A DNA stretch of 63,200 nt, filler included, from Neolecta irregularis DAH-3 (GCA_001929475.1; 13 parts of 13 records of this genome joined end to end with filler, not necessarily neighbours in it), one strand, 5' to 3'. Positions 1 through 63,200 are shown, counted from the whole stretch's first letter. The notes: generated by a model from the sequence alone, not told the origin. Program-made: numbers and translations.

Positions 1-265
1 TTCTGCATCCACGCTCTCACATTCCCGCTGCCCCTGACACACCCGCCACCCGCGCCCGCGTCCTGTTGCCGCTGTTCCCTCGCTCCCCCTCCACGCTCGC
101 TTGCTCTGGATTGCCTCGCCCGGATTGACTCGCCCACTGGCCCTCGGGACTGCCTCGCTCACTCACCGCCCTGGACTGCCTCGCTCATTGACCCGCCCTG
201 CCCTGGCTCGCTCGTCCCGCCCCCGCTGACCCGCCCGCTGCCCGGCCCCACGCTCGTTTCCCGCA

Positions 266-3200
266 ATGCGCTTCCCTGCCGCCGTCCTCGCCGTCCTCGC
301 CGTCCTCCTCCTCGCCCCCGCCCAGGCTCGCCCGCCCTCCCACAGGCACCACCCCCGACACTCGTTCACCGACCCTGCGCCCCCCGTAGCCCCGCCCGTC
401 TTTTCCCCAAACCGCTCCGCTGTGTCTCTGCTTCCAGGCAGGCCCTCTCTCCTGTCGGTTGATCCGACAGGCGCAGCCGGAGCTCCCTCGACCCAGACTC
501 TCCCCCTCCACACAGTCCCAAACGACAGTACCCGCCCTTCCTCATCAGCCCGGTTCCCTCACCTCATAGGCTCTAGCTTCACCCCCGCTCGAACACCCCA
601 CTCGGATTCCTCCTCAAGCACCCCTCTAGTCTACTCTTCAAATCCTCGAGTTGTCCTCCCTTTGGAATCTTCCCGCGATCGTCCCGATTCACTAGACAGG
701 TATTCAAAAGGGGACCAGAACGAATCACCAAAGGATGTCTCAACGGGCACTGTAACTGGATCCCCAAAAGAGACTGAACCAGAAATTCAAATTGTGCATT
801 CACCAAACCCTACTTTCGGCAGGATTCCACATCAGACTCCAACCGGTGATTCAACAGGGACTTCTAATGGCATTCTACCAGAGATTCCAATTGCACCTCC
901 ACAAGAGACTCCAACCCCTAATTTTCCACTACAGACTCCAAATCGTATCTCAACAGGGACTTTGACTGGATCCCCAAAAGAGACTCTACCAGAGATTCCA
1001 ATTGTGCCTTCGCAAGAGACTCCAGACCCGACTTTGGACAGGATTCCAACCCCTACTTTGGACAGGATTCCAAACCCGACTTTGGACAGGATTCCGACTT
1101 TGGACAGGATTCCGACTTTGGACAGGATTCCAACCCCGACTTTGGACAGGATTCCACAACCGACTCCAACCGGGAATTCAAAATGGTCGCCAAGTGGAAC
1201 TTTTAAAGAGATTCTACCAGAGATTCCCGAGTCTTCACAACAGACTCCAACCCTTACTTCGGGCAGCATTCCACAACAGACTCCAACCGGGAATTCAAAA
1301 GGGTCTCCTGGATCTTTTAAAGGGACTCAACCTCCAAACCCTACTTTAGGCGGGATTCCACAACCCTCTCCTTTGCAAGAGTCTCCAAAGACTTTGACCG
1401 GTTCCAGAGGGACTCCAAACGGCAGCTCCAATGAGACTCCAACTACAAGTGGGATTTCAAGTACCACTCCAGACCACACTTTAGACGAGAATCCAAAAAT
1501 CACTTCAGACAAGACTCCAAAGACGTTAGACGAGACTCCAAAGACGTTAGACGAGACTCCAAAGACGTTAGACGAGACTCCGAAAGCTACAAAAGAAAAT
1601 TTCCCACAAGCGTCTCCCACTCCAACTGGTATAAATTCCCCTTCGCCTTCACTGGGTCCACACTCCCTTAGTCCCCAGGGTGGAATACACTCGGATCCCG
1701 CAATAACTCCTACAAGGCCTCCGACAAGAACATCAAGCTCTATTCCCGAGATTTCTGTCAGACCATTTAAACCAATTTCAAACAGCATCTCGGACAATCT
1801 TCCGTCTTCAGACACTCCTTTGCCTTCATTCACCGGTTCAAAAATCCCCCCAGCCATCCACCCGTCAGATACTCGCCCAGCTTTACCCATCCACTCGTCA
1901 AATACTCACCCAGCTTTACCCATCCACTCGTCAGATACTCACCCAGCTTTACCCATCCACTCGTCAGATACTCCCCCAGATTCAGCCACTCATACGCCGA
2001 GCACAACGCTCAAACCTTTGGGATCTTCTAGTTCATCTACAGATGGCCTTCTGTCTGACCACGCTGATGTTGAACCAACGACAACTACCTCTCAAACAGT
2101 TGCTAGTTCACCTCGTGCGTCCTTGAAGCCTACCGATTACCGTTTCCCACAATCCGGCGATACCCCGTCTTCAATCCCTACTTCGCATCCCGCCTTAAAT
2201 ACTCCGCTTCATTCGATCCAAGAATTTGGTGCAACCAGAAACACGGGGAAACCTACACCATCGTCGAATCTGCAGAGCAGTTTATCTGATTCAAATACAA
2301 TATCCATTTCGTCCACAAGCACCCGACCGGCCTTGAATCTCACAGGACCCACAGCCATCCTTAATCCTTCTCCCAGTATACAGCCGATTCCTACATCTTT
2401 AGCAGGTAAATACTTTCATTATCCTCCTGACATGCTAGGCCCTGCAGCAGAACCATCCAGCTTGATCAATACTAATCGGTTTTCTGACAGCCTATCTTCA
2501 ACCACTACACAAAGTTCTCCGCCCTCTTCTTTGCAGGTTTCTACTCCCGCCTATACCTCGCTTTCCAACACTTCAATCCCCGGTAACGCTACACAACCGT
2601 CTGCATCACCAAAGCCGAAGGCGTTAGGTCAAACTTCAATCAACCTACCAGCTCCAACGCCAGCTCCATCGTCTGTTCCAAACACTGTCTCAGTTCTTAC
2701 TTCAACTCCACAACCTGCTCCAGCTGCTGAGACTTCCAACAACTGGCTTCCCGCTTCGATCATCGTCGAGCTGCCGCCGGTTAGTGTAACTCAAGCCAAT
2801 GCACCCAGTGCTAAACCCTCTCCGGTTCCAGTGAATCTTCCAGGGCTCATTGCCCCGGCAAGCGGTGTTCCCGCGCAACAAGCCGGCACGACGCTTGTTC
2901 AAATTGGATTCCTGCAAAGTCTAAATTATCCCTTTGTCGTTCAAAATCCCTTGTCGAGTTCTCAAATAAACGCATTCGTGCCCATTGGAATTGAATTTGC
3001 ATTGGAACTTGCTTCTTCAAGCGTGGTCATGCATTCTATTCAAGCATACTCTGTTGCTACGGAACCAAATTCCAGAACAGTAGCGTTGTTTTACATTCCG
3101 AGCGAATACATTGCGACATTAACTACAGATCTGCATCAGGATAAACTGGACCCTAATTCACGGTTATTTACGCTGCAAACGGATCCAAGTGTCAAGACAC

Positions 3201-3589
3201 TTATGACTCTGATTGATCCGACTATTCCATTGATACCGGGTGGAGGAACCGTTATCCCGGTTGGAAATCTACCTGGAAGACCACAATCTGATTCACCTGC
3301 CTTGTCAAGAGACGGTGGTGGTCTCGGTCAACCCCCTTCCACGTCCGCTCCTCTCTCGACGACTACTACAGCTGGAATTTTAGGCGGTGCCCTATTTGCA
3401 GCTGGAGCATATGCTGCGCTGGTGATGTTTGGAGCTCGACGATACCGGCGAACACGCGAGGCAAGAAACACGATTATCAGCGGATCACATTCCGATCGTC
3501 CGAATTCAAACTTTTCGGCACGTTCCTACCACAACCGCGGCCAAATTTCCGGGCCGATGATGAGCGAGAATAGTTTAGGTTGGACGTGA
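266..3589 (+). CDS. msb2: Msb2/Hkr1-type signalling mucin
   Basis: 1107-aa ORF: signal peptide, long S/T/P-rich repeat region, HMH-like domain (LVQIGFLQSLNYPFVV...), one TM (GILGGALFAAGAYAALVMFG-ARRYRR), and the C-terminal ISGPMMSENSLGW motif typical of fungal Msb2. Confidence 0.9.
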   Translation: MRFPAAVLAVLAVLLLAPAQARPPSHRHHPRHSFTDPAPPVAPPVFSPNRSAVSLLPGRPSLLSVDPTGAAGAPSTQTLPLHTVPNDSTRPSSSARFPHLIGSSFTPARTPHSDSSSSTPLVYSSNPRVVLPLESSRDRPDSLDRYSKGDQNESPKDVSTGTVTGSPKETEPEIQIVHSPNPTFGRIPHQTPTGDSTGTSNGILPEIPIAPPQETPTPNFPLQTPNRISTGTLTGSPKETLPEIPIVPSQETPDPTLDRIPTPTLDRIPNPTLDRIPTLDRIPTLDRIPTPTLDRIPQPTPTGNSKWSPSGTFKEILPEIPESSQQTPTLTSGSIPQQTPTGNSKGSPGSFKGTQPPNPTLGGIPQPSPLQESPKTLTGSRGTPNGSSNETPTTSGISSTTPDHTLDENPKITSDKTPKTLDETPKTLDETPKTLDETPKATKENFPQASPTPTGINSPSPSLGPHSLSPQGGIHSDPAITPTRPPTRTSSSIPEISVRPFKPISNSISDNLPSSDTPLPSFTGSKIPPAIHPSDTRPALPIHSSNTHPALPIHSSDTHPALPIHSSDTPPDSATHTPSTTLKPLGSSSSSTDGLLSDHADVEPTTTTSQTVASSPRASLKPTDYRFPQSGDTPSSIPTSHPALNTPLHSIQEFGATRNTGKPTPSSNLQSSLSDSNTISISSTSTRPALNLTGPTAILNPSPSIQPIPTSLAGKYFHYPPDMLGPAAEPSSLINTNRFSDSLSSTTTQSSPPSSLQVSTPAYTSLSNTSIPGNATQPSASPKPKALGQTSINLPAPTPAPSSVPNTVSVLTSTPQPAPAAETSNNWLPASIIVELPPVSVTQANAPSAKPSPVPVNLPGLIAPASGVPAQQAGTTLVQIGFLQSLNYPFVVQNPLSSSQINAFVPIGIEFALELASSSVVMHSIQAYSVATEPNSRTVALFYIPSEYIATLTTDLHQDKLDPNSRLFTLQTDPSVKTLMTLIDPTIPLIPGGGTVIPVGNLPGRPQSDSPALSRDGGGLGQPPSTSAPLSTTTTAGILGGALFAAGAYAALVMFGARRYRRTREARNTIISGSHSDRPNSNFSARSYHNRGQISGPMMSENSLGWT
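1028..1973 (+). repeat. Coding tandem repeats within msb2 (18/24-bp TLDRIP, 21-bp TPKTLDE, 33-bp PALPIHSSDTH units)
   Basis: ccgactttggacaggatt about 6x (1028-1156); gactccaaagacgttagacga 3x (1513-1580); ccagctttacccatccactcgtca(g/a)atact about 3x (1855-1973). Confidence 0.9.
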
Positions 3590-3898
3590 CAGAACATTTC
3601 ACAGTGGACTTTGCATTTATGAATTTCGTTTTCTTTATTTGTTGTGTTTCTCAATTTCTTATTCTTTATGTTATATTCCTTTTGGGGATTGTTTCTCAAA
3701 AGCTTTCTTTGTTTGCTCGAGGATATATCTATGGTTCTGTTGTACCCAGTTTCTCGACGAGCGGGGAAAGACAATTTCGCATTTTTGCCTTTGTAATGCC
3801 AATTCTTTTATCTAGTTAGTCGAGGAAATATACAAAACTATTATCCGACTCTACATTTTACAAATCGAAAATTAATGTGGTGGGGGTGGCTGGTATGA

Positions 3899-4886
3899 TT
3901 AAGAGGAAACTTTGAGTTTGTCTGGGTGGCGTTTTTGGGCGATTTCCCATTGTGAGTCATACCACAGGAAGTGGTACCACCAGTACGTAAAGGGGATAGT
4001 TGAGGCGTGCCAAAGGGAATGGGCATCAATAGCGTATCTCCATGGCGGGAAATCAAAGATTTCGAGCATGGTACTACAGGTCAAGCCCAAGACGATCATG
4101 GCAGGCCATAAAGCCCAGGACGGGGAGGTTCTTGCGTGCACGAGGGAGTAGAGCAGCCAGACAGTGTTTTGGAGGATGGCGACGGCGATGTTTGCCGTCA
4201 TGTTGTATTTGTAGTCAAAGATGACGAAGGAGAGGTAGCCTATGTGGAGCAGGTAGGCGAGGACACAAGACAGCGCCCAGATGCGGACGGAGCGCGGGCT
4301 GCGGTAGAGGCGGAACAGGCGCAGCGGGGCATAAAAGAGCGAGTAGAGCATGTAGGCGCCGGCGCTGAAGTAGTCCATGCGTTCGGTGAAGGGAAAGTCT
4401 CGCGAGTGGAAGACACAGCTCCAGACCCAGGCGTTGATGCCGAACAGGGCGAGGAGGAGGTAGAAGGGCCGGAGCGGGTAGCCGTGCGGGAGCGCGGAGA
4501 GCAGGCGCAGGCCGTGGTAGTGCACGAGGCCGTTTCCCAGCGAGAACAGGACGGAGAAGGGCTCCTGGATGCCCATGATGCGGTGGAAGGGCCATTTGCC
4601 GTGGAACTGCTCGAGCGGGGCGCCCCGGGCGACGAGCTGGCGGGAGACGGCGTGCTGGCACGAATAGTCGCACTCTGCGGGACACGACCAGAGCAGCAGG
4701 CGCAGATGCAGCGCCGGCGCCGCAGCATCGCCGCAGTGCTCGGCGATGCAGGCGCCGACGCAGTCTCTGCGCGGATCAGCACTGCGGGCAGCGGCGGCGA
4801 TGCCTGAACGCGGCGAGATTGTTGCCTGCCGAGCAGCGCACCAGCGGCACCAGCAGCGACAGGACTGCCAGCAGAGGGGCGCGCAT
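3899..4886 (-). CDS. per1: Per1/PGAP3 GPI-remodelling protein (2 exons; GC-AG intron 4767-4803)
   Basis: Spliced start MRAPLLAVLSLL...SAGNNLAAFR|DCVGAC, then W.C..EC.Y.C, QFHGKWPF.R..GIQEPFSVLFS, VFHSRD..FTERMDYFSA, FDFPPW..IDAHSLWH. Confidence 0.93.
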
Positions 4887-5245
4887 GGAGCGGGTGGATA
4901 GGGAGCGGTGGTGGTGAGGGTGGTGGTTAGGGAGCGGTGGAGCCTGGCCGCCTCAACCACCGATCCTCTCAGCCTGCCCTTACTTCTCAGCCACCCTCTC
5001 CGCCCGCAATTTCCGCCCCAGTGCCGTGTCTCAGTGCGCAACTGCCATTGTCCGGCGTTTCTTGCAACGCTGAAACATTATCAAACGACCTGCAAAAAAC
5101 CCGTTGGCGCCATACTGCGGGTCCCCTGCATCGGCTTTTCAGCTCGGCACTCCTGCTTCCCCCCCACGCCTGCCTGCTCCACCTCCCCCCACTGTCTTCG
5201 CACCCGTTTCTTCCACCGCCGATCCGCCTCCCGCTCAATGTCAGC

Positions 5246-7499
5246 ATGATGTCCTTGTTCTCCTCAAAACCCCGCAGCGCCGCCTCCTCCAGGCCGTCAA
5301 CCCCAGGCGACAGCGACAAGTCCCCGCCTGCGACTTTGGCAGACAGGTTTCTCGCAGACGACGCTACGCACAGCCTGGGATCCCGCATCGTCACGCCAAA
5401 ACCCAGCCTGCTCGATAACAGGTATCCAAAGCTCGGTCACGAGTATCTAGCTACTCCCGTATGTCTTGATAGAAACTGTCGCTGATAGCACCCCCAGACT
5501 ACGTCCCCTCCCGGCACCCCGTCATGCTCAGACCCGGTTTCTGACTTGGGCACCACTGTTCCTCAAGGAAAACTCGTCATCAACATCATCCAAGCCAGAA
5601 ATCTACCTTCCCATCGCAAGGAGGTACTCTCCTTCTTTTTCCCCCCGCCTGATTGATCCAGGCGCAGCCATATGTCGTATGCACATTCGAATCAAACGAG
5701 TTCATCTCACGCGGCCCCATCCGCCCCTCAAAATCCTCCAACGGCATCGCCATCCCGAGCTCCCGCCAGTCCAGCAACGCTTCATTATCAGACATGAACA
5801 AATTTCATGCAAACACGGCTAGCCCGCAGTGCCCTCAGAATCCTATCTGGAATCACGAAGCCCAATTGTACATGCTACCTCACCTCATTCATAATCCTGA
5901 CTAGAATAGCGACGTCCTGGGTCTGGATTCGGAGGTCGACGTTAGCGTATACGACCGGGGAAATTCAGAGACATTTCTCGGACATGTTAGAATTAAACCG
6001 GTTTTACGCCACCACCAGATTGATGAGCACTGGTACAAGTATGAACCATGTCCCACTTCTGCCCTGTCTCACAAAACAGACTCGAGCCGTTAAACATCAA
6101 AGATCCTAGCATCACGGGAGAGATCAAATTACAAATGGTGTATGAACGCGTAGAGGTATCCCTAATCTATTTTATTTTGAGCTGACTTTATCAGAAGACT
6201 TCCTTTGGTCCTGATGACTTTGAACTTCTTCGGCTTATCGGCCGCGGTACATTCGGCCAAGTGTATCAAGTTCGCAAGAAAGATACGGGCCGCATATACG
6301 CTATGAAAGTATTATCAAAGAAAGTCGTCGTCCAAAAAAAGGAAATTGCACACACTATCGGAGAACGGAATATACTTGTCCGAACAGCCACTTCACAATC
6401 GCCTTTTATTATTGGTCTCAAATTTTCATTTCAGACTCCAACGGATCTTTATCTGGTTACGGATTATATGAGCGGCGGAGAACTCTTCTGGCATCTTCAA
6501 CGAGAGGGTAAATTCAGTGAAGAGCGGGCAAAGTTTTACATCGCCGAGTTGATCCTGGCGCTGGAACACCTGCACAAACATAACATTGTCTATCGGTATC
6601 CCCTTGTTATGTCCGTCCGCGCTGACTCAAGTGATCTAAAGCCGGAAAACATCCTTCTCGATGCGAACGGTCACGTTGCCCTGTGCGATTTTGGTCTTTC
6701 GAAAGGGAATTTAGCCGCAAATTCAACAACTACAACATTCTGTGGAACAACGGAGTATCTAGCTCCCGAAGTCCTCATGGATGAGTCAGGATACACTAAA
6801 TTGGTTGATTTCTGGAGTCTCGGCGTATTGGTATTTGAAATGTGCTGCGGTTGGTCTCCGTTCTACCACGAAGAAACCCAGCAAATGTATAAAAATATTG
6901 CATTTGGTAAAGTCCGCTTCCCCAAAGACGTTCTCTCGGTGCAAGGTCGTAATTTCGTCAAGGGTGTAAGTATAGCTAAAAGCCGCTTTTACTAATGGCC
7001 TAATAGCTTCTGAATCGAAACCCCGCGCATCGACTAGGCTCGCAATCCGATGCACGCGAATTAATGAAGCACCCTTTCTTTGACGACATCGATTGGCGGG
7101 CACTTCGAGAGAAACGCCTACCTCCCCCGTTCAAACCTGTCCTTGAATCTGAAACCGATACGTCAAATTTTGATCCAGAGTTCACTAGTGCCCCACCCCA
7201 CAAATTTGCTTTGCAGCAGAGCATCATTGCGGGATGTACTCCTTTGTCTCCCGGCATCCAAGCCAATTTCCAAGGTTTCACATTGTATATTCCACAACCC
7301 CCGCGCGGCGTTACTAACCACTAATAGTGTCGGCGAAAGTTCTCTTGACAAACACTTCCAGAAACGACGTTATTCCATTGATGAAGAGAGCGTTCAAAAT
7401 AGCCTCGACGAACTCTCGGGTTCCGAATCTGATCAGGAATCTCCTGATGTTATGTCTGGCGTCGAAGATGCTGTATTCCGTGGAGATTTCGAGCTCTAA
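5246..7499 (+). CDS. sch9: Sch9/Sck-type AGC serine/threonine kinase with C2 domain (multi-exon)
   Basis: C2 segment [25 protein letters not shown]; kinase [52 protein letters not shown] tail [10 protein letters not shown] and FQGFTF. Confidence 0.93.
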
Positions 7500-8024
7500 T
7501 TCCCCTATGCTTTCCTCCCACCCATCGTTTTTTCTCCATCTAGGCATTCTGGTGTTTCTCGGTCATGTTTCGTGTGATTGGATCTCTTTATCTCCCACCC
7601 CGCACTCTCGTTTTCTTCTCCGGTCGATGATTTCTTTTCTTTCTTTTCCTTTTATTGATTGAATAGTACGCCTGTCTTTGCTTCTCGTTGTACCATTTTC
7701 GTACACTTTTTATATCTTTTTTTTCATGCGTAGCATTTGTTCTTCTTTGTATCGATATAGGTCAATCGTAATTAATGGGTTCCATGAGCCTAGATCCTTC
7801 CTTTATTTAACCGGCCAAGAGACATCGACGATTTAAGGAGAGAACTTTGAAAATAATGTTTTGGTTACCACAGATACTGAGATAGTTCAAAAACGCCAAT
7901 CGGAATTGGCGTAATTTAAGTGAAACTTAATTCTAGGTTACCCATGTTGATATTTTTAAGAAGGTAGTGAAAACAATTAAGGATTTTCTATTGCATGTAA
8001 GTCACTCTGATAAGTGTACAAGCC

Positions 8025-8124
8025 NNNNNNNNNNNNNNNNNNNNNNNNNNNNNNNNNNNNNNNNNNNNTTAATTAATTAANNNNNNNNNNNNNNNNNNNN
8101 NNNNNNNNNNNNNNNNNNNNNNNN
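8025..8124. other. Artificial contig linker N44-TTAATTAATTAA-N44 (also at 11103, 12416, 21450, 25954, 28071, 31212, 32822, 36319, 47986, 57444, 60323)
   Basis: Identical 100-nt structure occurs 12 times; the core gives stops in all six frames. Confidence 0.98.
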
Positions 8125-9353
8125 CAAGCTTTGCCATATTATTTATACTAACAAACCCATGAAAGATACGGTATATTTACCAATCTCAATTATGGTATAG
8201 ATATGTGGCAAGGAAACGTGAAGTAACCCTGTGGAGAATGTTTGCGTAAAAGGTTTTTTGCATTACCTTCTGATCCGAATTTTAGCGATTTTAAAGAGTT
8301 GCGACATGGTTGATTTAAACAATGGGTGAGAGACGCCGATCTCCGGGCATAATAAAGCTACAAGAGACATTGGTAACTAGCAGCCATACAGGTATGTGAA
8401 TAGATCCTTGCGGTGACGAACTGCCACACAGAGATCTGGCGGTTAGCCCTCTGCTACAGTTTCGGTCCTGGACTTCTCCCTCTTTATATTTTATCTTGTA
8501 TAATTATTTCTTATTCCAGATGCCTTGTATATCCATGATATTTTCATAAGAAACCGAAGGAAACCGAATTTAATCCCATGAGCCAACTGGCCATATTCAA
8601 CTCGAGAGTGCTTGAAGCATCCGAAACAAGCTGATGTTCAACTCTTGGGGGTGTCTATGATCGAGGGTGCGCGGTATCTGGAATTTGTAAGATTGCCGGT
8701 TGCCTGTTACTGGCGCAGAGTTAACGAATAGCAGGTACTACTGGAGATGAAAAGTAATAGACGATCGAGATAGAGGCAATGGGGAATTAAGACAAGGAGA
8801 TAGACAGATACTAAAGAGAGTAAGGATGATTTGAGGAAGGCGACAATGAAATAACAGAAAGTAATTTGGCGATTTTTCGCCAGTGTGTCGAAAGAGTACT
8901 CCATAAAAGGAACGGAGGGATAAAGTGTTAGCGTAGTAATTATATTGTTTCAAAACTGGTGTCAAGTGTAAGCATATGTGCTTACTACATTTCTAGCTCT
9001 GTTACTCTATTATACTATTCTAATACTGTGCTCTTGCCCTTAATTAAAGGCCTTTCCACAGGGAGAAATAATAGCAATTTAAGAAATGGCCAGATAGAAA
9101 TCAATTTATATTAGCACTTAGTTATTTAGTGAATGCGGGATTGCAACTATGTAAATTGTTAATTCTTGCTGTCGCCGGCGGGCGGTTGGACATGCTGTTC
9201 TTCGCCACTAGCACCCAGTGAGAAAGAAACGACAGTTGACAAACTATTTAGAGTTGCACACTTGGCACTTGTCATCTCCATATTGAAAATAGATTTTGTT
9301 CTCTATAATGACATCTACAACTCAAAATGATGACAAAATCCAGACACCAATCT

Positions 9354-9824
9354 TCAGACATGCGAGACTCTTACTTTAACAGAGAAACAATTTTCCTCCA
9401 AGTCACCTTTACCCTTGGCGCGAAAGACGGTGCCAGTACATGTCACAAATGCATTACTTTGGTCGAAATAGAGATAATAGTCTCCCAAAGGGTTCTCCTT
9501 TTTGATTTCAAATCCAGGGAAAGTCTTCGGCCAGGGCTTTCGCTGAAACACAAGCTCCCAGGCATCATGTGATGGAATCTCGCTCCAAGAAGCAATCCAT
9601 TTATCCTGACAAGCTGTCGCAACAAGGGACCCACCAACAATGGTAAACGTAGCAGGACACGAAGGACCTTCCGATAGCCTATCAAATTCGGGTTCACCAG
9701 CAAAGTTGGCGCTCTCAAGGCCAAGTCGGCTTCCTCTGCCATTGTTATCAGGATATAGCGTATCGAGATAGAAATTGAGGGCGCATACGATCAGAGGGAA
9801 GACAGCGAGAACAAAAAACTTCAT
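9354..9824 (-). CDS. Small secreted Cys-containing protein (effector or cell-wall protein candidate)
   Basis: Intronless 156-aa ORF with signal peptide MKFFVLAVFPLIVCA and 4 Cys in the mature part; no family recognised with certainty. Confidence 0.75.
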   Translation of the reverse strand: MKFFVLAVFPLIVCALNFYLDTLYPDNNGRGSRLGLESANFAGEPEFDRLSEGPSCPATFTIVGGSLVATACQDKWIASWSEIPSHDAWELVFQRKPWPKTFPGFEIKKENPLGDYYLYFDQSNAFVTCTGTVFRAKGKGDLEENCFSVKVRVSHV

Positions 9825-11202
9825 CGGTGATTAGGAAAGTGGCAAGCAGTGTTAGCACACAGGCTCCAATCAGTGTTCACGGCGAGTTTTGACTGCTTTG
9901 ACAAGTGGTAGGTTCTTGGTGGAAATGGGGGTTTGAAGCTTGGTTGATTCGTTATTCAGACAGTATCCTCAACTATTAAAAAGAAACCTTCGCAGCCCTT
10001 TTATCCTATCCGCAGAACAAACGCTAGGCCAAGTGGCTCTGAAAAACAAAACTGATAAAGTAAGTAAATAAAAATAAAAGATAAGAAACTACTCTAAACT
10101 AGACCCAGTGAGACAACCGGCCGCATTCCCCTATACGAGGCCTATGGGGAGCCAGACCGATCTAATGACCTAGTTCTTCAAAGCTAAACGTAGAAACAGG
10201 TCGTTGGTTTTGGTTGACCGCGTGCTGAGACGTCTAAAGATACTGCGCAGGATAGTTGAGATAAATGATGTGACTATGGGATAGTGATAGGAGTTCTGAA
10301 GGAGCGGAAGGGGATTACTGTTGGGGTAGATAGTGGTAGTGGTAGAGGATAGAGGGTTGGAGATAAGATTTGTTGCTGTGACCGGACAATGAAAAAATGC
10401 GTGTTTCCATGTTACTCGCGACAAGTGTCATCTTGTAAGACGACTGCAGAATGGCCTCGTTTCACTAGTATTTTCGGCTCCCTTTTTTAGTCTATTAGAA
10501 GAGGATAACTCTAGTCACAAATGTCCAGAAATGTCGTTTTACCGCTTACAAATGTTGCTCAAACCATTACTTCGTTTCTTTTTCTATATCCATTCTGGGG
10601 CTAGCTGCACAGTAGACAAGGGGAAGAAACGAAATGCAGACAGCTATACTACAGAATTTCCCGATGAAGTGATTGTTTCAACGTTGATATATCCCTGGGG
10701 CCAACTGCAGATTCGCGGTTAAACGAAAGTTGTTGAGCTAGAAACCTTCTTGGCTGCGTTCGCCAGCCACACAAGAAAAATATCTCCATTTTCTAAAACA
10801 GGGAATATCGTACTTGTCGGTAGAAATTAACATTTTGAGAACTTTATTCTTTGTAAACGCCACAAACCGCGTTTGCCGCCACACTGAAATAAAATATTAC
10901 CTTTTTGGTCAACGCCACAAAGGCCTGACAAGGTTGCTTCTCGGTGGTACTATTGTAGTAGTGGTGGATAATAAACCTGAACTGTTCATGTAGGAGATGA
11001 GCAAATCTCTTCGGGATTCATATTAAAAGTAATTGCAGGAGCCTACTGACTGCACGCCCTCCACCCATTCAACCACCTATGCTTCCTCAACCTCACCTCC
11101 CTNNNNNNNNNNNNNNNNNNNNNNNNNNNNNNNNNNNNNNNNNNNNTTAATTAATTAANNNNNNNNNNNNNNNNNNNNNNNNNNNNNNNNNNNNNNNNNN
11201 NN

Positions 11203-11920
11203 CGCCAAGCGTGTCGAACAGATACAAGCTCAAGATATTGCGAAGCGACAAGAGGAGATTCAGCAGGCAGTGGAAGCTAGTCTTGCAGCCAAGACTATTG
11301 AGTTTGAGAACGAGATTGCGGAGCGGAATAAAGCTGCTGTTGAGAATGCGCAAAAAGAATGGGATTTGAGATCTAAAGTTACGAATAGTCGAAAAGAACG
11401 GGAGATTCAGCAGTTGAAGCAGCAGCTTGAGGCTGTGCAGTCTGCAAAAGCCGAGGAGGAGACGCCCGCGGCAGCAAAGGCTGAAGAAGGCACATTGAGC
11501 AAGGATGTGCATGAAAGTCCGCCGACGGCTGGTGAAATGTTGGAACATCTTCAACGCGGGATCGGAGTCCGCGGAATGGCGAATCGCGGGGCAAGTCGGA
11601 TTGGAAAGCTCAACCGGAATGGACGTCCGGCGAGTGCACTGGCTCGAACTACAGGGATGCAGCAGACCCTTTCGCAAGAAGGAAGCGACAAGGCATCGCC
11701 CGAGTCACAGGTGGTGTCTCCCGACGGAGAAGCCAGCAAGCCCACGCCGCGGCTGAGTGTCGGTGCGCAGTCGTTCCTTCCTCTCAAGCGCCAGCGGGAA
11801 GAGAGTAGGGCTGTCTCTGAAGACGGCGCTGACAAGAAAGCTGCTGTGGGGTTGAGCACGCCGCCTGTCGCGCTTCGGCGGAAGCAAGCTGAACCCAAAG
11901 ACGGCAGAGAAGGCGAATGA
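11203..11920 (+). CDS. 3' end of a Tpr/Mlp1-like nuclear basket coiled-coil protein (5' truncated by linker)
   Basis: Coiled coil followed by an RG-rich segment and LSVGAQSFLPLKRQREE plus basic NLS-like tail, resembling fungal Mlp1/Tpr C-termini. Confidence 0.6.
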
Positions 11921-12071
11921 GCAGCAGCAGGGTTGGGGGAGCATGTATGCTATGTAGGAAGATGATTTATATATCTAGATGCCATATATTGAATGCTAGC
12001 AAGGCGGGGATGGTTGGGTTACAGAGAGGTGTGACCAGCGGGAGGGGCAACCACGACTGAGCCGCCCATGT

Positions 12072-12355
12072 TCATTTCCCTGGATGATAGCGAGGAGCGA
12101 CGGAGGCCCAGATAACATCGGACTGCTGGCCGCGCGGGTGGCCGGTGAGCAGCTTATCGCGCAGCATCATTTGCTCGTCCCACGCGTCTGTGTTCCATCT
12201 GGGAGGCTGAGGGGGAAAGTCAGGGCGGGCGCGGGGGGCGGGCTCACCTTTCCGTCGTTCTCCCAGGTGCGGACCAGGGCTACGAGGCCGCCCGAGAGGC
12301 CAAACATGCCGATGATAATACCGACCGGGAGCAGCGCTTCAAAGGGGACGGGCAT
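12072..12355 (-). CDS. NDUFA1: NADH:ubiquinone oxidoreductase MWFE (NDUFA1) subunit; 3' end uncertain
   Basis: MPVPFEALLPVGIIIGMFG...NDGK|intron GTGAGC..CAG|PPRWNTDAWDEQMMLRDKLLTG.RGQ. Confidence 0.88.
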
Positions 12356-12395
12356 GGCTGCGGGAGGCGGGGGAGGGAGCGAGGAGAGGCCTGTC

Positions 12396-12401
12396 ACGTG
12401 A
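12396..12401. promoter_or_regulatory. E-box (CACGTG within palindrome GTCACGTGAC) upstream of the MWFE gene
   Basis: Perfect palindrome about 40 nt upstream of the ATG; function inferred. Confidence 0.35.
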
Positions 12402-12515
12402 CGGCGGGCCGGGGGNNNNNNNNNNNNNNNNNNNNNNNNNNNNNNNNNNNNNNNNNNNNTTAATTAATTAANNNNNNNNNNNNNNNNNNNNNNNNNNNNN
12501 NNNNNNNNNNNNNNN

Positions 12516-14555
12516 GCGACGCCGACGGCTGCCGCGGCTACACGCGCCTGTTCAGCGAGGCCGGCGAGGCCTGGGCCGTGCTGTGCGCCCGCCTGCCCGC
12601 CGACTTCCTCGGCCTCGTCGACGCCGTGCTGTTCTGCGCAGACGCCGCCCGCGACCTCGACGTCGTCAAGATCACCTTTCGCTTCTGGTACGAGCTCAAG
12701 CAGCTCGCCGTGCTGCCCGCCTTTGCCGCCGCCCGCGAGCTGTACGCGCCCGTCTACCGCCGCCTCGTCGTCATCATGGCCCGCCACATGGAGTACCCGC
12801 CTGCCGCCGCCGGGGCCGCCGCCGACGACCTGTTTGACGGCGACCGCGAGGCCGACGACGCCTTCCGCGGCTTCCGCCACGAGATCGGCGACGTGCTCAA
12901 GGACTGCGTCAACGTGCTCGGCGCCGGCCCGTGTCTCGCCCTCGTCACGCAAAAGCTGCAGGACCCCGGCTGGCAACAGGTCGAGAGCGCCCTCTTCGGC
13001 CTCCGCGCAATGGCCCGCGAGATCCCCACCGACGAGGACGAGTTCCTCCCCAGAGTCATGGACCTGCTGCCCCAGATCGACAAGCAGTTCGCCGGCATCG
13101 GCGCCCAAAAGGTCCGCTTCGCCGCCATCCTCGTCGTCGGCCGCTACACCGCCTGGGTCGCCAGGCGCGGCGGCGAGGCCGGCTGGATGCTCGACTTTAT
13201 CTCCAGGGGCTTTGACGACATCGCCGACAAGGACGTCGTCTCTGCCTCCGCCATGGCCCTGAAATACTTTTGCCAGGACTGCGGAACGGTACCATCCCCT
13301 GCATCCCCGTTGACGACAGCTGCTCCTCGACTTTCTCCCCCAGCTGCTCGCCTTTTACGAAAAAGTAGTCCCCCTGCTCGACAACGATCCGCTCTGCGAA
13401 GTGACAGAGGCCATCTCGCACGTCATCAACGCCCAGCCACACGGCTCCATCCACTCGTCCTTTGAAACTTTCATCGCCCCGACTTTGTCCCGCCTCGCCC
13501 GCCTCGAGTCCGACAGCGCCATCTGCGATACCGTCGACCAGATCACAATATTCGTCGCAAACATCAAACCCTACATTGAAAAAACAAAGACAAACCCGTG
13601 CATCCCCATCGTCTCCGAGATCTTAACCGTCCTGTTTCCCATCATCGACTCGCGCGGCTCCGTTCCAAACATCTCGGAGAAAATCTGCAAAGCCATAAAA
13701 AGCATGATGCCCAGCTATCGGAGCCACATGGCCCCGCTACTCCCTCAAATCGCAGAGAAACTGGTGTCCGGCTTCGAAAAGTACCAAATGGGCTGCTTTC
13801 TCTGGGTCGCCGGCAGTGTTGTCCGAGAGCTCGGTGAAGATCTCGGGAGCAGCATGACCTGGGCATTCGTTGAGAGACTCTGCTTTGGAATGTTTACCTT
13901 GCTGCACCAAGTCGATCCGGCTTCCATTCCCGACAGTACGCGTATCTTTATCACGCTGACATTAGTCATTGAAGATTTCTACAGATTGCTGCAGGACGCA
14001 ATATACATCGATCCAACAAGCATCCTCTCCTCCGCAATCTTCAAAACAATATTCGAAAGCTGCATTCAGCTGTCCACTCTCGACCATCCCTGGGCCTTGT
14101 CGGCAATGCTGAATTTCTTGCGAGACGTGCTTTCCTATGGTCTCGCCGACTCGCCCACAAGTCGCACATCAACAGGTCCCCCGCCTGCAGTACAACTAAT
14201 AGTCCGGCAAATAACAGCCGAATACGGCGTTCCCCTAACCCAAGCCATGTTTTCAGGAATGATTTATTCGTTTCCAAGAGACTGTGTCCCAGACGGGAGT
14301 TTTATCCTCCTTTCCCTCGTCGAAATTCACGCTTCGACTGCTCTAACATGGCTAAAACAAGTCGTAAATATGCTGCAAAACGGTCTCACAGACGACGAAC
14401 GAGAAAAGTTTCTCAGAGGAATAGAAGGGTACTTTTCCCCGCTTTCAATATTCACTCGCAGTGCGGAAAACGATGGGCCAAAGATTAGGAGATTGTTGCA
14501 GGATTTCACAGCTAGATATCGACGACGAAATGTCTTGCCTAGACAACGTATATAG
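12516..14555 (+). CDS. mtr10: Mtr10/transportin-SR importin-beta family (5' truncated); introns 13289-13319, 13936-13965, 14429-14461
   Basis: LFSEAGE, ITFRFWYEL, FRHEIGDVLKDC, WQ.VESALF.LRAM, GRYT.W, AL..FC.DC, GCFLW, PD.IEDFYRL motifs. Confidence 0.92.
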
Positions 14556-14675
14556 AATTATCAATTGCTAGATATCTAATAGCATGGAGGATATGAAAAA
14601 GTATTATTATGGACTGAAACAAATATTATGGATTCCGATCAACTGGAAAATAAAAATAAAACACCCTGCCCCGAA

Positions 14676-15354
14676 ATGCGCATCTTGTGTCTTCACGGAT
14701 ACACTCAAGTATTCAAAGTATTTCCCGTACTAACTCAAGTCCGGACCAACATTTCGTCAAAAAATCGCCGCATTGACAAAGCCGCTTGAAAAATTGGGCC
14801 ATGAATTTATCTTTCCGACTGCCCCGCATGTCCTTTTCCTGTCGGATACAGCCGGGGAATCATCGCCTGCAGAACAAATCGAGGCTTACGGATGGTGGAC
14901 TGTCCGGGAGGAAAAATACCACGGGTTGAGAACATCGCTAGAGTTCATACTTGATCTGATCAGCGACGACGCCCCCTTTGATGGAGTCATCGGGTTTTCC
15001 CAGGGGGCTTGTATAGCTTCTATTCTAACATCCCTGCTCGAATCAGGGAAACGGAACCTCCTCCCGAAACCCTCTAATCAACCGCCATTCAAATTCGGCC
15101 TCTATTACTCGGGATTTTCAGCAAAGTTCAATCCAGAATTCTACCTTCCGAAAATATCAACCCCTACATTGCATTTCAACGGGGAACTAGATACAGTTGT
15201 TTCAAATGAACGCATGCAGACTTTGATAGACGTCTGCATTGACCCCAAAATTGTGCGGTTTCCCGGTGGTCATTTCGTCCCTTGTGCCGCGGAATACAGA
15301 CAACAAATGCGCCTGTTCTTGTCTTGTTTCGAGGGAGATGAATCACGATTATAA
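14676..15354 (+). CDS. fsh1: FSH1/OVCA2-family serine hydrolase (intron 14709-14739)
   Basis: MRILCLHGYTQ|SGPTF, PFDGVIGFSQG, PTLH..G..D, GGHFVP. Confidence 0.92.
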
Positions 15355-15664
15355 AGATAATATATTACTTGATCATCCACGTCGTAATATCCGCCACTCC
15401 AGATCGTATGCTATCTAATAGTGAACTCGAGACACGTTAAACAATCATGACACCCATCCATCTCCCGAATGAGCTCTAATATGCTACTTGTCCGAGAAGA
15501 CAATGAAGGAGCGAATCAGGCTCATGATAATCTAAATGAATGGAAATAACAGACACTAGATGAGACGAACCGAAAAGTCATTCACTTGACCAGATTATTA
15601 TCTAATCGAGAACCCTAATGAATATAGTATTGCACAAGAGTTCCCCCACTTAGACTCGCTTTGA

Positions 15665-17357
15665 TCAGACATTTCGTTTCATTGGATGAGCTTCTAAATC
15701 GGTTAACTTAATTGAGAATTATACATGCCTGTATTAAATACCCAGTCATCCAGACTCCACCGTTCAGGTTCATCGAAACACAGATAAAGATACTTTAGAG
15801 TTTCCGCATACCAAAAGCTTTCTTGAGCAGTTTGCCGTTGTTGCCCAGTTATGACATCTTAATCAGACAAACCCATGCAGAATATATACCCGCAAGCTGA
15901 GCATGTCCGTATTCAGCTTTGGTCCATAGGCTCAAGGCGAGAAAGGCATCCCATGCCCATTCACGATACTTTACATTGCCCGTGATCCTCCATCCATAAA
16001 AGTAACTTTCAATAACTTCAGGACGAAGACCGTAAGAGCCATCGACGATCCAGAATCCCCATTTCGCAAGCTGTTCTTGTTGGTCTGCCGCAAGTACAGG
16101 GAGAGGCTCGTCAGCAGGAACAAATCGAAATACTTGATATTTAGCAAAGCAAGTAAAAGGAAAAATACATTCTGGGCCAAGACCAGTAGGCGTTGAAGCG
16201 TATGTATGGTGACATCCAGCTATCAATTCCTCGCCCCATTTCATAAAATCCTCTCGCAAAAGAGCCCTGGCTCCAAGCACTACATTTCCTCCTATAAAAC
16301 ATCCAAGATGCCCAAAAGTATATTCAAGGTTGTGATTCCCTTTCCACATTGCAAGAAAGGTATGGCCTTCCCTCGTCGTCACACTGAGGTTTCTCATTGC
16401 TGTTTCAATTGCTTCGACCCATCGGTCTCGGTACAATGCAGTTTCCGTCAAAGGTGCCATGATCCATGCTTTTATCAAATATTCATAATATGAATCTCCC
16501 TCGGCCCCAAAAGAAATCTCTCCATTCAGTTGGAGACCGGTTATTCTCTCCACCGGACCATTTATCAGAGCCTTTCCGAGTGGACCATCAACAGGTGGAT
16601 TTATTAGTATTTCCCACTCTTTCGACGCCTGCTTCTCAGAAAAATATATGGCAGGAAACACACTAGGTCATGGAACTCGGGGGAATTTGTCTGTTGGCTT
16701 AAACGGTAGAATTCCAACCAATTAGTACCTGCACGAGCGGCAGAAATGTATCCATTACCTTGATTAATTAGAAATTTCTGCATACACGCACCCATAGCTG
16801 CTCCCATCATTGGAGTCAAGGTTTCTTTTGCCAATTTGACGGCCTTGTCGAGGTAGATGCTACTGTGGGAAATATCATAAGCAGATACTAATCCGCCCAG
16901 GAATCGAATGATGGTTTCAAAGGGATCTACAGAACCAATCGCGTCCTTCCAGTCAATTGTCCGGATATATGAATCTGCCTCTTTGATTTCATCCTCAAGA
17001 TTCATTACATATAATGTTGAGAGCGCATCCACAATGGTCGCGGAAAAGTTATTTCTGAAATGTCAACAGTAGAACCTTGTAACAATGCCTCGAATTCGAT
17101 CCACGTCCGGTAATCGGGTTAATCTCATCCCAGCCCCATGCGTGCTCTTTATATGCCTTCCAATCATGAAGCAGCAAGTTCTTTACTTGTTCGGCTCGCC
17201 TCTTGTTTCCAGATGATCGTTGAAAGGAATGCTGGATCCTGCCATGCCGACGTCGTGAAAAACCAGGCAGATCCTTGAAACTGATGTAAATATTTATCAA
17301 GATGATAAAAGAGACGGCAAATATCATCAACAGTCTCAAAATAACCATGGGTCTCAT
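15665..17357 (-). CDS. Glycoside hydrolase family 47 alpha-1,2-mannosidase (type II membrane, multi-exon)
   Basis: AWGWDEINP, ATIVDALSTL, FETIIRFLGGL.SAYD, DSYYEYLIK, GLGPE, LRPEVIESYFY, ESFWYAETLKYLYL, VFNTEAHP. Confidence 0.93.
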
Positions 17358-17497
17358 CGTGGAGGAGGATTCTTCGGGAACCGATAATGCGAGCAATGTT
17401 TCAGATTTACGCCACACCGTTTGTGGCAGACTGGGAAGATCGGTCAAGCAATAACCAACTCCTTACAGGTACTATGTAGATTATCATCTCCCCCTGC

Positions 17498-17653
17498 AGA
17501 ATTGATTATCAGAACCCCTGCAAAACTCTACAACAAGAATCTACCAACATGCACATACTCACAAAGCCGTATCTGTGCGACATGCACATACTCACAAATT
17601 ATAGCCTGTGCATGTAGCACAGATTCTGTTGTAGAGTTTTGATAATCAATTCT
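17498..17653. repeat. Foldback/MITE-like inverted repeat upstream of the GH47 gene
   Basis: AGAATTGATTATCA..AAACTCTACAACA.GAATCT pairs with AGATTCTGTTGTAGAGTTTTGATAATCAATTCT; internal direct repeat acatgcacatactcacaaa. Confidence 0.65.
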
Positions 17654-17904
17654 TAGATGAGATGAAACAAACCGATTCTTTGATTCTTTGCATGGATGGA
17701 TAGAGCATTATCCAATGCATTACAAAGATATGAGCCACATCATTGTAGTAAACCAAGGAAGCGTATAATAATAGAAAAACCCATCAGATAACCGGAAAAT
17801 ACTATGTGTTCCGCATGCAGTATACTTCACCAACGAAAAGAAATGGCCTGCATTTTATATTAGGATTTTTGGTTATTCAGTGAATTTGGTATTATATAAA
17901 TTAT

Positions 17905-17958
17905 CAGTCAAATCGACCCGCCCGTCCGCCGGAGGATTTTTGGCGGGTGGACACACTG
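17905..17958 (-). mobile_element. hAT-like transposon terminus (CAGTGTGTCCACCCGCC...)
   Basis: Minus strand starts CAGTG, typical of fungal hAT TIRs, followed by repeated CCGCC/GGCGG motifs; no transposase seen. Confidence 0.45.
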
Positions 17959-19543
17959 CACCTATCCTGCCACCCATCCTGCTATCCAACCCAAAACCCC
18001 AATTCATCTCAACAATACCTAAAATTGAAAAATTAATGACGGATGGCCATATCTATCTGAAGCTCGACTGGGATTTCAAACGAATTGACGAGATATGAAT
18101 ATGGCCATCAATGGTTGTCAACAGCTTATCTCTTCCTCAGACCTGCTGATATTCAGGCTAAGAAGGCTAGAAGATTGGAAGAACGATATGTCGAATTGCT
18201 CAAAGATATTGTGAAGCAATGATTAACTCACAGGGCTAAAACGAAGTGATATAGGTGCCATGGTCAAGGTGTAATGTAAGAGAAACAGAACGCAGTCTTC
18301 AAGGAGATGAATTCACTTGATGTGCAGTTCATTATAGCACATTGCAATCTTTTCAACTCGACGATGATATGAGCACGATGCTCCACCTGTCGAATAAGAA
18401 TATCCTGTTGATTCTCAAGCATTTTTTCTCAGGTAATCCAATTACGGCCATCCTCTTCGAGTGATAGGACATACCAAGGGAAAGATTGAGTCTCCCGTCT
18501 GCCTCACCCTTACCCGCCTTCCCTTGCCCATCTGCTCCTCGCCAGCCAGCCTCTCGCCCTTGCCTGCTACTCTATTAAATTAATCATTATGCAATATTTC
18601 CCAGGCTACAAGTAACTCCAGATGAATATGGATTCCTGATAACATTGGATTACAAAGGATGTGAATAAATGCTTTTGTCCAAATGTGGGAGTGACTTGCT
18701 TCTCATACTGGATTAAAAATAGTTAGAGAGTGTACCTATATCTCTATTCATGATGCATCTAAATATGTTTAAATTGGTTCCTGTGCCTGCTATTAAAGTT
18801 GGATAGCAATGACCTGCCCGTATTTCCTCATCCCAACAGCGACTCTATAATACTGCTATATTGGCGGCTCGTCGTTATCCTTCGACCATAACAAATTAAT
18901 AATAGAAAAATCCATCAGATAACCGGAAAATTCTATGTTTACCGTTTTCCTGTGACATGCAGTATACGCCTTTGAGCAAGCAAACCTTCAAACAGTGCAA
19001 TCCTCGTATTCCCGACTGGACTGCTATTTTCCTGTTCCACCTACAAGATAATGAATATGAACACCGAGTGTGTTGGACATTTTGATTCTATCCTTTTTTC
19101 ATCGTTTAATTTTCCCAATCAGCCCCAGGACCTCCTATTCTGCCCCAACCTCATCCCTCTTGACCCATCACCCTACCATATGATCAAGGAAATTAAGAGT
19201 ATGAAATATTCCTACAATGCATTTTGAATCCATTCCTCAGCCTCCCTTAACTATCTGATCGAGCAAGTCTCAGAAGTCAAAAGTCTTAGTCTCGATTTAT
19301 CTAAGACTTGTCAATTAAGAAAAGGTCACTGAAGTATAGTATGTTACATTATCTGTATCCATCAGTCACCTCTAGCATGGAATCCATCGCATATGTAACC
19401 TATGTCTGGCTGCATTTGTCCAGTCAATGGGTGCTACAAGTCGAAAACCTCTAGGTGTCTATGTAGGAGGCTTTGTTGTGAGTACGACACTGAGAGACAT
19501 GTGGATGGCTTTTGCCTATATTACAGGGACCACAACCTTCAAT

Positions 19544-20814
19544 ATGCGCCATATTATGTTGTCATCCCTCCTTTGCTTGATCTCGCTTTCTAGTATTGTT
19601 TTCTCAGAATCAGCTCTCGATCACTTCAGAGACATAACCTCTGAGGTACCCCTCAATTTCATTCTTGATAATTCAGCAGAATACCACAACGTCGACGAAG
19701 GATTTGATAAATATCAAGCGATAGAACATGCTACCACAGATTGCCTCGCCAAATATTACTGCCATTCGCTTGTAGTCTATGAGAATAGCGGCCGCCTGTT
19801 CTATGCGTCTGTGAACATCCTATTCCCGGTATCAACTTGGAAAACCGATGCAGCTCAAGAGTATCAAGTAATAGCAGCCTTTGAGTAAGTGTTCATTAAT
19901 GATGGGAACACTCTTTAATAATTTTTAGAAAGTCTAAACCAAAAATTCCAGACATTATTGCAAGATTTTCTTACGAGACTGCTACAGAAACAACAGAAGC
20001 ATGGATGACAAACCTCATAAAACGCTATGGATTATGGCACGATGATGAAACCACCAAGTCTCTAGAGGCCTGCCAAATTGCTCTACAAATGAAACCACCA
20101 CAACCAGTTAACTTCAATGAATGGATTGAGGGAAAGGATATTCCATCCATGAGTAGGAAGCAATTTCAGCTATATCTCTCAAAGGCCCTCGAATCGTCTG
20201 TAGCAACGACAGAGAATGGAGAAAATGGGTTGGAATCCGATGATATCGTGTTGTTGGCCTTTATCGAAATATTCAGCCAAAGTCTTCATCAAGGATTAAC
20301 CACGATTTACGATCCTCTTGAAAAGACCCTTTTCATCGAAGGAACGGACTTTCACATGCTCATCTTTTCATTTGATGGAAACTATGGCATTGTACGATCC
20401 GGTGATAATAATCAACCGCCTTTTGTTTTAACACTAAAGCCAAAAAGAAATTCAGACAAGCATCCCTCAAATCCGCCTCTCTTCGAAATGTTTCAAAAAG
20501 CAATGAAGTGTTTTGGACATGAGGCCAAGTTTCCTGACATGTCACTTTCACAGACTGTGGATGAAAATCAGATGGATGAAGCAATAATAGTCCACATCGT
20601 AGCATATGCACCGCCTAATCCTCAACACACCAGCATCGGTTACGAAGAACATATGGCATTTCAGCACGATCTAATTACCGCTGTGGTTTCATCTGCAATC
20701 GAACGGTCTTATGAAAGGGAGAGATATCAACGCACATTATTTCAAGCCCGCCAGTATGGTGATTTCCCATCCATTAGCGGATCCAGTATGGCTGATGTAT
20801 TCACGCAAGACTAA
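19544..20814 (+). CDS. Orphan secreted protein, 408 aa (intron 19885-19928)
   Basis: Signal peptide MRHIMLSSLLCLISLSSIVFS; a GTAAGT...TTAG intron joins the two ORFs in frame. Confidence 0.75.
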
Positions 20815-20921
20815 TAATATTCAATTATTGAATGGAGATTCTGATGAAGATGGCCTGAGTGTATGTTATGTAGCGTACTCATAGCAGACTAGAGATTATT
20901 GAATTCTTTTTGACCTTACTT

Positions 20922-21246
20922 CAGTGTTGTGGATGGACCAAAGCCCATGGGCGTTTTAAAAAGCCCGGGCCATGGGCCTGGCCGGGCCTAACATGTGACA
21001 ACCAATTTGGGTGATGGCGTACAGGGCAGAGATGGGCAGGCAGTTGTCGCCAATGTTAGCACGCAGGTTCCAATCAATGTTTACGGCGAGCTTTGACTGC
21101 TTTGATGAAGGGTAGGTTCTTGGTGGAAAATGGGGTTCAAGCTTGTGGTGCGAGGCGGAGGTCTTGTAGCGAGGAATCAAGTTATCAAAGAAAAGACTTG
21201 ACTCGCTATTGAGACAGTATCCTCGTCTATGTAAAAGAAACCTTCG
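20922..21246 (+). mobile_element. hAT-like transposon end with AAAGCCCATGGGC subterminal motifs, plus a flanking dispersed repeat
   Basis: 20922-21031 aligns with the reverse complement of 60707-60810 (both start CAGTGTTG); 21035-21246 aligns with 9841-9992. Confidence 0.65.
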
Positions 21247-21557
21247 ATATTTTAATAGGCTGTTCGTCTCATCTCTCTCTATCTGCTCCTAAAGTTTCAA
21301 ATCGATAGCTTGAAAATTAAAGCCAGCCCAATAGATTTTGTGCTTTTCGTCAATTTTGCTTCCATTAGAGCGATTTTGGTACCGTTCGGCCTATCTTGTC
21401 ATGCTCGTAGAGAAAAGTAGTAAGCATACTGATATTATCTCAACAACCANNNNNNNNNNNNNNNNNNNNNNNNNNNNNNNNNNNNNNNNNNNNTTAATTA
21501 ATTAANNNNNNNNNNNNNNNNNNNNNNNNNNNNNNNNNNNNNNNNNNNNGGCAGGTG

Positions 21558-22100
21558 GGCCAAGCGGGACGGGCGAGGCAGAAGGGAAGAGCGGGACGGG
21601 CGAGGCGGGAGGGACGCGCAGGACGAGTGAGGCAGGGGGGCCAAGCGGGACGTGAGGCGGGAGGGCCAAGCGGGATGGGCAAGGCAGGAGGGAAGAGCGG
21701 GACGGGCGAGGCGGAAGGGAAGAGTGGAACGGGCGAGGCAGGAGGGCCAAGCGGGACAGGCGAGGCAGGAGGGAAGAGCGGGTGGGTGAGGCAGAAGGGA
21801 AGAGCGGGACGGGCGAGGCGGGAGGGACGCGCGGGACGAGTGAAGCAGGAGGGAAGAGTGGGACGGGCGAGGCGGAAGGGACTCGCGGGATGGGTGAGGC
21901 GGGAGGGACGCGAGGGACTGGTGAGGCAGGAGGGAAGAGCAGGACGGGCGAGGCAGAAGGGAAGAGCGGGACGAGTGAGGCAGGAGGGCCAAGCGGGACG
22001 GGTGAGGCAGGAGGGAAGAGCGGGACGGGAGAGGTGGGAGGGATGAGCGGGACGAGTGAGGTGGGAGGGCCAAGCTGAACGGGAGAGGCAGGAGGGACGC
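21558..22100. repeat. GC-rich 27-bp minisatellite (about 20 units)
   Basis: Degenerate GCGGGACGGGCGAGGCAGGAGGGAAGA units; related units in reverse orientation at 60423-60620 and 60870-61120. Confidence 0.88.
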
Positions 22101-23789
22101 ATTAGGGTTTAGGGTTAATCGCCGACGACGACCGCAGGCACTTCAACTATAGCGGCAGCGCAGCAAGCCTGCAGATGAGTGCATACACCGGCTATCGCCC
22201 GCATGGTGCTGCCAACGAGTATTGACTAAATGTTGATGAATGTTGATTATGTCAACTGAATGTTGGATAGCCTGTAGTTGTCTCAGTCATAAATGAGATC
22301 CTGCTTGTATAGATGTGAGTTTCATTCGATACGGCGTTGCTTGACCTGGGTGGCTGCCACTCACCGTGGTGGCTGTTGCAGCATTTACCTGGCTGAACCG
22401 CAGCTGCCTGCCGTCGCCGCACGACCATGGAACGGGGCAGCTTCAATATCTTCTCACCACAAAAATCTTCATCTTGCGGTGGATCAACCGCACCAGATTG
22501 GCGGCCACGGTGCGCAGCTTGCCTTCCAGCGTGAGGGCGACCGCGGCAGGTGGGCTGAGCAGCAGGTGCCAGGATGGCCAGTGGAACCCGGCAGTGATGG
22601 CAAACGCAGACTTGCCGAGCTCGGTGGAGAAGTCTGTGTCGAGGCCTGGAGGTGGGTTGGCGATGGTCGCGGGATTTACTTTGTCGAGCAGCTGTGTCAA
22701 TGCAAAACAATGCAAGTTCCCTATCTGTGATCGTAGATACGACAACGGCGGATCTACAGCGCGATTGGAGGCCACGATGCCAAGCTCGCCTTCCAGCTCC
22801 GTGGCGACATACGGTCTGAGCGGCCAGTGCGAGTCCGGCCAGCGGAACAGGGCGGCGATGGAGGACTAAGGCTTGCCGGGCTTGGCGTCGGAGTCTGTGG
22901 TGAGGCCCAGTGGCGGGATGGAGTGAGAGGGAGCACAGGCGGGCACCAGAAATACCGGGTCCATACACAATGCTGAGTATCTGCGCCGCGTAGTCAGGTA
23001 GTTATAACTTGTCTTAACAAGTAACAAGGAGTTTTCTGTTAAACTGACTAACCATTTGTACTCGCTTCCTAGGTGTTAGACTTTCATCTTTGCTAAGGTA
23101 ACTACCTGAGAAAATCAGCTCCTCACCTTATGTGATGAAGGCCAAGGAATCTAGCTCGGTGGAGACGCAAATATGTTTGACGGTGCTCAGACTCGGGGAG
23201 GGGCAGTGTGAGTGGAAGAAGAGATCGTACAGCGCTGGTGGGTACAGGTCATCCATGAGTTTGGTGTCAAGCAGGGGCGACTGCTCTGGCCGGCCTCGAA
23301 GACTTTGCGCAGATAGCACGCCATCCATAACAGCCATAAAGAATCTAGCAGGGCAAATACAGCTTTGATGGATGGTGGTTGATTGACTGCTGCCGATGGT
23401 TGAGTGACAAAGGGCAACAGCTGACTAACTGCAGGTACTGTTGGCTGCCACACGCACCGGCACAGCGCTAACCACCAGGAAAGGTAGGTGCGATGAGGTG
23501 GAAGAAGGGAGCACAGGTCTGGGGATCTGGGAGGGCTCAACTCTGCGGCGGTGGAATAGGCAAGGGAGTGCTGGGACACTGAGGACGTTGCAGGCCGTGG
23601 CGGATGTGATCCAGGTGTGGGAACATGCAGCCTGAACGCGACATAGGTCAGGCGGCGGATTAGCGAGAGCTTGGGTGGAGCGTCAGGGAGGGCGAGCGAA
23701 GGAAGGCATGGGTGAAGCGTCAGGGGCAGGGCTGCCAAGGACGAGGAGTCTGTAAGGGGGAAAAAGCACTGCTGTTGGTACAGGGCATC

Positions 23790-25083
23790 AAGGTTTAAGA
23801 TCTTGCTGCATGTTGGAAGAGCTTGACGAGGTAATCGAACTTGAAAAGTTTCTGGATATCGAGGAGATTGAAGAACTTGGGGACAGCTGTTGAAATTAGA
23901 AAGAATGCCCTATATAAATGAAAAACCATATTTAATCCCGAAAAGTCGCCGTAGGTGTTGACGATGTAACATGAAATTGAAGATTTTGGAGAACTAGTGC
24001 CAGAGGAATTCTAAGACGTTAAGCAATTGATTTGCAAACCGAATCAACCCCAGAAGCTGAAATTGTCGGAGGAAGGAGTGATATTTAAGGAGCTCGAAAA
24101 ATTAGAGGACTCCCGGTTGGTCGATATAGACTCGAATGAACTCACTACAGGTGTGGCCGATATAACGAGAGTTACAGCACTATTCGAGGCATTCTGTGTA
24201 GGACCTGACTGGTCAGCTTGCAGCACCCTATGCCTTGGTCACTAGCATCGAAAATCCACTCAGTTCTACTACTTGTTTGCTCAGTAAGAGTAACAGAGCT
24301 ATTTGCAGACTCCTGGTTGATGTTAGTAGCATGTTTCTTGATGGACAAACCAAGTTTGAACTTGGCAAGGTAGCCACTAACAAACTCGATACCGGTGTAG
24401 CTGATGTAGTGAGCGTTTCAGAACGTTTCGTGGTACTCAGTGTAGACCTTACTGGTCAGCTTGCATGGTCTCAGTCATGAAGTAACCTGGTGCATTGAAA
24501 ATTGACTCAATACTACTGCTTGTCAGTTGATGAATCGAGGATGTCAGCGTAGGGCCGAAGACTGTTGGTAGTTGTTGTCGCAATAGAACTTGATAAGATG
24601 CTGGACGAGATTGAAGAACTTTGGGACTGCTGTTGAAATTAGAAAGAATATCCTATATAAATGAAAAACCATAGTTAATCCCCCTGAGGGAAAAGTCGCC
24701 ATAGGTGTTAACTATGCAACATCTGATGAGATGAATGAGGACATTGGCAGCAGCGTTGTCAAGTTGAATTGATTTGAGGATCGTAGCATTGTCATTGGTC
24801 ACCATTATATCTCCATTCGAACCTATTTTATCCTCAAAATCAGCTGGTCTCGTAGCATGTAAAAATACTTAGGGTTAGGTACAGATCACCGATAGCAATA
24901 GCTCCCATAAATGACAACCTTGACATTGAGCAAACTCACAAACTGACAGTATACCAATCAAGCATTGTCACTTCCTTCACTGGCCTCAGAACAGGGGCCA
25001 GCGATCGCGCAGGGTTCATTAGGACGAGATACTTGGGAGGTGGTGTAAACGGCGAGAATGATTGCGGTGAAAATGTAGAGCCT
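23790..25083 (-). pseudogene. Decayed secreted Cys-domain plus Ser/Thr-rich stalk (cell-wall/mucin-like) gene
   Basis: TATAAATA at 25113-25120, signal-like LYIFTAIILAVYTTS preceded by AGG instead of ATG, in-frame TGA, S/T-rich fragments, and a duplicated exon-intron unit (about 23840-23971 vs 24587-24723). Confidence 0.5.
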
Positions 25084-26053
25084 GAAAAAGAGCACAGAGA
25101 AGAGCTTAGCGGTATTTATAGGGCTGAGCCCGGCCCAGCATGGAAAACACAAGGTTCAGTACTGCAACTGGCGAGATAGCAAGCAGCGATGAGTCATGAA
25201 AGACTGGAAGAGGGAGAGAGATTGGGAAAGATGCAGCATAGTTAGAAACATCTTCCCACAGGACTTTCTTATACCTTGGACGTTGATCTGTGCATAGGTA
25301 GCGTAGAATCCACAGCAGCCACAGAGAGATGAGGGGTGAGCACAGCCTTGAAGGATGGCGATGGTTGACTGACTGCGGGCAGTGGTTGATTATGTAGTCA
25401 GTGGTTGATTAATTGCGGGAGCCAGTTTAGGTGCTGCTCGCAGGTGGGTGACCAGAGCAGCAATGCAGAGGAGATGCAGTGGGAGCTGGCCGAGTACTGG
25501 GAGGCTGAGACGAGGATGCTGGGCAGCAGACGGAGGGCTAAAAGCAGTGTGGCTGTGCAGGACTTGCTGCCGGGGGTTCAGAAGAGGCAAGCGAGTGCTG
25601 AGACACGGAGGATGTTTCATGGATGCGATTTGGGTGGTGAGCATGCAGCCTGAAGGAATGCTGCTTCAGTTGGGCATCAGGCGAGAGGCAGTCTCAGGGG
25701 CAGATCTGAACGGGACAAAGCTGGGCATCAAGCAGGGAGGGTGACGAGGTAGGGACTGGACGAGGTAGAGATGAGACGAGGTAGGGACAAGGTAGGGATG
25801 GGACAAGGTAGAGATGAGGTAGGGACAGGACGAGGTGTGGTAAGGGAGAACGAGGACCGGTGAGCCTGGATTATCCCGCCTCTACTACCGCTGTGATATG
25901 TTAATGGAGGGACTGGTATATAATCATGTATAATAGATAGAGAAGGAGGAAGGNNNNNNNNNNNNNNNNNNNNNNNNNNNNNNNNNNNNNNNNNNNNTTA
26001 ATTAATTAANNNNNNNNNNNNNNNNNNNNNNNNNNNNNNNNNNNNNNNNNNNN

Positions 26054-26494
26054 GTCGCAATTGCAGAACGCTTGAAACGAATAATCCTCCTGCGCATCTC
26101 GTCACTGCTCGCTTTTGTTTCCAGCAGTAGCATCGCGCTATGCGCCATCCGTGTGGCAGCCGCCTCGACTGGCCCGCCCTGACCCACTTCTGGCTCCACG
26201 AAATCGTCCACTAGCTCCTCCCAGACAAAGACTAGAAATGCATCTAGTAGTCGATTAGGAACACTGAGTGCTCAGACAAAGTTCATCTCTATTCCCGCCA
26301 TGGGCTATCCGCAGCGGCAGTTGCTGATCCTCGCTGCCTGCCGCCTTAGAGCCGATTGCCACGACCTCGGTGTTTCCATACCTGTTCTTTATGCTGCACT
26401 CGTTCCACTCGACCCGCGACGACCTGCGCATCGCCGTACGCTTCCGCTGCTGCTGATGCCGCAGAAATACGCGGGCCTGGTCGATCATCAACAT
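26054..26494 (-). CDS. Hypothetical protein, 5' exons (3' truncated)
   Basis: Two protein-like ORF fragments running into the linker; no family recognised. Confidence 0.3.
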
Positions 26495-26826
26495 AGACTT
26501 GAGCTACCTATCCCTGGCCTCAATTTTATCATTTCGGTACAACATTTGTATCAATACAAATTTAACTATTCAACACTAACTTCACGGTATTGAAATCGAG
26601 ACTGTTTATATAGAGTCTTGCCGTTGCTATTGTTTTTTTTCATATACCTCTTGTGACCACGCGAACTTGGATTTGGTGATGCGGAGGACTATGGCTTGGT
26701 ACCTCAAGTTATAGTACTACGTATAACGAATATCAAGTTAAAGTCTAGTCTGCTAATCAGGCTAGGCACTACCTATATACAGAATCAGCACATGTGCTAA
26801 CTACCGTCATCTGCCTGTCCGCCTGC

Positions 26827-28070
26827 CTATTCAAGTGCCGGTTGCGATGGCTGTGATAGCCCACGAATGCCATCTTTAATTTCCTCGAGCAATAAACGAT
26901 CATCTTCCGGGAAGCGCGTGAAGTGATTTTCAACCAAATCGATTTTGGACCCTGGATATAGGCGAGCGGATACTTCTTCGTCGTCGTCGTCATCATCTTG
27001 TGATTCATTTGTCGTAGTAGTAATAGGTCGAGGTGGTATGATTTTCATGTCATCTTGAACTGCAATTGCGCCCACGCCTTTCAGTCCTGCGATTCCGTAT
27101 CCCATTGCACCTAAGATCGCTCTGATCTTTGGCCCTATCAAGCCGATAGTGCCCAATCCCCGTTGTAAATTGCTGCCAGCGGAAGTATTCATCAAATAGT
27201 CAGCGTTGTCGTCGTCGACGTGTGACATATCGGGGGTCAGAGGGATCTCTCGGCCATTATATAAATTGGCATTGAAAACCCCGTCTCCTCTATTATTCAT
27301 TGTAGATCGGAAAGCAGTTGTTATCTGGTTGGGAAATGATTCTTCGGAAGAATGTTTGCCTTCTCCCCAATAGTTAGTCCAATGATCGGCTTCATTTCCC
27401 CAACGATTGCTTAGAATCCTTGTTACTTCGCCTGTTGTTATCCAATTATCTCTAAACTTGAACTTGATGAATTTGCAGTACGCAGTGTCATAATGTTGAC
27501 TGCTTATTGTTTTGCCAGTATTCACGTCTTTCAAATAGTGGGAAACACGAGGCATTAACTTGGTCATTTCTGAATCTTCCGGATACCATGACTTCCATGA
27601 GTTGCTGAAGCCAAGTGTGTGTATCATTTCGTGCATCAGCTTTTCAAGGTTAAGGTTAGTTTCATCTAAATCTGGCTGCATTAATCTTAGCATACTTTGA
27701 CCAGGTGAACATACGTTGTTCCAATCGATCCTAGGATTGAGCATTATCAAACTATCATATTCCATAAAAGGTGCTTGCAATGATTCGTATTCCCACGAGA
27801 AAAACATATTCTTCACAAGTGGCTGCGGATAGTATCTGGATCGTAAGAAATTTGGGATTTTGCAATGCACTATAACCTTATTTCATTGCCAAGATCCAAA
27901 ACAGGAATGAATGTACCACTGCTAGCCCTTGCAAGTTCTGAAATGTAAGGCAGAGTAGATTATGAGAGAGTACCGTTTGTATATCGCATATCTTCATTAA
28001 AAGAGACAAGCAATTTGATATTTTCACGAATCGAGACAACTTCTGCTATTCGCCTTCCAGCATCGTGGCA
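26827..28070 (-). CDS. Putative zincin metallopeptidase (5' truncated)
   Basis: YYPQPLVK, HEMIHTLGF (HExxH), downstream SHVD...DYLM and IGP...LGAMGY; upstream short exons splice in frame via GT-AG introns. Confidence 0.75.
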
Positions 28071-28170
28071 NNNNNNNNNNNNNNNNNNNNNNNNNNNNNN
28101 NNNNNNNNNNNNNNTTAATTAATTAANNNNNNNNNNNNNNNNNNNNNNNNNNNNNNNNNNNNNNNNNNNN

Positions 28171-28375
28171 TTTAATACTGTTATATTAATATACTTTTAC
28201 AAAATATATAGTCTCCCATACCCCATTACAACTAAATTATTATCACAAAAAAGCCATGACAAATGATTCGAATCTGATTTGTAACGAAAATTTCCAGATT
28301 TATGAAACTGAATCCAAATCCAGATTCGAATCAATGAATCTGTATCAAATCTGATACGGATTCTATACAGCACTG
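28171..28375 (-). mobile_element. hAT-like terminus inserted into gypsy RNase H
   Basis: Minus strand CAGTGCTGTATAGAATCCG... begins where pol similarity ends; it carries repeated GAATC/GATTC motifs and palindromes. Confidence 0.5.
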
Positions 28376-31211
28376 ATTGTCCTCCCCCACTTGCGACAAT
28401 ACTGCCCCAATTCCTATTGATAAGGCATCGCAGGTTAAAACTGAAGGTTTCCTCGGGTCATGTCTCGCAAGTAACGGTGGAGAAATTAGTGCCTGTTTAA
28501 GCTTCTGGAAGGCCACTTTCTGCAGCTCTTCCCACTTCCATGTTTGCTCTTTTCAAGTTAATTCCGAAAAGGGTGCTGAGATCATCGCGAAATCTGGAAT
28601 GAAGCATTGATAAAACCCGACCATGCCCAGAAACCTTTAACTTCGCGAATAGTTTTTTCTCACGAAGTCTCTGTAATATTAACCTTATATCCTTAGTATG
28701 CTGAGTTTGTGATTCTGAAAAAATCAGCGCATCGTCCATAAATACATTGCAACAGCGGTCCAACCCTACTAGTGCCCTATTCATCATTTGCATAAATGTA
28801 GCTGGTGCATTAGCCAAGCCAAATGGTAAGACTTTGAATTCAAAGTGTCCCATCTTTGTTTTGAATGCTGATAGTGGCACTGTGTCAGGGTGTAACCATT
28901 GCTGAAAGTATCCGGATGCCAGGTCAAGTTTTGAAAACCATCCCGCATTACCAATACTATTTAGCAGCTCAACGATCCTTGGTAGTGCCGTGTTGTTCTT
29001 CAGTGTGTTACTGTTTATGTCTCGATAATCAATACACATTCATAATTCACCCGATTTTTTCTTTATGAACAAACATACAGCCCCATAGGGTGATGTGCTG
29101 TGTTGAATAAACCCTTATTTTAACAGTCCTTCTATTTCTTCCCTCATCGCTGCCTCTTCGGCTATTGATAATTGAGGGATTGGTCTGTTCCGAGGTAACC
29201 TTGCAGGATCCAGTAATGCGATATGGTGGTCTTCTTCCCTCTTAGGAGGAAAGGGAAATTTCTCATTGAAGACGTCTTCGTATTCCATCAGTAAGGACTT
29301 CATTCCACTTGATAGTTGCTCTTGATTTTCTAGTGGCTGGGTTTTCTCTGCCACTGCCAGGAAAAGTTCATCCCTTTCCGATATCTCTGCCAAACTGCAG
29401 GTCATAACCTGATTACACGCGGAGTGGGTAATCAGGTCATGTCCTGCGATTTTGCATGCATTTCTGCGATAATCGATTATGGGTTGGAACCTTTCATGTC
29501 ATTTTTTCCCTAGGAGCATATCGCTTGCCCCTAGCTCGGCAACTTCAAATGAATCCATGAATGATAATTGTCCTTGTTCTGATGGAATCGAGACTATGAC
29601 ATAAACTAACGCCTGGGGTTGAGGTTTGACTTGCTCCTCTCTTTTGTCAGCCATTACTACCTTGACTGATTTCCCCGTTAGCTTAGTTTCGAGTCCATGT
29701 TCTTCAACGAACTTTTTCGCTATGAAATTATGTGTTGCACCGTCATCCTTTAGTGCAATGACTTCCACCTGCATTCTTTTTTGACTGATAGTACAGGGGA
29801 ATTTTATTAATCCTTTGCCGGATAATGCCACATTAACAATTTCGAGCAATGGAGAAGATTTTTGAGACATAATAGATATATTTCTATTGCTATCAGATTC
29901 ATTTATTGAGGGGGGATAGCTTCTCCGTCCATGCCCTCCTCCTCTTTTCCTGACTATACATTATTTGCTCATCGGTTTTTTACCCATTTGGGTTTTTTCT
30001 TCTTGTTCTCCGGGTGGTAAAACCAGGATTTCTTGATGTGTCCGTTACTCAACTTACACCAATTACAAAATCCTTTATTTTTAACTGCGTCAATTTCCAT
30101 TGGTGTATATCCCCCACTGGCCCCGTTTGAACTTTTCATCATCGATTTTTTCAACTCGAATTCTCGCGCAATTGTTATTGCCTCTGCAATTGTCACAGGG
30201 CTCTTGTCGATTAACTTTTCTTGACAACCAGGCATTGTCGAGAATGCGCGTATGAATCCATGTACTAAAACCGATTCGGGGTAGCTGACGCGAAGTTTAA
30301 GTCTTTGGAATGCCATTATGAAGCCAGTTATTGAACCCTTGACTTTTAATTCATCGAATGCTTGTTGTTGCTTAAAGAGGTATCCCTTCTGGATAAACTC
30401 GTCTCGAAAGATTTCGATAATTCTTTCCAAAGATCTGGCTGCCTCTAGGCTTGGCTTGTTAGCTCACCACCATTCCTTTGCATATCCCTTGAGAGATTCG
30501 AAGATCAAGCACTTAAATTCAGATATCTGGAACTCGTGTCCTTGCGAAACTTCAATCACGGAAAACCACCAATCATTGACGTCTTCTTTCCCAGAGAATC
30601 TGGGTAATTTTGGTACTTGTGCAGCACATTGTACAGCCAGCGTGGTAGATTTTGATGCCTCCGTAACCGCCGCAGCCACTGTTGAGGCAAATCGTTGTTC
30701 CAAGGCTGCTGCATTCGCAGCCTGGTACTCCTGTCTTCTGGTGATCGCTTGGTCAATGGCCGAAGCAACACTTGTGCTAATGGTAGCAGAAACCTGCTCC
30801 ATGATTCTCGCGAACATTTCAGGATCCATTTTCTTTGGGTCTTATTTAGGGAGTACTTTTATAGCGTGACCGACATGGTAGGACCTCCAAATGTAAGATA
30901 CTAGCTGCATCTGCCCGGTATCTTACACATCAGTACTCTTGTAATAAGACCTATATTTACCTTGCACGTCAGTATTCTTGTAATAAGACAAGGGTACTGG
31001 CGGCGCAAGTCTATCTACTTATAATATATTAATGCCACTAATTAGTGGCTACAGAATATACTGGAAGGGTCCGGAACCTTCCGGGGCCTTCTGCCACTAT
31101 ACCGCATTCGGTGTTCATTCTGACCACCGAAATGCGCTCCTTACACCTATCATCAAGTTCAATAGGGAATGGACTATCCCCCATCAAGGACCTACCCCCT
31201 CAGAGACCTAC
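28376..31211 (-). mobile_element. Decayed Ty3/gypsy LTR retrotransposon (partial 5' LTR, PBS, gag, protease, RT, start of RNase H)
   Basis: Gag with PMEID and degenerate zinc knuckle CNWCKLSNGH; protease ALKDDGATHNFI; RT MCIDYR, KLDLASGY, LPFGLANAPATF, FMDD; RNase H TCDA.SIGIGAVLSQ; several nonsense codons and a deletion. Confidence 0.95.
30877..30889 (-). promoter_or_regulatory. Primer-binding site complementary to tRNA-Gln 3' end
   Basis: TGGAGGTCCTACC lies 2 nt after the LTR end ...TATCTTACA; its complement GGTAGGACCT-CCA resembles eukaryotic tRNA-Gln 3' ends. Confidence 0.7.
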
Positions 31212-32057
31212 NNNNNNNNNNNNNNNNNNNNNNNNNNNNNNNNNNNNNNNNNNNNTTAATTAATTAANNNNNNNNNNNNNNNNNNNNNNNNNNNNNNNNN
31301 NNNNNNNNNNNAGAGAGGGAGGAAGCGTGTTGAGGATTAAGCGATGTGAGATGGCGAGGTAAAAGATTGTATTTCCGCCGAGACAAAAGATTGGCTCCTA
31401 GCCCTGATTGATAGAAAAGAGATGACCTTTTCCCCTTTTTTTCCTGCAGCGAACGTGAGCTACCTAGAGAAAGAACAAAATATTAGAGAAACTATATAAA
31501 GGAGAAAAGTAGAAAGGGTGACCTTGATGCCTGATGCTTATCATATCCTTGATGCGATGGCGTCTGAGATTAGGCCATTTCATTGGCTTCTTTGGTGGAC
31601 AGGCATTTGTTGAAGTAAATGTTTGGGTTATTGTTGTGATTTATATTGAGAGTGTAGGGTTTGAATGTGTTGAATTTGAGCACGGAGTAGGCAAAGGAGA
31701 GAAGGGGACAGACGATTAAGGGGGTTTAGGCTGCGAAAAGAGGGGACGAATGGCTAGTTCGTTCCAGAGTAGTCTATATCATGGGAGGAAGGTAGACTAA
31801 CGGAAAGGGGGGAGGTTGTAGGTTCCAAAGTAAAGGTGATATTACTTGAAAGGGGTTTGAAAAAGGTCATACATCCATGACACATTTATTAGATTTGGTA
31901 CTTATGGCATGTCCTTTTTCATCAAGTGTATTTATAATGACTACGAGTTCCAACCCTCGCTCAAAACACAAGACATCTTCTAGTTGATGAATTGTATTGA
32001 ACGATTGCAGGAGCCCACATCTACACGACTGCTTACATCATCAAGATATCGAGCAGC

Positions 32058-32821
32058 ATGATATACTCAAAATACTTTCTGGCTCTAATCTCTTGGGTAA
32101 TTCTCAGCATTGTCATACTCATTACGACAAAAAAGCTCTTTGAAACACCCAAAGTCCTCTCGACATTCACAAGCAACAGAACGCTCGGCTTTGGCGAAAT
32201 TTACGTGATTTCACTGCCTCATAGAACCGACCGCCAGGATGCAATGTTTCTGATGTCTCTCAACACTGGCTTCGATATTAAATTTATTGACGGGGTGGAT
32301 GGGGATGCTGTTGCTGACAAGGCCATACCTGGGAACACCAAAGAGGGTCTTAGCCCTTTACCTGGAGTCGTGGGGTGTTGGAGAAGTCATATGAATACAT
32401 TAAAAACGTTTCTGCAATCCGGAAAAGAGGAATGACTCCTTGAATGAAATGTATGCTGACTGGTAGACTGCATTAATTATGGAAGATGATATCAATTGGT
32501 CTTTTCGTTTAAAAGAATCTCTTTCAGCGATTGCCGTCAATATTAACCATCTTGAATCGCAACGGCTAGGCGATCAATATGTCTTTGACAGGAAAAATCC
32601 TTATACATTGACTTGGGATATCATTTATCTGGGTTCATGTCTTGAAAGCGTTCCAAAGAAGGATGTTGCCGCGACATTTTATGACGATACGGTTCCCTCG
32701 AGGGAAAATACCACCGAGCACTATCTTGCAATACTGAATCATTTTCGTGCTCCTCAAAAGCATCGCATAGTAATTGAAGCTCAAGCTCCCGTATGTACAT
32801 ACGGGTACTCTGTGACCCGTC
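32058..32821 (+). CDS. Glycosyltransferase family 25 (type II membrane; 3' truncated; intron 32430-32466)
   Basis: NRTLGFGEIYVISLPHRTDR.D, FIDGVDG, GCWRSHMN, |TALIMEDD..W, WDIIYLG.C, PVCTYGY.VT. Confidence 0.9.
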
Positions 32822-33668
32822 NNNNNNNNNNNNNNNNNNNNNNNNNNNNNNNNNNNNNNNNNNNNTTAATTAATTAANNNNNNNNNNNNNNNNNNNNNNN
32901 NNNNNNNNNNNNNNNNNNNNNTGCTAACATAAAATGATTTCTATCTGGCCATTTCTTTCATTGGTGAAGTATGCTGCACATACAAAGGTCATGTCGTATC
33001 ATCCTGATCTTGTGTCACGTGATCCGTGACAAATCTTGCGAGTGTAACTTTGAGCAAATGGCAATCCATTCACAATTGAACAACCAACCAACGTATTCAA
33101 ACGAAACAAACACTATCGGGATCAGAATTTAAAGGCAAAACTAATGGTCTGTCAACGAATTCAATACAAGAAAGTCAAAAGGGGACCTTTGAAGAAGCAT
33201 CACATGGAGGAAACTACCAAACTGCCATAAAACCTAGCAGCCTGCCAGAGCATTCTCCAGGCGGGTGGTTGGATCTCTTGGTGAAGGCGGGAGGCATAAA
33301 AATCCGGCCTGAGAGGTCCCACCCGCCAGTTCGTAAGCAAGTAAGCAAGCAAATTCAACTTGAAAGTTTTACTTATTAGCAAGTCTGATGACTACTAAGA
33401 AGTACTTCTGTCAAACAGCATTCTATTTCTAGGGTTTGCAGTAGACAATGAATTATTTCAATGAGTCGCATTTGAAATGCGTGAAAGATCCACTACACTC
33501 ATTCCACCCATATCTACAGAACTGATTCAATCGTTACATCAGAGTTGGGAGAGATCAGAGAATCAAGGATCATCTCCACAGAGATGAGCTTTATAAGGAG
33601 ATGCACAAATGCCCTGAGGTCCCCCCAAAGCGCCTATTGTATTCTCTGAAAATCTTTCAAACTTGTTA

Positions 33669-34264
33669 TCAACCGCGAACCCAAACGTTAAAGACCAGGT
33701 AACCTAAATGCACACAAGTAAGCATTGAACATCCCAGTGCTCCGTATAATCCCCACTCAGAGTACTGCTTGAACCATATCATCCAAAATCTTGGCCTAAA
33801 CCATCCCATGTTTGTAACCAGTTCTAGAAAGATGACTTTAGATATCCATGACATGCCGGTCAATAGGAAACTCAGACGAAGGGTGAACGAGGTCGACACA
33901 AATTTAAAGCCATCACCGAGGACAACATTGGAGAAGAGATATAATGGGAGGCTTGGCAGTAAACTGATTATGAACATTGGCTCCGAGGCAATATTGTGGG
34001 CCTAAGAGGTCAGCTATACTGGGAACGGGGCAGCCAGAATATGACATCATAGTAGAGTTTTCCATTTTGTAGATAATCGATATGCAATATCGAGAAAAGA
34101 GATATCCCGGGAGATTCGTAGACACTTGTTCGAAATATCACAGGGGTCGATGATTTTGAATGGATCTTATCAAGAGCGTATTCACGAGTTATGACCAACA
34201 AAGACTGAGATCTCTGGGAGTTAACTAGATCAGTAGATCGAGAGAAACGTACTGTGGTAGTCAT
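33669..34264 (-). CDS. Hypothetical multi-exon membrane protein
   Basis: ORFs 34010-34264 and 33669-33977 join in frame through a GTCATA...TTAG intron; hydrophobic second half. Confidence 0.4.
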
Positions 34265-34945
34265 TCTATTCGATTTGATGTTTCAATGATTCAGGAGATA
34301 TGACTGTTCCTAAAGCACGATTTTGACAAAATGCGTCATAAGTTGAGGCAGTTTGACGAAATAATACCAACCAGAAAGGTTACTGCAAGTGATAGTCAGA
34401 ACCGCTAGATGTTGGAGGAGACACTTCCGTTCCCAGGCTAATAGCGTCCTTCAAAGTCACCTGCAGCAAACATGAGGTCAGAATCCCTGTTCGAAGTCTT
34501 GATTTAAATTATAAACTCCAAAGATGATCAGTTTTGGACAGGATCAAAGCTGTCTCGTGGCAATTAACAGGGAATGAAGGACTGCGTGATTCAGGGTTGC
34601 GATATTGGGCCTTTGGTCCAGAAAATGATCATAAGAATAGAAAATCGTATCGCACCAGTCTGTTATCCTAGGATTTAGGGTTAGAGATATGGCTATCTCA
34701 GTTTCAAGATGTATCATACTCGCATGGCTCAAAATTGATTCACTGGGTGCTTAATCACGTACCACAACACCTATTTTGCAATCAAAAATCACTACAATAG
34801 CTGGGAACCCACGAAAAAACTTGATCGGTCCAATATCATTGACTCTTACAGAGAAGGATTATTTTCGGAAAACCCGCATTATATAATTGCTTTGTATTGT
34901 TAATAGAGAAATGACCAGGGAACCAGTTACAATCAATAATATACG

Positions 34946-35982
34946 TTAGCACGAAGTGCTCCCATTTTTCCACCCCTGATGTATCAGCCATATTAAAAGT
35001 CATACATACATCAATCGCGCCAAGCATGGAAATCAGAAATCCAAATACAATGCTCAATACCCCATATTGCCACGAATATCTCGACGTGAGTTTGTAGAGC
35101 TCTGCGATAAACGTTGAAATAGTTGATAAGCATCCTATAATCAGATCGCATAGGGAAAAAGATGGGAACCATCAAACCCATCAGATACCGCCAGGGTAAT
35201 TGTACACCCCACATGTCTGTGGCGAATTATAATCATCATTATTGAGAGTATCGTCGCAGATATGTTTGCAATAAAGGTACCGGTAGGGAAATTTGGGGTT
35301 CGCAAATTTAAGTGACCAAGCTGCCATCTTAGTAGTGCTCCTGTAGATGGAGATCATTTTCAAAACCTAGAAAGCACATACAAACCTGGTGGAGCAAGCA
35401 CTAGAGCCAGAGTAGCCTTTCTTTTCACGTTGAAAGCAGCTAGGATGGCAACAGAAATCCATACAACAAATGCAGAAACCCAAGGGCCGACGTGTCCAAA
35501 TTTTGGTATATCTGTGACTTTTGGAATCTTTCGACCGATGCAAAAGGCAGCGAAAGACGATAAAAGAGTTGTTGCGATGATAGAGACTGAACCCAAGGTA
35601 GCGTCTTTCCTTGACGTAGTCAAAGCAGCACATACATCGCCAAACATCCCAGAAAAGCTGGTCAAACTTCCGCAAAAACCCGTCGATAACCCCACTAAGA
35701 GTTCTTTATTTCTAGAGGTAAACTTAAAGCTAAGATGTAAGGGATATACGAAGGATTCAGAATGGAGAAATATCCAATGAAAAAACAGCCGATTATTTGA
35801 GGCCATAGGAGAGGAAATACGGGTTGGAAAGGGTAAGTCTGTAAATCCCGAAGCACGATCCTTATCAAGCAACCGAGAATTGCAAAGAAAATGATATAGG
35901 CGACAGATAAATGGACGATAGAAGGCTGTGGAGGTGGAACATCTTCCACAATCTCGGATTCCGTCGGGGATTCCATAGACAT
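34946..35982 (-). CDS. fex1: Fluoride exporter Fex1 (two CrcB/Fluc domains, multi-exon)
   Basis: ILGCLIR, GLSTGFCGSLTSFS, APPGALLRW, FPTGTFIAN, DGFDGCLSTISTFIAEL. Confidence 0.92.
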
Positions 35983-36418
35983 TTTTTATTAGAGTTTTAA
36001 AAGTGTCCGATTGGAAGATGAATGGAAAATATTATAAGGATGCATATGTGATGCAGAGATCAAAAGGAGCGAAAAGCTGTATAAACATGTTTCCTAGTCA
36101 AAGTTACAATGATAAATCAAATTACATAATATCAACCATAGAGAAGTAAAAGAGATGCCTATGAAAAAAGCGATGCAGAAAAGCCATTTATTCTTGTGAT
36201 ACCTGTATGTTGCCGCCTCATTCCAACTCCAGTCCGTCTAGATCACGGAGATTGTGGGGATCCCCGGAACCCCCACAGCCACCACGGACGGATAACCACC
36301 GCCACCGGCAAACGAACCNNNNNNNNNNNNNNNNNNNNNNNNNNNNNNNNNNNNNNNNNNNNTTAATTAATTAANNNNNNNNNNNNNNNNNNNNNNNNNN
36401 NNNNNNNNNNNNNNNNNN

Positions 36419-36617
36419 AATACTTCCTGATCCGGGCGGGATTGTAGTAATAGGAGTGTTATAGTGTACGCCCACAATGTCAGGTTCCATGTCTCTATAC
36501 ATTCTTATTATCTTACTTCCTCCCGCTTCAAAATTAACTCATTATAGGAGACAGGCTTGACCAAGAATGCTTCAGGCTTCTCCGTTGATAAAAAGTACTA
36601 GTTTGTACTAAACCACA
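36419..36617. repeat. Dispersed repeat of about 200 bp, probable solo LTR (copy 1)
   Basis: Near-identical to 47835-47985; the composite starts TGT (47826) and can end ACA (36617). Confidence 0.6.
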
Positions 36618-36812
36618 AGTTCGCACAATCTATTCTCCAAGAGTTATCCCTAGTTTAGGATCATTACTATTGAAACAACTGCCTCCAATCCTTCACCCAT
36701 TTCGTGCATGTCATTCTGCTGATACTTCCCTGCATACACCAAGAAATATACCATTTGCACACCCAAATACATATTGAGCTTTAATAAATTCAATCAAGAA
36801 GCTCAAGTCATT

Positions 36813-37727
36813 TCAGTCGGTATCCTCGTCCAAAGCCTCATCTCGATCCGAACCCCTTTCAGCATCCAACTCTTCCACTCTCTGCATATCGTGAACGGGC
36901 GCAGTCTCTTCTTCCTCACCAACACTTTCCTCGCCTTGTGATTCATCATCTTCTTCAGGCATATCAATCATGGTCTCATCAACGTCCTCGCAGCCATTCA
37001 AAGCATTGTCTTCGTCGATTTTGAGTTTCTTAGTTGGAGGGCTCGTATCTCCATTTATAAATCCCGCTTTCTCTTTTGCGTTTTTTTTCCAACCGGCCCG
37101 TTTTTCACTAGTTATTTGGGTGAATACTAATTATGTTAGATGTCTGTCATGGCTCGGTTTACCTTTTAGCTCCTTCTCTAACGCGGGCACGAATTGGCCT
37201 AGTTCAACTATCTCCATGGCTCTCAATACATCTTGAGGAGTAATAGTTTTTTTTCCAGACGATGTTGTATTATCGTTTGCTCTAAACAATAAATCTAACC
37301 ATCTTCAACAATTTTGAATACGTTGAAGCAATATAATTGATAAATACTGTCGCTGCTTTTTGCAGTGCTAGTACTGAATCCTTTTGAAGACTTGTGTTGT
37401 CAGGGAGAACACCCTTTGCGAGTCTTGTTACGATGGTTTTTGGTAAATTGAAATCCTAGAATTCAATAATTCACACGAACAATTATCGAGAACCTCCACC
37501 GATACTTTGCTTCTCGATTCTTTCGTTTTCTTACCCGACAGTGGTTCAGCAATTTCTTGCACGGGTGGAGGAGGTGGAAAGAATGAATCTGGAAGTTGTG
37601 ATTCCGGAGGCGCTTGGGGCAGCTCATGGTCTGTTTCTAAACGACCCCGTTCAGAAGATACAGCCATACCGGACATCGGACCAGGAGGGGAGGTTGAAAA
37701 GTTCATGATGGGTGGATTGTCACACAT
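36813..37727 (-). CDS. dpb4: DNA polymerase epsilon subunit D (histone fold), multi-exon
   Basis: EDFNLPKTIVTRLAKGVLP, ALQKAATVFINYIAS, KKTITPQDVL.A, acidic tail ending DEALD. Confidence 0.9.
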
Positions 37728-38041
37728 CGTTAGCTGGAAGAGATTAATGCGTGGAGTTGAGGTCAATCGAAACGGATGTCCGATACTACTACACAAGTGT
37801 TGTTGAATCTACCTGAGAGATTCACATGGAGCTTTCCGGAAATTTTCTCATTGTTCAAAAACAGAACAATTGATTATCAGAACAAACTATTCATTCAGGG
37901 TGCACTCGCCAGCCCCCATAAAAAGATATCATATTCTTTCATAGTGGCTGGTGAACTTACCCTTGAGATTTTTGGAACAAATATTTGGACATTTGGATGA
38001 AAATGGTGGCTGCTGAACACACACTGACTGGATCAGTATTC

Positions 38042-38115
38042 TTTTCTTGAGATGTTTGTCAGAACATCTCAAGAAAACGTTGGAATTGAACGTAGCGTTT
38101 GCGCCACGTTCAATT
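38042..38115. repeat. Two adjacent inverted repeats (15-bp and 10-bp perfect stems)
   Basis: TTTTCTTGAGATGTT/AACATCTCAAGAAAA (38042-38077) and AATTGAACGT/ACGTTCAATT (38084-38115). Confidence 0.85.
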
Positions 38116-38164
38116 GAAATATGTCATTAGCCACTTTTGTTTTTTTACGCACACGCGCACGCTC

Positions 38165-38278
38165 AGCGCGGTTAGGCAACGCGACTGCCGCTTCTGCAAA
38201 ACCATTGGCGCAACCGCCTTTATCGGCCTCGGACTATATTCATTCTACACCCACGCTTCAGAATCTCAAAAACCTGCC
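38165..38278 (+). CDS. DUF4536/DMAC1-like small membrane protein fragment
   Basis: DCRFCKTIGATAFIGLGLYSF (CxxC then Gly-rich TM); ends at a 10-N gap; start unresolved. Confidence 0.5.
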
Positions 38279-38288
38279 NNNNNNNNNN

Positions 38289-39715
38289 TTGCGTTTAAGA
38301 AACTCGAACAAGCACCTTCCAATCCCTGTAAATTTACACCGTCGAGTCCGTTATACGAAAAGGCTCTCGATGGGCTGCTTTTACAGCTTCATGACATGGA
38401 GCAGAAATACCGGGAATTGAAATTATTTTGCAAAAACACACAAGATGAAGTCAAATTGAAAGTCCGGAGTTGCGAAATGGGGTTTTTGGAGCGTTGGATA
38501 GAATGTGATATAAGGGGGATCAAGGACTACACGGTTGCAGAAAGATTGGTTGAGCAGCTCAAGATCCGAGAGTATGTCTTTGTGGGTGTGTTTTGTTGTA
38601 CTGACAATCACAGAATGCAGCTTCAAGTGTTGATTCTTTTAGAAATACTCGCTTGGAAACACGAACATGCGGATCTTACAAAAAATACTCCTTCACCGAA
38701 ATCGCGCAAGGCAAAGGCAAAGGAATCTGTGATTGATAAAAATGACCCGTCTCTGCGATTAAACATTTGTATCGATCGACTTAATCTTTGGCATACGCTC
38801 GGTCCTTCATTCATATTGGATTTTTTACCCCAAAAAGAAGAAGTTGACTTCCTTCGACAATTTTGTTTAGAGATAATCATGCCCTTGTAAGTTTCTTACC
38901 TCGAGCGTACTAAGAAAAGTTACGAATCGAGGATTCCAGAGAAATGTAGTTCGTTATATGTTAAATGTGGATGTAACGTCAACCGTTCACCCAAAGAGAA
39001 GCAAAAAATTATTAAGGATCCCTTATCTGCGTTAACTATACCGCCTGCTCCCACACCTCTTCCCTCATCAGCTCGATTACCCCGAAAGCCGAAAACTACG
39101 TTCAAATCTATTCCCGCGCCAAAACGTCGCCAAACAAATCACTTATCGAAACTTGCGGCCAGGGAAATCGAATTTAAACCTTTGAAACGAAAGCAATCTG
39201 CAAATTTGAGAGAAGATCTACGTGCCGCAATAAATAATATTGCAAAACCTAATAGGATGGCTATCGGTGCGGAGATCATGGAAGCCAGGGAACAGAGATT
39301 TAGAAAAGGTACTCCCAACAAGCGCTATTCTTATACAGTAGATTCGAGGAAGAAGGATTCGTTGCAGGTTCCTGCTACCCCATCGAATCGTCGCACAAGA
39401 CCTCGTCAACAAGACGATCAATCGCGGGATTTACTTTCACCGCCACCAAAGAAATTGCGACTTGTGTCTAGTCCGATTATCGTAGAAGATACTCCCGTGA
39501 AATCCCGGCACAAGTCTGTTTCAGAAGATATTAGGGAGACGCCTGTCAAAGGTACTTCGAGAACACATCATCTAGATCAAGAATCTCCAACTAAAACCAG
39601 CTTCTCGAGCACCGTAGCACTCGTTGCAAGTTCTCCTGAAACTGTAAAATCAACGAAAGGAATCGCAAAAGAAGAAGCTGATATATTTGATCAATTGGGC
39701 TGGAATGATTATTAA
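38289..39715 (+). CDS. sld3: DNA replication regulator Sld3 (5' part lost in gap)
   Basis: LKIRE.QLQVLILLEIL, IDRLNLWH, LRQFCLEIIMPFY..RIP, many S/TP sites, C-terminal IFDQLGW. Confidence 0.85.
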
Positions 39716-40115
39716 TTTTGTATGGAATGGGGTTGGTTTCTTTTCTGGAACGCTGCTATATATTCATCATTGTGCATATCAATTATTTTATTCAAACGAT
39801 CATATCACGATTATATCACAAGTCAAATATACAGCCTCAGGAGAGCTGTAGCGGTGTGGTTGGAACTGCCCTGAAAATAGACTGGTTGACAATTTACTGA
39901 CTCGATCTATATATTTTCGGTCTAAAACCATTGAAAAATTTCCAACGGAAGTCTTTTCGTGAATATAGAGATTTAGAGTAAAGTGATTTGAGTACACTAA
40001 GAAATGATGCAATAAATATTCGGCAGAACGGCATGGATGAATATAGCAATACAAAAGTCCTGATTCGCGATATCACCTCGGTTTATCGTGCCGCTAAAAG
40101 GAGAGGTACTGCTGA

Positions 40116-41984
40116 CTACCCTGATATCATCAACGCTGGTAAACGGCATTCTGTAATCCGGGGGTTCTCGAGATCTCCGAGATCAACAATTCTAAGACCA
40201 TCTATCGTGGCCACCCCACGTTTGAATGCCTTGACCTTGAACAGAAACGAGAAACATGACGACGTTGGTATTGGTCTAGAATATTAGTATACAGTCTTCC
40301 CAAATGTGCATTTACCCTATATGGACATCGTTCACTAAACTAATCAGTTCAATGGTGTCAATCAACAACGATCTATGCAGGGAATTCAACGCTATTTGAT
40401 CAGTAAGGAACTTTGCAGAAATTTGAACCAGTATCCTCTAAGATGACAACATCCCCAGTTTTGGGCCAAGGAGGAAGATTCTTACGGTCGGACTCGTCTA
40501 ATAATAGCGAGATTCGTCGCCTTGAAGGCGATTGATTTAAAACCGAAACTTCGATTTCGAAAATTTCACCAAGTTTCGCAGTTTCCGGGACAGAAAATGT
40601 CACTACCAATCCTGTATTTTCCTTTTGGAGCAGGCTTGGAGTGGTAGTCGGGCGCATTGCTGTATATCCGTTTGCTGCACTGGAAGAGGCAGTTCGAGCC
40701 ATTGATCTTCCATTTCCAATTGTGATGTTCGGAATATGGAGACTCTGGGTCCGCCTGGGTGTTACAGACTTTTCTCCAGTGGAAGGACGAGACGAACTGG
40801 TCGGATCGATGAGAAATTTCCATTTCGAGACTAAAAGAGGTCTTGTATCGTCAGCTAACAGCGGGCGAGCGGTCGTAGTTATGATAATCGGACATGATTG
40901 TGAGGTGAAATAAGATTGCTTTTCGGCACTCATCTTAGCAGACGGCGAAATTTCGTAGACTAATGAAAGCGAATCTTGAGGACTGAGAATGACTGGGAAG
41001 ATATCGCTACCAGCTAGCATACATGCCTCTGCATTTTCGGGGTCGATAATTACTGATTCAAGTTCGATTTTATGGGCGGTCGATTGGTAAACTTCAACGT
41101 CAATTGTCATCAAAATCGTCTTTCGGCTTGGACTGGGCTTTGAATAACTCGTTCTAAGTGAAATAACCGGTGAAAGGGGAAATATTCGACGAGCTGCCCG
41201 GCGAGCTGGCTTGTATGAAGGAGTGAGTGATGGAGATGCGAGACCTCCAGAAAGTCGAGACACTGGGAGGTTCAAACCTGCAGTCTTCAGATTTACATCT
41301 ATGGTATAAGTTGAAGGTTGAGAATCTCGTATGCCTGATTGAAAGCCGACAAGCACGTTCGGCTGGCTTAGTTTATGTTCGACCATATATTCATTGGAGT
41401 TTCTTGCTGAGGTTTCACCCTCATCTGATTCGTGGACCAAAGTAATAGTGGCTACTAGAGCAATGCGATGGAAGTTTAATCTTGTAGATTGAACTGTGTT
41501 TTAGTAGAGGACCTCATATCATTATACCAAGCTCTAGATTCCGTCTCCATGCAATGAATGTCAAATTATCCGACTCATTCACGACCATATCGTCACATTC
41601 CAAATTGACGCTACAAATCGATGGCCCCTCAACTATTCTGTCTCGTTTGCTGTTTATAGATGACTCCTGTCGCTGAACATCAACTAACATTGCGTCCAGA
41701 TTCAGCGAAATATGCTTCTTCAATGCCTCTAGGTGCTCTATAGGGACTTTTTTGGAGAATTTGAGTAAGATATATACTGTGATGTGTTCATCTAAACTGT
41801 AATGAGCAATAATAGATTGATTATCGAGACCTTGGAATAGCTGCCGCCTTTGAGATCCACTGAGAACATTTATTATACCCTGATCGATAGAATCAGCGGG
41901 AATAGTGGGCACCGCTATTTCAATCTGCGCATTCTGAACCAGGAGATCAAAATCTGGTATGGCATTTTCAGTAGACTCAGTCAT
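40116..41984 (-). CDS. trs65: TRAPPII-specific subunit Trs65 (multi-exon)
   Basis: R.LF.DE.I.VY.LL near the N-terminus; GLVVTFS.P....GE.F...V.VLNQS; L.SL.NDVHIGP; LRIVDL near the C-terminus. Confidence 0.78.
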
Positions 41985-42357
41985 AAAATGTCTAGCTGAA
42001 CCGTGGGTCGGTAGGTATCGCATAATCTACAGCATCTTCGGTACAACATTCTATATGATACATCATTTTAGTTACAAGCCAGTCAGAAGAACTCGGTTGA
42101 GAAGACATCCGCTGTTCTTTATGTATGTGTGCTCCAACGCGTTCTCGACCACATGACTTCCCGTGATCCATATTCCTTTTCTGTTATTGTAGTTTTTGTA
42201 ATTAACAGCTTCGTGCTGCCTCTGTCAAGTTGGGAAGGCGTTACAAAATGCATGAATGAAAACCGTATCGATACCGAATATAATAAAACATGTTTAAAAT
42301 CAAAACTAGACATGCGTATCAAGCCCTTTGTCTCTTTTCGAGGGTTTGAAACGATGG

Positions 42358-43339
<982 letters not shown>

Positions 43340-43776
43340 TTTGAAGGCTCCAGTCGGACAATAAGTAAAACGCTAAATGAGTGATGCTCTCATATTTCAA
43401 CACAACCTTCGACATTCTGATCAAGATGTTTGTGAATAGACGTTTGCATTCGTTACAGTTGAAGCAATAAGCTTTTCCTTCAGTTTCTGAATCACCAAAT
43501 ATCTTGTCCTTCATTTTGTATTTGTCGCAATAAATTATTTCATTCAGATTTCAACGTGTTTTGATTTCAGAGCTGAATATTGAAAGAGGTATGCAAAGAA
43601 AAATGTTATATATGATCCAGGCAGATGGCAAGAATGTCAGGAGATTGTCTAGAATGCGGCCAAACCATGGAATGAATAACAGCCGTCTCAATCTAACTTA
43701 CCAAAGTCGTAAGTTATATTGAACTGGGAAGATTAAACATGATGTTATTGTACAAGCTGCTCAACTTTGCGAATGT

Positions 43777-45994
43777 CTACAACTTCTCCAATTCCCAGTA
43801 ACGATTGTCAATGCTCTCTTGCAATGATCTCCAACCCCAGATGGCTTGGCTAGCTTTCGGAGTCAAACCTTCTTCCGTTTTCTCTCCCAATCCTTCTGAT
43901 ACAAAAGAAGTCCCCTTCCCTGATAACGGGTCTTGTTCAGAGACTTCTATGTTATCCATTGACGTGTCGTTTATAACTTCGGCTTTCGACATTGCTCGAG
44001 AGACATTTCGACTCTCGTAAATCCTTAAAACATCCTCCTCAATCAGCTCAGACGTATCAGCCCATGGCACATTAGCTTCATTACGGAGACCAGGGGAGGG
44101 CGGTCTGCAGGGGGTACTATCTAGGCTACCCGGACTAGGAGATGAGCTGAGAGAGCTGAGGTCAACGATTTCATCAGCCCCCTCATTGTGGAAAGCCTTT
44201 TCGTTGATAACGGACATCTGAGGGCGGTCGTCCTCGTCCTCGTCCAAAAACCCTCCAAGAACCTTCCATTCCTGCTCCTCTTCCTCGAGTTCTTCGGCTG
44301 TTGGCTTTGGTCCTGTGTACCAGATCCTTGCGCCATAACCGGGAAAGAACCAGTAAAATAAACCTAATACAGCAACGAAAATGATAACTATCGATGAATA
44401 ATTCATTTGTGACCAGTTCGGATGGGGTCTCTCGGGGAATAATAGTATAATGACTGTAGAAGCCATAAAAAGGAGTGAAATCGTGTGACAAGATTTGGAA
44501 AGGACACCAAGATGAAATGGTCCCCGGTTGAACAAATTAGGGTTTCGCAGTCGTGCGTATATAGGCAACGAATAGGCAGCGAAAGATCCTGCAATAGCGA
44601 GCTGGCATTGAATGAGCAGCGAAATTATAAGTACAACATACCGAGAACAATGCCTCACTTGCTCGTGTACCGCAGAGACAGATCAAGCCCAACAGACTTG
44701 ACAAGAATATGATGGTCCAGGAAGCTAGAATCGGAGTCTGCCTCTTTGTGTTCAACCGAGAAAGATATTTAGAGAATGGAAGTCCACCGTCTTTTGAAAA
44801 AATCCACATCTGTTTAGAAGCAACAATCAACTGAAATGTTAGTTGTCTTCAACTCATCAATAATACGATCGAAATTCCAACCATCCATTGCAATACACAA
44901 GTTGCACATAGGAACACAAGAGCACCATTTCTCCCGAGAATATCAAAGAGCATCTGAGAGAATGGTGTGATTGGGCTGGCAAGGAGACTAGTAAAAGTTG
45001 AAGGAACACAGAATGCGATCACGGTCATTAAAAGAAATCCGAGAAGGGAAGCGGATATAGTGGAGATAGCAATGCTCCACGGAACGGTGACTGAAGCGTT
45101 TTTCGCTTCTCCGGCCATGTTGACAGATGAATCAAATGACCCTCTATAGCCGTTAGCATATAACCCAAGACGATGGCATACATGACCCATACAGGAGCAA
45201 GGAATGATATCATGAATGATAATCCTTTGCTGTATCCAGTGAGATGGGAGAAATGTGTGAATACGTGTTTTGCTGTGTGGAGTTTGGGAGAGCAAAGAGG
45301 TAAAGAGATGCAAAATGCACCGATTAACAGCAGATTCGCGGTGATGAAAACGTATTGCAAACGAGCCAAAGGTCTTCTACTGACAGAGCAGATAACTCCA
45401 GTAAGAAGCTGTAGTCCAATGAAGACAAGATAGGTGAATAATAGGGGTGGTTTCCATTCGGTGACAAATGTGAGCAACGAGGAGAATGAAAGACTCGCCG
45501 ACCCTAACGAAAATCAGCTATGAATAGAATGGTATATGGATTACAATTCACGCAGGCTAAACCGGTAATTTGTGCAAGAGAAGTGGACCAACCAACGATG
45601 AAAGATAACGCTCGAGCAGTATGGAGATCTGATAACCGATATGTCCAAAAGTAGAACCCTGCTCTAGAAGCATGAGAAATGGGGCCTGCAGGCAAGCATA
45701 CGACAACGGCATGCTACTAGCCAGCTCTGCTATAGATAGCCCAACGACGTTGATAAATATACTTGCAACCAACCATCCTATTGTTAATCCAGCTGGCCCA
45801 GCAGGTAATGACTGAGACATATTAACCCTTGATTCTCTTAATGAACAACTTACATAGGTCAAGACGGCAGAAATACTTGGAACAAGGCCAATCACGCTGA
45901 AGGCTAAGCCAAATATCTCGATGAAGGTGAAAGTTCTTCGCGAATCTTGTCTGTAGCCAAGGGCCGCAAGAACCGCTTCATCTGGATCCGACAT
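43777..45994 (-). CDS. APC-superfamily amino acid/GABA/choline permease with long acidic C-tail
   Basis: LAALGYRQ..RR.F, FGLAFS.IG, GPAG, AELASSMP.SAG.Y.W, FDSSVNMAGEAKNA, FSKDGGLPFS, GPFHLG, NYS. Confidence 0.9.
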
Positions 45995-46304
45995 TGTGGT
46001 ATAGAGAGCTACGAGGAGATGGGCGAATTGGGCGGCGACGAATCATCGTATTTCTCTTAGGACAACGACCGGATGTGGAAGGGGGCGTAGGGTGAGTACG
46101 GATGCGGAAGCTTGCCGGCAGAAGAAGTAAATTCCATCATCTGTATTTGTTAATTTTTCGAATAAAGGTTGCTTTCCACCAGCTTTAAGATTAATGCAAT
46201 TAATCACTGCAGAGTACCAAGCTCGGAATTTGATTGTTGATCAGAGATCAGGTGGAGGGAGTCCTTTGACCAGCCACCACACCTGCCTGCTTTTATCCAC
46301 TCCC

Positions 46305-47698
46305 ATGGCCGATCAAGAACTCCCTGTAGCCCCAGTCTACAACCAGTCGAACCCGCCTCCGTTGCCTTCCAATCCCACTTATGTCTCGGTATATCTTTGT
46401 ATGTCCAGGCCAGACCATTCATACCCAGGACGACGCAGAGTCCCGCATTTCATATGACAAAATACAAGGGAGATGGATCTTTGAAGCTATGGATGGCACA
46501 GAGCTCTTCTTTGAACAAAGAGCTCTAGCTTGGGTTCCGTCGGTTCGTCTATCCTTTTTTCTACCAAGGAAAAAATACGAGGGTGTCTAGTTCGATGAAC
46601 AAGCTATGGCTGCTCAACAAGCCGCATATGCGAGAGCTGATGTGGACGAGTCAGAGCCTGCGGTCGATCCGAAGCGAAAGAAGCGAAAGACATATACGGG
46701 GGTTGCTGAGGTATGACTTGCGAGCCGACAAAGAGGGATAATCCAAAGGAGAATGAGGATCCTAGTTCAAAAAAGGCCAAACCTACTCCCGAGAAGAAGA
46801 TGAAAAACACAGCAATTTATGTTTCAGGCTTACCAAAAGACATTACTATTGACGAGCTTAAAACCACATTCTCGAAATGCGGACAGTTAGCACAGTCTAT
46901 CGATACGGGTGCCCCCCGGATCAAAATCTATACCGACGCGATCGGAACCTGTAAAGGCGATGCTCTCATAATCTTCCATCGGGAAGAAAGCGTTGATATC
47001 GCAATTCAGCTCATGAATGAAACCGAATTTCGGTTTGGAACCGGAATGATTATGAAAGTACAGGAAGCCGAAGCCGGGAGAAAGAAAGGAAAATCTGGCG
47101 GCGAAGAAAAAATGAGTTCGCAAGAAAAGAAGAAGCTTGAAAATCGACTGAGAAGATTGAATAAGTACGCCGGTAACTCAGGAATCGCCATAATTTGATA
47201 GCAAACTGGGCGACTGGAGTGATGAAGAAAGTCAGCCTGTTAGCAATCGGTGGTCTAAAGTTGTTATCTTGAAACATATGTTCACGCTACAAGAGCTAGA
47301 GGTTGGGTCTAAGATTATTCATGCTCCGTGCTGATCCAAAGGATGATCCAACAACAATTTTGGATCTTAAACAAGATATTTGGGAAGAATCAGAAAAGAT
47401 CGGGAATGTTACCAACGTAGTCATTTTCGATCTCGAACCCGAAGGAGTTGTTTCAGTACGTTTCACAAAAGAATCCGATGCTGAAGATTGTATAAAGGTA
47501 TGTTGCACACCCCTACAGTTGTCGCAAGATTTTCTAACGTCAAAGAAAATGGATGGACGCTTTTTTGGAGGAATGCAGGTTGAAGCGTTTATTCATGATG
47601 GAAGACACTACAAAAAGAGCAAGAGTGACGATGAAGGGAACCAGGAGGAAAGGCTTAAGAGCTTTGGAAACTGGCTAGAGGAAGGAGACCCCAAGTGA
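46305..47698 (+). CDS. cus2: U2 snRNP-associated Cus2/Tat-SF1 (RRM + UHM), 7 exons
   Basis: NTAIYVSGLPKDIT..E...FSKCG, PRIKIY, KGDALI.F..EESV..A, VVILKHMFT, DLKQDI.EE..KIG.V, MDGRFFGG. Confidence 0.92.
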
Positions 47699-47825
47699 GT
47701 TTGTAGGTGTTGTTTTGGGCTGCGGATATGTTTTCGGTAATTATGACCAAGAATCCTTTGTCGCGAATCAATTCAAACTGCAAGGACATACATTGTCAAG
47801 AAATAGCAAAGTCTAAGCGACACCC

Positions 47826-47985
47826 TGTATCGAAAATACTTCCTGATCCGGGCGGGATTGTAGTAATAGGAGTGTTATAGTGTACGCCCACAATGTCAGG
47901 CTCCATGTCTCTAATTATTTTACTTCCTCCCGCTTCAAAATTAACTCATTATAGGAGACAGGCTTGACCAAGAATGCTTCAGGCT
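47826..47985. repeat. Dispersed repeat, probable solo LTR (copy 2)
   Basis: Direct repeat of 36419-36578; runs into the linker. Confidence 0.6.
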
Positions 47986-48153
47986 NNNNNNNNNNNNNNN
48001 NNNNNNNNNNNNNNNNNNNNNNNNNNNNNTTAATTAATTAANNNNNNNNNNNNNNNNNNNNNNNNNNNNNNNNNNNNNNNNNNNNTGGTCGCTGGCGAAC
48101 GCACCCTTAATCCAAGACGACTTTCTCCTCAATTCCCCAACTCCAACCCCATT

Positions 48154-49171
48154 TTATTTTATTGATTCTGAGCTGAAAATACGAGTTAAGCGACCTTTCA
48201 AATGTGTTTTTGATCTATTTTCTTGGCCGGAAGATTCTGTACCAGAATGAGGGGCACACAAAAGTAACTCTTGATATGTTGAGGAATCCGTAGGATTTTC
48301 AAACTGAGAAACTTTTAATGTGAGTCTCGGATCTTGACCATTGACGAATGGCATCGCTACTAGGCTTTCCTGTACGTCAAGATAAGATCTTTCAAGTTTG
48401 CGCAAACCCTGTGGACAGGCAAATCCTTGGGATCAAACCTCAGCCGTTTATTCTCGCACATCGCTCGTAAGAATATTTTTGCAAACTTTTGGGGACTCCA
48501 TGTTGTTTTTTGATCAAACATTGATTCAAAAAGCAAATTTCCTGCGCCAGTATTAACCGCGCATTTGCCAAGCAATAAAAATGAAATAGATGGCTACCTA
48601 ACTCTGTGATTTCAGTCGTTCGTAATCTCGTGAATCCAATGAATGAAGACTCCATGACGAGATCTTGAGGTAATGCATCCCACGTAACCAGTTCTTTTGC
48701 ACCGATAGACTGAAAATTCTCGAAATATTCCACTGGAGCTTTCTGAAAATAGTGATGATATATACCGGTCGACACCATCCACAAGCCGGCAAAAGACGAC
48801 ACCCATAGTTTGGTATTCGTATTTTCTAGTTGTGTTGAACGGACATGGGGTTTCAAGAAGACGACTTCTACTGGTCGTGTACATCTGATTGAACGACTTT
48901 CGACTCTTGCAGACACGTAGGCACGGGCACGGTAGCGCGCTATCTTGTACACCGATGGATACAGGTCATACTGGGCTCTTAGATCGTCGATAAGATGCAT
49001 TGAGGGACAGGAAAGAATGAATGCGCAATGACTGTTTGACGAAGAAACAGCGAGCTGTTGGCCCGGATTCTCGGGTTCTAAGACCAGGCACGGTTCTTGT
49101 GCGTAGCGCATTGAGGACCATCGTGTTACTAAATGCCATAGTGACTTATTACTCGTTTCTGTCGCAAACAA
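48154..49171 (-). CDS. Hypothetical multi-exon protein
   Basis: 243-aa ORF plus downstream ORF fragments joinable by GT-AG introns; no family recognised; boundaries uncertain. Confidence 0.4.
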
Positions 49172-49396
49172 GCACTCGCTTCATAAATATAAACAACAAA
49201 TGTTTAGATACAAACTAGATTATCCTGCTTTTTTGGAAATTCGGACTACAAAAGGAGGAATACATGAGTTGTTTTCGGCTTGAGCTTGAACCGGGTCGAG
49301 TATATATAAACATATATCTATTTACTGACCTCTTTTCTTGCTCAACGGTAAACTTTTCATGACCGAGCCAAAGGATATCGGTTATTCAAAGACAGC

Positions 49397-50645
49397 TCAT
49401 TCTGTTGGCGAAAGAACCTTCTCAGCGCTAGGCACTAATGGTTCCAAGCTTGTCCTAACTTGAACTTTGGCCAATTCTTCCCCCGATGCGAGTTTCTCTC
49501 CTGATTTTCTTTCAAAGAACATTAGATAAATCTCTTTCTCGATTTTGCTTAAAGAGGTTACATTCACAAGTCTGACTTTCTCATCACTGAGACTCCACCA
49601 AGTCCTTTTTGTCGATTTGCGCCATGCGACATAATGACCGCGGCTGACGCTTCCAATATGCGTAATCATTGAACGTAATACATATTCAGTACCCGATAAC
49701 ATGAGTGTTTCGTGTATATCTACGCGAGCTTTATTCTTTGAAAACCGGCCATCTCGATACTCGGACCGATTGAAATGCAGGACAAGAATATCTGGAAGCG
49801 CAGAAATTTCAACTTGTCTAATAACGGGACATTTTAGCTTTGGAAGATCTTTAATAGTTTCTGGGTCACCGTCAAATTGGAGATGACGAGCGGCGCATCC
49901 GCGACAAGTGAATCCCTCGATCATCTCTGCTTTGCAGTATTCTTCAATGCAAGCTTTGATGGTAGTAGACCACTATATACTCAGCAACATTTGCAAGTCG
50001 GTATACAGTTTGCGGAAGAAGTAATGTAAGAGATTGAAATGCTTCTTCTTTCACAGGTGCTTGATACTCGCATTTCAAGCACTTCAAACGAGATACTGTT
50101 TTTCCGTTAAACGGTGTACAAGTATCGCGAGCTTCTTTCTCGATATTTTCAATAACAAGACCTAGAAATTCTTGTGCGTCTTGTTGTTCAGATGATAATC
50201 GAGCTTTGTATATTTTGTCCAGTGTACAAATGAAGCTTTGTGCTGAAATGGAAGTGCGTCGAGGTATTGATTTGCAAAGTGCTTGTACAGTTACTACCGA
50301 CCGGAAAATAAATTTCGCCACATACTGTTCATCAAGTCTCTCAGACTAGAGAGGTATTCTGATTCGACATTTACTCGTGATAAATATCGGCGTAGTCGGG
50401 GTAATCCAGCCAGACTCTGTATATATAAGTAACATTCTCCATTTGGGGCTGAAAACTACCTGAAGTATCGAATTAAAGTAACACGAATTGGAATTCCAAG
50501 GGTTCCGTAAACCGTGCATGTATTCGATATACGTTGGCTCGATATCACACAAAGAAACGATATAATGAACCAATGCGATCGATGAAAAGAAACCAACCAA
50601 GATAACCAACAACTGCCGATCGTTTTTCGCAACAGTAAGAGTCAT
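49397..50645 (-). CDS. Ubiquitin-specific protease (C19) with N-terminal TM, Ubp16/USP30-like
   Basis: GLRN..NSCYFNSILQSLA (Cys box), QQDAQEFL, LPDILVLHFNRS, HIGS..RGHYVAWR, WWSLSDEKV. Confidence 0.88.
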
Positions 50646-51057
50646 GTTTTATTTAGCGTTCAAGATATCCTACTGGAATCGCCGGATCACCTTATTTCCC
50701 GACTGATTTGTATTTTCGATGGAGAAGGATGAGGTTCGATGGTATACAACAAATGGCGAACCCCACAACCTGCTGGCTGCTTGCGTACATCGTGATTTAA
50801 TCTCGATTATACAACATTGCAACATGCTCAAAAAGAAGGATCAAGGGATAATCAAATCAGAGTACCTATACATTCCTCAAAGGCTCACTTATTTGCAAGT
50901 CATAGAATAATAGTTTAAATTTCTGCACAAAATTACCAAGTAGTATAATGCCATATGCTACTCATCAATGATAAAGTGACTACATACAAAAGCTAAATAC
51001 TCTCCTACTTCTACATCAACGGGGAGGTATCAATCACATATATCTTTTTAGTTATTC

Positions 51058-53029
51058 TTACAATTCTTCTTTAACTCGATCTCCAACTTTCTCAGCCTGT
51101 TCTTGAGCTACATGTTCAGCGGCATGTGTTTTTTCTTTGATATAGTCTGCAACCTTTTCAGCTTCGCCGTAAGCAGCCCCACTGGCACCTCGAAGAGTTC
51201 CCTTGATTCGCTCGACGATTTGGTAAAGGCAATCTTGGGCTTTGGAAAGAATATCGTATCCAAAGGATTCCTTGGCCCATTGCGGGGCTTGGTTCCGGGT
51301 TTCTTGGATCTTGGCGAGCATAGCCTCTCGAGTTGAACCTTGGGGAAGAGAAATTCCATGTTGGTCAAGGTACGATCTAACTGTATCAGTAAAGATCACA
51401 TTGGGGACAATACTTCAAGTCGGAATCGCTCCAGTGATCGTACGCCGCGTGGGTGACTCTAGCAGCAGTGTTTGATAACGTTTTGAAAGCCTCTCCACCC
51501 ATAGAACTGGCACTGTTATAATTCTCCGTAGCCACATTGATGAGTTCGTCACGAGATCCAGATTTTGGAATAGTAATGCCATGTTCCTCAAGCCAAGAAG
51601 AAAGTTGTTCGCTATTCCATTCGTGGAAGAAAGATTGATTGACGATCTTGTTGTTGGCTTTGTGCTTGTGCTTTCGAACGGAGGCGAGAAGTTCATCGTG
51701 CTTGTCATTTTGAGGAATCAGAATACCGTGAGCATCGAGATAAGCTTTCAACTGACTATCACTCCAACTAAGAATTAACATAGATCTAGAGGTTTAGTAA
51801 CATACGCAGATACAATTTTGTCAAATTCTTCGCTAGCCTTGTCTGCGGCAGCATTCGAAGCTTTGGAAACTTTGGAGGCAGCAGCTCCATAGGTGTTTGC
51901 AGCTGCATCATTGACCTGTTCGAAGATAGAGTAGGCGGATTCTGGGAAAGTATCACCAGTCAGGTATGCCTTGTTACGTCGGACAAGGGCGAGAAGTTCA
52001 TTTCGTTTGGATCCTTGTGGTACCGGGATGCCATTTTTGTCTGCCCATTCCTTGAGTTGCGAATCGGACCAACTGCAAAGTTAGCACAAACAAAGGAAAA
52101 AACATACGTATCGAAGATCTTTTCATTGACGGTATCTGCCGCATTACCAGCCATAGTATAAACATTATCGGCAGCATTTCCAGCCATAGTATAAACATTA
52201 TCGGCAGCATTTCCAGCCATAGCATAAACAACATCTGCAGCATCGCCGGCATGGTCTTTTCCCGCTTGAAAAACCTTTTGAGTACCATCTGTGATATGGT
52301 CCGAGAGAATGGCTCCTTGTCTGCGCGCTTCAAGGCTTGCCCTTCGGATATTTCGTCGGACCAAGGCAATCATTTCATTTCGGTTGGACCCTTGAGGAAG
52401 TGGAAGTTCATGGGCATCCAGCCAAGCCTGCAGATCAGAATCAGACCAGCTATATTATTGGAAAAAAACGGAGGTTAAAGAGGCGTACGATTGATATAGC
52501 CAATGCCCTGGGGTTCCTGCGAAATTTTTGGCAGTTTCAGCAACGGATGCATATGCGTCGGAGGCGGCGGCTAAAAGAGCGTCTCGAGTGTGGATATCGG
52601 GCAAAGGGATGTGATTATAGTCGAGCCATGCTTTGAGTCCACTGTCTGTCCAACTAGATATGAGCAATCTAGAGAAAGTGGGGCAAATTCCTATCGAAAA
52701 TCCAGTCTTTGACAGAAGATGCTGAATTTTGGGCAGAGTGTTCCATTTTTGAGGTGACGGTATCCCAATGTTTTCCGACCACGTCGATGAGATCTTTAAG
52801 ATCTGCGGTTTCTGGGTAGGGGATATGATGATCTGATAGCCACTAGGGGTTAAAAGCATTGGGAGGGTAGAATACTTTTTCGAGTTCGGGTTCGTTCCAC
52901 TTGTTGTAGACTAAGCGTTGGAAGCAATCAATTTGGGATGGGGTTACTTTTGTTTGTGCCAACCTTCCCCGAGGAAGCGTTTACAGAAAGCAGACATGAA
53001 GCAAGCAGGAACAAGAGTTTGGCCTGCAT
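51058..53029 (-). CDS. msc1: Ish1/Msc1-family nuclear envelope/ER lumen protein
   Basis: Signal peptide MQAKLLFLLASCLLSVNA, YNKWNEPELEKWLSDHHIPYP, repeated W(S/T)DS.LK.(W/Y)LD.H.I..P units, 11-aa tandem repeats, C-terminal KEEL. Confidence 0.9.
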
Positions 53030-53162
53030 AGTGGTGGAATGGAGAGGAAGGTGGAGTAGGCGACGATATGTAGGCGCGAGCGTAGTCACCAGCCACAATT
53101 ATCGCCGTTACGTCATGATGACAACGAGAAAAGGCAGTAATATACAATAAACAAATAAAGGA

Positions 53163-53784
53163 TCAGGCATTTCCCCAGTGGCGCGGCGGGGGGATGTAGG
53201 GATTGTCGCCAAAGCTTGGAGGGAAGGCCAGCCACAGGAGGATGTTGCAGGCCACGCAGGAGAACACGGCGACCAATGCTATTCTGAGGCAGAGCGGGCG
53301 GGTCACGGGGAGGTCTGGGTTGGTGTTGTGCGCGGCAAGGCGGGATTCGAGGGACTCTATGCCCTGGCGGGCCTGGCGGATCTCGTCGTGAAGCTGGTGG
53401 AGGGAGTGGAGCAGTCTGGAGGCGGGCGCCGCGTCTGGACTGTCTGGCGCGGCAAAGGGGTCGTTGGGGGGCGAGTCTGGCGCTTTGCAGGGCGAGGGCG
53501 GTGCGGCTAGGCGGTTTGTAACGGCGCAGATAGAGAGGTACCGAGAGGCGTGGCCGTCCAGGTGCCGGGCGGGCGGATTCTGCAGGGCGGCGACGCGGAG
53601 ATGGCTCTGGAGAGGATGCGCAGGTCTTTCTGCGGGGTAGACTGCGGGATGCGTCTGCGGGAGGGTTGGAGGAGAGAATGGGTGGGGGAGGATGTAGATG
53701 GAGGGGAGGGAGAGGGATGGGAGGGGGAGGGATAACGACGGGAAGGAGGAGGAGGGGGAGGGGGAGGAGGAGGAAGAGGAAGAG

Positions 53785-53825
<41 letters not shown>

Positions 53826-53839
53826 GGAAAAGAGTCCAT
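53163..53839 (-). CDS. Proline-rich coiled-coil protein with C-terminal TM
   Basis: The MDSFPPPP... frame joins the 282-aa frame through a phase-1 GTACCT...CTAG intron (about 53507-53541), giving a coiled coil (LHDEIRQARQGIESLESRL) and a TM. Confidence 0.55.
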
Positions 53840-54209
53840 CTGCTAGGTGTGGGTTGCAGGAGGCGCTGAGCCAGGGCAGCACCCGCAACAGCGACAGCAG
53901 TGCGGACGGAGGACGGGAGCCGCACATCGCATACAGGCTGCTGCAGCGGCATACAGACACAGTCCCGCGGCCGCTGCCGCTGCCCAGAGGGAGACGCTCC
54001 ACGCAGGACACCCCGGCCGCCTACCGCCATCCGCTAGGTACGCCAAATGAAACATCGCCACAATCAAAACAACTCCACCAGCCACAGGCACACCCGTACA
54101 TACAGGACTGCGCCGCATAGCAAGCACCCAACGCCCGCCTTCCGCATCCGATCACTCCCACCAACCACCATCCTCTCGCTCTCTCTCTCTCTCTCTTCCT
54201 CAGTATACA

Positions 54210-54887
54210 ATGGGCTTCATCGACGAACTCAAGACCCGCAACTTCTCCATCTACGCCCAATGGTCTTCCCCCTGCTCTTCCTTCTGACCGTAGGATGGGA
54301 ATCCTTTCCATCATCCTCTGTCTCGCCCTCGGCATCGCCAACTTCATCGCAAACCTCATTCCCCTAAAGCTACTTATCGTCATCTGGGGCATCATCACAA
54401 TGCATTCCCCGCTTCTCACCGCGTCTCCTGACTGCCCTAGACTAATGGGCATCGTCCTCATCTTTGTCGAAGTCCCCTTCCTGCTCCGCATCTGCCCCAC
54501 AAACGACAGATTGTACCCTTCCTGCCACCCTCTCTCATTCACGCGCTAGCGACGACTTTATCCGCAAATTCAGCAACAACTGGTCCCGCGCCGTACCCCT
54601 CTCCCCGCACCACCCCTGCTAACAACCAGGGCATCTACACCGCGTATCTCGCTCAAACGTATTCACTGACCTTCCAGCTTTGCCATCTTTGAATTCCTCT
54701 CCACAATCCAAAAATCAACCTCTCTTGTCGCTGTCGGCGTCTTTGAACTATTTGCCGCGCTTTTCTACGGTATGCCCATCTTTTATTTCACATCTCACAT
54801 TCAGCTATTGCTGCTTTCAAAGGCCAGGAATTCACTTCTAGCTCTGCTCTCGGAGGCATGGGAGTCGCCCAGCGAATGGTCGTCTAA
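54210..54887 (+). CDS. tvp18: Golgi membrane protein Tvp18, 7 exons
   Basis: ELKTRNFSIYAQW, LCLALGIAN, IFVEVPFLLRICPT, KGQEF..S..LGG.GVAQ; six introns of 31-39 nt. Confidence 0.93.
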
Positions 54888-55035
54888 TCAAACTTGACTT
54901 GTGATGCTATTGTTTCTATATTCTCGAATGGCGGATGTATATCAATCTATGCCTTAATCAACCGTCTCTAGCCCTTGCATATTATCTGAAACCAAAGAAT
55001 CCTATTCTATTGACAATATCTCACGGAAGCCGTAA

Positions 55036-56663
55036 TCAAGGCACAAATCTAAACCCAGGGGCTGAATCTCCCATCTCGGACGTGTTAATTTTGTCATGCA
55101 GTACAGGCTTTCCATGTAACTCGTCCTTCCTCTTGTTTTGCCAACGCAACAAAAGTGACAAGAGCAATGAAAGTATCGCAGCCCATAATGCACCACCAAG
55201 GCAAATAGCAAACCCCTTCTTGTAGCGCGGCGCATCAGCGCGCGGGAATATACGAGTCCCAATGATACTAAAAATATGCCCTAGACAGATTACCATTGGC
55301 GTTGCAATCGTGCGTTTCGTTTCTGTCGCAGCATTATTCGCCACCCATGATAGTGTTAGCGGAATCCCAGGGTACGTCCCCGACACAATAAGAAACGTCG
55401 CAAAATATCGAACATGATCATTGTGGTGTTCAAAGGAAAGAATCGCATATCCTAGAGCAGAGACCAGAGCCAGAGGACAGATGTGGAACCCTCTGTTGCG
55501 AACTCGATCTGAATTCCACGCGGCAAGCAACATCACCACAAAAGCTTCAGCATCAGTCCATCCCACTCTGCTCACCTACCGACAGAATAGGGCGGGACCG
55601 AGAACAACTGTGCCCTGGCATTCGAATAGCCAAGACTCTTGACAATCGTCGGCAGAAAAGTCGAAATACTTGACAAAGCAACATTCAAGCCTTGGTATAC
55701 CAAAGCACACATCCAAACTTTGTAATCTTTCAAAGCCCAGAAAATCTGCTCACGGACAATAGTATGTGGAGCCTCGGCAGACGATTGCCGGTTCATTCTT
55801 TCAATCGCAAGGGCTCGCTCCTCTTCATTAAGTAATCGAGTTGTCTCTGGACGACCAGGCAGCAAGAGGAAAACTGCAAAGTTTGCTGTGAACCAGACTT
55901 TAAATATACCTAAAAGACCCAACGCGATGGTCGGGGTACCTTCAATCAAAAAGAGAATCCTCCAAGTCGCAATGTGCGATTTTATCTTTGAAACACCATA
56001 GGCGATCAATCCTCCAAACGCCCCCGCCGCCGCTGCAGATCCTATAAACAACGAATTCCGCAGTCCAATTTCGTCTCGAGTATAAAAGAATGAATAGTAT
56101 ACAGTCATCGATGGACCACTGTCTATCAGAAACACACATTTCTTAAAATAACATACAATCCAGCTTCTGCGATACCAAGACATACTCGAGCGGCCGAGAG
56201 CTCTGCAAAGTTAAAAGTAGCGGCATGTAGAGTCGATGCTGTGCCCCAGATAATCGTGCAAACGGCGATCCAAGTCGACGGGTCAAAGTATTTGACGCCC
56301 AAGGTAACAGGCAATCCGAATATAACATACGCGATATAAAACATACTTGCGATCCAATCGAATTTATTAGAATCGTTGTTCAGAATATCTTTCTCGAGCC
56401 CCTGCAGCTTTGCGTTTCCAAGATTCGATCTGTCGAGATACGCTGACCCATGGTTAACAAGAGAACCAAGAGGGTGAATAAATACCAGCTAAATACAACA
56501 GCATGGTCAAAGGCATAATCACCATATCCAGTTTTCGAACAAGTTTCTTCTCAGCGAGTTTCTTTTGCTCACGGATATATTGTAGTGCTTCATCATGACC
56601 ACTGTGCGCAATCGAATCTTTGTCATACGAATACGAAACAGTGCGTTTGAGTTCCTGCATCAT
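55036..56663 (-). CDS. MFS transporter, anion:cation symporter (Tna1/Dal5-like) family
   Basis: EKKLVRKLD..IMP, YLDRSNLGNAK, R..LGIAEAG, FYTRDEIGLR, AFGGLIAYG, WRILFLIEG, AQLFSVPPY, FRFVP. Confidence 0.93.
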
Positions 56664-57543
56664 TTGGGCCCGAGAAGAATGTCTCGGTCTGGATTCTCCA
56701 TTTTATAGCTGCATCTTTGGCGTTGAAATTATTGGTGTGAAATCAGGAGAATGTAAAAAAGTCGTGCTACTTCGACCCTTGTTTTATCGTATCCTCGTAG
56801 GAAAGGAATGATGACGCTATAATGAAGGGCATGACCCCGTGAACTTGTCTAGATTGATCTCCGGTGAATCGCGTCCTTTTCCTTTCCAACACACTAGTAA
56901 GATATACTGATCAACAACCACACCCAGATTTTACTCGCACTTCCAATTGTCTGGAATATTTCTGAAATATTTTTTTCCGTCAGTCACTCTGATTACTTGA
57001 TATCTCGACGGGGGAGAATGTAAACTAAATTTGGGGTTTGTTTAGTACGATCAAATGACCATTTTTTAACGGCGGCTTAAGCCTTAAGTATTGTAACATC
57101 CTCATGTGGTTTTGAATGGCCTCAAGGTCAGTTATTTACTCGAATATCCCTTGTTATTCCTCCCATTCGCTTTGTTTCAGAAAAACGATAGTACGGCCAG
57201 TAAATGGGACTCCTACTATCTATGAATGACTGAAAAAGTATACAGGGTTCCTGTCGGCAATAGCTTGGACTAGCACATGAAGAATATAGATAAGCGAAAT
57301 ATAACGACCGGAAGAATCCGATTGTTCCTTAGACACACCCCCCTGTATTTCTAAAGAGACCATATTGCAATCAAGATACGGATTCAAAATTCATCGATTA
57401 GAAAGAATGACGATGGCGTTTAGATGGCTCATAAAATGAAAATNNNNNNNNNNNNNNNNNNNNNNNNNNNNNNNNNNNNNNNNNNNNTTAATTAATTAAN
57501 NNNNNNNNNNNNNNNNNNNNNNNNNNNNNNNNNNNNNNNNNNN

Positions 57544-59350
<1,807 letters not shown>

Positions 59351-59414
59351 GTAGGCTAGGCTATTTGTGCGAGTTTAGTTCATGCAGAGGCAAAAGGCAA
59401 TTCAATAGTATTAT

Positions 59415-60113
59415 TCAATTTGAATCCGAACAAGAATCTTCCCCCTCATCTCCATCTACAAGTCATCAAAGGAAAACTTTCAAACATACCATCAACCACG
59501 TCTGGTTCCATATTGAATGTTAGTTCTGCATGACGCAGGACCTTGGTTAATTCCGTCTGCGTATAATCCGCATAATCAATAGGTTTCCTCTGCTGTTTAT
59601 TCTTCACTCTATTCTATTCAGTTAAATTCAGTTTGTAAATATCACCGTGGATCAGCACCGGCGTCGAGGAGTATCTCCACAATCTAAAGTGAGTTGAATT
59701 TCTTTACAATGTACCCGAAGGCCTGTTTCTGGGTCGTGTTTGGCACAGTATACGGCTTCGTGTAATGGTGTATTTCCTAGTATAAGCCGTGTCGATTCAT
59801 TCTTCATACTTTCAAATTTGTCGACCGGATCGACTTCTAGTCCTTCTTGATCAAGCAGTATCTCTACACATTCGTAGGCTAGAGAATTAATACAGACCCT
59901 GTTAATTGACCTTCATCCGTAACGCGCAGCGATATGAAGGGCTGTCCGTCCAAGACTATCCGACGACCCATTCAATAATCGAAGAGACCGACGTTTGTCA
60001 AGCGTCTCTTGCAACAATTCAATGTTATTCTGACGACAAGAAGCGAGCAGACGTTCACCTATACTTAGCACATCCCTCGAATACATACCATTAGACGCCC
60101 CTTGACTCGACAT
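59415..60113 (-). CDS. Ankyrin repeat protein (YCR051W-like), multi-exon
   Basis: GASNGERLL.SCR.NN.ELL, D.LGRTALHIAA.YG, LLDQEGLEVDP, NTPLH.AV, LLDAGADPR.KNK, acidic tail. Confidence 0.88.
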
Positions 60114-60422
60114 AAAGGTGAGGTTGCGGGTCTAGCGTGGACCACGGTCCGGGTAGCGTTCTTATTCCCCTTTTACACCAAAAATGTCATGGCGGTGTTA
60201 CATCTGTTGCAGACCCCTTTTCACGTTAAATAAGCGCCATTCATCNNNNNNNNNNTCCCCTTTCCACGCTTACCCCTGCTTGCTCCTCGACGACCTCGCA
60301 AACGTAAAAATTGCAGACTTTGNNNNNNNNNNNNNNNNNNNNNNNNNNNNNNNNNNNNNNNNNNNNTTAATTAATTAANNNNNNNNNNNNNNNNNNNNNN
60401 NNNNNNNNNNNNNNNNNNNNNN

Positions 60423-61170
60423 CCCGCCCGCCTGTCTCGCTCTCCGACCCGTCCATGCCTCCTCTCCTGTCCCTCCTGCCTGTCCCATCCCGCCCACCTG
60501 CCTCGTGAGCCTTGCCTACCCATCTCTCTTGCCTCGCCAATCTTTCCTGCCCGGCTCACCCATCTTTCCCGTCTCGCATAATAGTTTGGCCTGTTTGGCC
60601 TGCCCACCTTGCCTGCCTGCTTGTCAGCTCCTTGCTGATATTTAAATAAATATAAAGAATTATTTACATAATATAGTAATTTAAGCTTGCCTTTTAATAT
60701 ATTCCTGCTCTGCCCTGAACGCCACCACCCGAAATGGTTGTCACATGTTCGGCCCGGCCCGGGCCGCACCCTCAGAAAAGCCCATGGGCTTCGGCCCATC
60801 CCCAACACTGGGGCCCCGGCGGGAGAGGCGAGAAGGCGGGCACCTAAGTCCTGTCCCGCCAACCCATCACGCGCGTCCCTCGCCCGTCTCGCCCGTCCCG
60901 TCCTGCCTCGCCTATCTCGCGCGTCCCTCCCTCCTCGCGCATCCCACCCGTGCCTCATCTCCCTTCCCTCACGCCCGTCCCGCCCGTCCCGCCCGTCCTG
61001 CCCGCCCTGCTTGTCCCACCTGCTCCGTCTGCCCGCCTCGCTCCCCTTGTCTGTCTCTCTCACCCGCCTGACTTGCTGGCCTTTCCCGCCACTCATGCCC
61101 TGCGCCCATCTCTCCTGTCCATGAAAAAGCCCATGGGCTGGGCTTGACCCTCAAAAAAGCCAATGGGCAA
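60423..61170 (-). mobile_element. hAT-like end (CAGTGTTG from 60810) embedded in GC-rich repeats
   Basis: Homologous to 20922-21031; AAAAGCC(C/A)ATGGGC repeated at about 60776, 61125 and 61155. Confidence 0.6.
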
Positions 61171-61363
61171 ATATTTGAATTTGGTTTGTTGAGATTTGAT
61201 TTGTTAGGAACACTGAATCCAATGAGAGTGGTCCTGAGTCAACCTGACAATTATTCATGGTGATATAAACAAGACAATCATTTCTGAGAAATGTTCATTC
61301 ACAAATCCCATTATCCTCTCATCAACAAATAATCAGTAATGCTGTTCCTTTCTGAGTAGATAA

Positions 61364-62623
61364 TTAAAGCTTGTTGTCGACATCTTCTTTCTCCCAACCA
61401 GTACTCTTCATCTCCATCCCAACCTTCTCAGCATAGTTTCCAAAAGGACATTTATCACGGACAGAAAGATTTGCCTAAATACTGAGATAACCCTTATAAA
61501 TAAGCTTACCATAGTATGGTTCACGCTCCGATGTCCACTTTCATCTGCTCGAACTACAAGGAGAACATCTCGTAACGTGGCATCTTCCGAGAGCGACCAG
61601 TAATCTTTGGCGATTTGCGGAGCAGGAAGCTTTCCCCAGTCATCCAACCTTCCACCATCTATGTCAGATCTACAGGGGTCAGATGGTACGAAAGGGACTG
61701 CTTACAGGCATCGGGTGTATGTAATGACAGCTTCTTCCTCTAGATATCCGACGAATCGATGACATGCACGAGGACTAGATAAATCAACATCATCAAGTAT
61801 AATGGATGAAACCTTAATATGTATGCAAGAAAATAGGCATTAAAGAAAACACCTTGTCCAAGCAGAATCATCAGTCTCATAAATGCTCTAGGTTGTCGAA
61901 TGGTCATGAATGTCATAAGATGCATTCTCTCATTCTCTGATTCGTCCAAGAGGGTCTCAATCCACCCCCTACAAAGATTAAGAATCCATCTCAACCACAA
62001 AGTATATACCGATCTCGGTCCAGCTGCCTAATTGATCGAAGATGTCTGGCCATTCCTCCTACCATGCCAGGAACACCAGCAACGCTCTCTAGAAAGATAA
62101 TTCGGCGAAGCCAATCGCTAGCCGTCATTGTTGATGTGATTGCTTCTTTCTTTTCGCCTATATGGTTGAAACCTTTGTTGATATCACAATACCTGTAGCG
62201 ACACCCTTGTCGTGTTTATAACCAGTCGCTAAATCAAAACTGAATCGAAGAAGTCGGACAGCACTCAAGGCCATCCAGTCCGAGAACGTATGTGCGTTTC
62301 GATGTGCGATTTCAACATGCATTACTGCAAACGTTCAGATTAGAGATCAAGGACACCAACGAACCTTGCTCTGGAGAATATACCGGATGGGAATAAGACC
62401 ATTCTCGAGGTAGCAACGCAACAGGCTTATCCTCGACCTTGACTTGCGTCATTTCTGAACTCTTCTTACTTGAGCTCGGCATATTCAATTGTGTTGCAGA
62501 ACGACGGACATTCTGACCCTGAGATTCATTTCCGCCTGTAGCATAGCAACGACGTGCTAAACCAATATAAATTGGAGGTACTTTCTTTGGTGCTAGGCAA
62601 CGCATAGAATATGTCGCGAACAT
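61364..62623 (-). CDS. aox1: Mitochondrial alternative oxidase, 7 exons
   Basis: [63 protein letters not shown]. Confidence 0.97.
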
Positions 62624-63200
62624 ATTGATGGTCAAAATTTAGCCTGAGAAAGGCGACTTATAACGAAACTGATTCGGGAAGGATTTCGGAAGCGACCGGC
62701 GACTCGGAAAATATCGTGTGAGCGGAAACACCCGAACTCACCATTACAGTCTATAGAACTCAATTATCCAGACCAAGATCACATTGAGAAGAGCGCAAGA
62801 CGCTTATACGGATTGATTCATGCCTGCTTCATTATCCCTTCTACAGGTTTATCAAAGATAGGTTACCAATATGTTTTTCCTTTGCTGAACTATCCAGCTC
62901 GACAAATTCAAGAACTCCGATTTCGGTCAGAGCCTTCGGGTTCTCTGTCGGCAACAGGAACTGTTTCCTGTTGTAAGGATATACCCAATCGGTATACCTT
63001 ACCAATACAGTAATCAGGCGTTGGTGGGTTTACGAGGTTTGGGGGGGTGTCGGTTAAATCGGCGCTGAGCTTAGTAATAAGCTCAACACCGACTTAAGCG
63101 TGTCACACGCAGGTTGTAGCTTAAGGTCGCTAGTGGTTTGGTAGTTGTTGTAGTTGTTGTAATAGATCGGGTGGATATTGGTGAGCACGGTGATATTGGT

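What the first reader, a model, noticed from the sequence alone, without database searches (positions are those of the whole stretch)
52654..52690. GA-AG intron in msc1 with internal positional controls
Minus strand reads TTC GAT AG|GAATTT...GCTCATATCTAG|T TGG, giving KDWIFDSWTDSGLK. Three other Ish1 repeats in the same gene carry a phase-2 intron immediately before the equivalent Trp, all with GT donors (YQS|W, FDT|W, VSA|W). The GA donor therefore sits at the homologous position. This is the strongest single GA case.
Basis: seen in the sequence. Interest (0 to 1): 0.82.

Follow-up and report, generated by a model that had tools for sequence, protein, structure and literature searches.

The report
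Real GA-AG intron in fungal gene
A 37-base intron in a fungal stress-protein gene starts with GA instead of the near-universal GT yet is removed cleanly from the transcript, and a second intron of the same kind lies nearby, so this fungus may tolerate unusual splice signals.

Summary
On the minus strand, 52654-52690 is a 37-nt segment, TAG|GAATTT...ATATCTAG|TTG, in an Ish1/Msc1-family gene (ATG 53029, stop ends 51058, 8 exons). Contigs of public run X2 skip exactly these 37 bases and also the gene's six GT-AG introns. The joined product KDWIFDS|WTDSGLK matches homologs without a gap. None of 135 frame-keeping pairs ending in AG starts with GT. The rival 31-nt GC-AG intron is excluded. A DNA contig of run X1 (depth 340, possibly the assembly's own reads) confirms the A at 52689. 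A repeated TAG makes four cuts equivalent, and only GA-AG keeps the AG acceptor.

A second 37-nt GA-AG intron (32430-32466, +, GAG|GAATGA) is required by residue-exact homology in a GT25 glycosyltransferase gene. A GC-AG intron (17055-17088) and an apparent GT-TG intron (58004-58037) are also present. All three non-GT donors follow exonic AG and have A at +3; none of eight verified GT donors follows AG (p = 0.006).

GA-AG introns are known but rare, so this is a new member of a known kind. It may point to relaxed splice-site rules in a fungus with 31-39-nt introns.

The parts
52654..52690 (-). 37-nt intron 3 of the Ish1/Msc1-family gene, GA at the 5' end and AG at the 3' end, phase 2
   Evidence: Skipped exactly in X2 contig record 6. 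Sequence read. Its removal gives the conserved FDS|W.
52689..52690 (-). donor dinucleotide GA (52690 = G at +1, 52689 = A at +2)
   Evidence: X1 DNA contig record 4 covers 52193-53300 with 0 differences at depth 340.
52691..52692 (-). exonic AG at positions -2/-1, directly before the GA donor
   Evidence: AG is present before 3 of 3 non-GT donors and 0 of 8 verified GT donors.
52660..52664 (-). branch-site-like CTCAT, with its A 7 nt from the 3' end (inferred)
   Evidence: Sequence. The same 7-9 nt spacing of a YNRAY-like motif is seen by eye in the other introns listed. This is not an experimental branch point.
52654..52655 (-). acceptor AG (within CTAG)
52669..52671 (-). in-frame TAG stop inside the intron that closes the upstream frame if the intron is not spliced
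52691..52842 (-). exon 3 (WLSDHH...SVKDWIFD plus two bases of the Ser codon)
52489..52653 (-). exon 4, starting with the last base of the Ser codon and then W of an Ish1 repeat
   Evidence: Pfam PF10281, E = 3.7e-8, profile positions 4-36.
52450..52488 (-). control intron 4, GT-AG, 39 nt, phase 2, before W (YQS|W)
52073..52107 (-). control intron 5, GT-AG, 35 nt, phase 2, before W (FDT|W)
51768..51805 (-). control intron 6, GT-AG, 38 nt, phase 2, before W (VSA|W)
51058..53029 (-). whole coding region of the Ish1/Msc1-family gene: 8 exons, 7 introns of 33-39 nt, 571 aa

Best explanation
52654-52690 (minus strand) is a genuine spliceosomal intron of the ordinary U2 type. Its 5' end is GA instead of GT, and it is removed precisely to give the functional Ish1/Msc1-family mRNA.

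Shown: the 37 bases are absent from transcript-like contigs. The join restores the frame and the conserved FDSW. The position and phase match three sister GT-AG introns of the same gene. The genomic base at +2 is A.

Inferred: the donor arose from an ancestral GT by a T-to-A change at +2, because the intron position appears shared with distant ascomycetes. The spliceosome tolerates this change because the rest of the site makes up for it. AG at exon positions -2/-1, G at +1 and A at +3 keep total complementarity to the U1 5' end at 5 of 8 matches to AG|GTAAGT. Seven of the eight verified GT donors score 4-5 of 8 and one scores 6 of 8. The intron also keeps the standard geometry of this genome: 37 nt long, with a branch-like motif 7 nt from a YAG. 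Introns here are all about 31-39 nt, so recognition across the whole intron probably helps to fix the 5' cut.
For::
- X2 contig record 6 (1671 nt, depth 360) joins 52653 to 52691, skipping 37 nt.
- The same record carries the GT-AG joins at 52449/52489 and 52842/52876.
- X2 skips 7 of 7 introns in this gene, with 0 other letters over the exons.
- The X2 depth in bin 52648-52731 is 201.5, which equals 360.1 x 47/84. So no X2 contig lies on the intron.
- X1 DNA contig record 4 spans the intron with 0 differences.

of the 28 aligned homologs that cover the site, 27 read WI[FL]D[STH]W across the junction without a gap (WIFDSW in most). The 28th, P0012, has an 18-aa insert there. Four more of the 32 sequences aligned are N-terminally short.

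0 of 135 frame-keeping pairs ending in AG start with GT. The donor has 5 of 8 matches to AG|GTAAGT. AG precedes 3 of 3 non-GT donors against 0 of 8 GT donors (Fisher p = 0.006).

exons 4 to 7 all begin at Ish1 profile position 4.

no unusual RNA fold (z = -0.07).

a second GA-AG intron of the same length and AG|GAA context is required by homology at 32430-32466.

Literature: GA donors in Eurytemora have obligate exonic AG and nearly always A at +3 (PMC5714493, first part of the text read). The same context is reported for Oikopleura (PMC7072748, passages and section 3.1 read).
Against: - Run X2 is labelled 'DNA?' (a guessed label) and carries a different coded organism name from X1. That it is cDNA is my inference from its skipping all seven introns.
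- No X2 contig covers the intron. So it is not shown that the individual that gave the transcripts has A at +2.
- The 3-base overlap leaves the cut position formally ambiguous.
- The branch-like motif CTCAT departs from the CTRAY form.
- Contigs cannot show splicing efficiency, a lariat or dependence on the spliceosome.
- The U1 compensation argument uses a recalled U1/5'ss consensus. No snRNA gene of this organism was available: no genome is held and Rfam found nothing in the window.
Confidence: 0.88

Rival explanations
1. The true genomic donor is GT. The A at 52689 is either an error of sequencing or assembly, or a polymorphism of the assembled strain that the strain behind the transcripts (X2) does not share.
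For: X1 may be the assembly's own data, and no X2 contig covers the intron. X1 and X2 carry different coded organism labels.
Against: Logan's separate assembly of X1 gives the same base at word depth 340 with no variant listed. The X2 exons and UTR are identical to the window over about 2.3 kb (0 other letters). A single difference falling exactly at +2 would therefore be a coincidence. A second GA donor with the same context exists 20 kb away.
Confidence: 0.06
2. The intron is the 31-nt GC-AG alternative (TT|GCCCCA...CTAG, 52654-52684), which would give ..IFDRNFWTDS.
For: It keeps the frame and uses the commonest non-canonical donor class.
Against: The X2 join skips 37 nt, not 31. No homolog has RNF between FD and W. 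GCCCCA is a poor donor.
Confidence: 0.01
3. The 37-nt gap in X2 is not splicing. It could be a reverse-transcriptase template switch across the 3-base TAG repeat, or a deletion allele.
For: A short direct repeat flanks the gap (both = 3). Template switching is discussed as a source of apparent non-canonical junctions in PMC7072748 (passages read).
Against: The gap restores the reading frame and the exact conserved peptide. It lies at the phase and repeat position of three bona fide introns. It has the length and 3' layout of the neighbouring introns. It is the only form in a depth-360 contig. Any exon that ends in AG before an intron that ends in AG shares at least 2 bases anyway.
Confidence: 0.02
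4. The cut lies at one of the three other equivalent registers (GG-TA, AG-CT or TA-TC), so the intron is not GA-AG.
For: The mRNA sequence cannot tell the four registers apart (both = 3).
Against: Only the GA-AG register keeps G at +1 and AG at the 3' end. The other six introns of this gene have both features, and so does the second GA intron. That register also matches the phase of the three sister introns.
Confidence: 0.02

Closest known systems
GA-AG introns of the copepod Eurytemora affinis and the tunicate Oikopleura dioica
   Same: The donor is GA with AG as the last two exon bases and A at +3, and the acceptor is a normal AG. Robertson calls the exonic AG obligate and +3 A almost universal (PMC5714493). 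Frey and Pucker report a conserved upstream AG and downstream A (PMC7072748). Both GA introns here read AG|GAA.
   Different: Those are animals. There GA donors make up about 3% of supported splice sites, and GA plus GG about 12% of introns in curated genes. Here the host is an ascomycete fungus with 31-39-nt introns, and only two cases are documented in 63 kb. Their frequency is unknown.
GA 5' splice site of human FGFR1-3 (Brackenridge et al. 2003)
   Same: A natural GA donor that is used efficiently.
   Different: [quoted passage not shown] Robertson describes the human GA donors, FGFR among them, as mostly sites of alternative splicing (PMC5714493). No GT lies within the 60 nt around this donor except one out-of-frame GT at 52713. 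I could not read the original paper because it is not held.
Sporadic non-canonical introns of filamentous fungi, such as Fusarium graminearum
   Same: GA-AG is listed among the rare (0.31% in total) non-GT/GC donor-acceptor pairs, and seven such genes were confirmed by Sanger sequencing (PMC3577648, one passage read).
   Different: That paper gives only a listing, with no context rule and no recurrence. Across annotated fungal genomes GT-AG averages 98.7% (PMC7072748, section 3.1).
GC-AG introns
   Same: The +2 position departs from U and the rest of the site is strong. The GC-AG intron found here (GAG|GCATTG, 17055-17088) shares the AG| and +3 A context with the GA introns.
   Different: C at +2 is the accepted minor variant in all eukaryotes and gene finders allow it.

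Membership tests
U2-type spliceosomal intron with a non-canonical GA 5' splice site | Precise absence of the segment from the mature transcript | tested here: met
   An X2 contig joins 52653 to 52691. That X2 is cDNA is inferred from 7 of 7 introns being skipped.
U2-type spliceosomal intron with a non-canonical GA 5' splice site | G at +1 and AG at the 3' end | tested here: met
   Met in the GA-AG register, which is one of four registers compatible with the mRNA.
U2-type spliceosomal intron with a non-canonical GA 5' splice site | Branch-site motif a short, fixed distance upstream of the 3' end | tested here: inconclusive
   CTCAT has its A 7 nt from the end. The other verified introns show a similar motif at 7-9 nt. 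The motif is degenerate and no branch point was mapped.
U2-type spliceosomal intron with a non-canonical GA 5' splice site | Compensating donor context (AG at -2/-1, A at +3), as described for GA donors elsewhere | tested here: met
   The site reads TAG|GAATTT. AG| precedes 3 of 3 non-GT donors and 0 of 8 GT donors.
U2-type spliceosomal intron with a non-canonical GA 5' splice site | Lariat formation and dependence on the spliceosome | not testable with these tools
   This needs RNA experiments.
U12-type (minor spliceosome) intron | Extended 5' consensus [AG]TATCCTT and a TCCTTAAC-like branch site (consensus recalled, not from a call) | tested here: not met
   The donor is GAATTTGC, and no such branch motif occurs in the 37 nt.
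Structure-defined non-conventional intron (euglenid type) | Stable secondary structure that brings the two junctions together | tested here: not met
   MFE is -14.9 kcal/mol against a shuffle mean of -14.69, z = -0.07.
Ish1 / Msc1 stress-response protein family (PF10281) | Ish1 repeats scoring above the Pfam gathering threshold | tested here: met
   Exons 4 to 7 score 34-81.5 bits against a cutoff of 26.6. Full-length homologs are named Msc1, Ish1 or stress response protein at 31-46% identity.

The most novel reading that the evidence does not exclude
This unnamed, deep-branching ascomycete has ultra-short introns (31-39 nt in all 18 that I mapped) and a spliceosome with relaxed demands on the terminal dinucleotides. 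GA-AG introns in an AG|GAA context would then be a regular minor class, at percent level rather than the roughly 0.01% seen elsewhere, alongside GC-AG and perhaps GT-TG. That would be a fungal counterpart of the copepod and tunicate cases. It would offer a microbial system for asking how the +2 U requirement can be bypassed.
Probability: 0.4. Interest if true: 0.72.

Novelty: new member of a known kind. Interest (0 to 1): 0.55.

Why it matters
GT or GC at the intron start is built into nearly every gene finder and splice-aware aligner. An intron like this one makes an intact, expressed gene look frameshifted or truncated. The same would happen to the GT25 gene at 32430-32466.

Biologically, U at +2 is among the most conserved bases in eukaryotic gene expression. 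Robertson, citing Parada et al. 2014, gives 14 GA donors among 222,263 human introns (PMC5714493). Finding two GA donors in 63 kb, both obeying the AG|GA-A rule seen in a copepod and a tunicate, suggests the rule reflects a general way for U1 and the spliceosome to compensate. It also suggests that this fungal lineage may use it repeatedly. If a transcriptome-wide count confirms this, the lineage would be a compact microbial system for studying 5' splice-site recognition in very short introns.

Tried and rejected
- **No RNA holder listed.** The look-up of sequencing runs returned only two runs, both guessed to be DNA. This says nothing about expression.
- **No whole genome is held.** I therefore could not look for U1, U6 or U5 snRNA genes or make a genome-wide junction census. 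Rfam at gathering thresholds finds nothing in the window.
- **Ab initio intron census from open reading frames.** I tried this with and without codon-usage scores, a branch motif and length limits. It has no usable power. In the last version GT-AG gave 65 hits against a mean of 63 per dinucleotide pair. I therefore give no frequency from it.
- **GA candidates it raised, then rejected:**
  - 44831-44877 is really a 51-nt GT-AG intron, ATG|GTTGGA.
  - 45504-45549 joins a non-coding frame.
  - 58669-58705 is really GT-AG at 58673-58705.
  - 17055-17097 is really the 34-nt GC-AG intron.
  - 29464-29508 lies at an ORF boundary of a retroelement and is more likely a frameshift site (not tested).
  - 14419-14461 is in a non-coding overlapping frame.
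- **GC-AG 31-nt alternative for the finding.** Rejected.
- **Earlier findings of this scan.** There were none for this genome or for these words.
- **Literature searches.** Four searches for GA-AG in fungi found only PMC7072748 and its preprint, PMC3577648 and incidental mentions. None describes a fungal lineage with recurrent GA donors.
- **Brackenridge et al. 2003.** Not held.
- **Taxon.** The best protein hits are only 40-53% identical and are spread over Leotiomycetes, Orbiliomycetes, Pezizomycetes, Geoglossomycetes and Lipomyces. I can say only that it is an ascomycete without close annotated relatives.

Full report
**What is there.** On the minus strand the window reads ..TCT GTC AAA GAC TGG ATT TTC GAT AG|GAATTTGCCCCACTTTCTCTAGATTGCTCATATCTAG|T TGG ACA GAC AGT GGA... 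Read through, the upstream frame ends at a TAG inside the segment (..KDWIFDRNLPHFL*). The following Ish1 repeat (SWTDSGLKAWLDYNHIPLP) lies in another frame. I enumerated every donor at 52661-52745 against every acceptor down to 52621, with a minimum length of 21 nt. Of the pairs that keep the frame open, 135 end in AG. None starts with GT, 3 start with GC and 8 with GA. So no canonical intron can repair this gene.

**The gene.** Using the joins seen in run X2, I built an 8-exon model: ATG at 53029, stop ending at 51058, 571 aa, with a hydrophobic N-terminus. The seven introns are:

| Intron | Coordinates | Length (nt) | Ends |
|---|---|---|---|
| 1 | 52911-52947 | 37 | GT-AG |
| 2 | 52843-52875 | 33 | GT-AG |
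| 3 | 52654-52690 | 37 | GA-AG |
| 4 | 52450-52488 | 39 | GT-AG |
| 5 | 52073-52107 | 35 | GT-AG |
| 6 | 51768-51805 | 38 | GT-AG |
| 7 | 51377-51413 | 37 | GT-AG |

Exons 4 to 7 hit Pfam Ish1 (PF10281) above its cutoff, and each begins with W at profile position 4. Introns 3, 4, 5 and 6 are all phase 2 and all sit directly before that Trp. Full-length relatives are called Msc1, Ish1 or stress response protein. They are only 31-46% identical and come from Leotiomycetes, Eurotiomycetes and Sordariomycetes.

- X1 holds 98% of the sampled words. It may be the source of the assembly.
- X2 holds 78%, carries another coded organism label and has 11 Mb of contigs.

Both are labelled 'DNA?', which is a guess. 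Laid on 50800-53300, the X1 contigs are colinear with the window and have no differences. Record 4 covers 52193-53300 at word depth 340. The X2 contigs have 0 other letters but skip seven segments. Six read CT..AC on the + strand, which is GT..AG on the gene strand. One, 52654-52690, reads CT..TC, which is GA..AG.

One 1671-nt X2 contig (record 6, depth 360) carries the GA join together with neighbouring GT joins. Because X2 lacks 7 of 7 introns of this gene, I treat it as cDNA. This is an inference, not a recorded label. The X2 depth in the bin that holds the intron is 201.5. That equals 360.1 x 47/84, so no X2 contig lies on the intron. At contig level only the spliced form is present, but contigs drop rare variants and cannot measure efficiency. 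It also means the intron sequence of the RNA source itself was not seen.

**Register of the cut.** The tool reports 'both = 3': TAG ends both exon 3 and the intron. Four cuts give the same mRNA: GA-AG, GG-TA, AG-CT and TA-TC. Only GA-AG keeps G at +1 and AG at the 3' end, as the other six introns of this gene do. It is also the register that matches the phase of the three sister introns.

**Homology.** I aligned the spliced product with 32 of the 48 homologs. Four of them are N-terminally short and do not reach the site. Of the 28 that cover it:
- 27 read WI[FL]D[STH]W across the junction without a gap (SVKDWIFDSWTDSQLK in most).
- P0012 (Emydomyces) carries an 18-aa insert, YVLFRALGEDELKLIKRR, exactly between FDS and W.

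An insert that starts S-Y-V and ends R-W is what a phase-2 intron TC|GTATGT...AG|N gives if it is read through in frame. I take this as a hint, from the protein sequence alone, that the intron position is old and carries GT elsewhere. The rival 31-nt GC-AG intron would give FDRNFW, which no homolog shows and which the 37-nt skip contradicts.

**Other properties of the intron.**
- Its length (37 nt) and GC content (41%) fall inside the range of its neighbours.
- A branch-like CTCAT places its A 7 nt from the 3' end. Comparable motifs sit 7-9 nt from the end in the other introns (my reading; no branch point was mapped).
- The intron with its flanks does not fold unusually (z = -0.07). It lacks U12-type motifs.

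**How it probably works.** I collected the 11 introns that I could fix by cDNA or by residue-exact homology: 7 in this gene, 1 in a GT25 gene and 3 in a GH47 gene. All three non-GT donors follow exonic AG and have A at +3: TAG|GAATTT, GAG|GAATGA and GAG|GCATTG. None of the eight GT donors follows AG (Fisher p = 0.006). Matches to the recalled consensus AG|GTAAGT are 4-5 of 8 for the non-GT donors. Seven of the eight GT donors also score 4-5 of 8, and one scores 6 of 8.

The simplest model is that pairing of U1 with -2, -1, +1 and +3 replaces the lost +2 pair. The tight intron geometry would help to fix the site. This is the rule reported for GA donors in Eurytemora, where exonic AG is obligate and A at +3 nearly so (PMC5714493), and in Oikopleura (PMC7072748). 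The snRNAs of this organism could not be examined, so a variant U1 remains possible. I know of no RNA editing that would make GU from GA.

**Beyond the finding.** While looking for further cases I found a second 37-nt GA-AG intron on the + strand at 32430-32466 (AAAGAG|GAATGACTCC...TGCTGACTGGTAG|ACT, phase 0). It lies in a glycosyltransferase family 25 gene (weak PF01755 hit).
- Its two exons are bounded by stops inside the intron.
- No GC option exists, and the only GT option is a poor 100-nt one.
- The joined product ..GCWRSHMNTLKTFLQSGKE|TALIMEDDINW aligns without a gap to 10 of 10 homologs.
- In tblastn, Lipomyces P0049 residues 42-172 end at 32429 and residues 173-296 start at 32467.

In the GH47 mannosidase gene the junction at 17055-17088 is a 34-nt GC-AG intron. 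The conserved NSRN is kept only by that choice. The gene's other two introns are GT-AG.

In the Snf1-like kinase gene, S. pombe Ssp2 (3h4j_B) residues 105-138 align up to 58004, and residues 139-220 start at 58039. This forces a 34-nt intron at 58004-58037, GTATCA...CCCCTG. That is GT-TG, unless the assembly lacks a base there. It is unverified. The other six introns I drew in that gene are GT-AG and 31-36 nt long. The last two of them rest on my recalled knowledge of Snf1 sequences.

**Frequency.** I cannot give one. Of 18 introns mapped, 4 are non-canonical, but three of the four genes were chosen because of such an intron. Among the 15 bystander introns, none has a GA donor and one is the GT-TG. 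ORF-based censuses had no power (see Tried and rejected). For scale, GT-AG averages 98.7% in annotated fungi (PMC7072748, section 3.1), and 14 GA donors are reported among 222,263 human introns (PMC5714493). Two GA donors in one 63-kb window is therefore far more than expected from those rates, whatever the exact intron count.

**Novelty and verdict.** GA-AG introns are documented, including a listing in Fusarium graminearum (PMC3577648). The single intron is thus a new member of a known, rare kind. It is unusually well supported: a transcript join, residue-exact homology, internal positional controls and a re-assembled genomic base. Four literature searches found no fungal lineage described with recurrent GA donors. 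The recurrence and the shared AG|GAA context are the interesting lead.

Confidence that this is a genuine GA-AG intron is 0.88. The main residual doubt is that the RNA source could carry T at +2.

Noticed in passing
32430-32466 (+): Second 37-nt GA-AG intron (GAG|GAATGA...GCTGACTGGTAG), phase 0, in a GT25 glycosyltransferase gene. Residue-exact homology requires it (10 of 10 homologs gapless; tblastn breakpoints at 32429 and 32467). There is no GT or GC alternative. It has no read support.
   Followed up: yes
17055-17088 (-): 34-nt GC-AG intron (GAG|GCATTG...GTTGACATTTCAG) in a GH47 alpha-1,2-mannosidase gene. The conserved NSRN favours it over a 43-nt GA-AG alternative. Homolog P0073 has an insert beginning R-Y-V at this point, as expected from a read-through GTATGT intron at the same position.
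   Followed up: yes
58004-58037 (+): Apparent 34-nt GT-TG intron (GTATCA...GCTTACCCCTG) in a Snf1/AMPK-like kinase gene, between HRDLKPE(N) and LLLDD. It is fixed by alignment to PDB Ssp2 and Snf1 chains. It could be a real TG acceptor or a missing base in the assembly. Not checked against reads.
   Followed up: partly
whole window; mapped introns in 15858-17088, 32430-32466, 51377-52947 and 57570-58705: All 18 introns mapped here are 31-39 nt long, an unusually short and narrow range for an ascomycete. A branch-like motif lies about 6-9 nt from the 3' end.
   Followed up: partly
52144-52227 (-), exon 5 of the Ish1 gene: Three tandem copies of an 11-residue unit (AMAGNAADNVYT-like, 33 nt). Both runs' contigs break here (52176/52193).
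   Followed up: no
52948 to beyond 53300 (-): X2 contig record 6 runs on for about 700 nt upstream of the Ish1 start codon, into the GC-rich ORF 53163-54020. The transcripts of the two genes therefore abut or overlap. A contig across two genes does not show a single transcript.
   Followed up: no
about 28200-30900 (-): Ty3/gypsy-like retroelement with its ORFs in different frames. The ORF boundary at 29464-29508 also fits an AG|GAA...CAG pattern but is more likely a frameshift site.
   Followed up: no
for example 1-560, 3900-5500, 12000-13500, 21550-22150, 53150-54150, 60400-61150: Islands of 60-72% GC with low-complexity, proline-rich or repeat-like open frames on both strands, set in a background of about 42% GC.
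   Followed up: no
12 places, for example 8025-8124, 11103-11202, 32822-32921, 57444-57543: Pairs of 44-base N blocks separated by 12 bases, plus two 10-base N runs at 38279-38288 and 60246-60255 (1076 N in all). They cut several genes, including the GT25 and Snf1-like genes.
   Followed up: no
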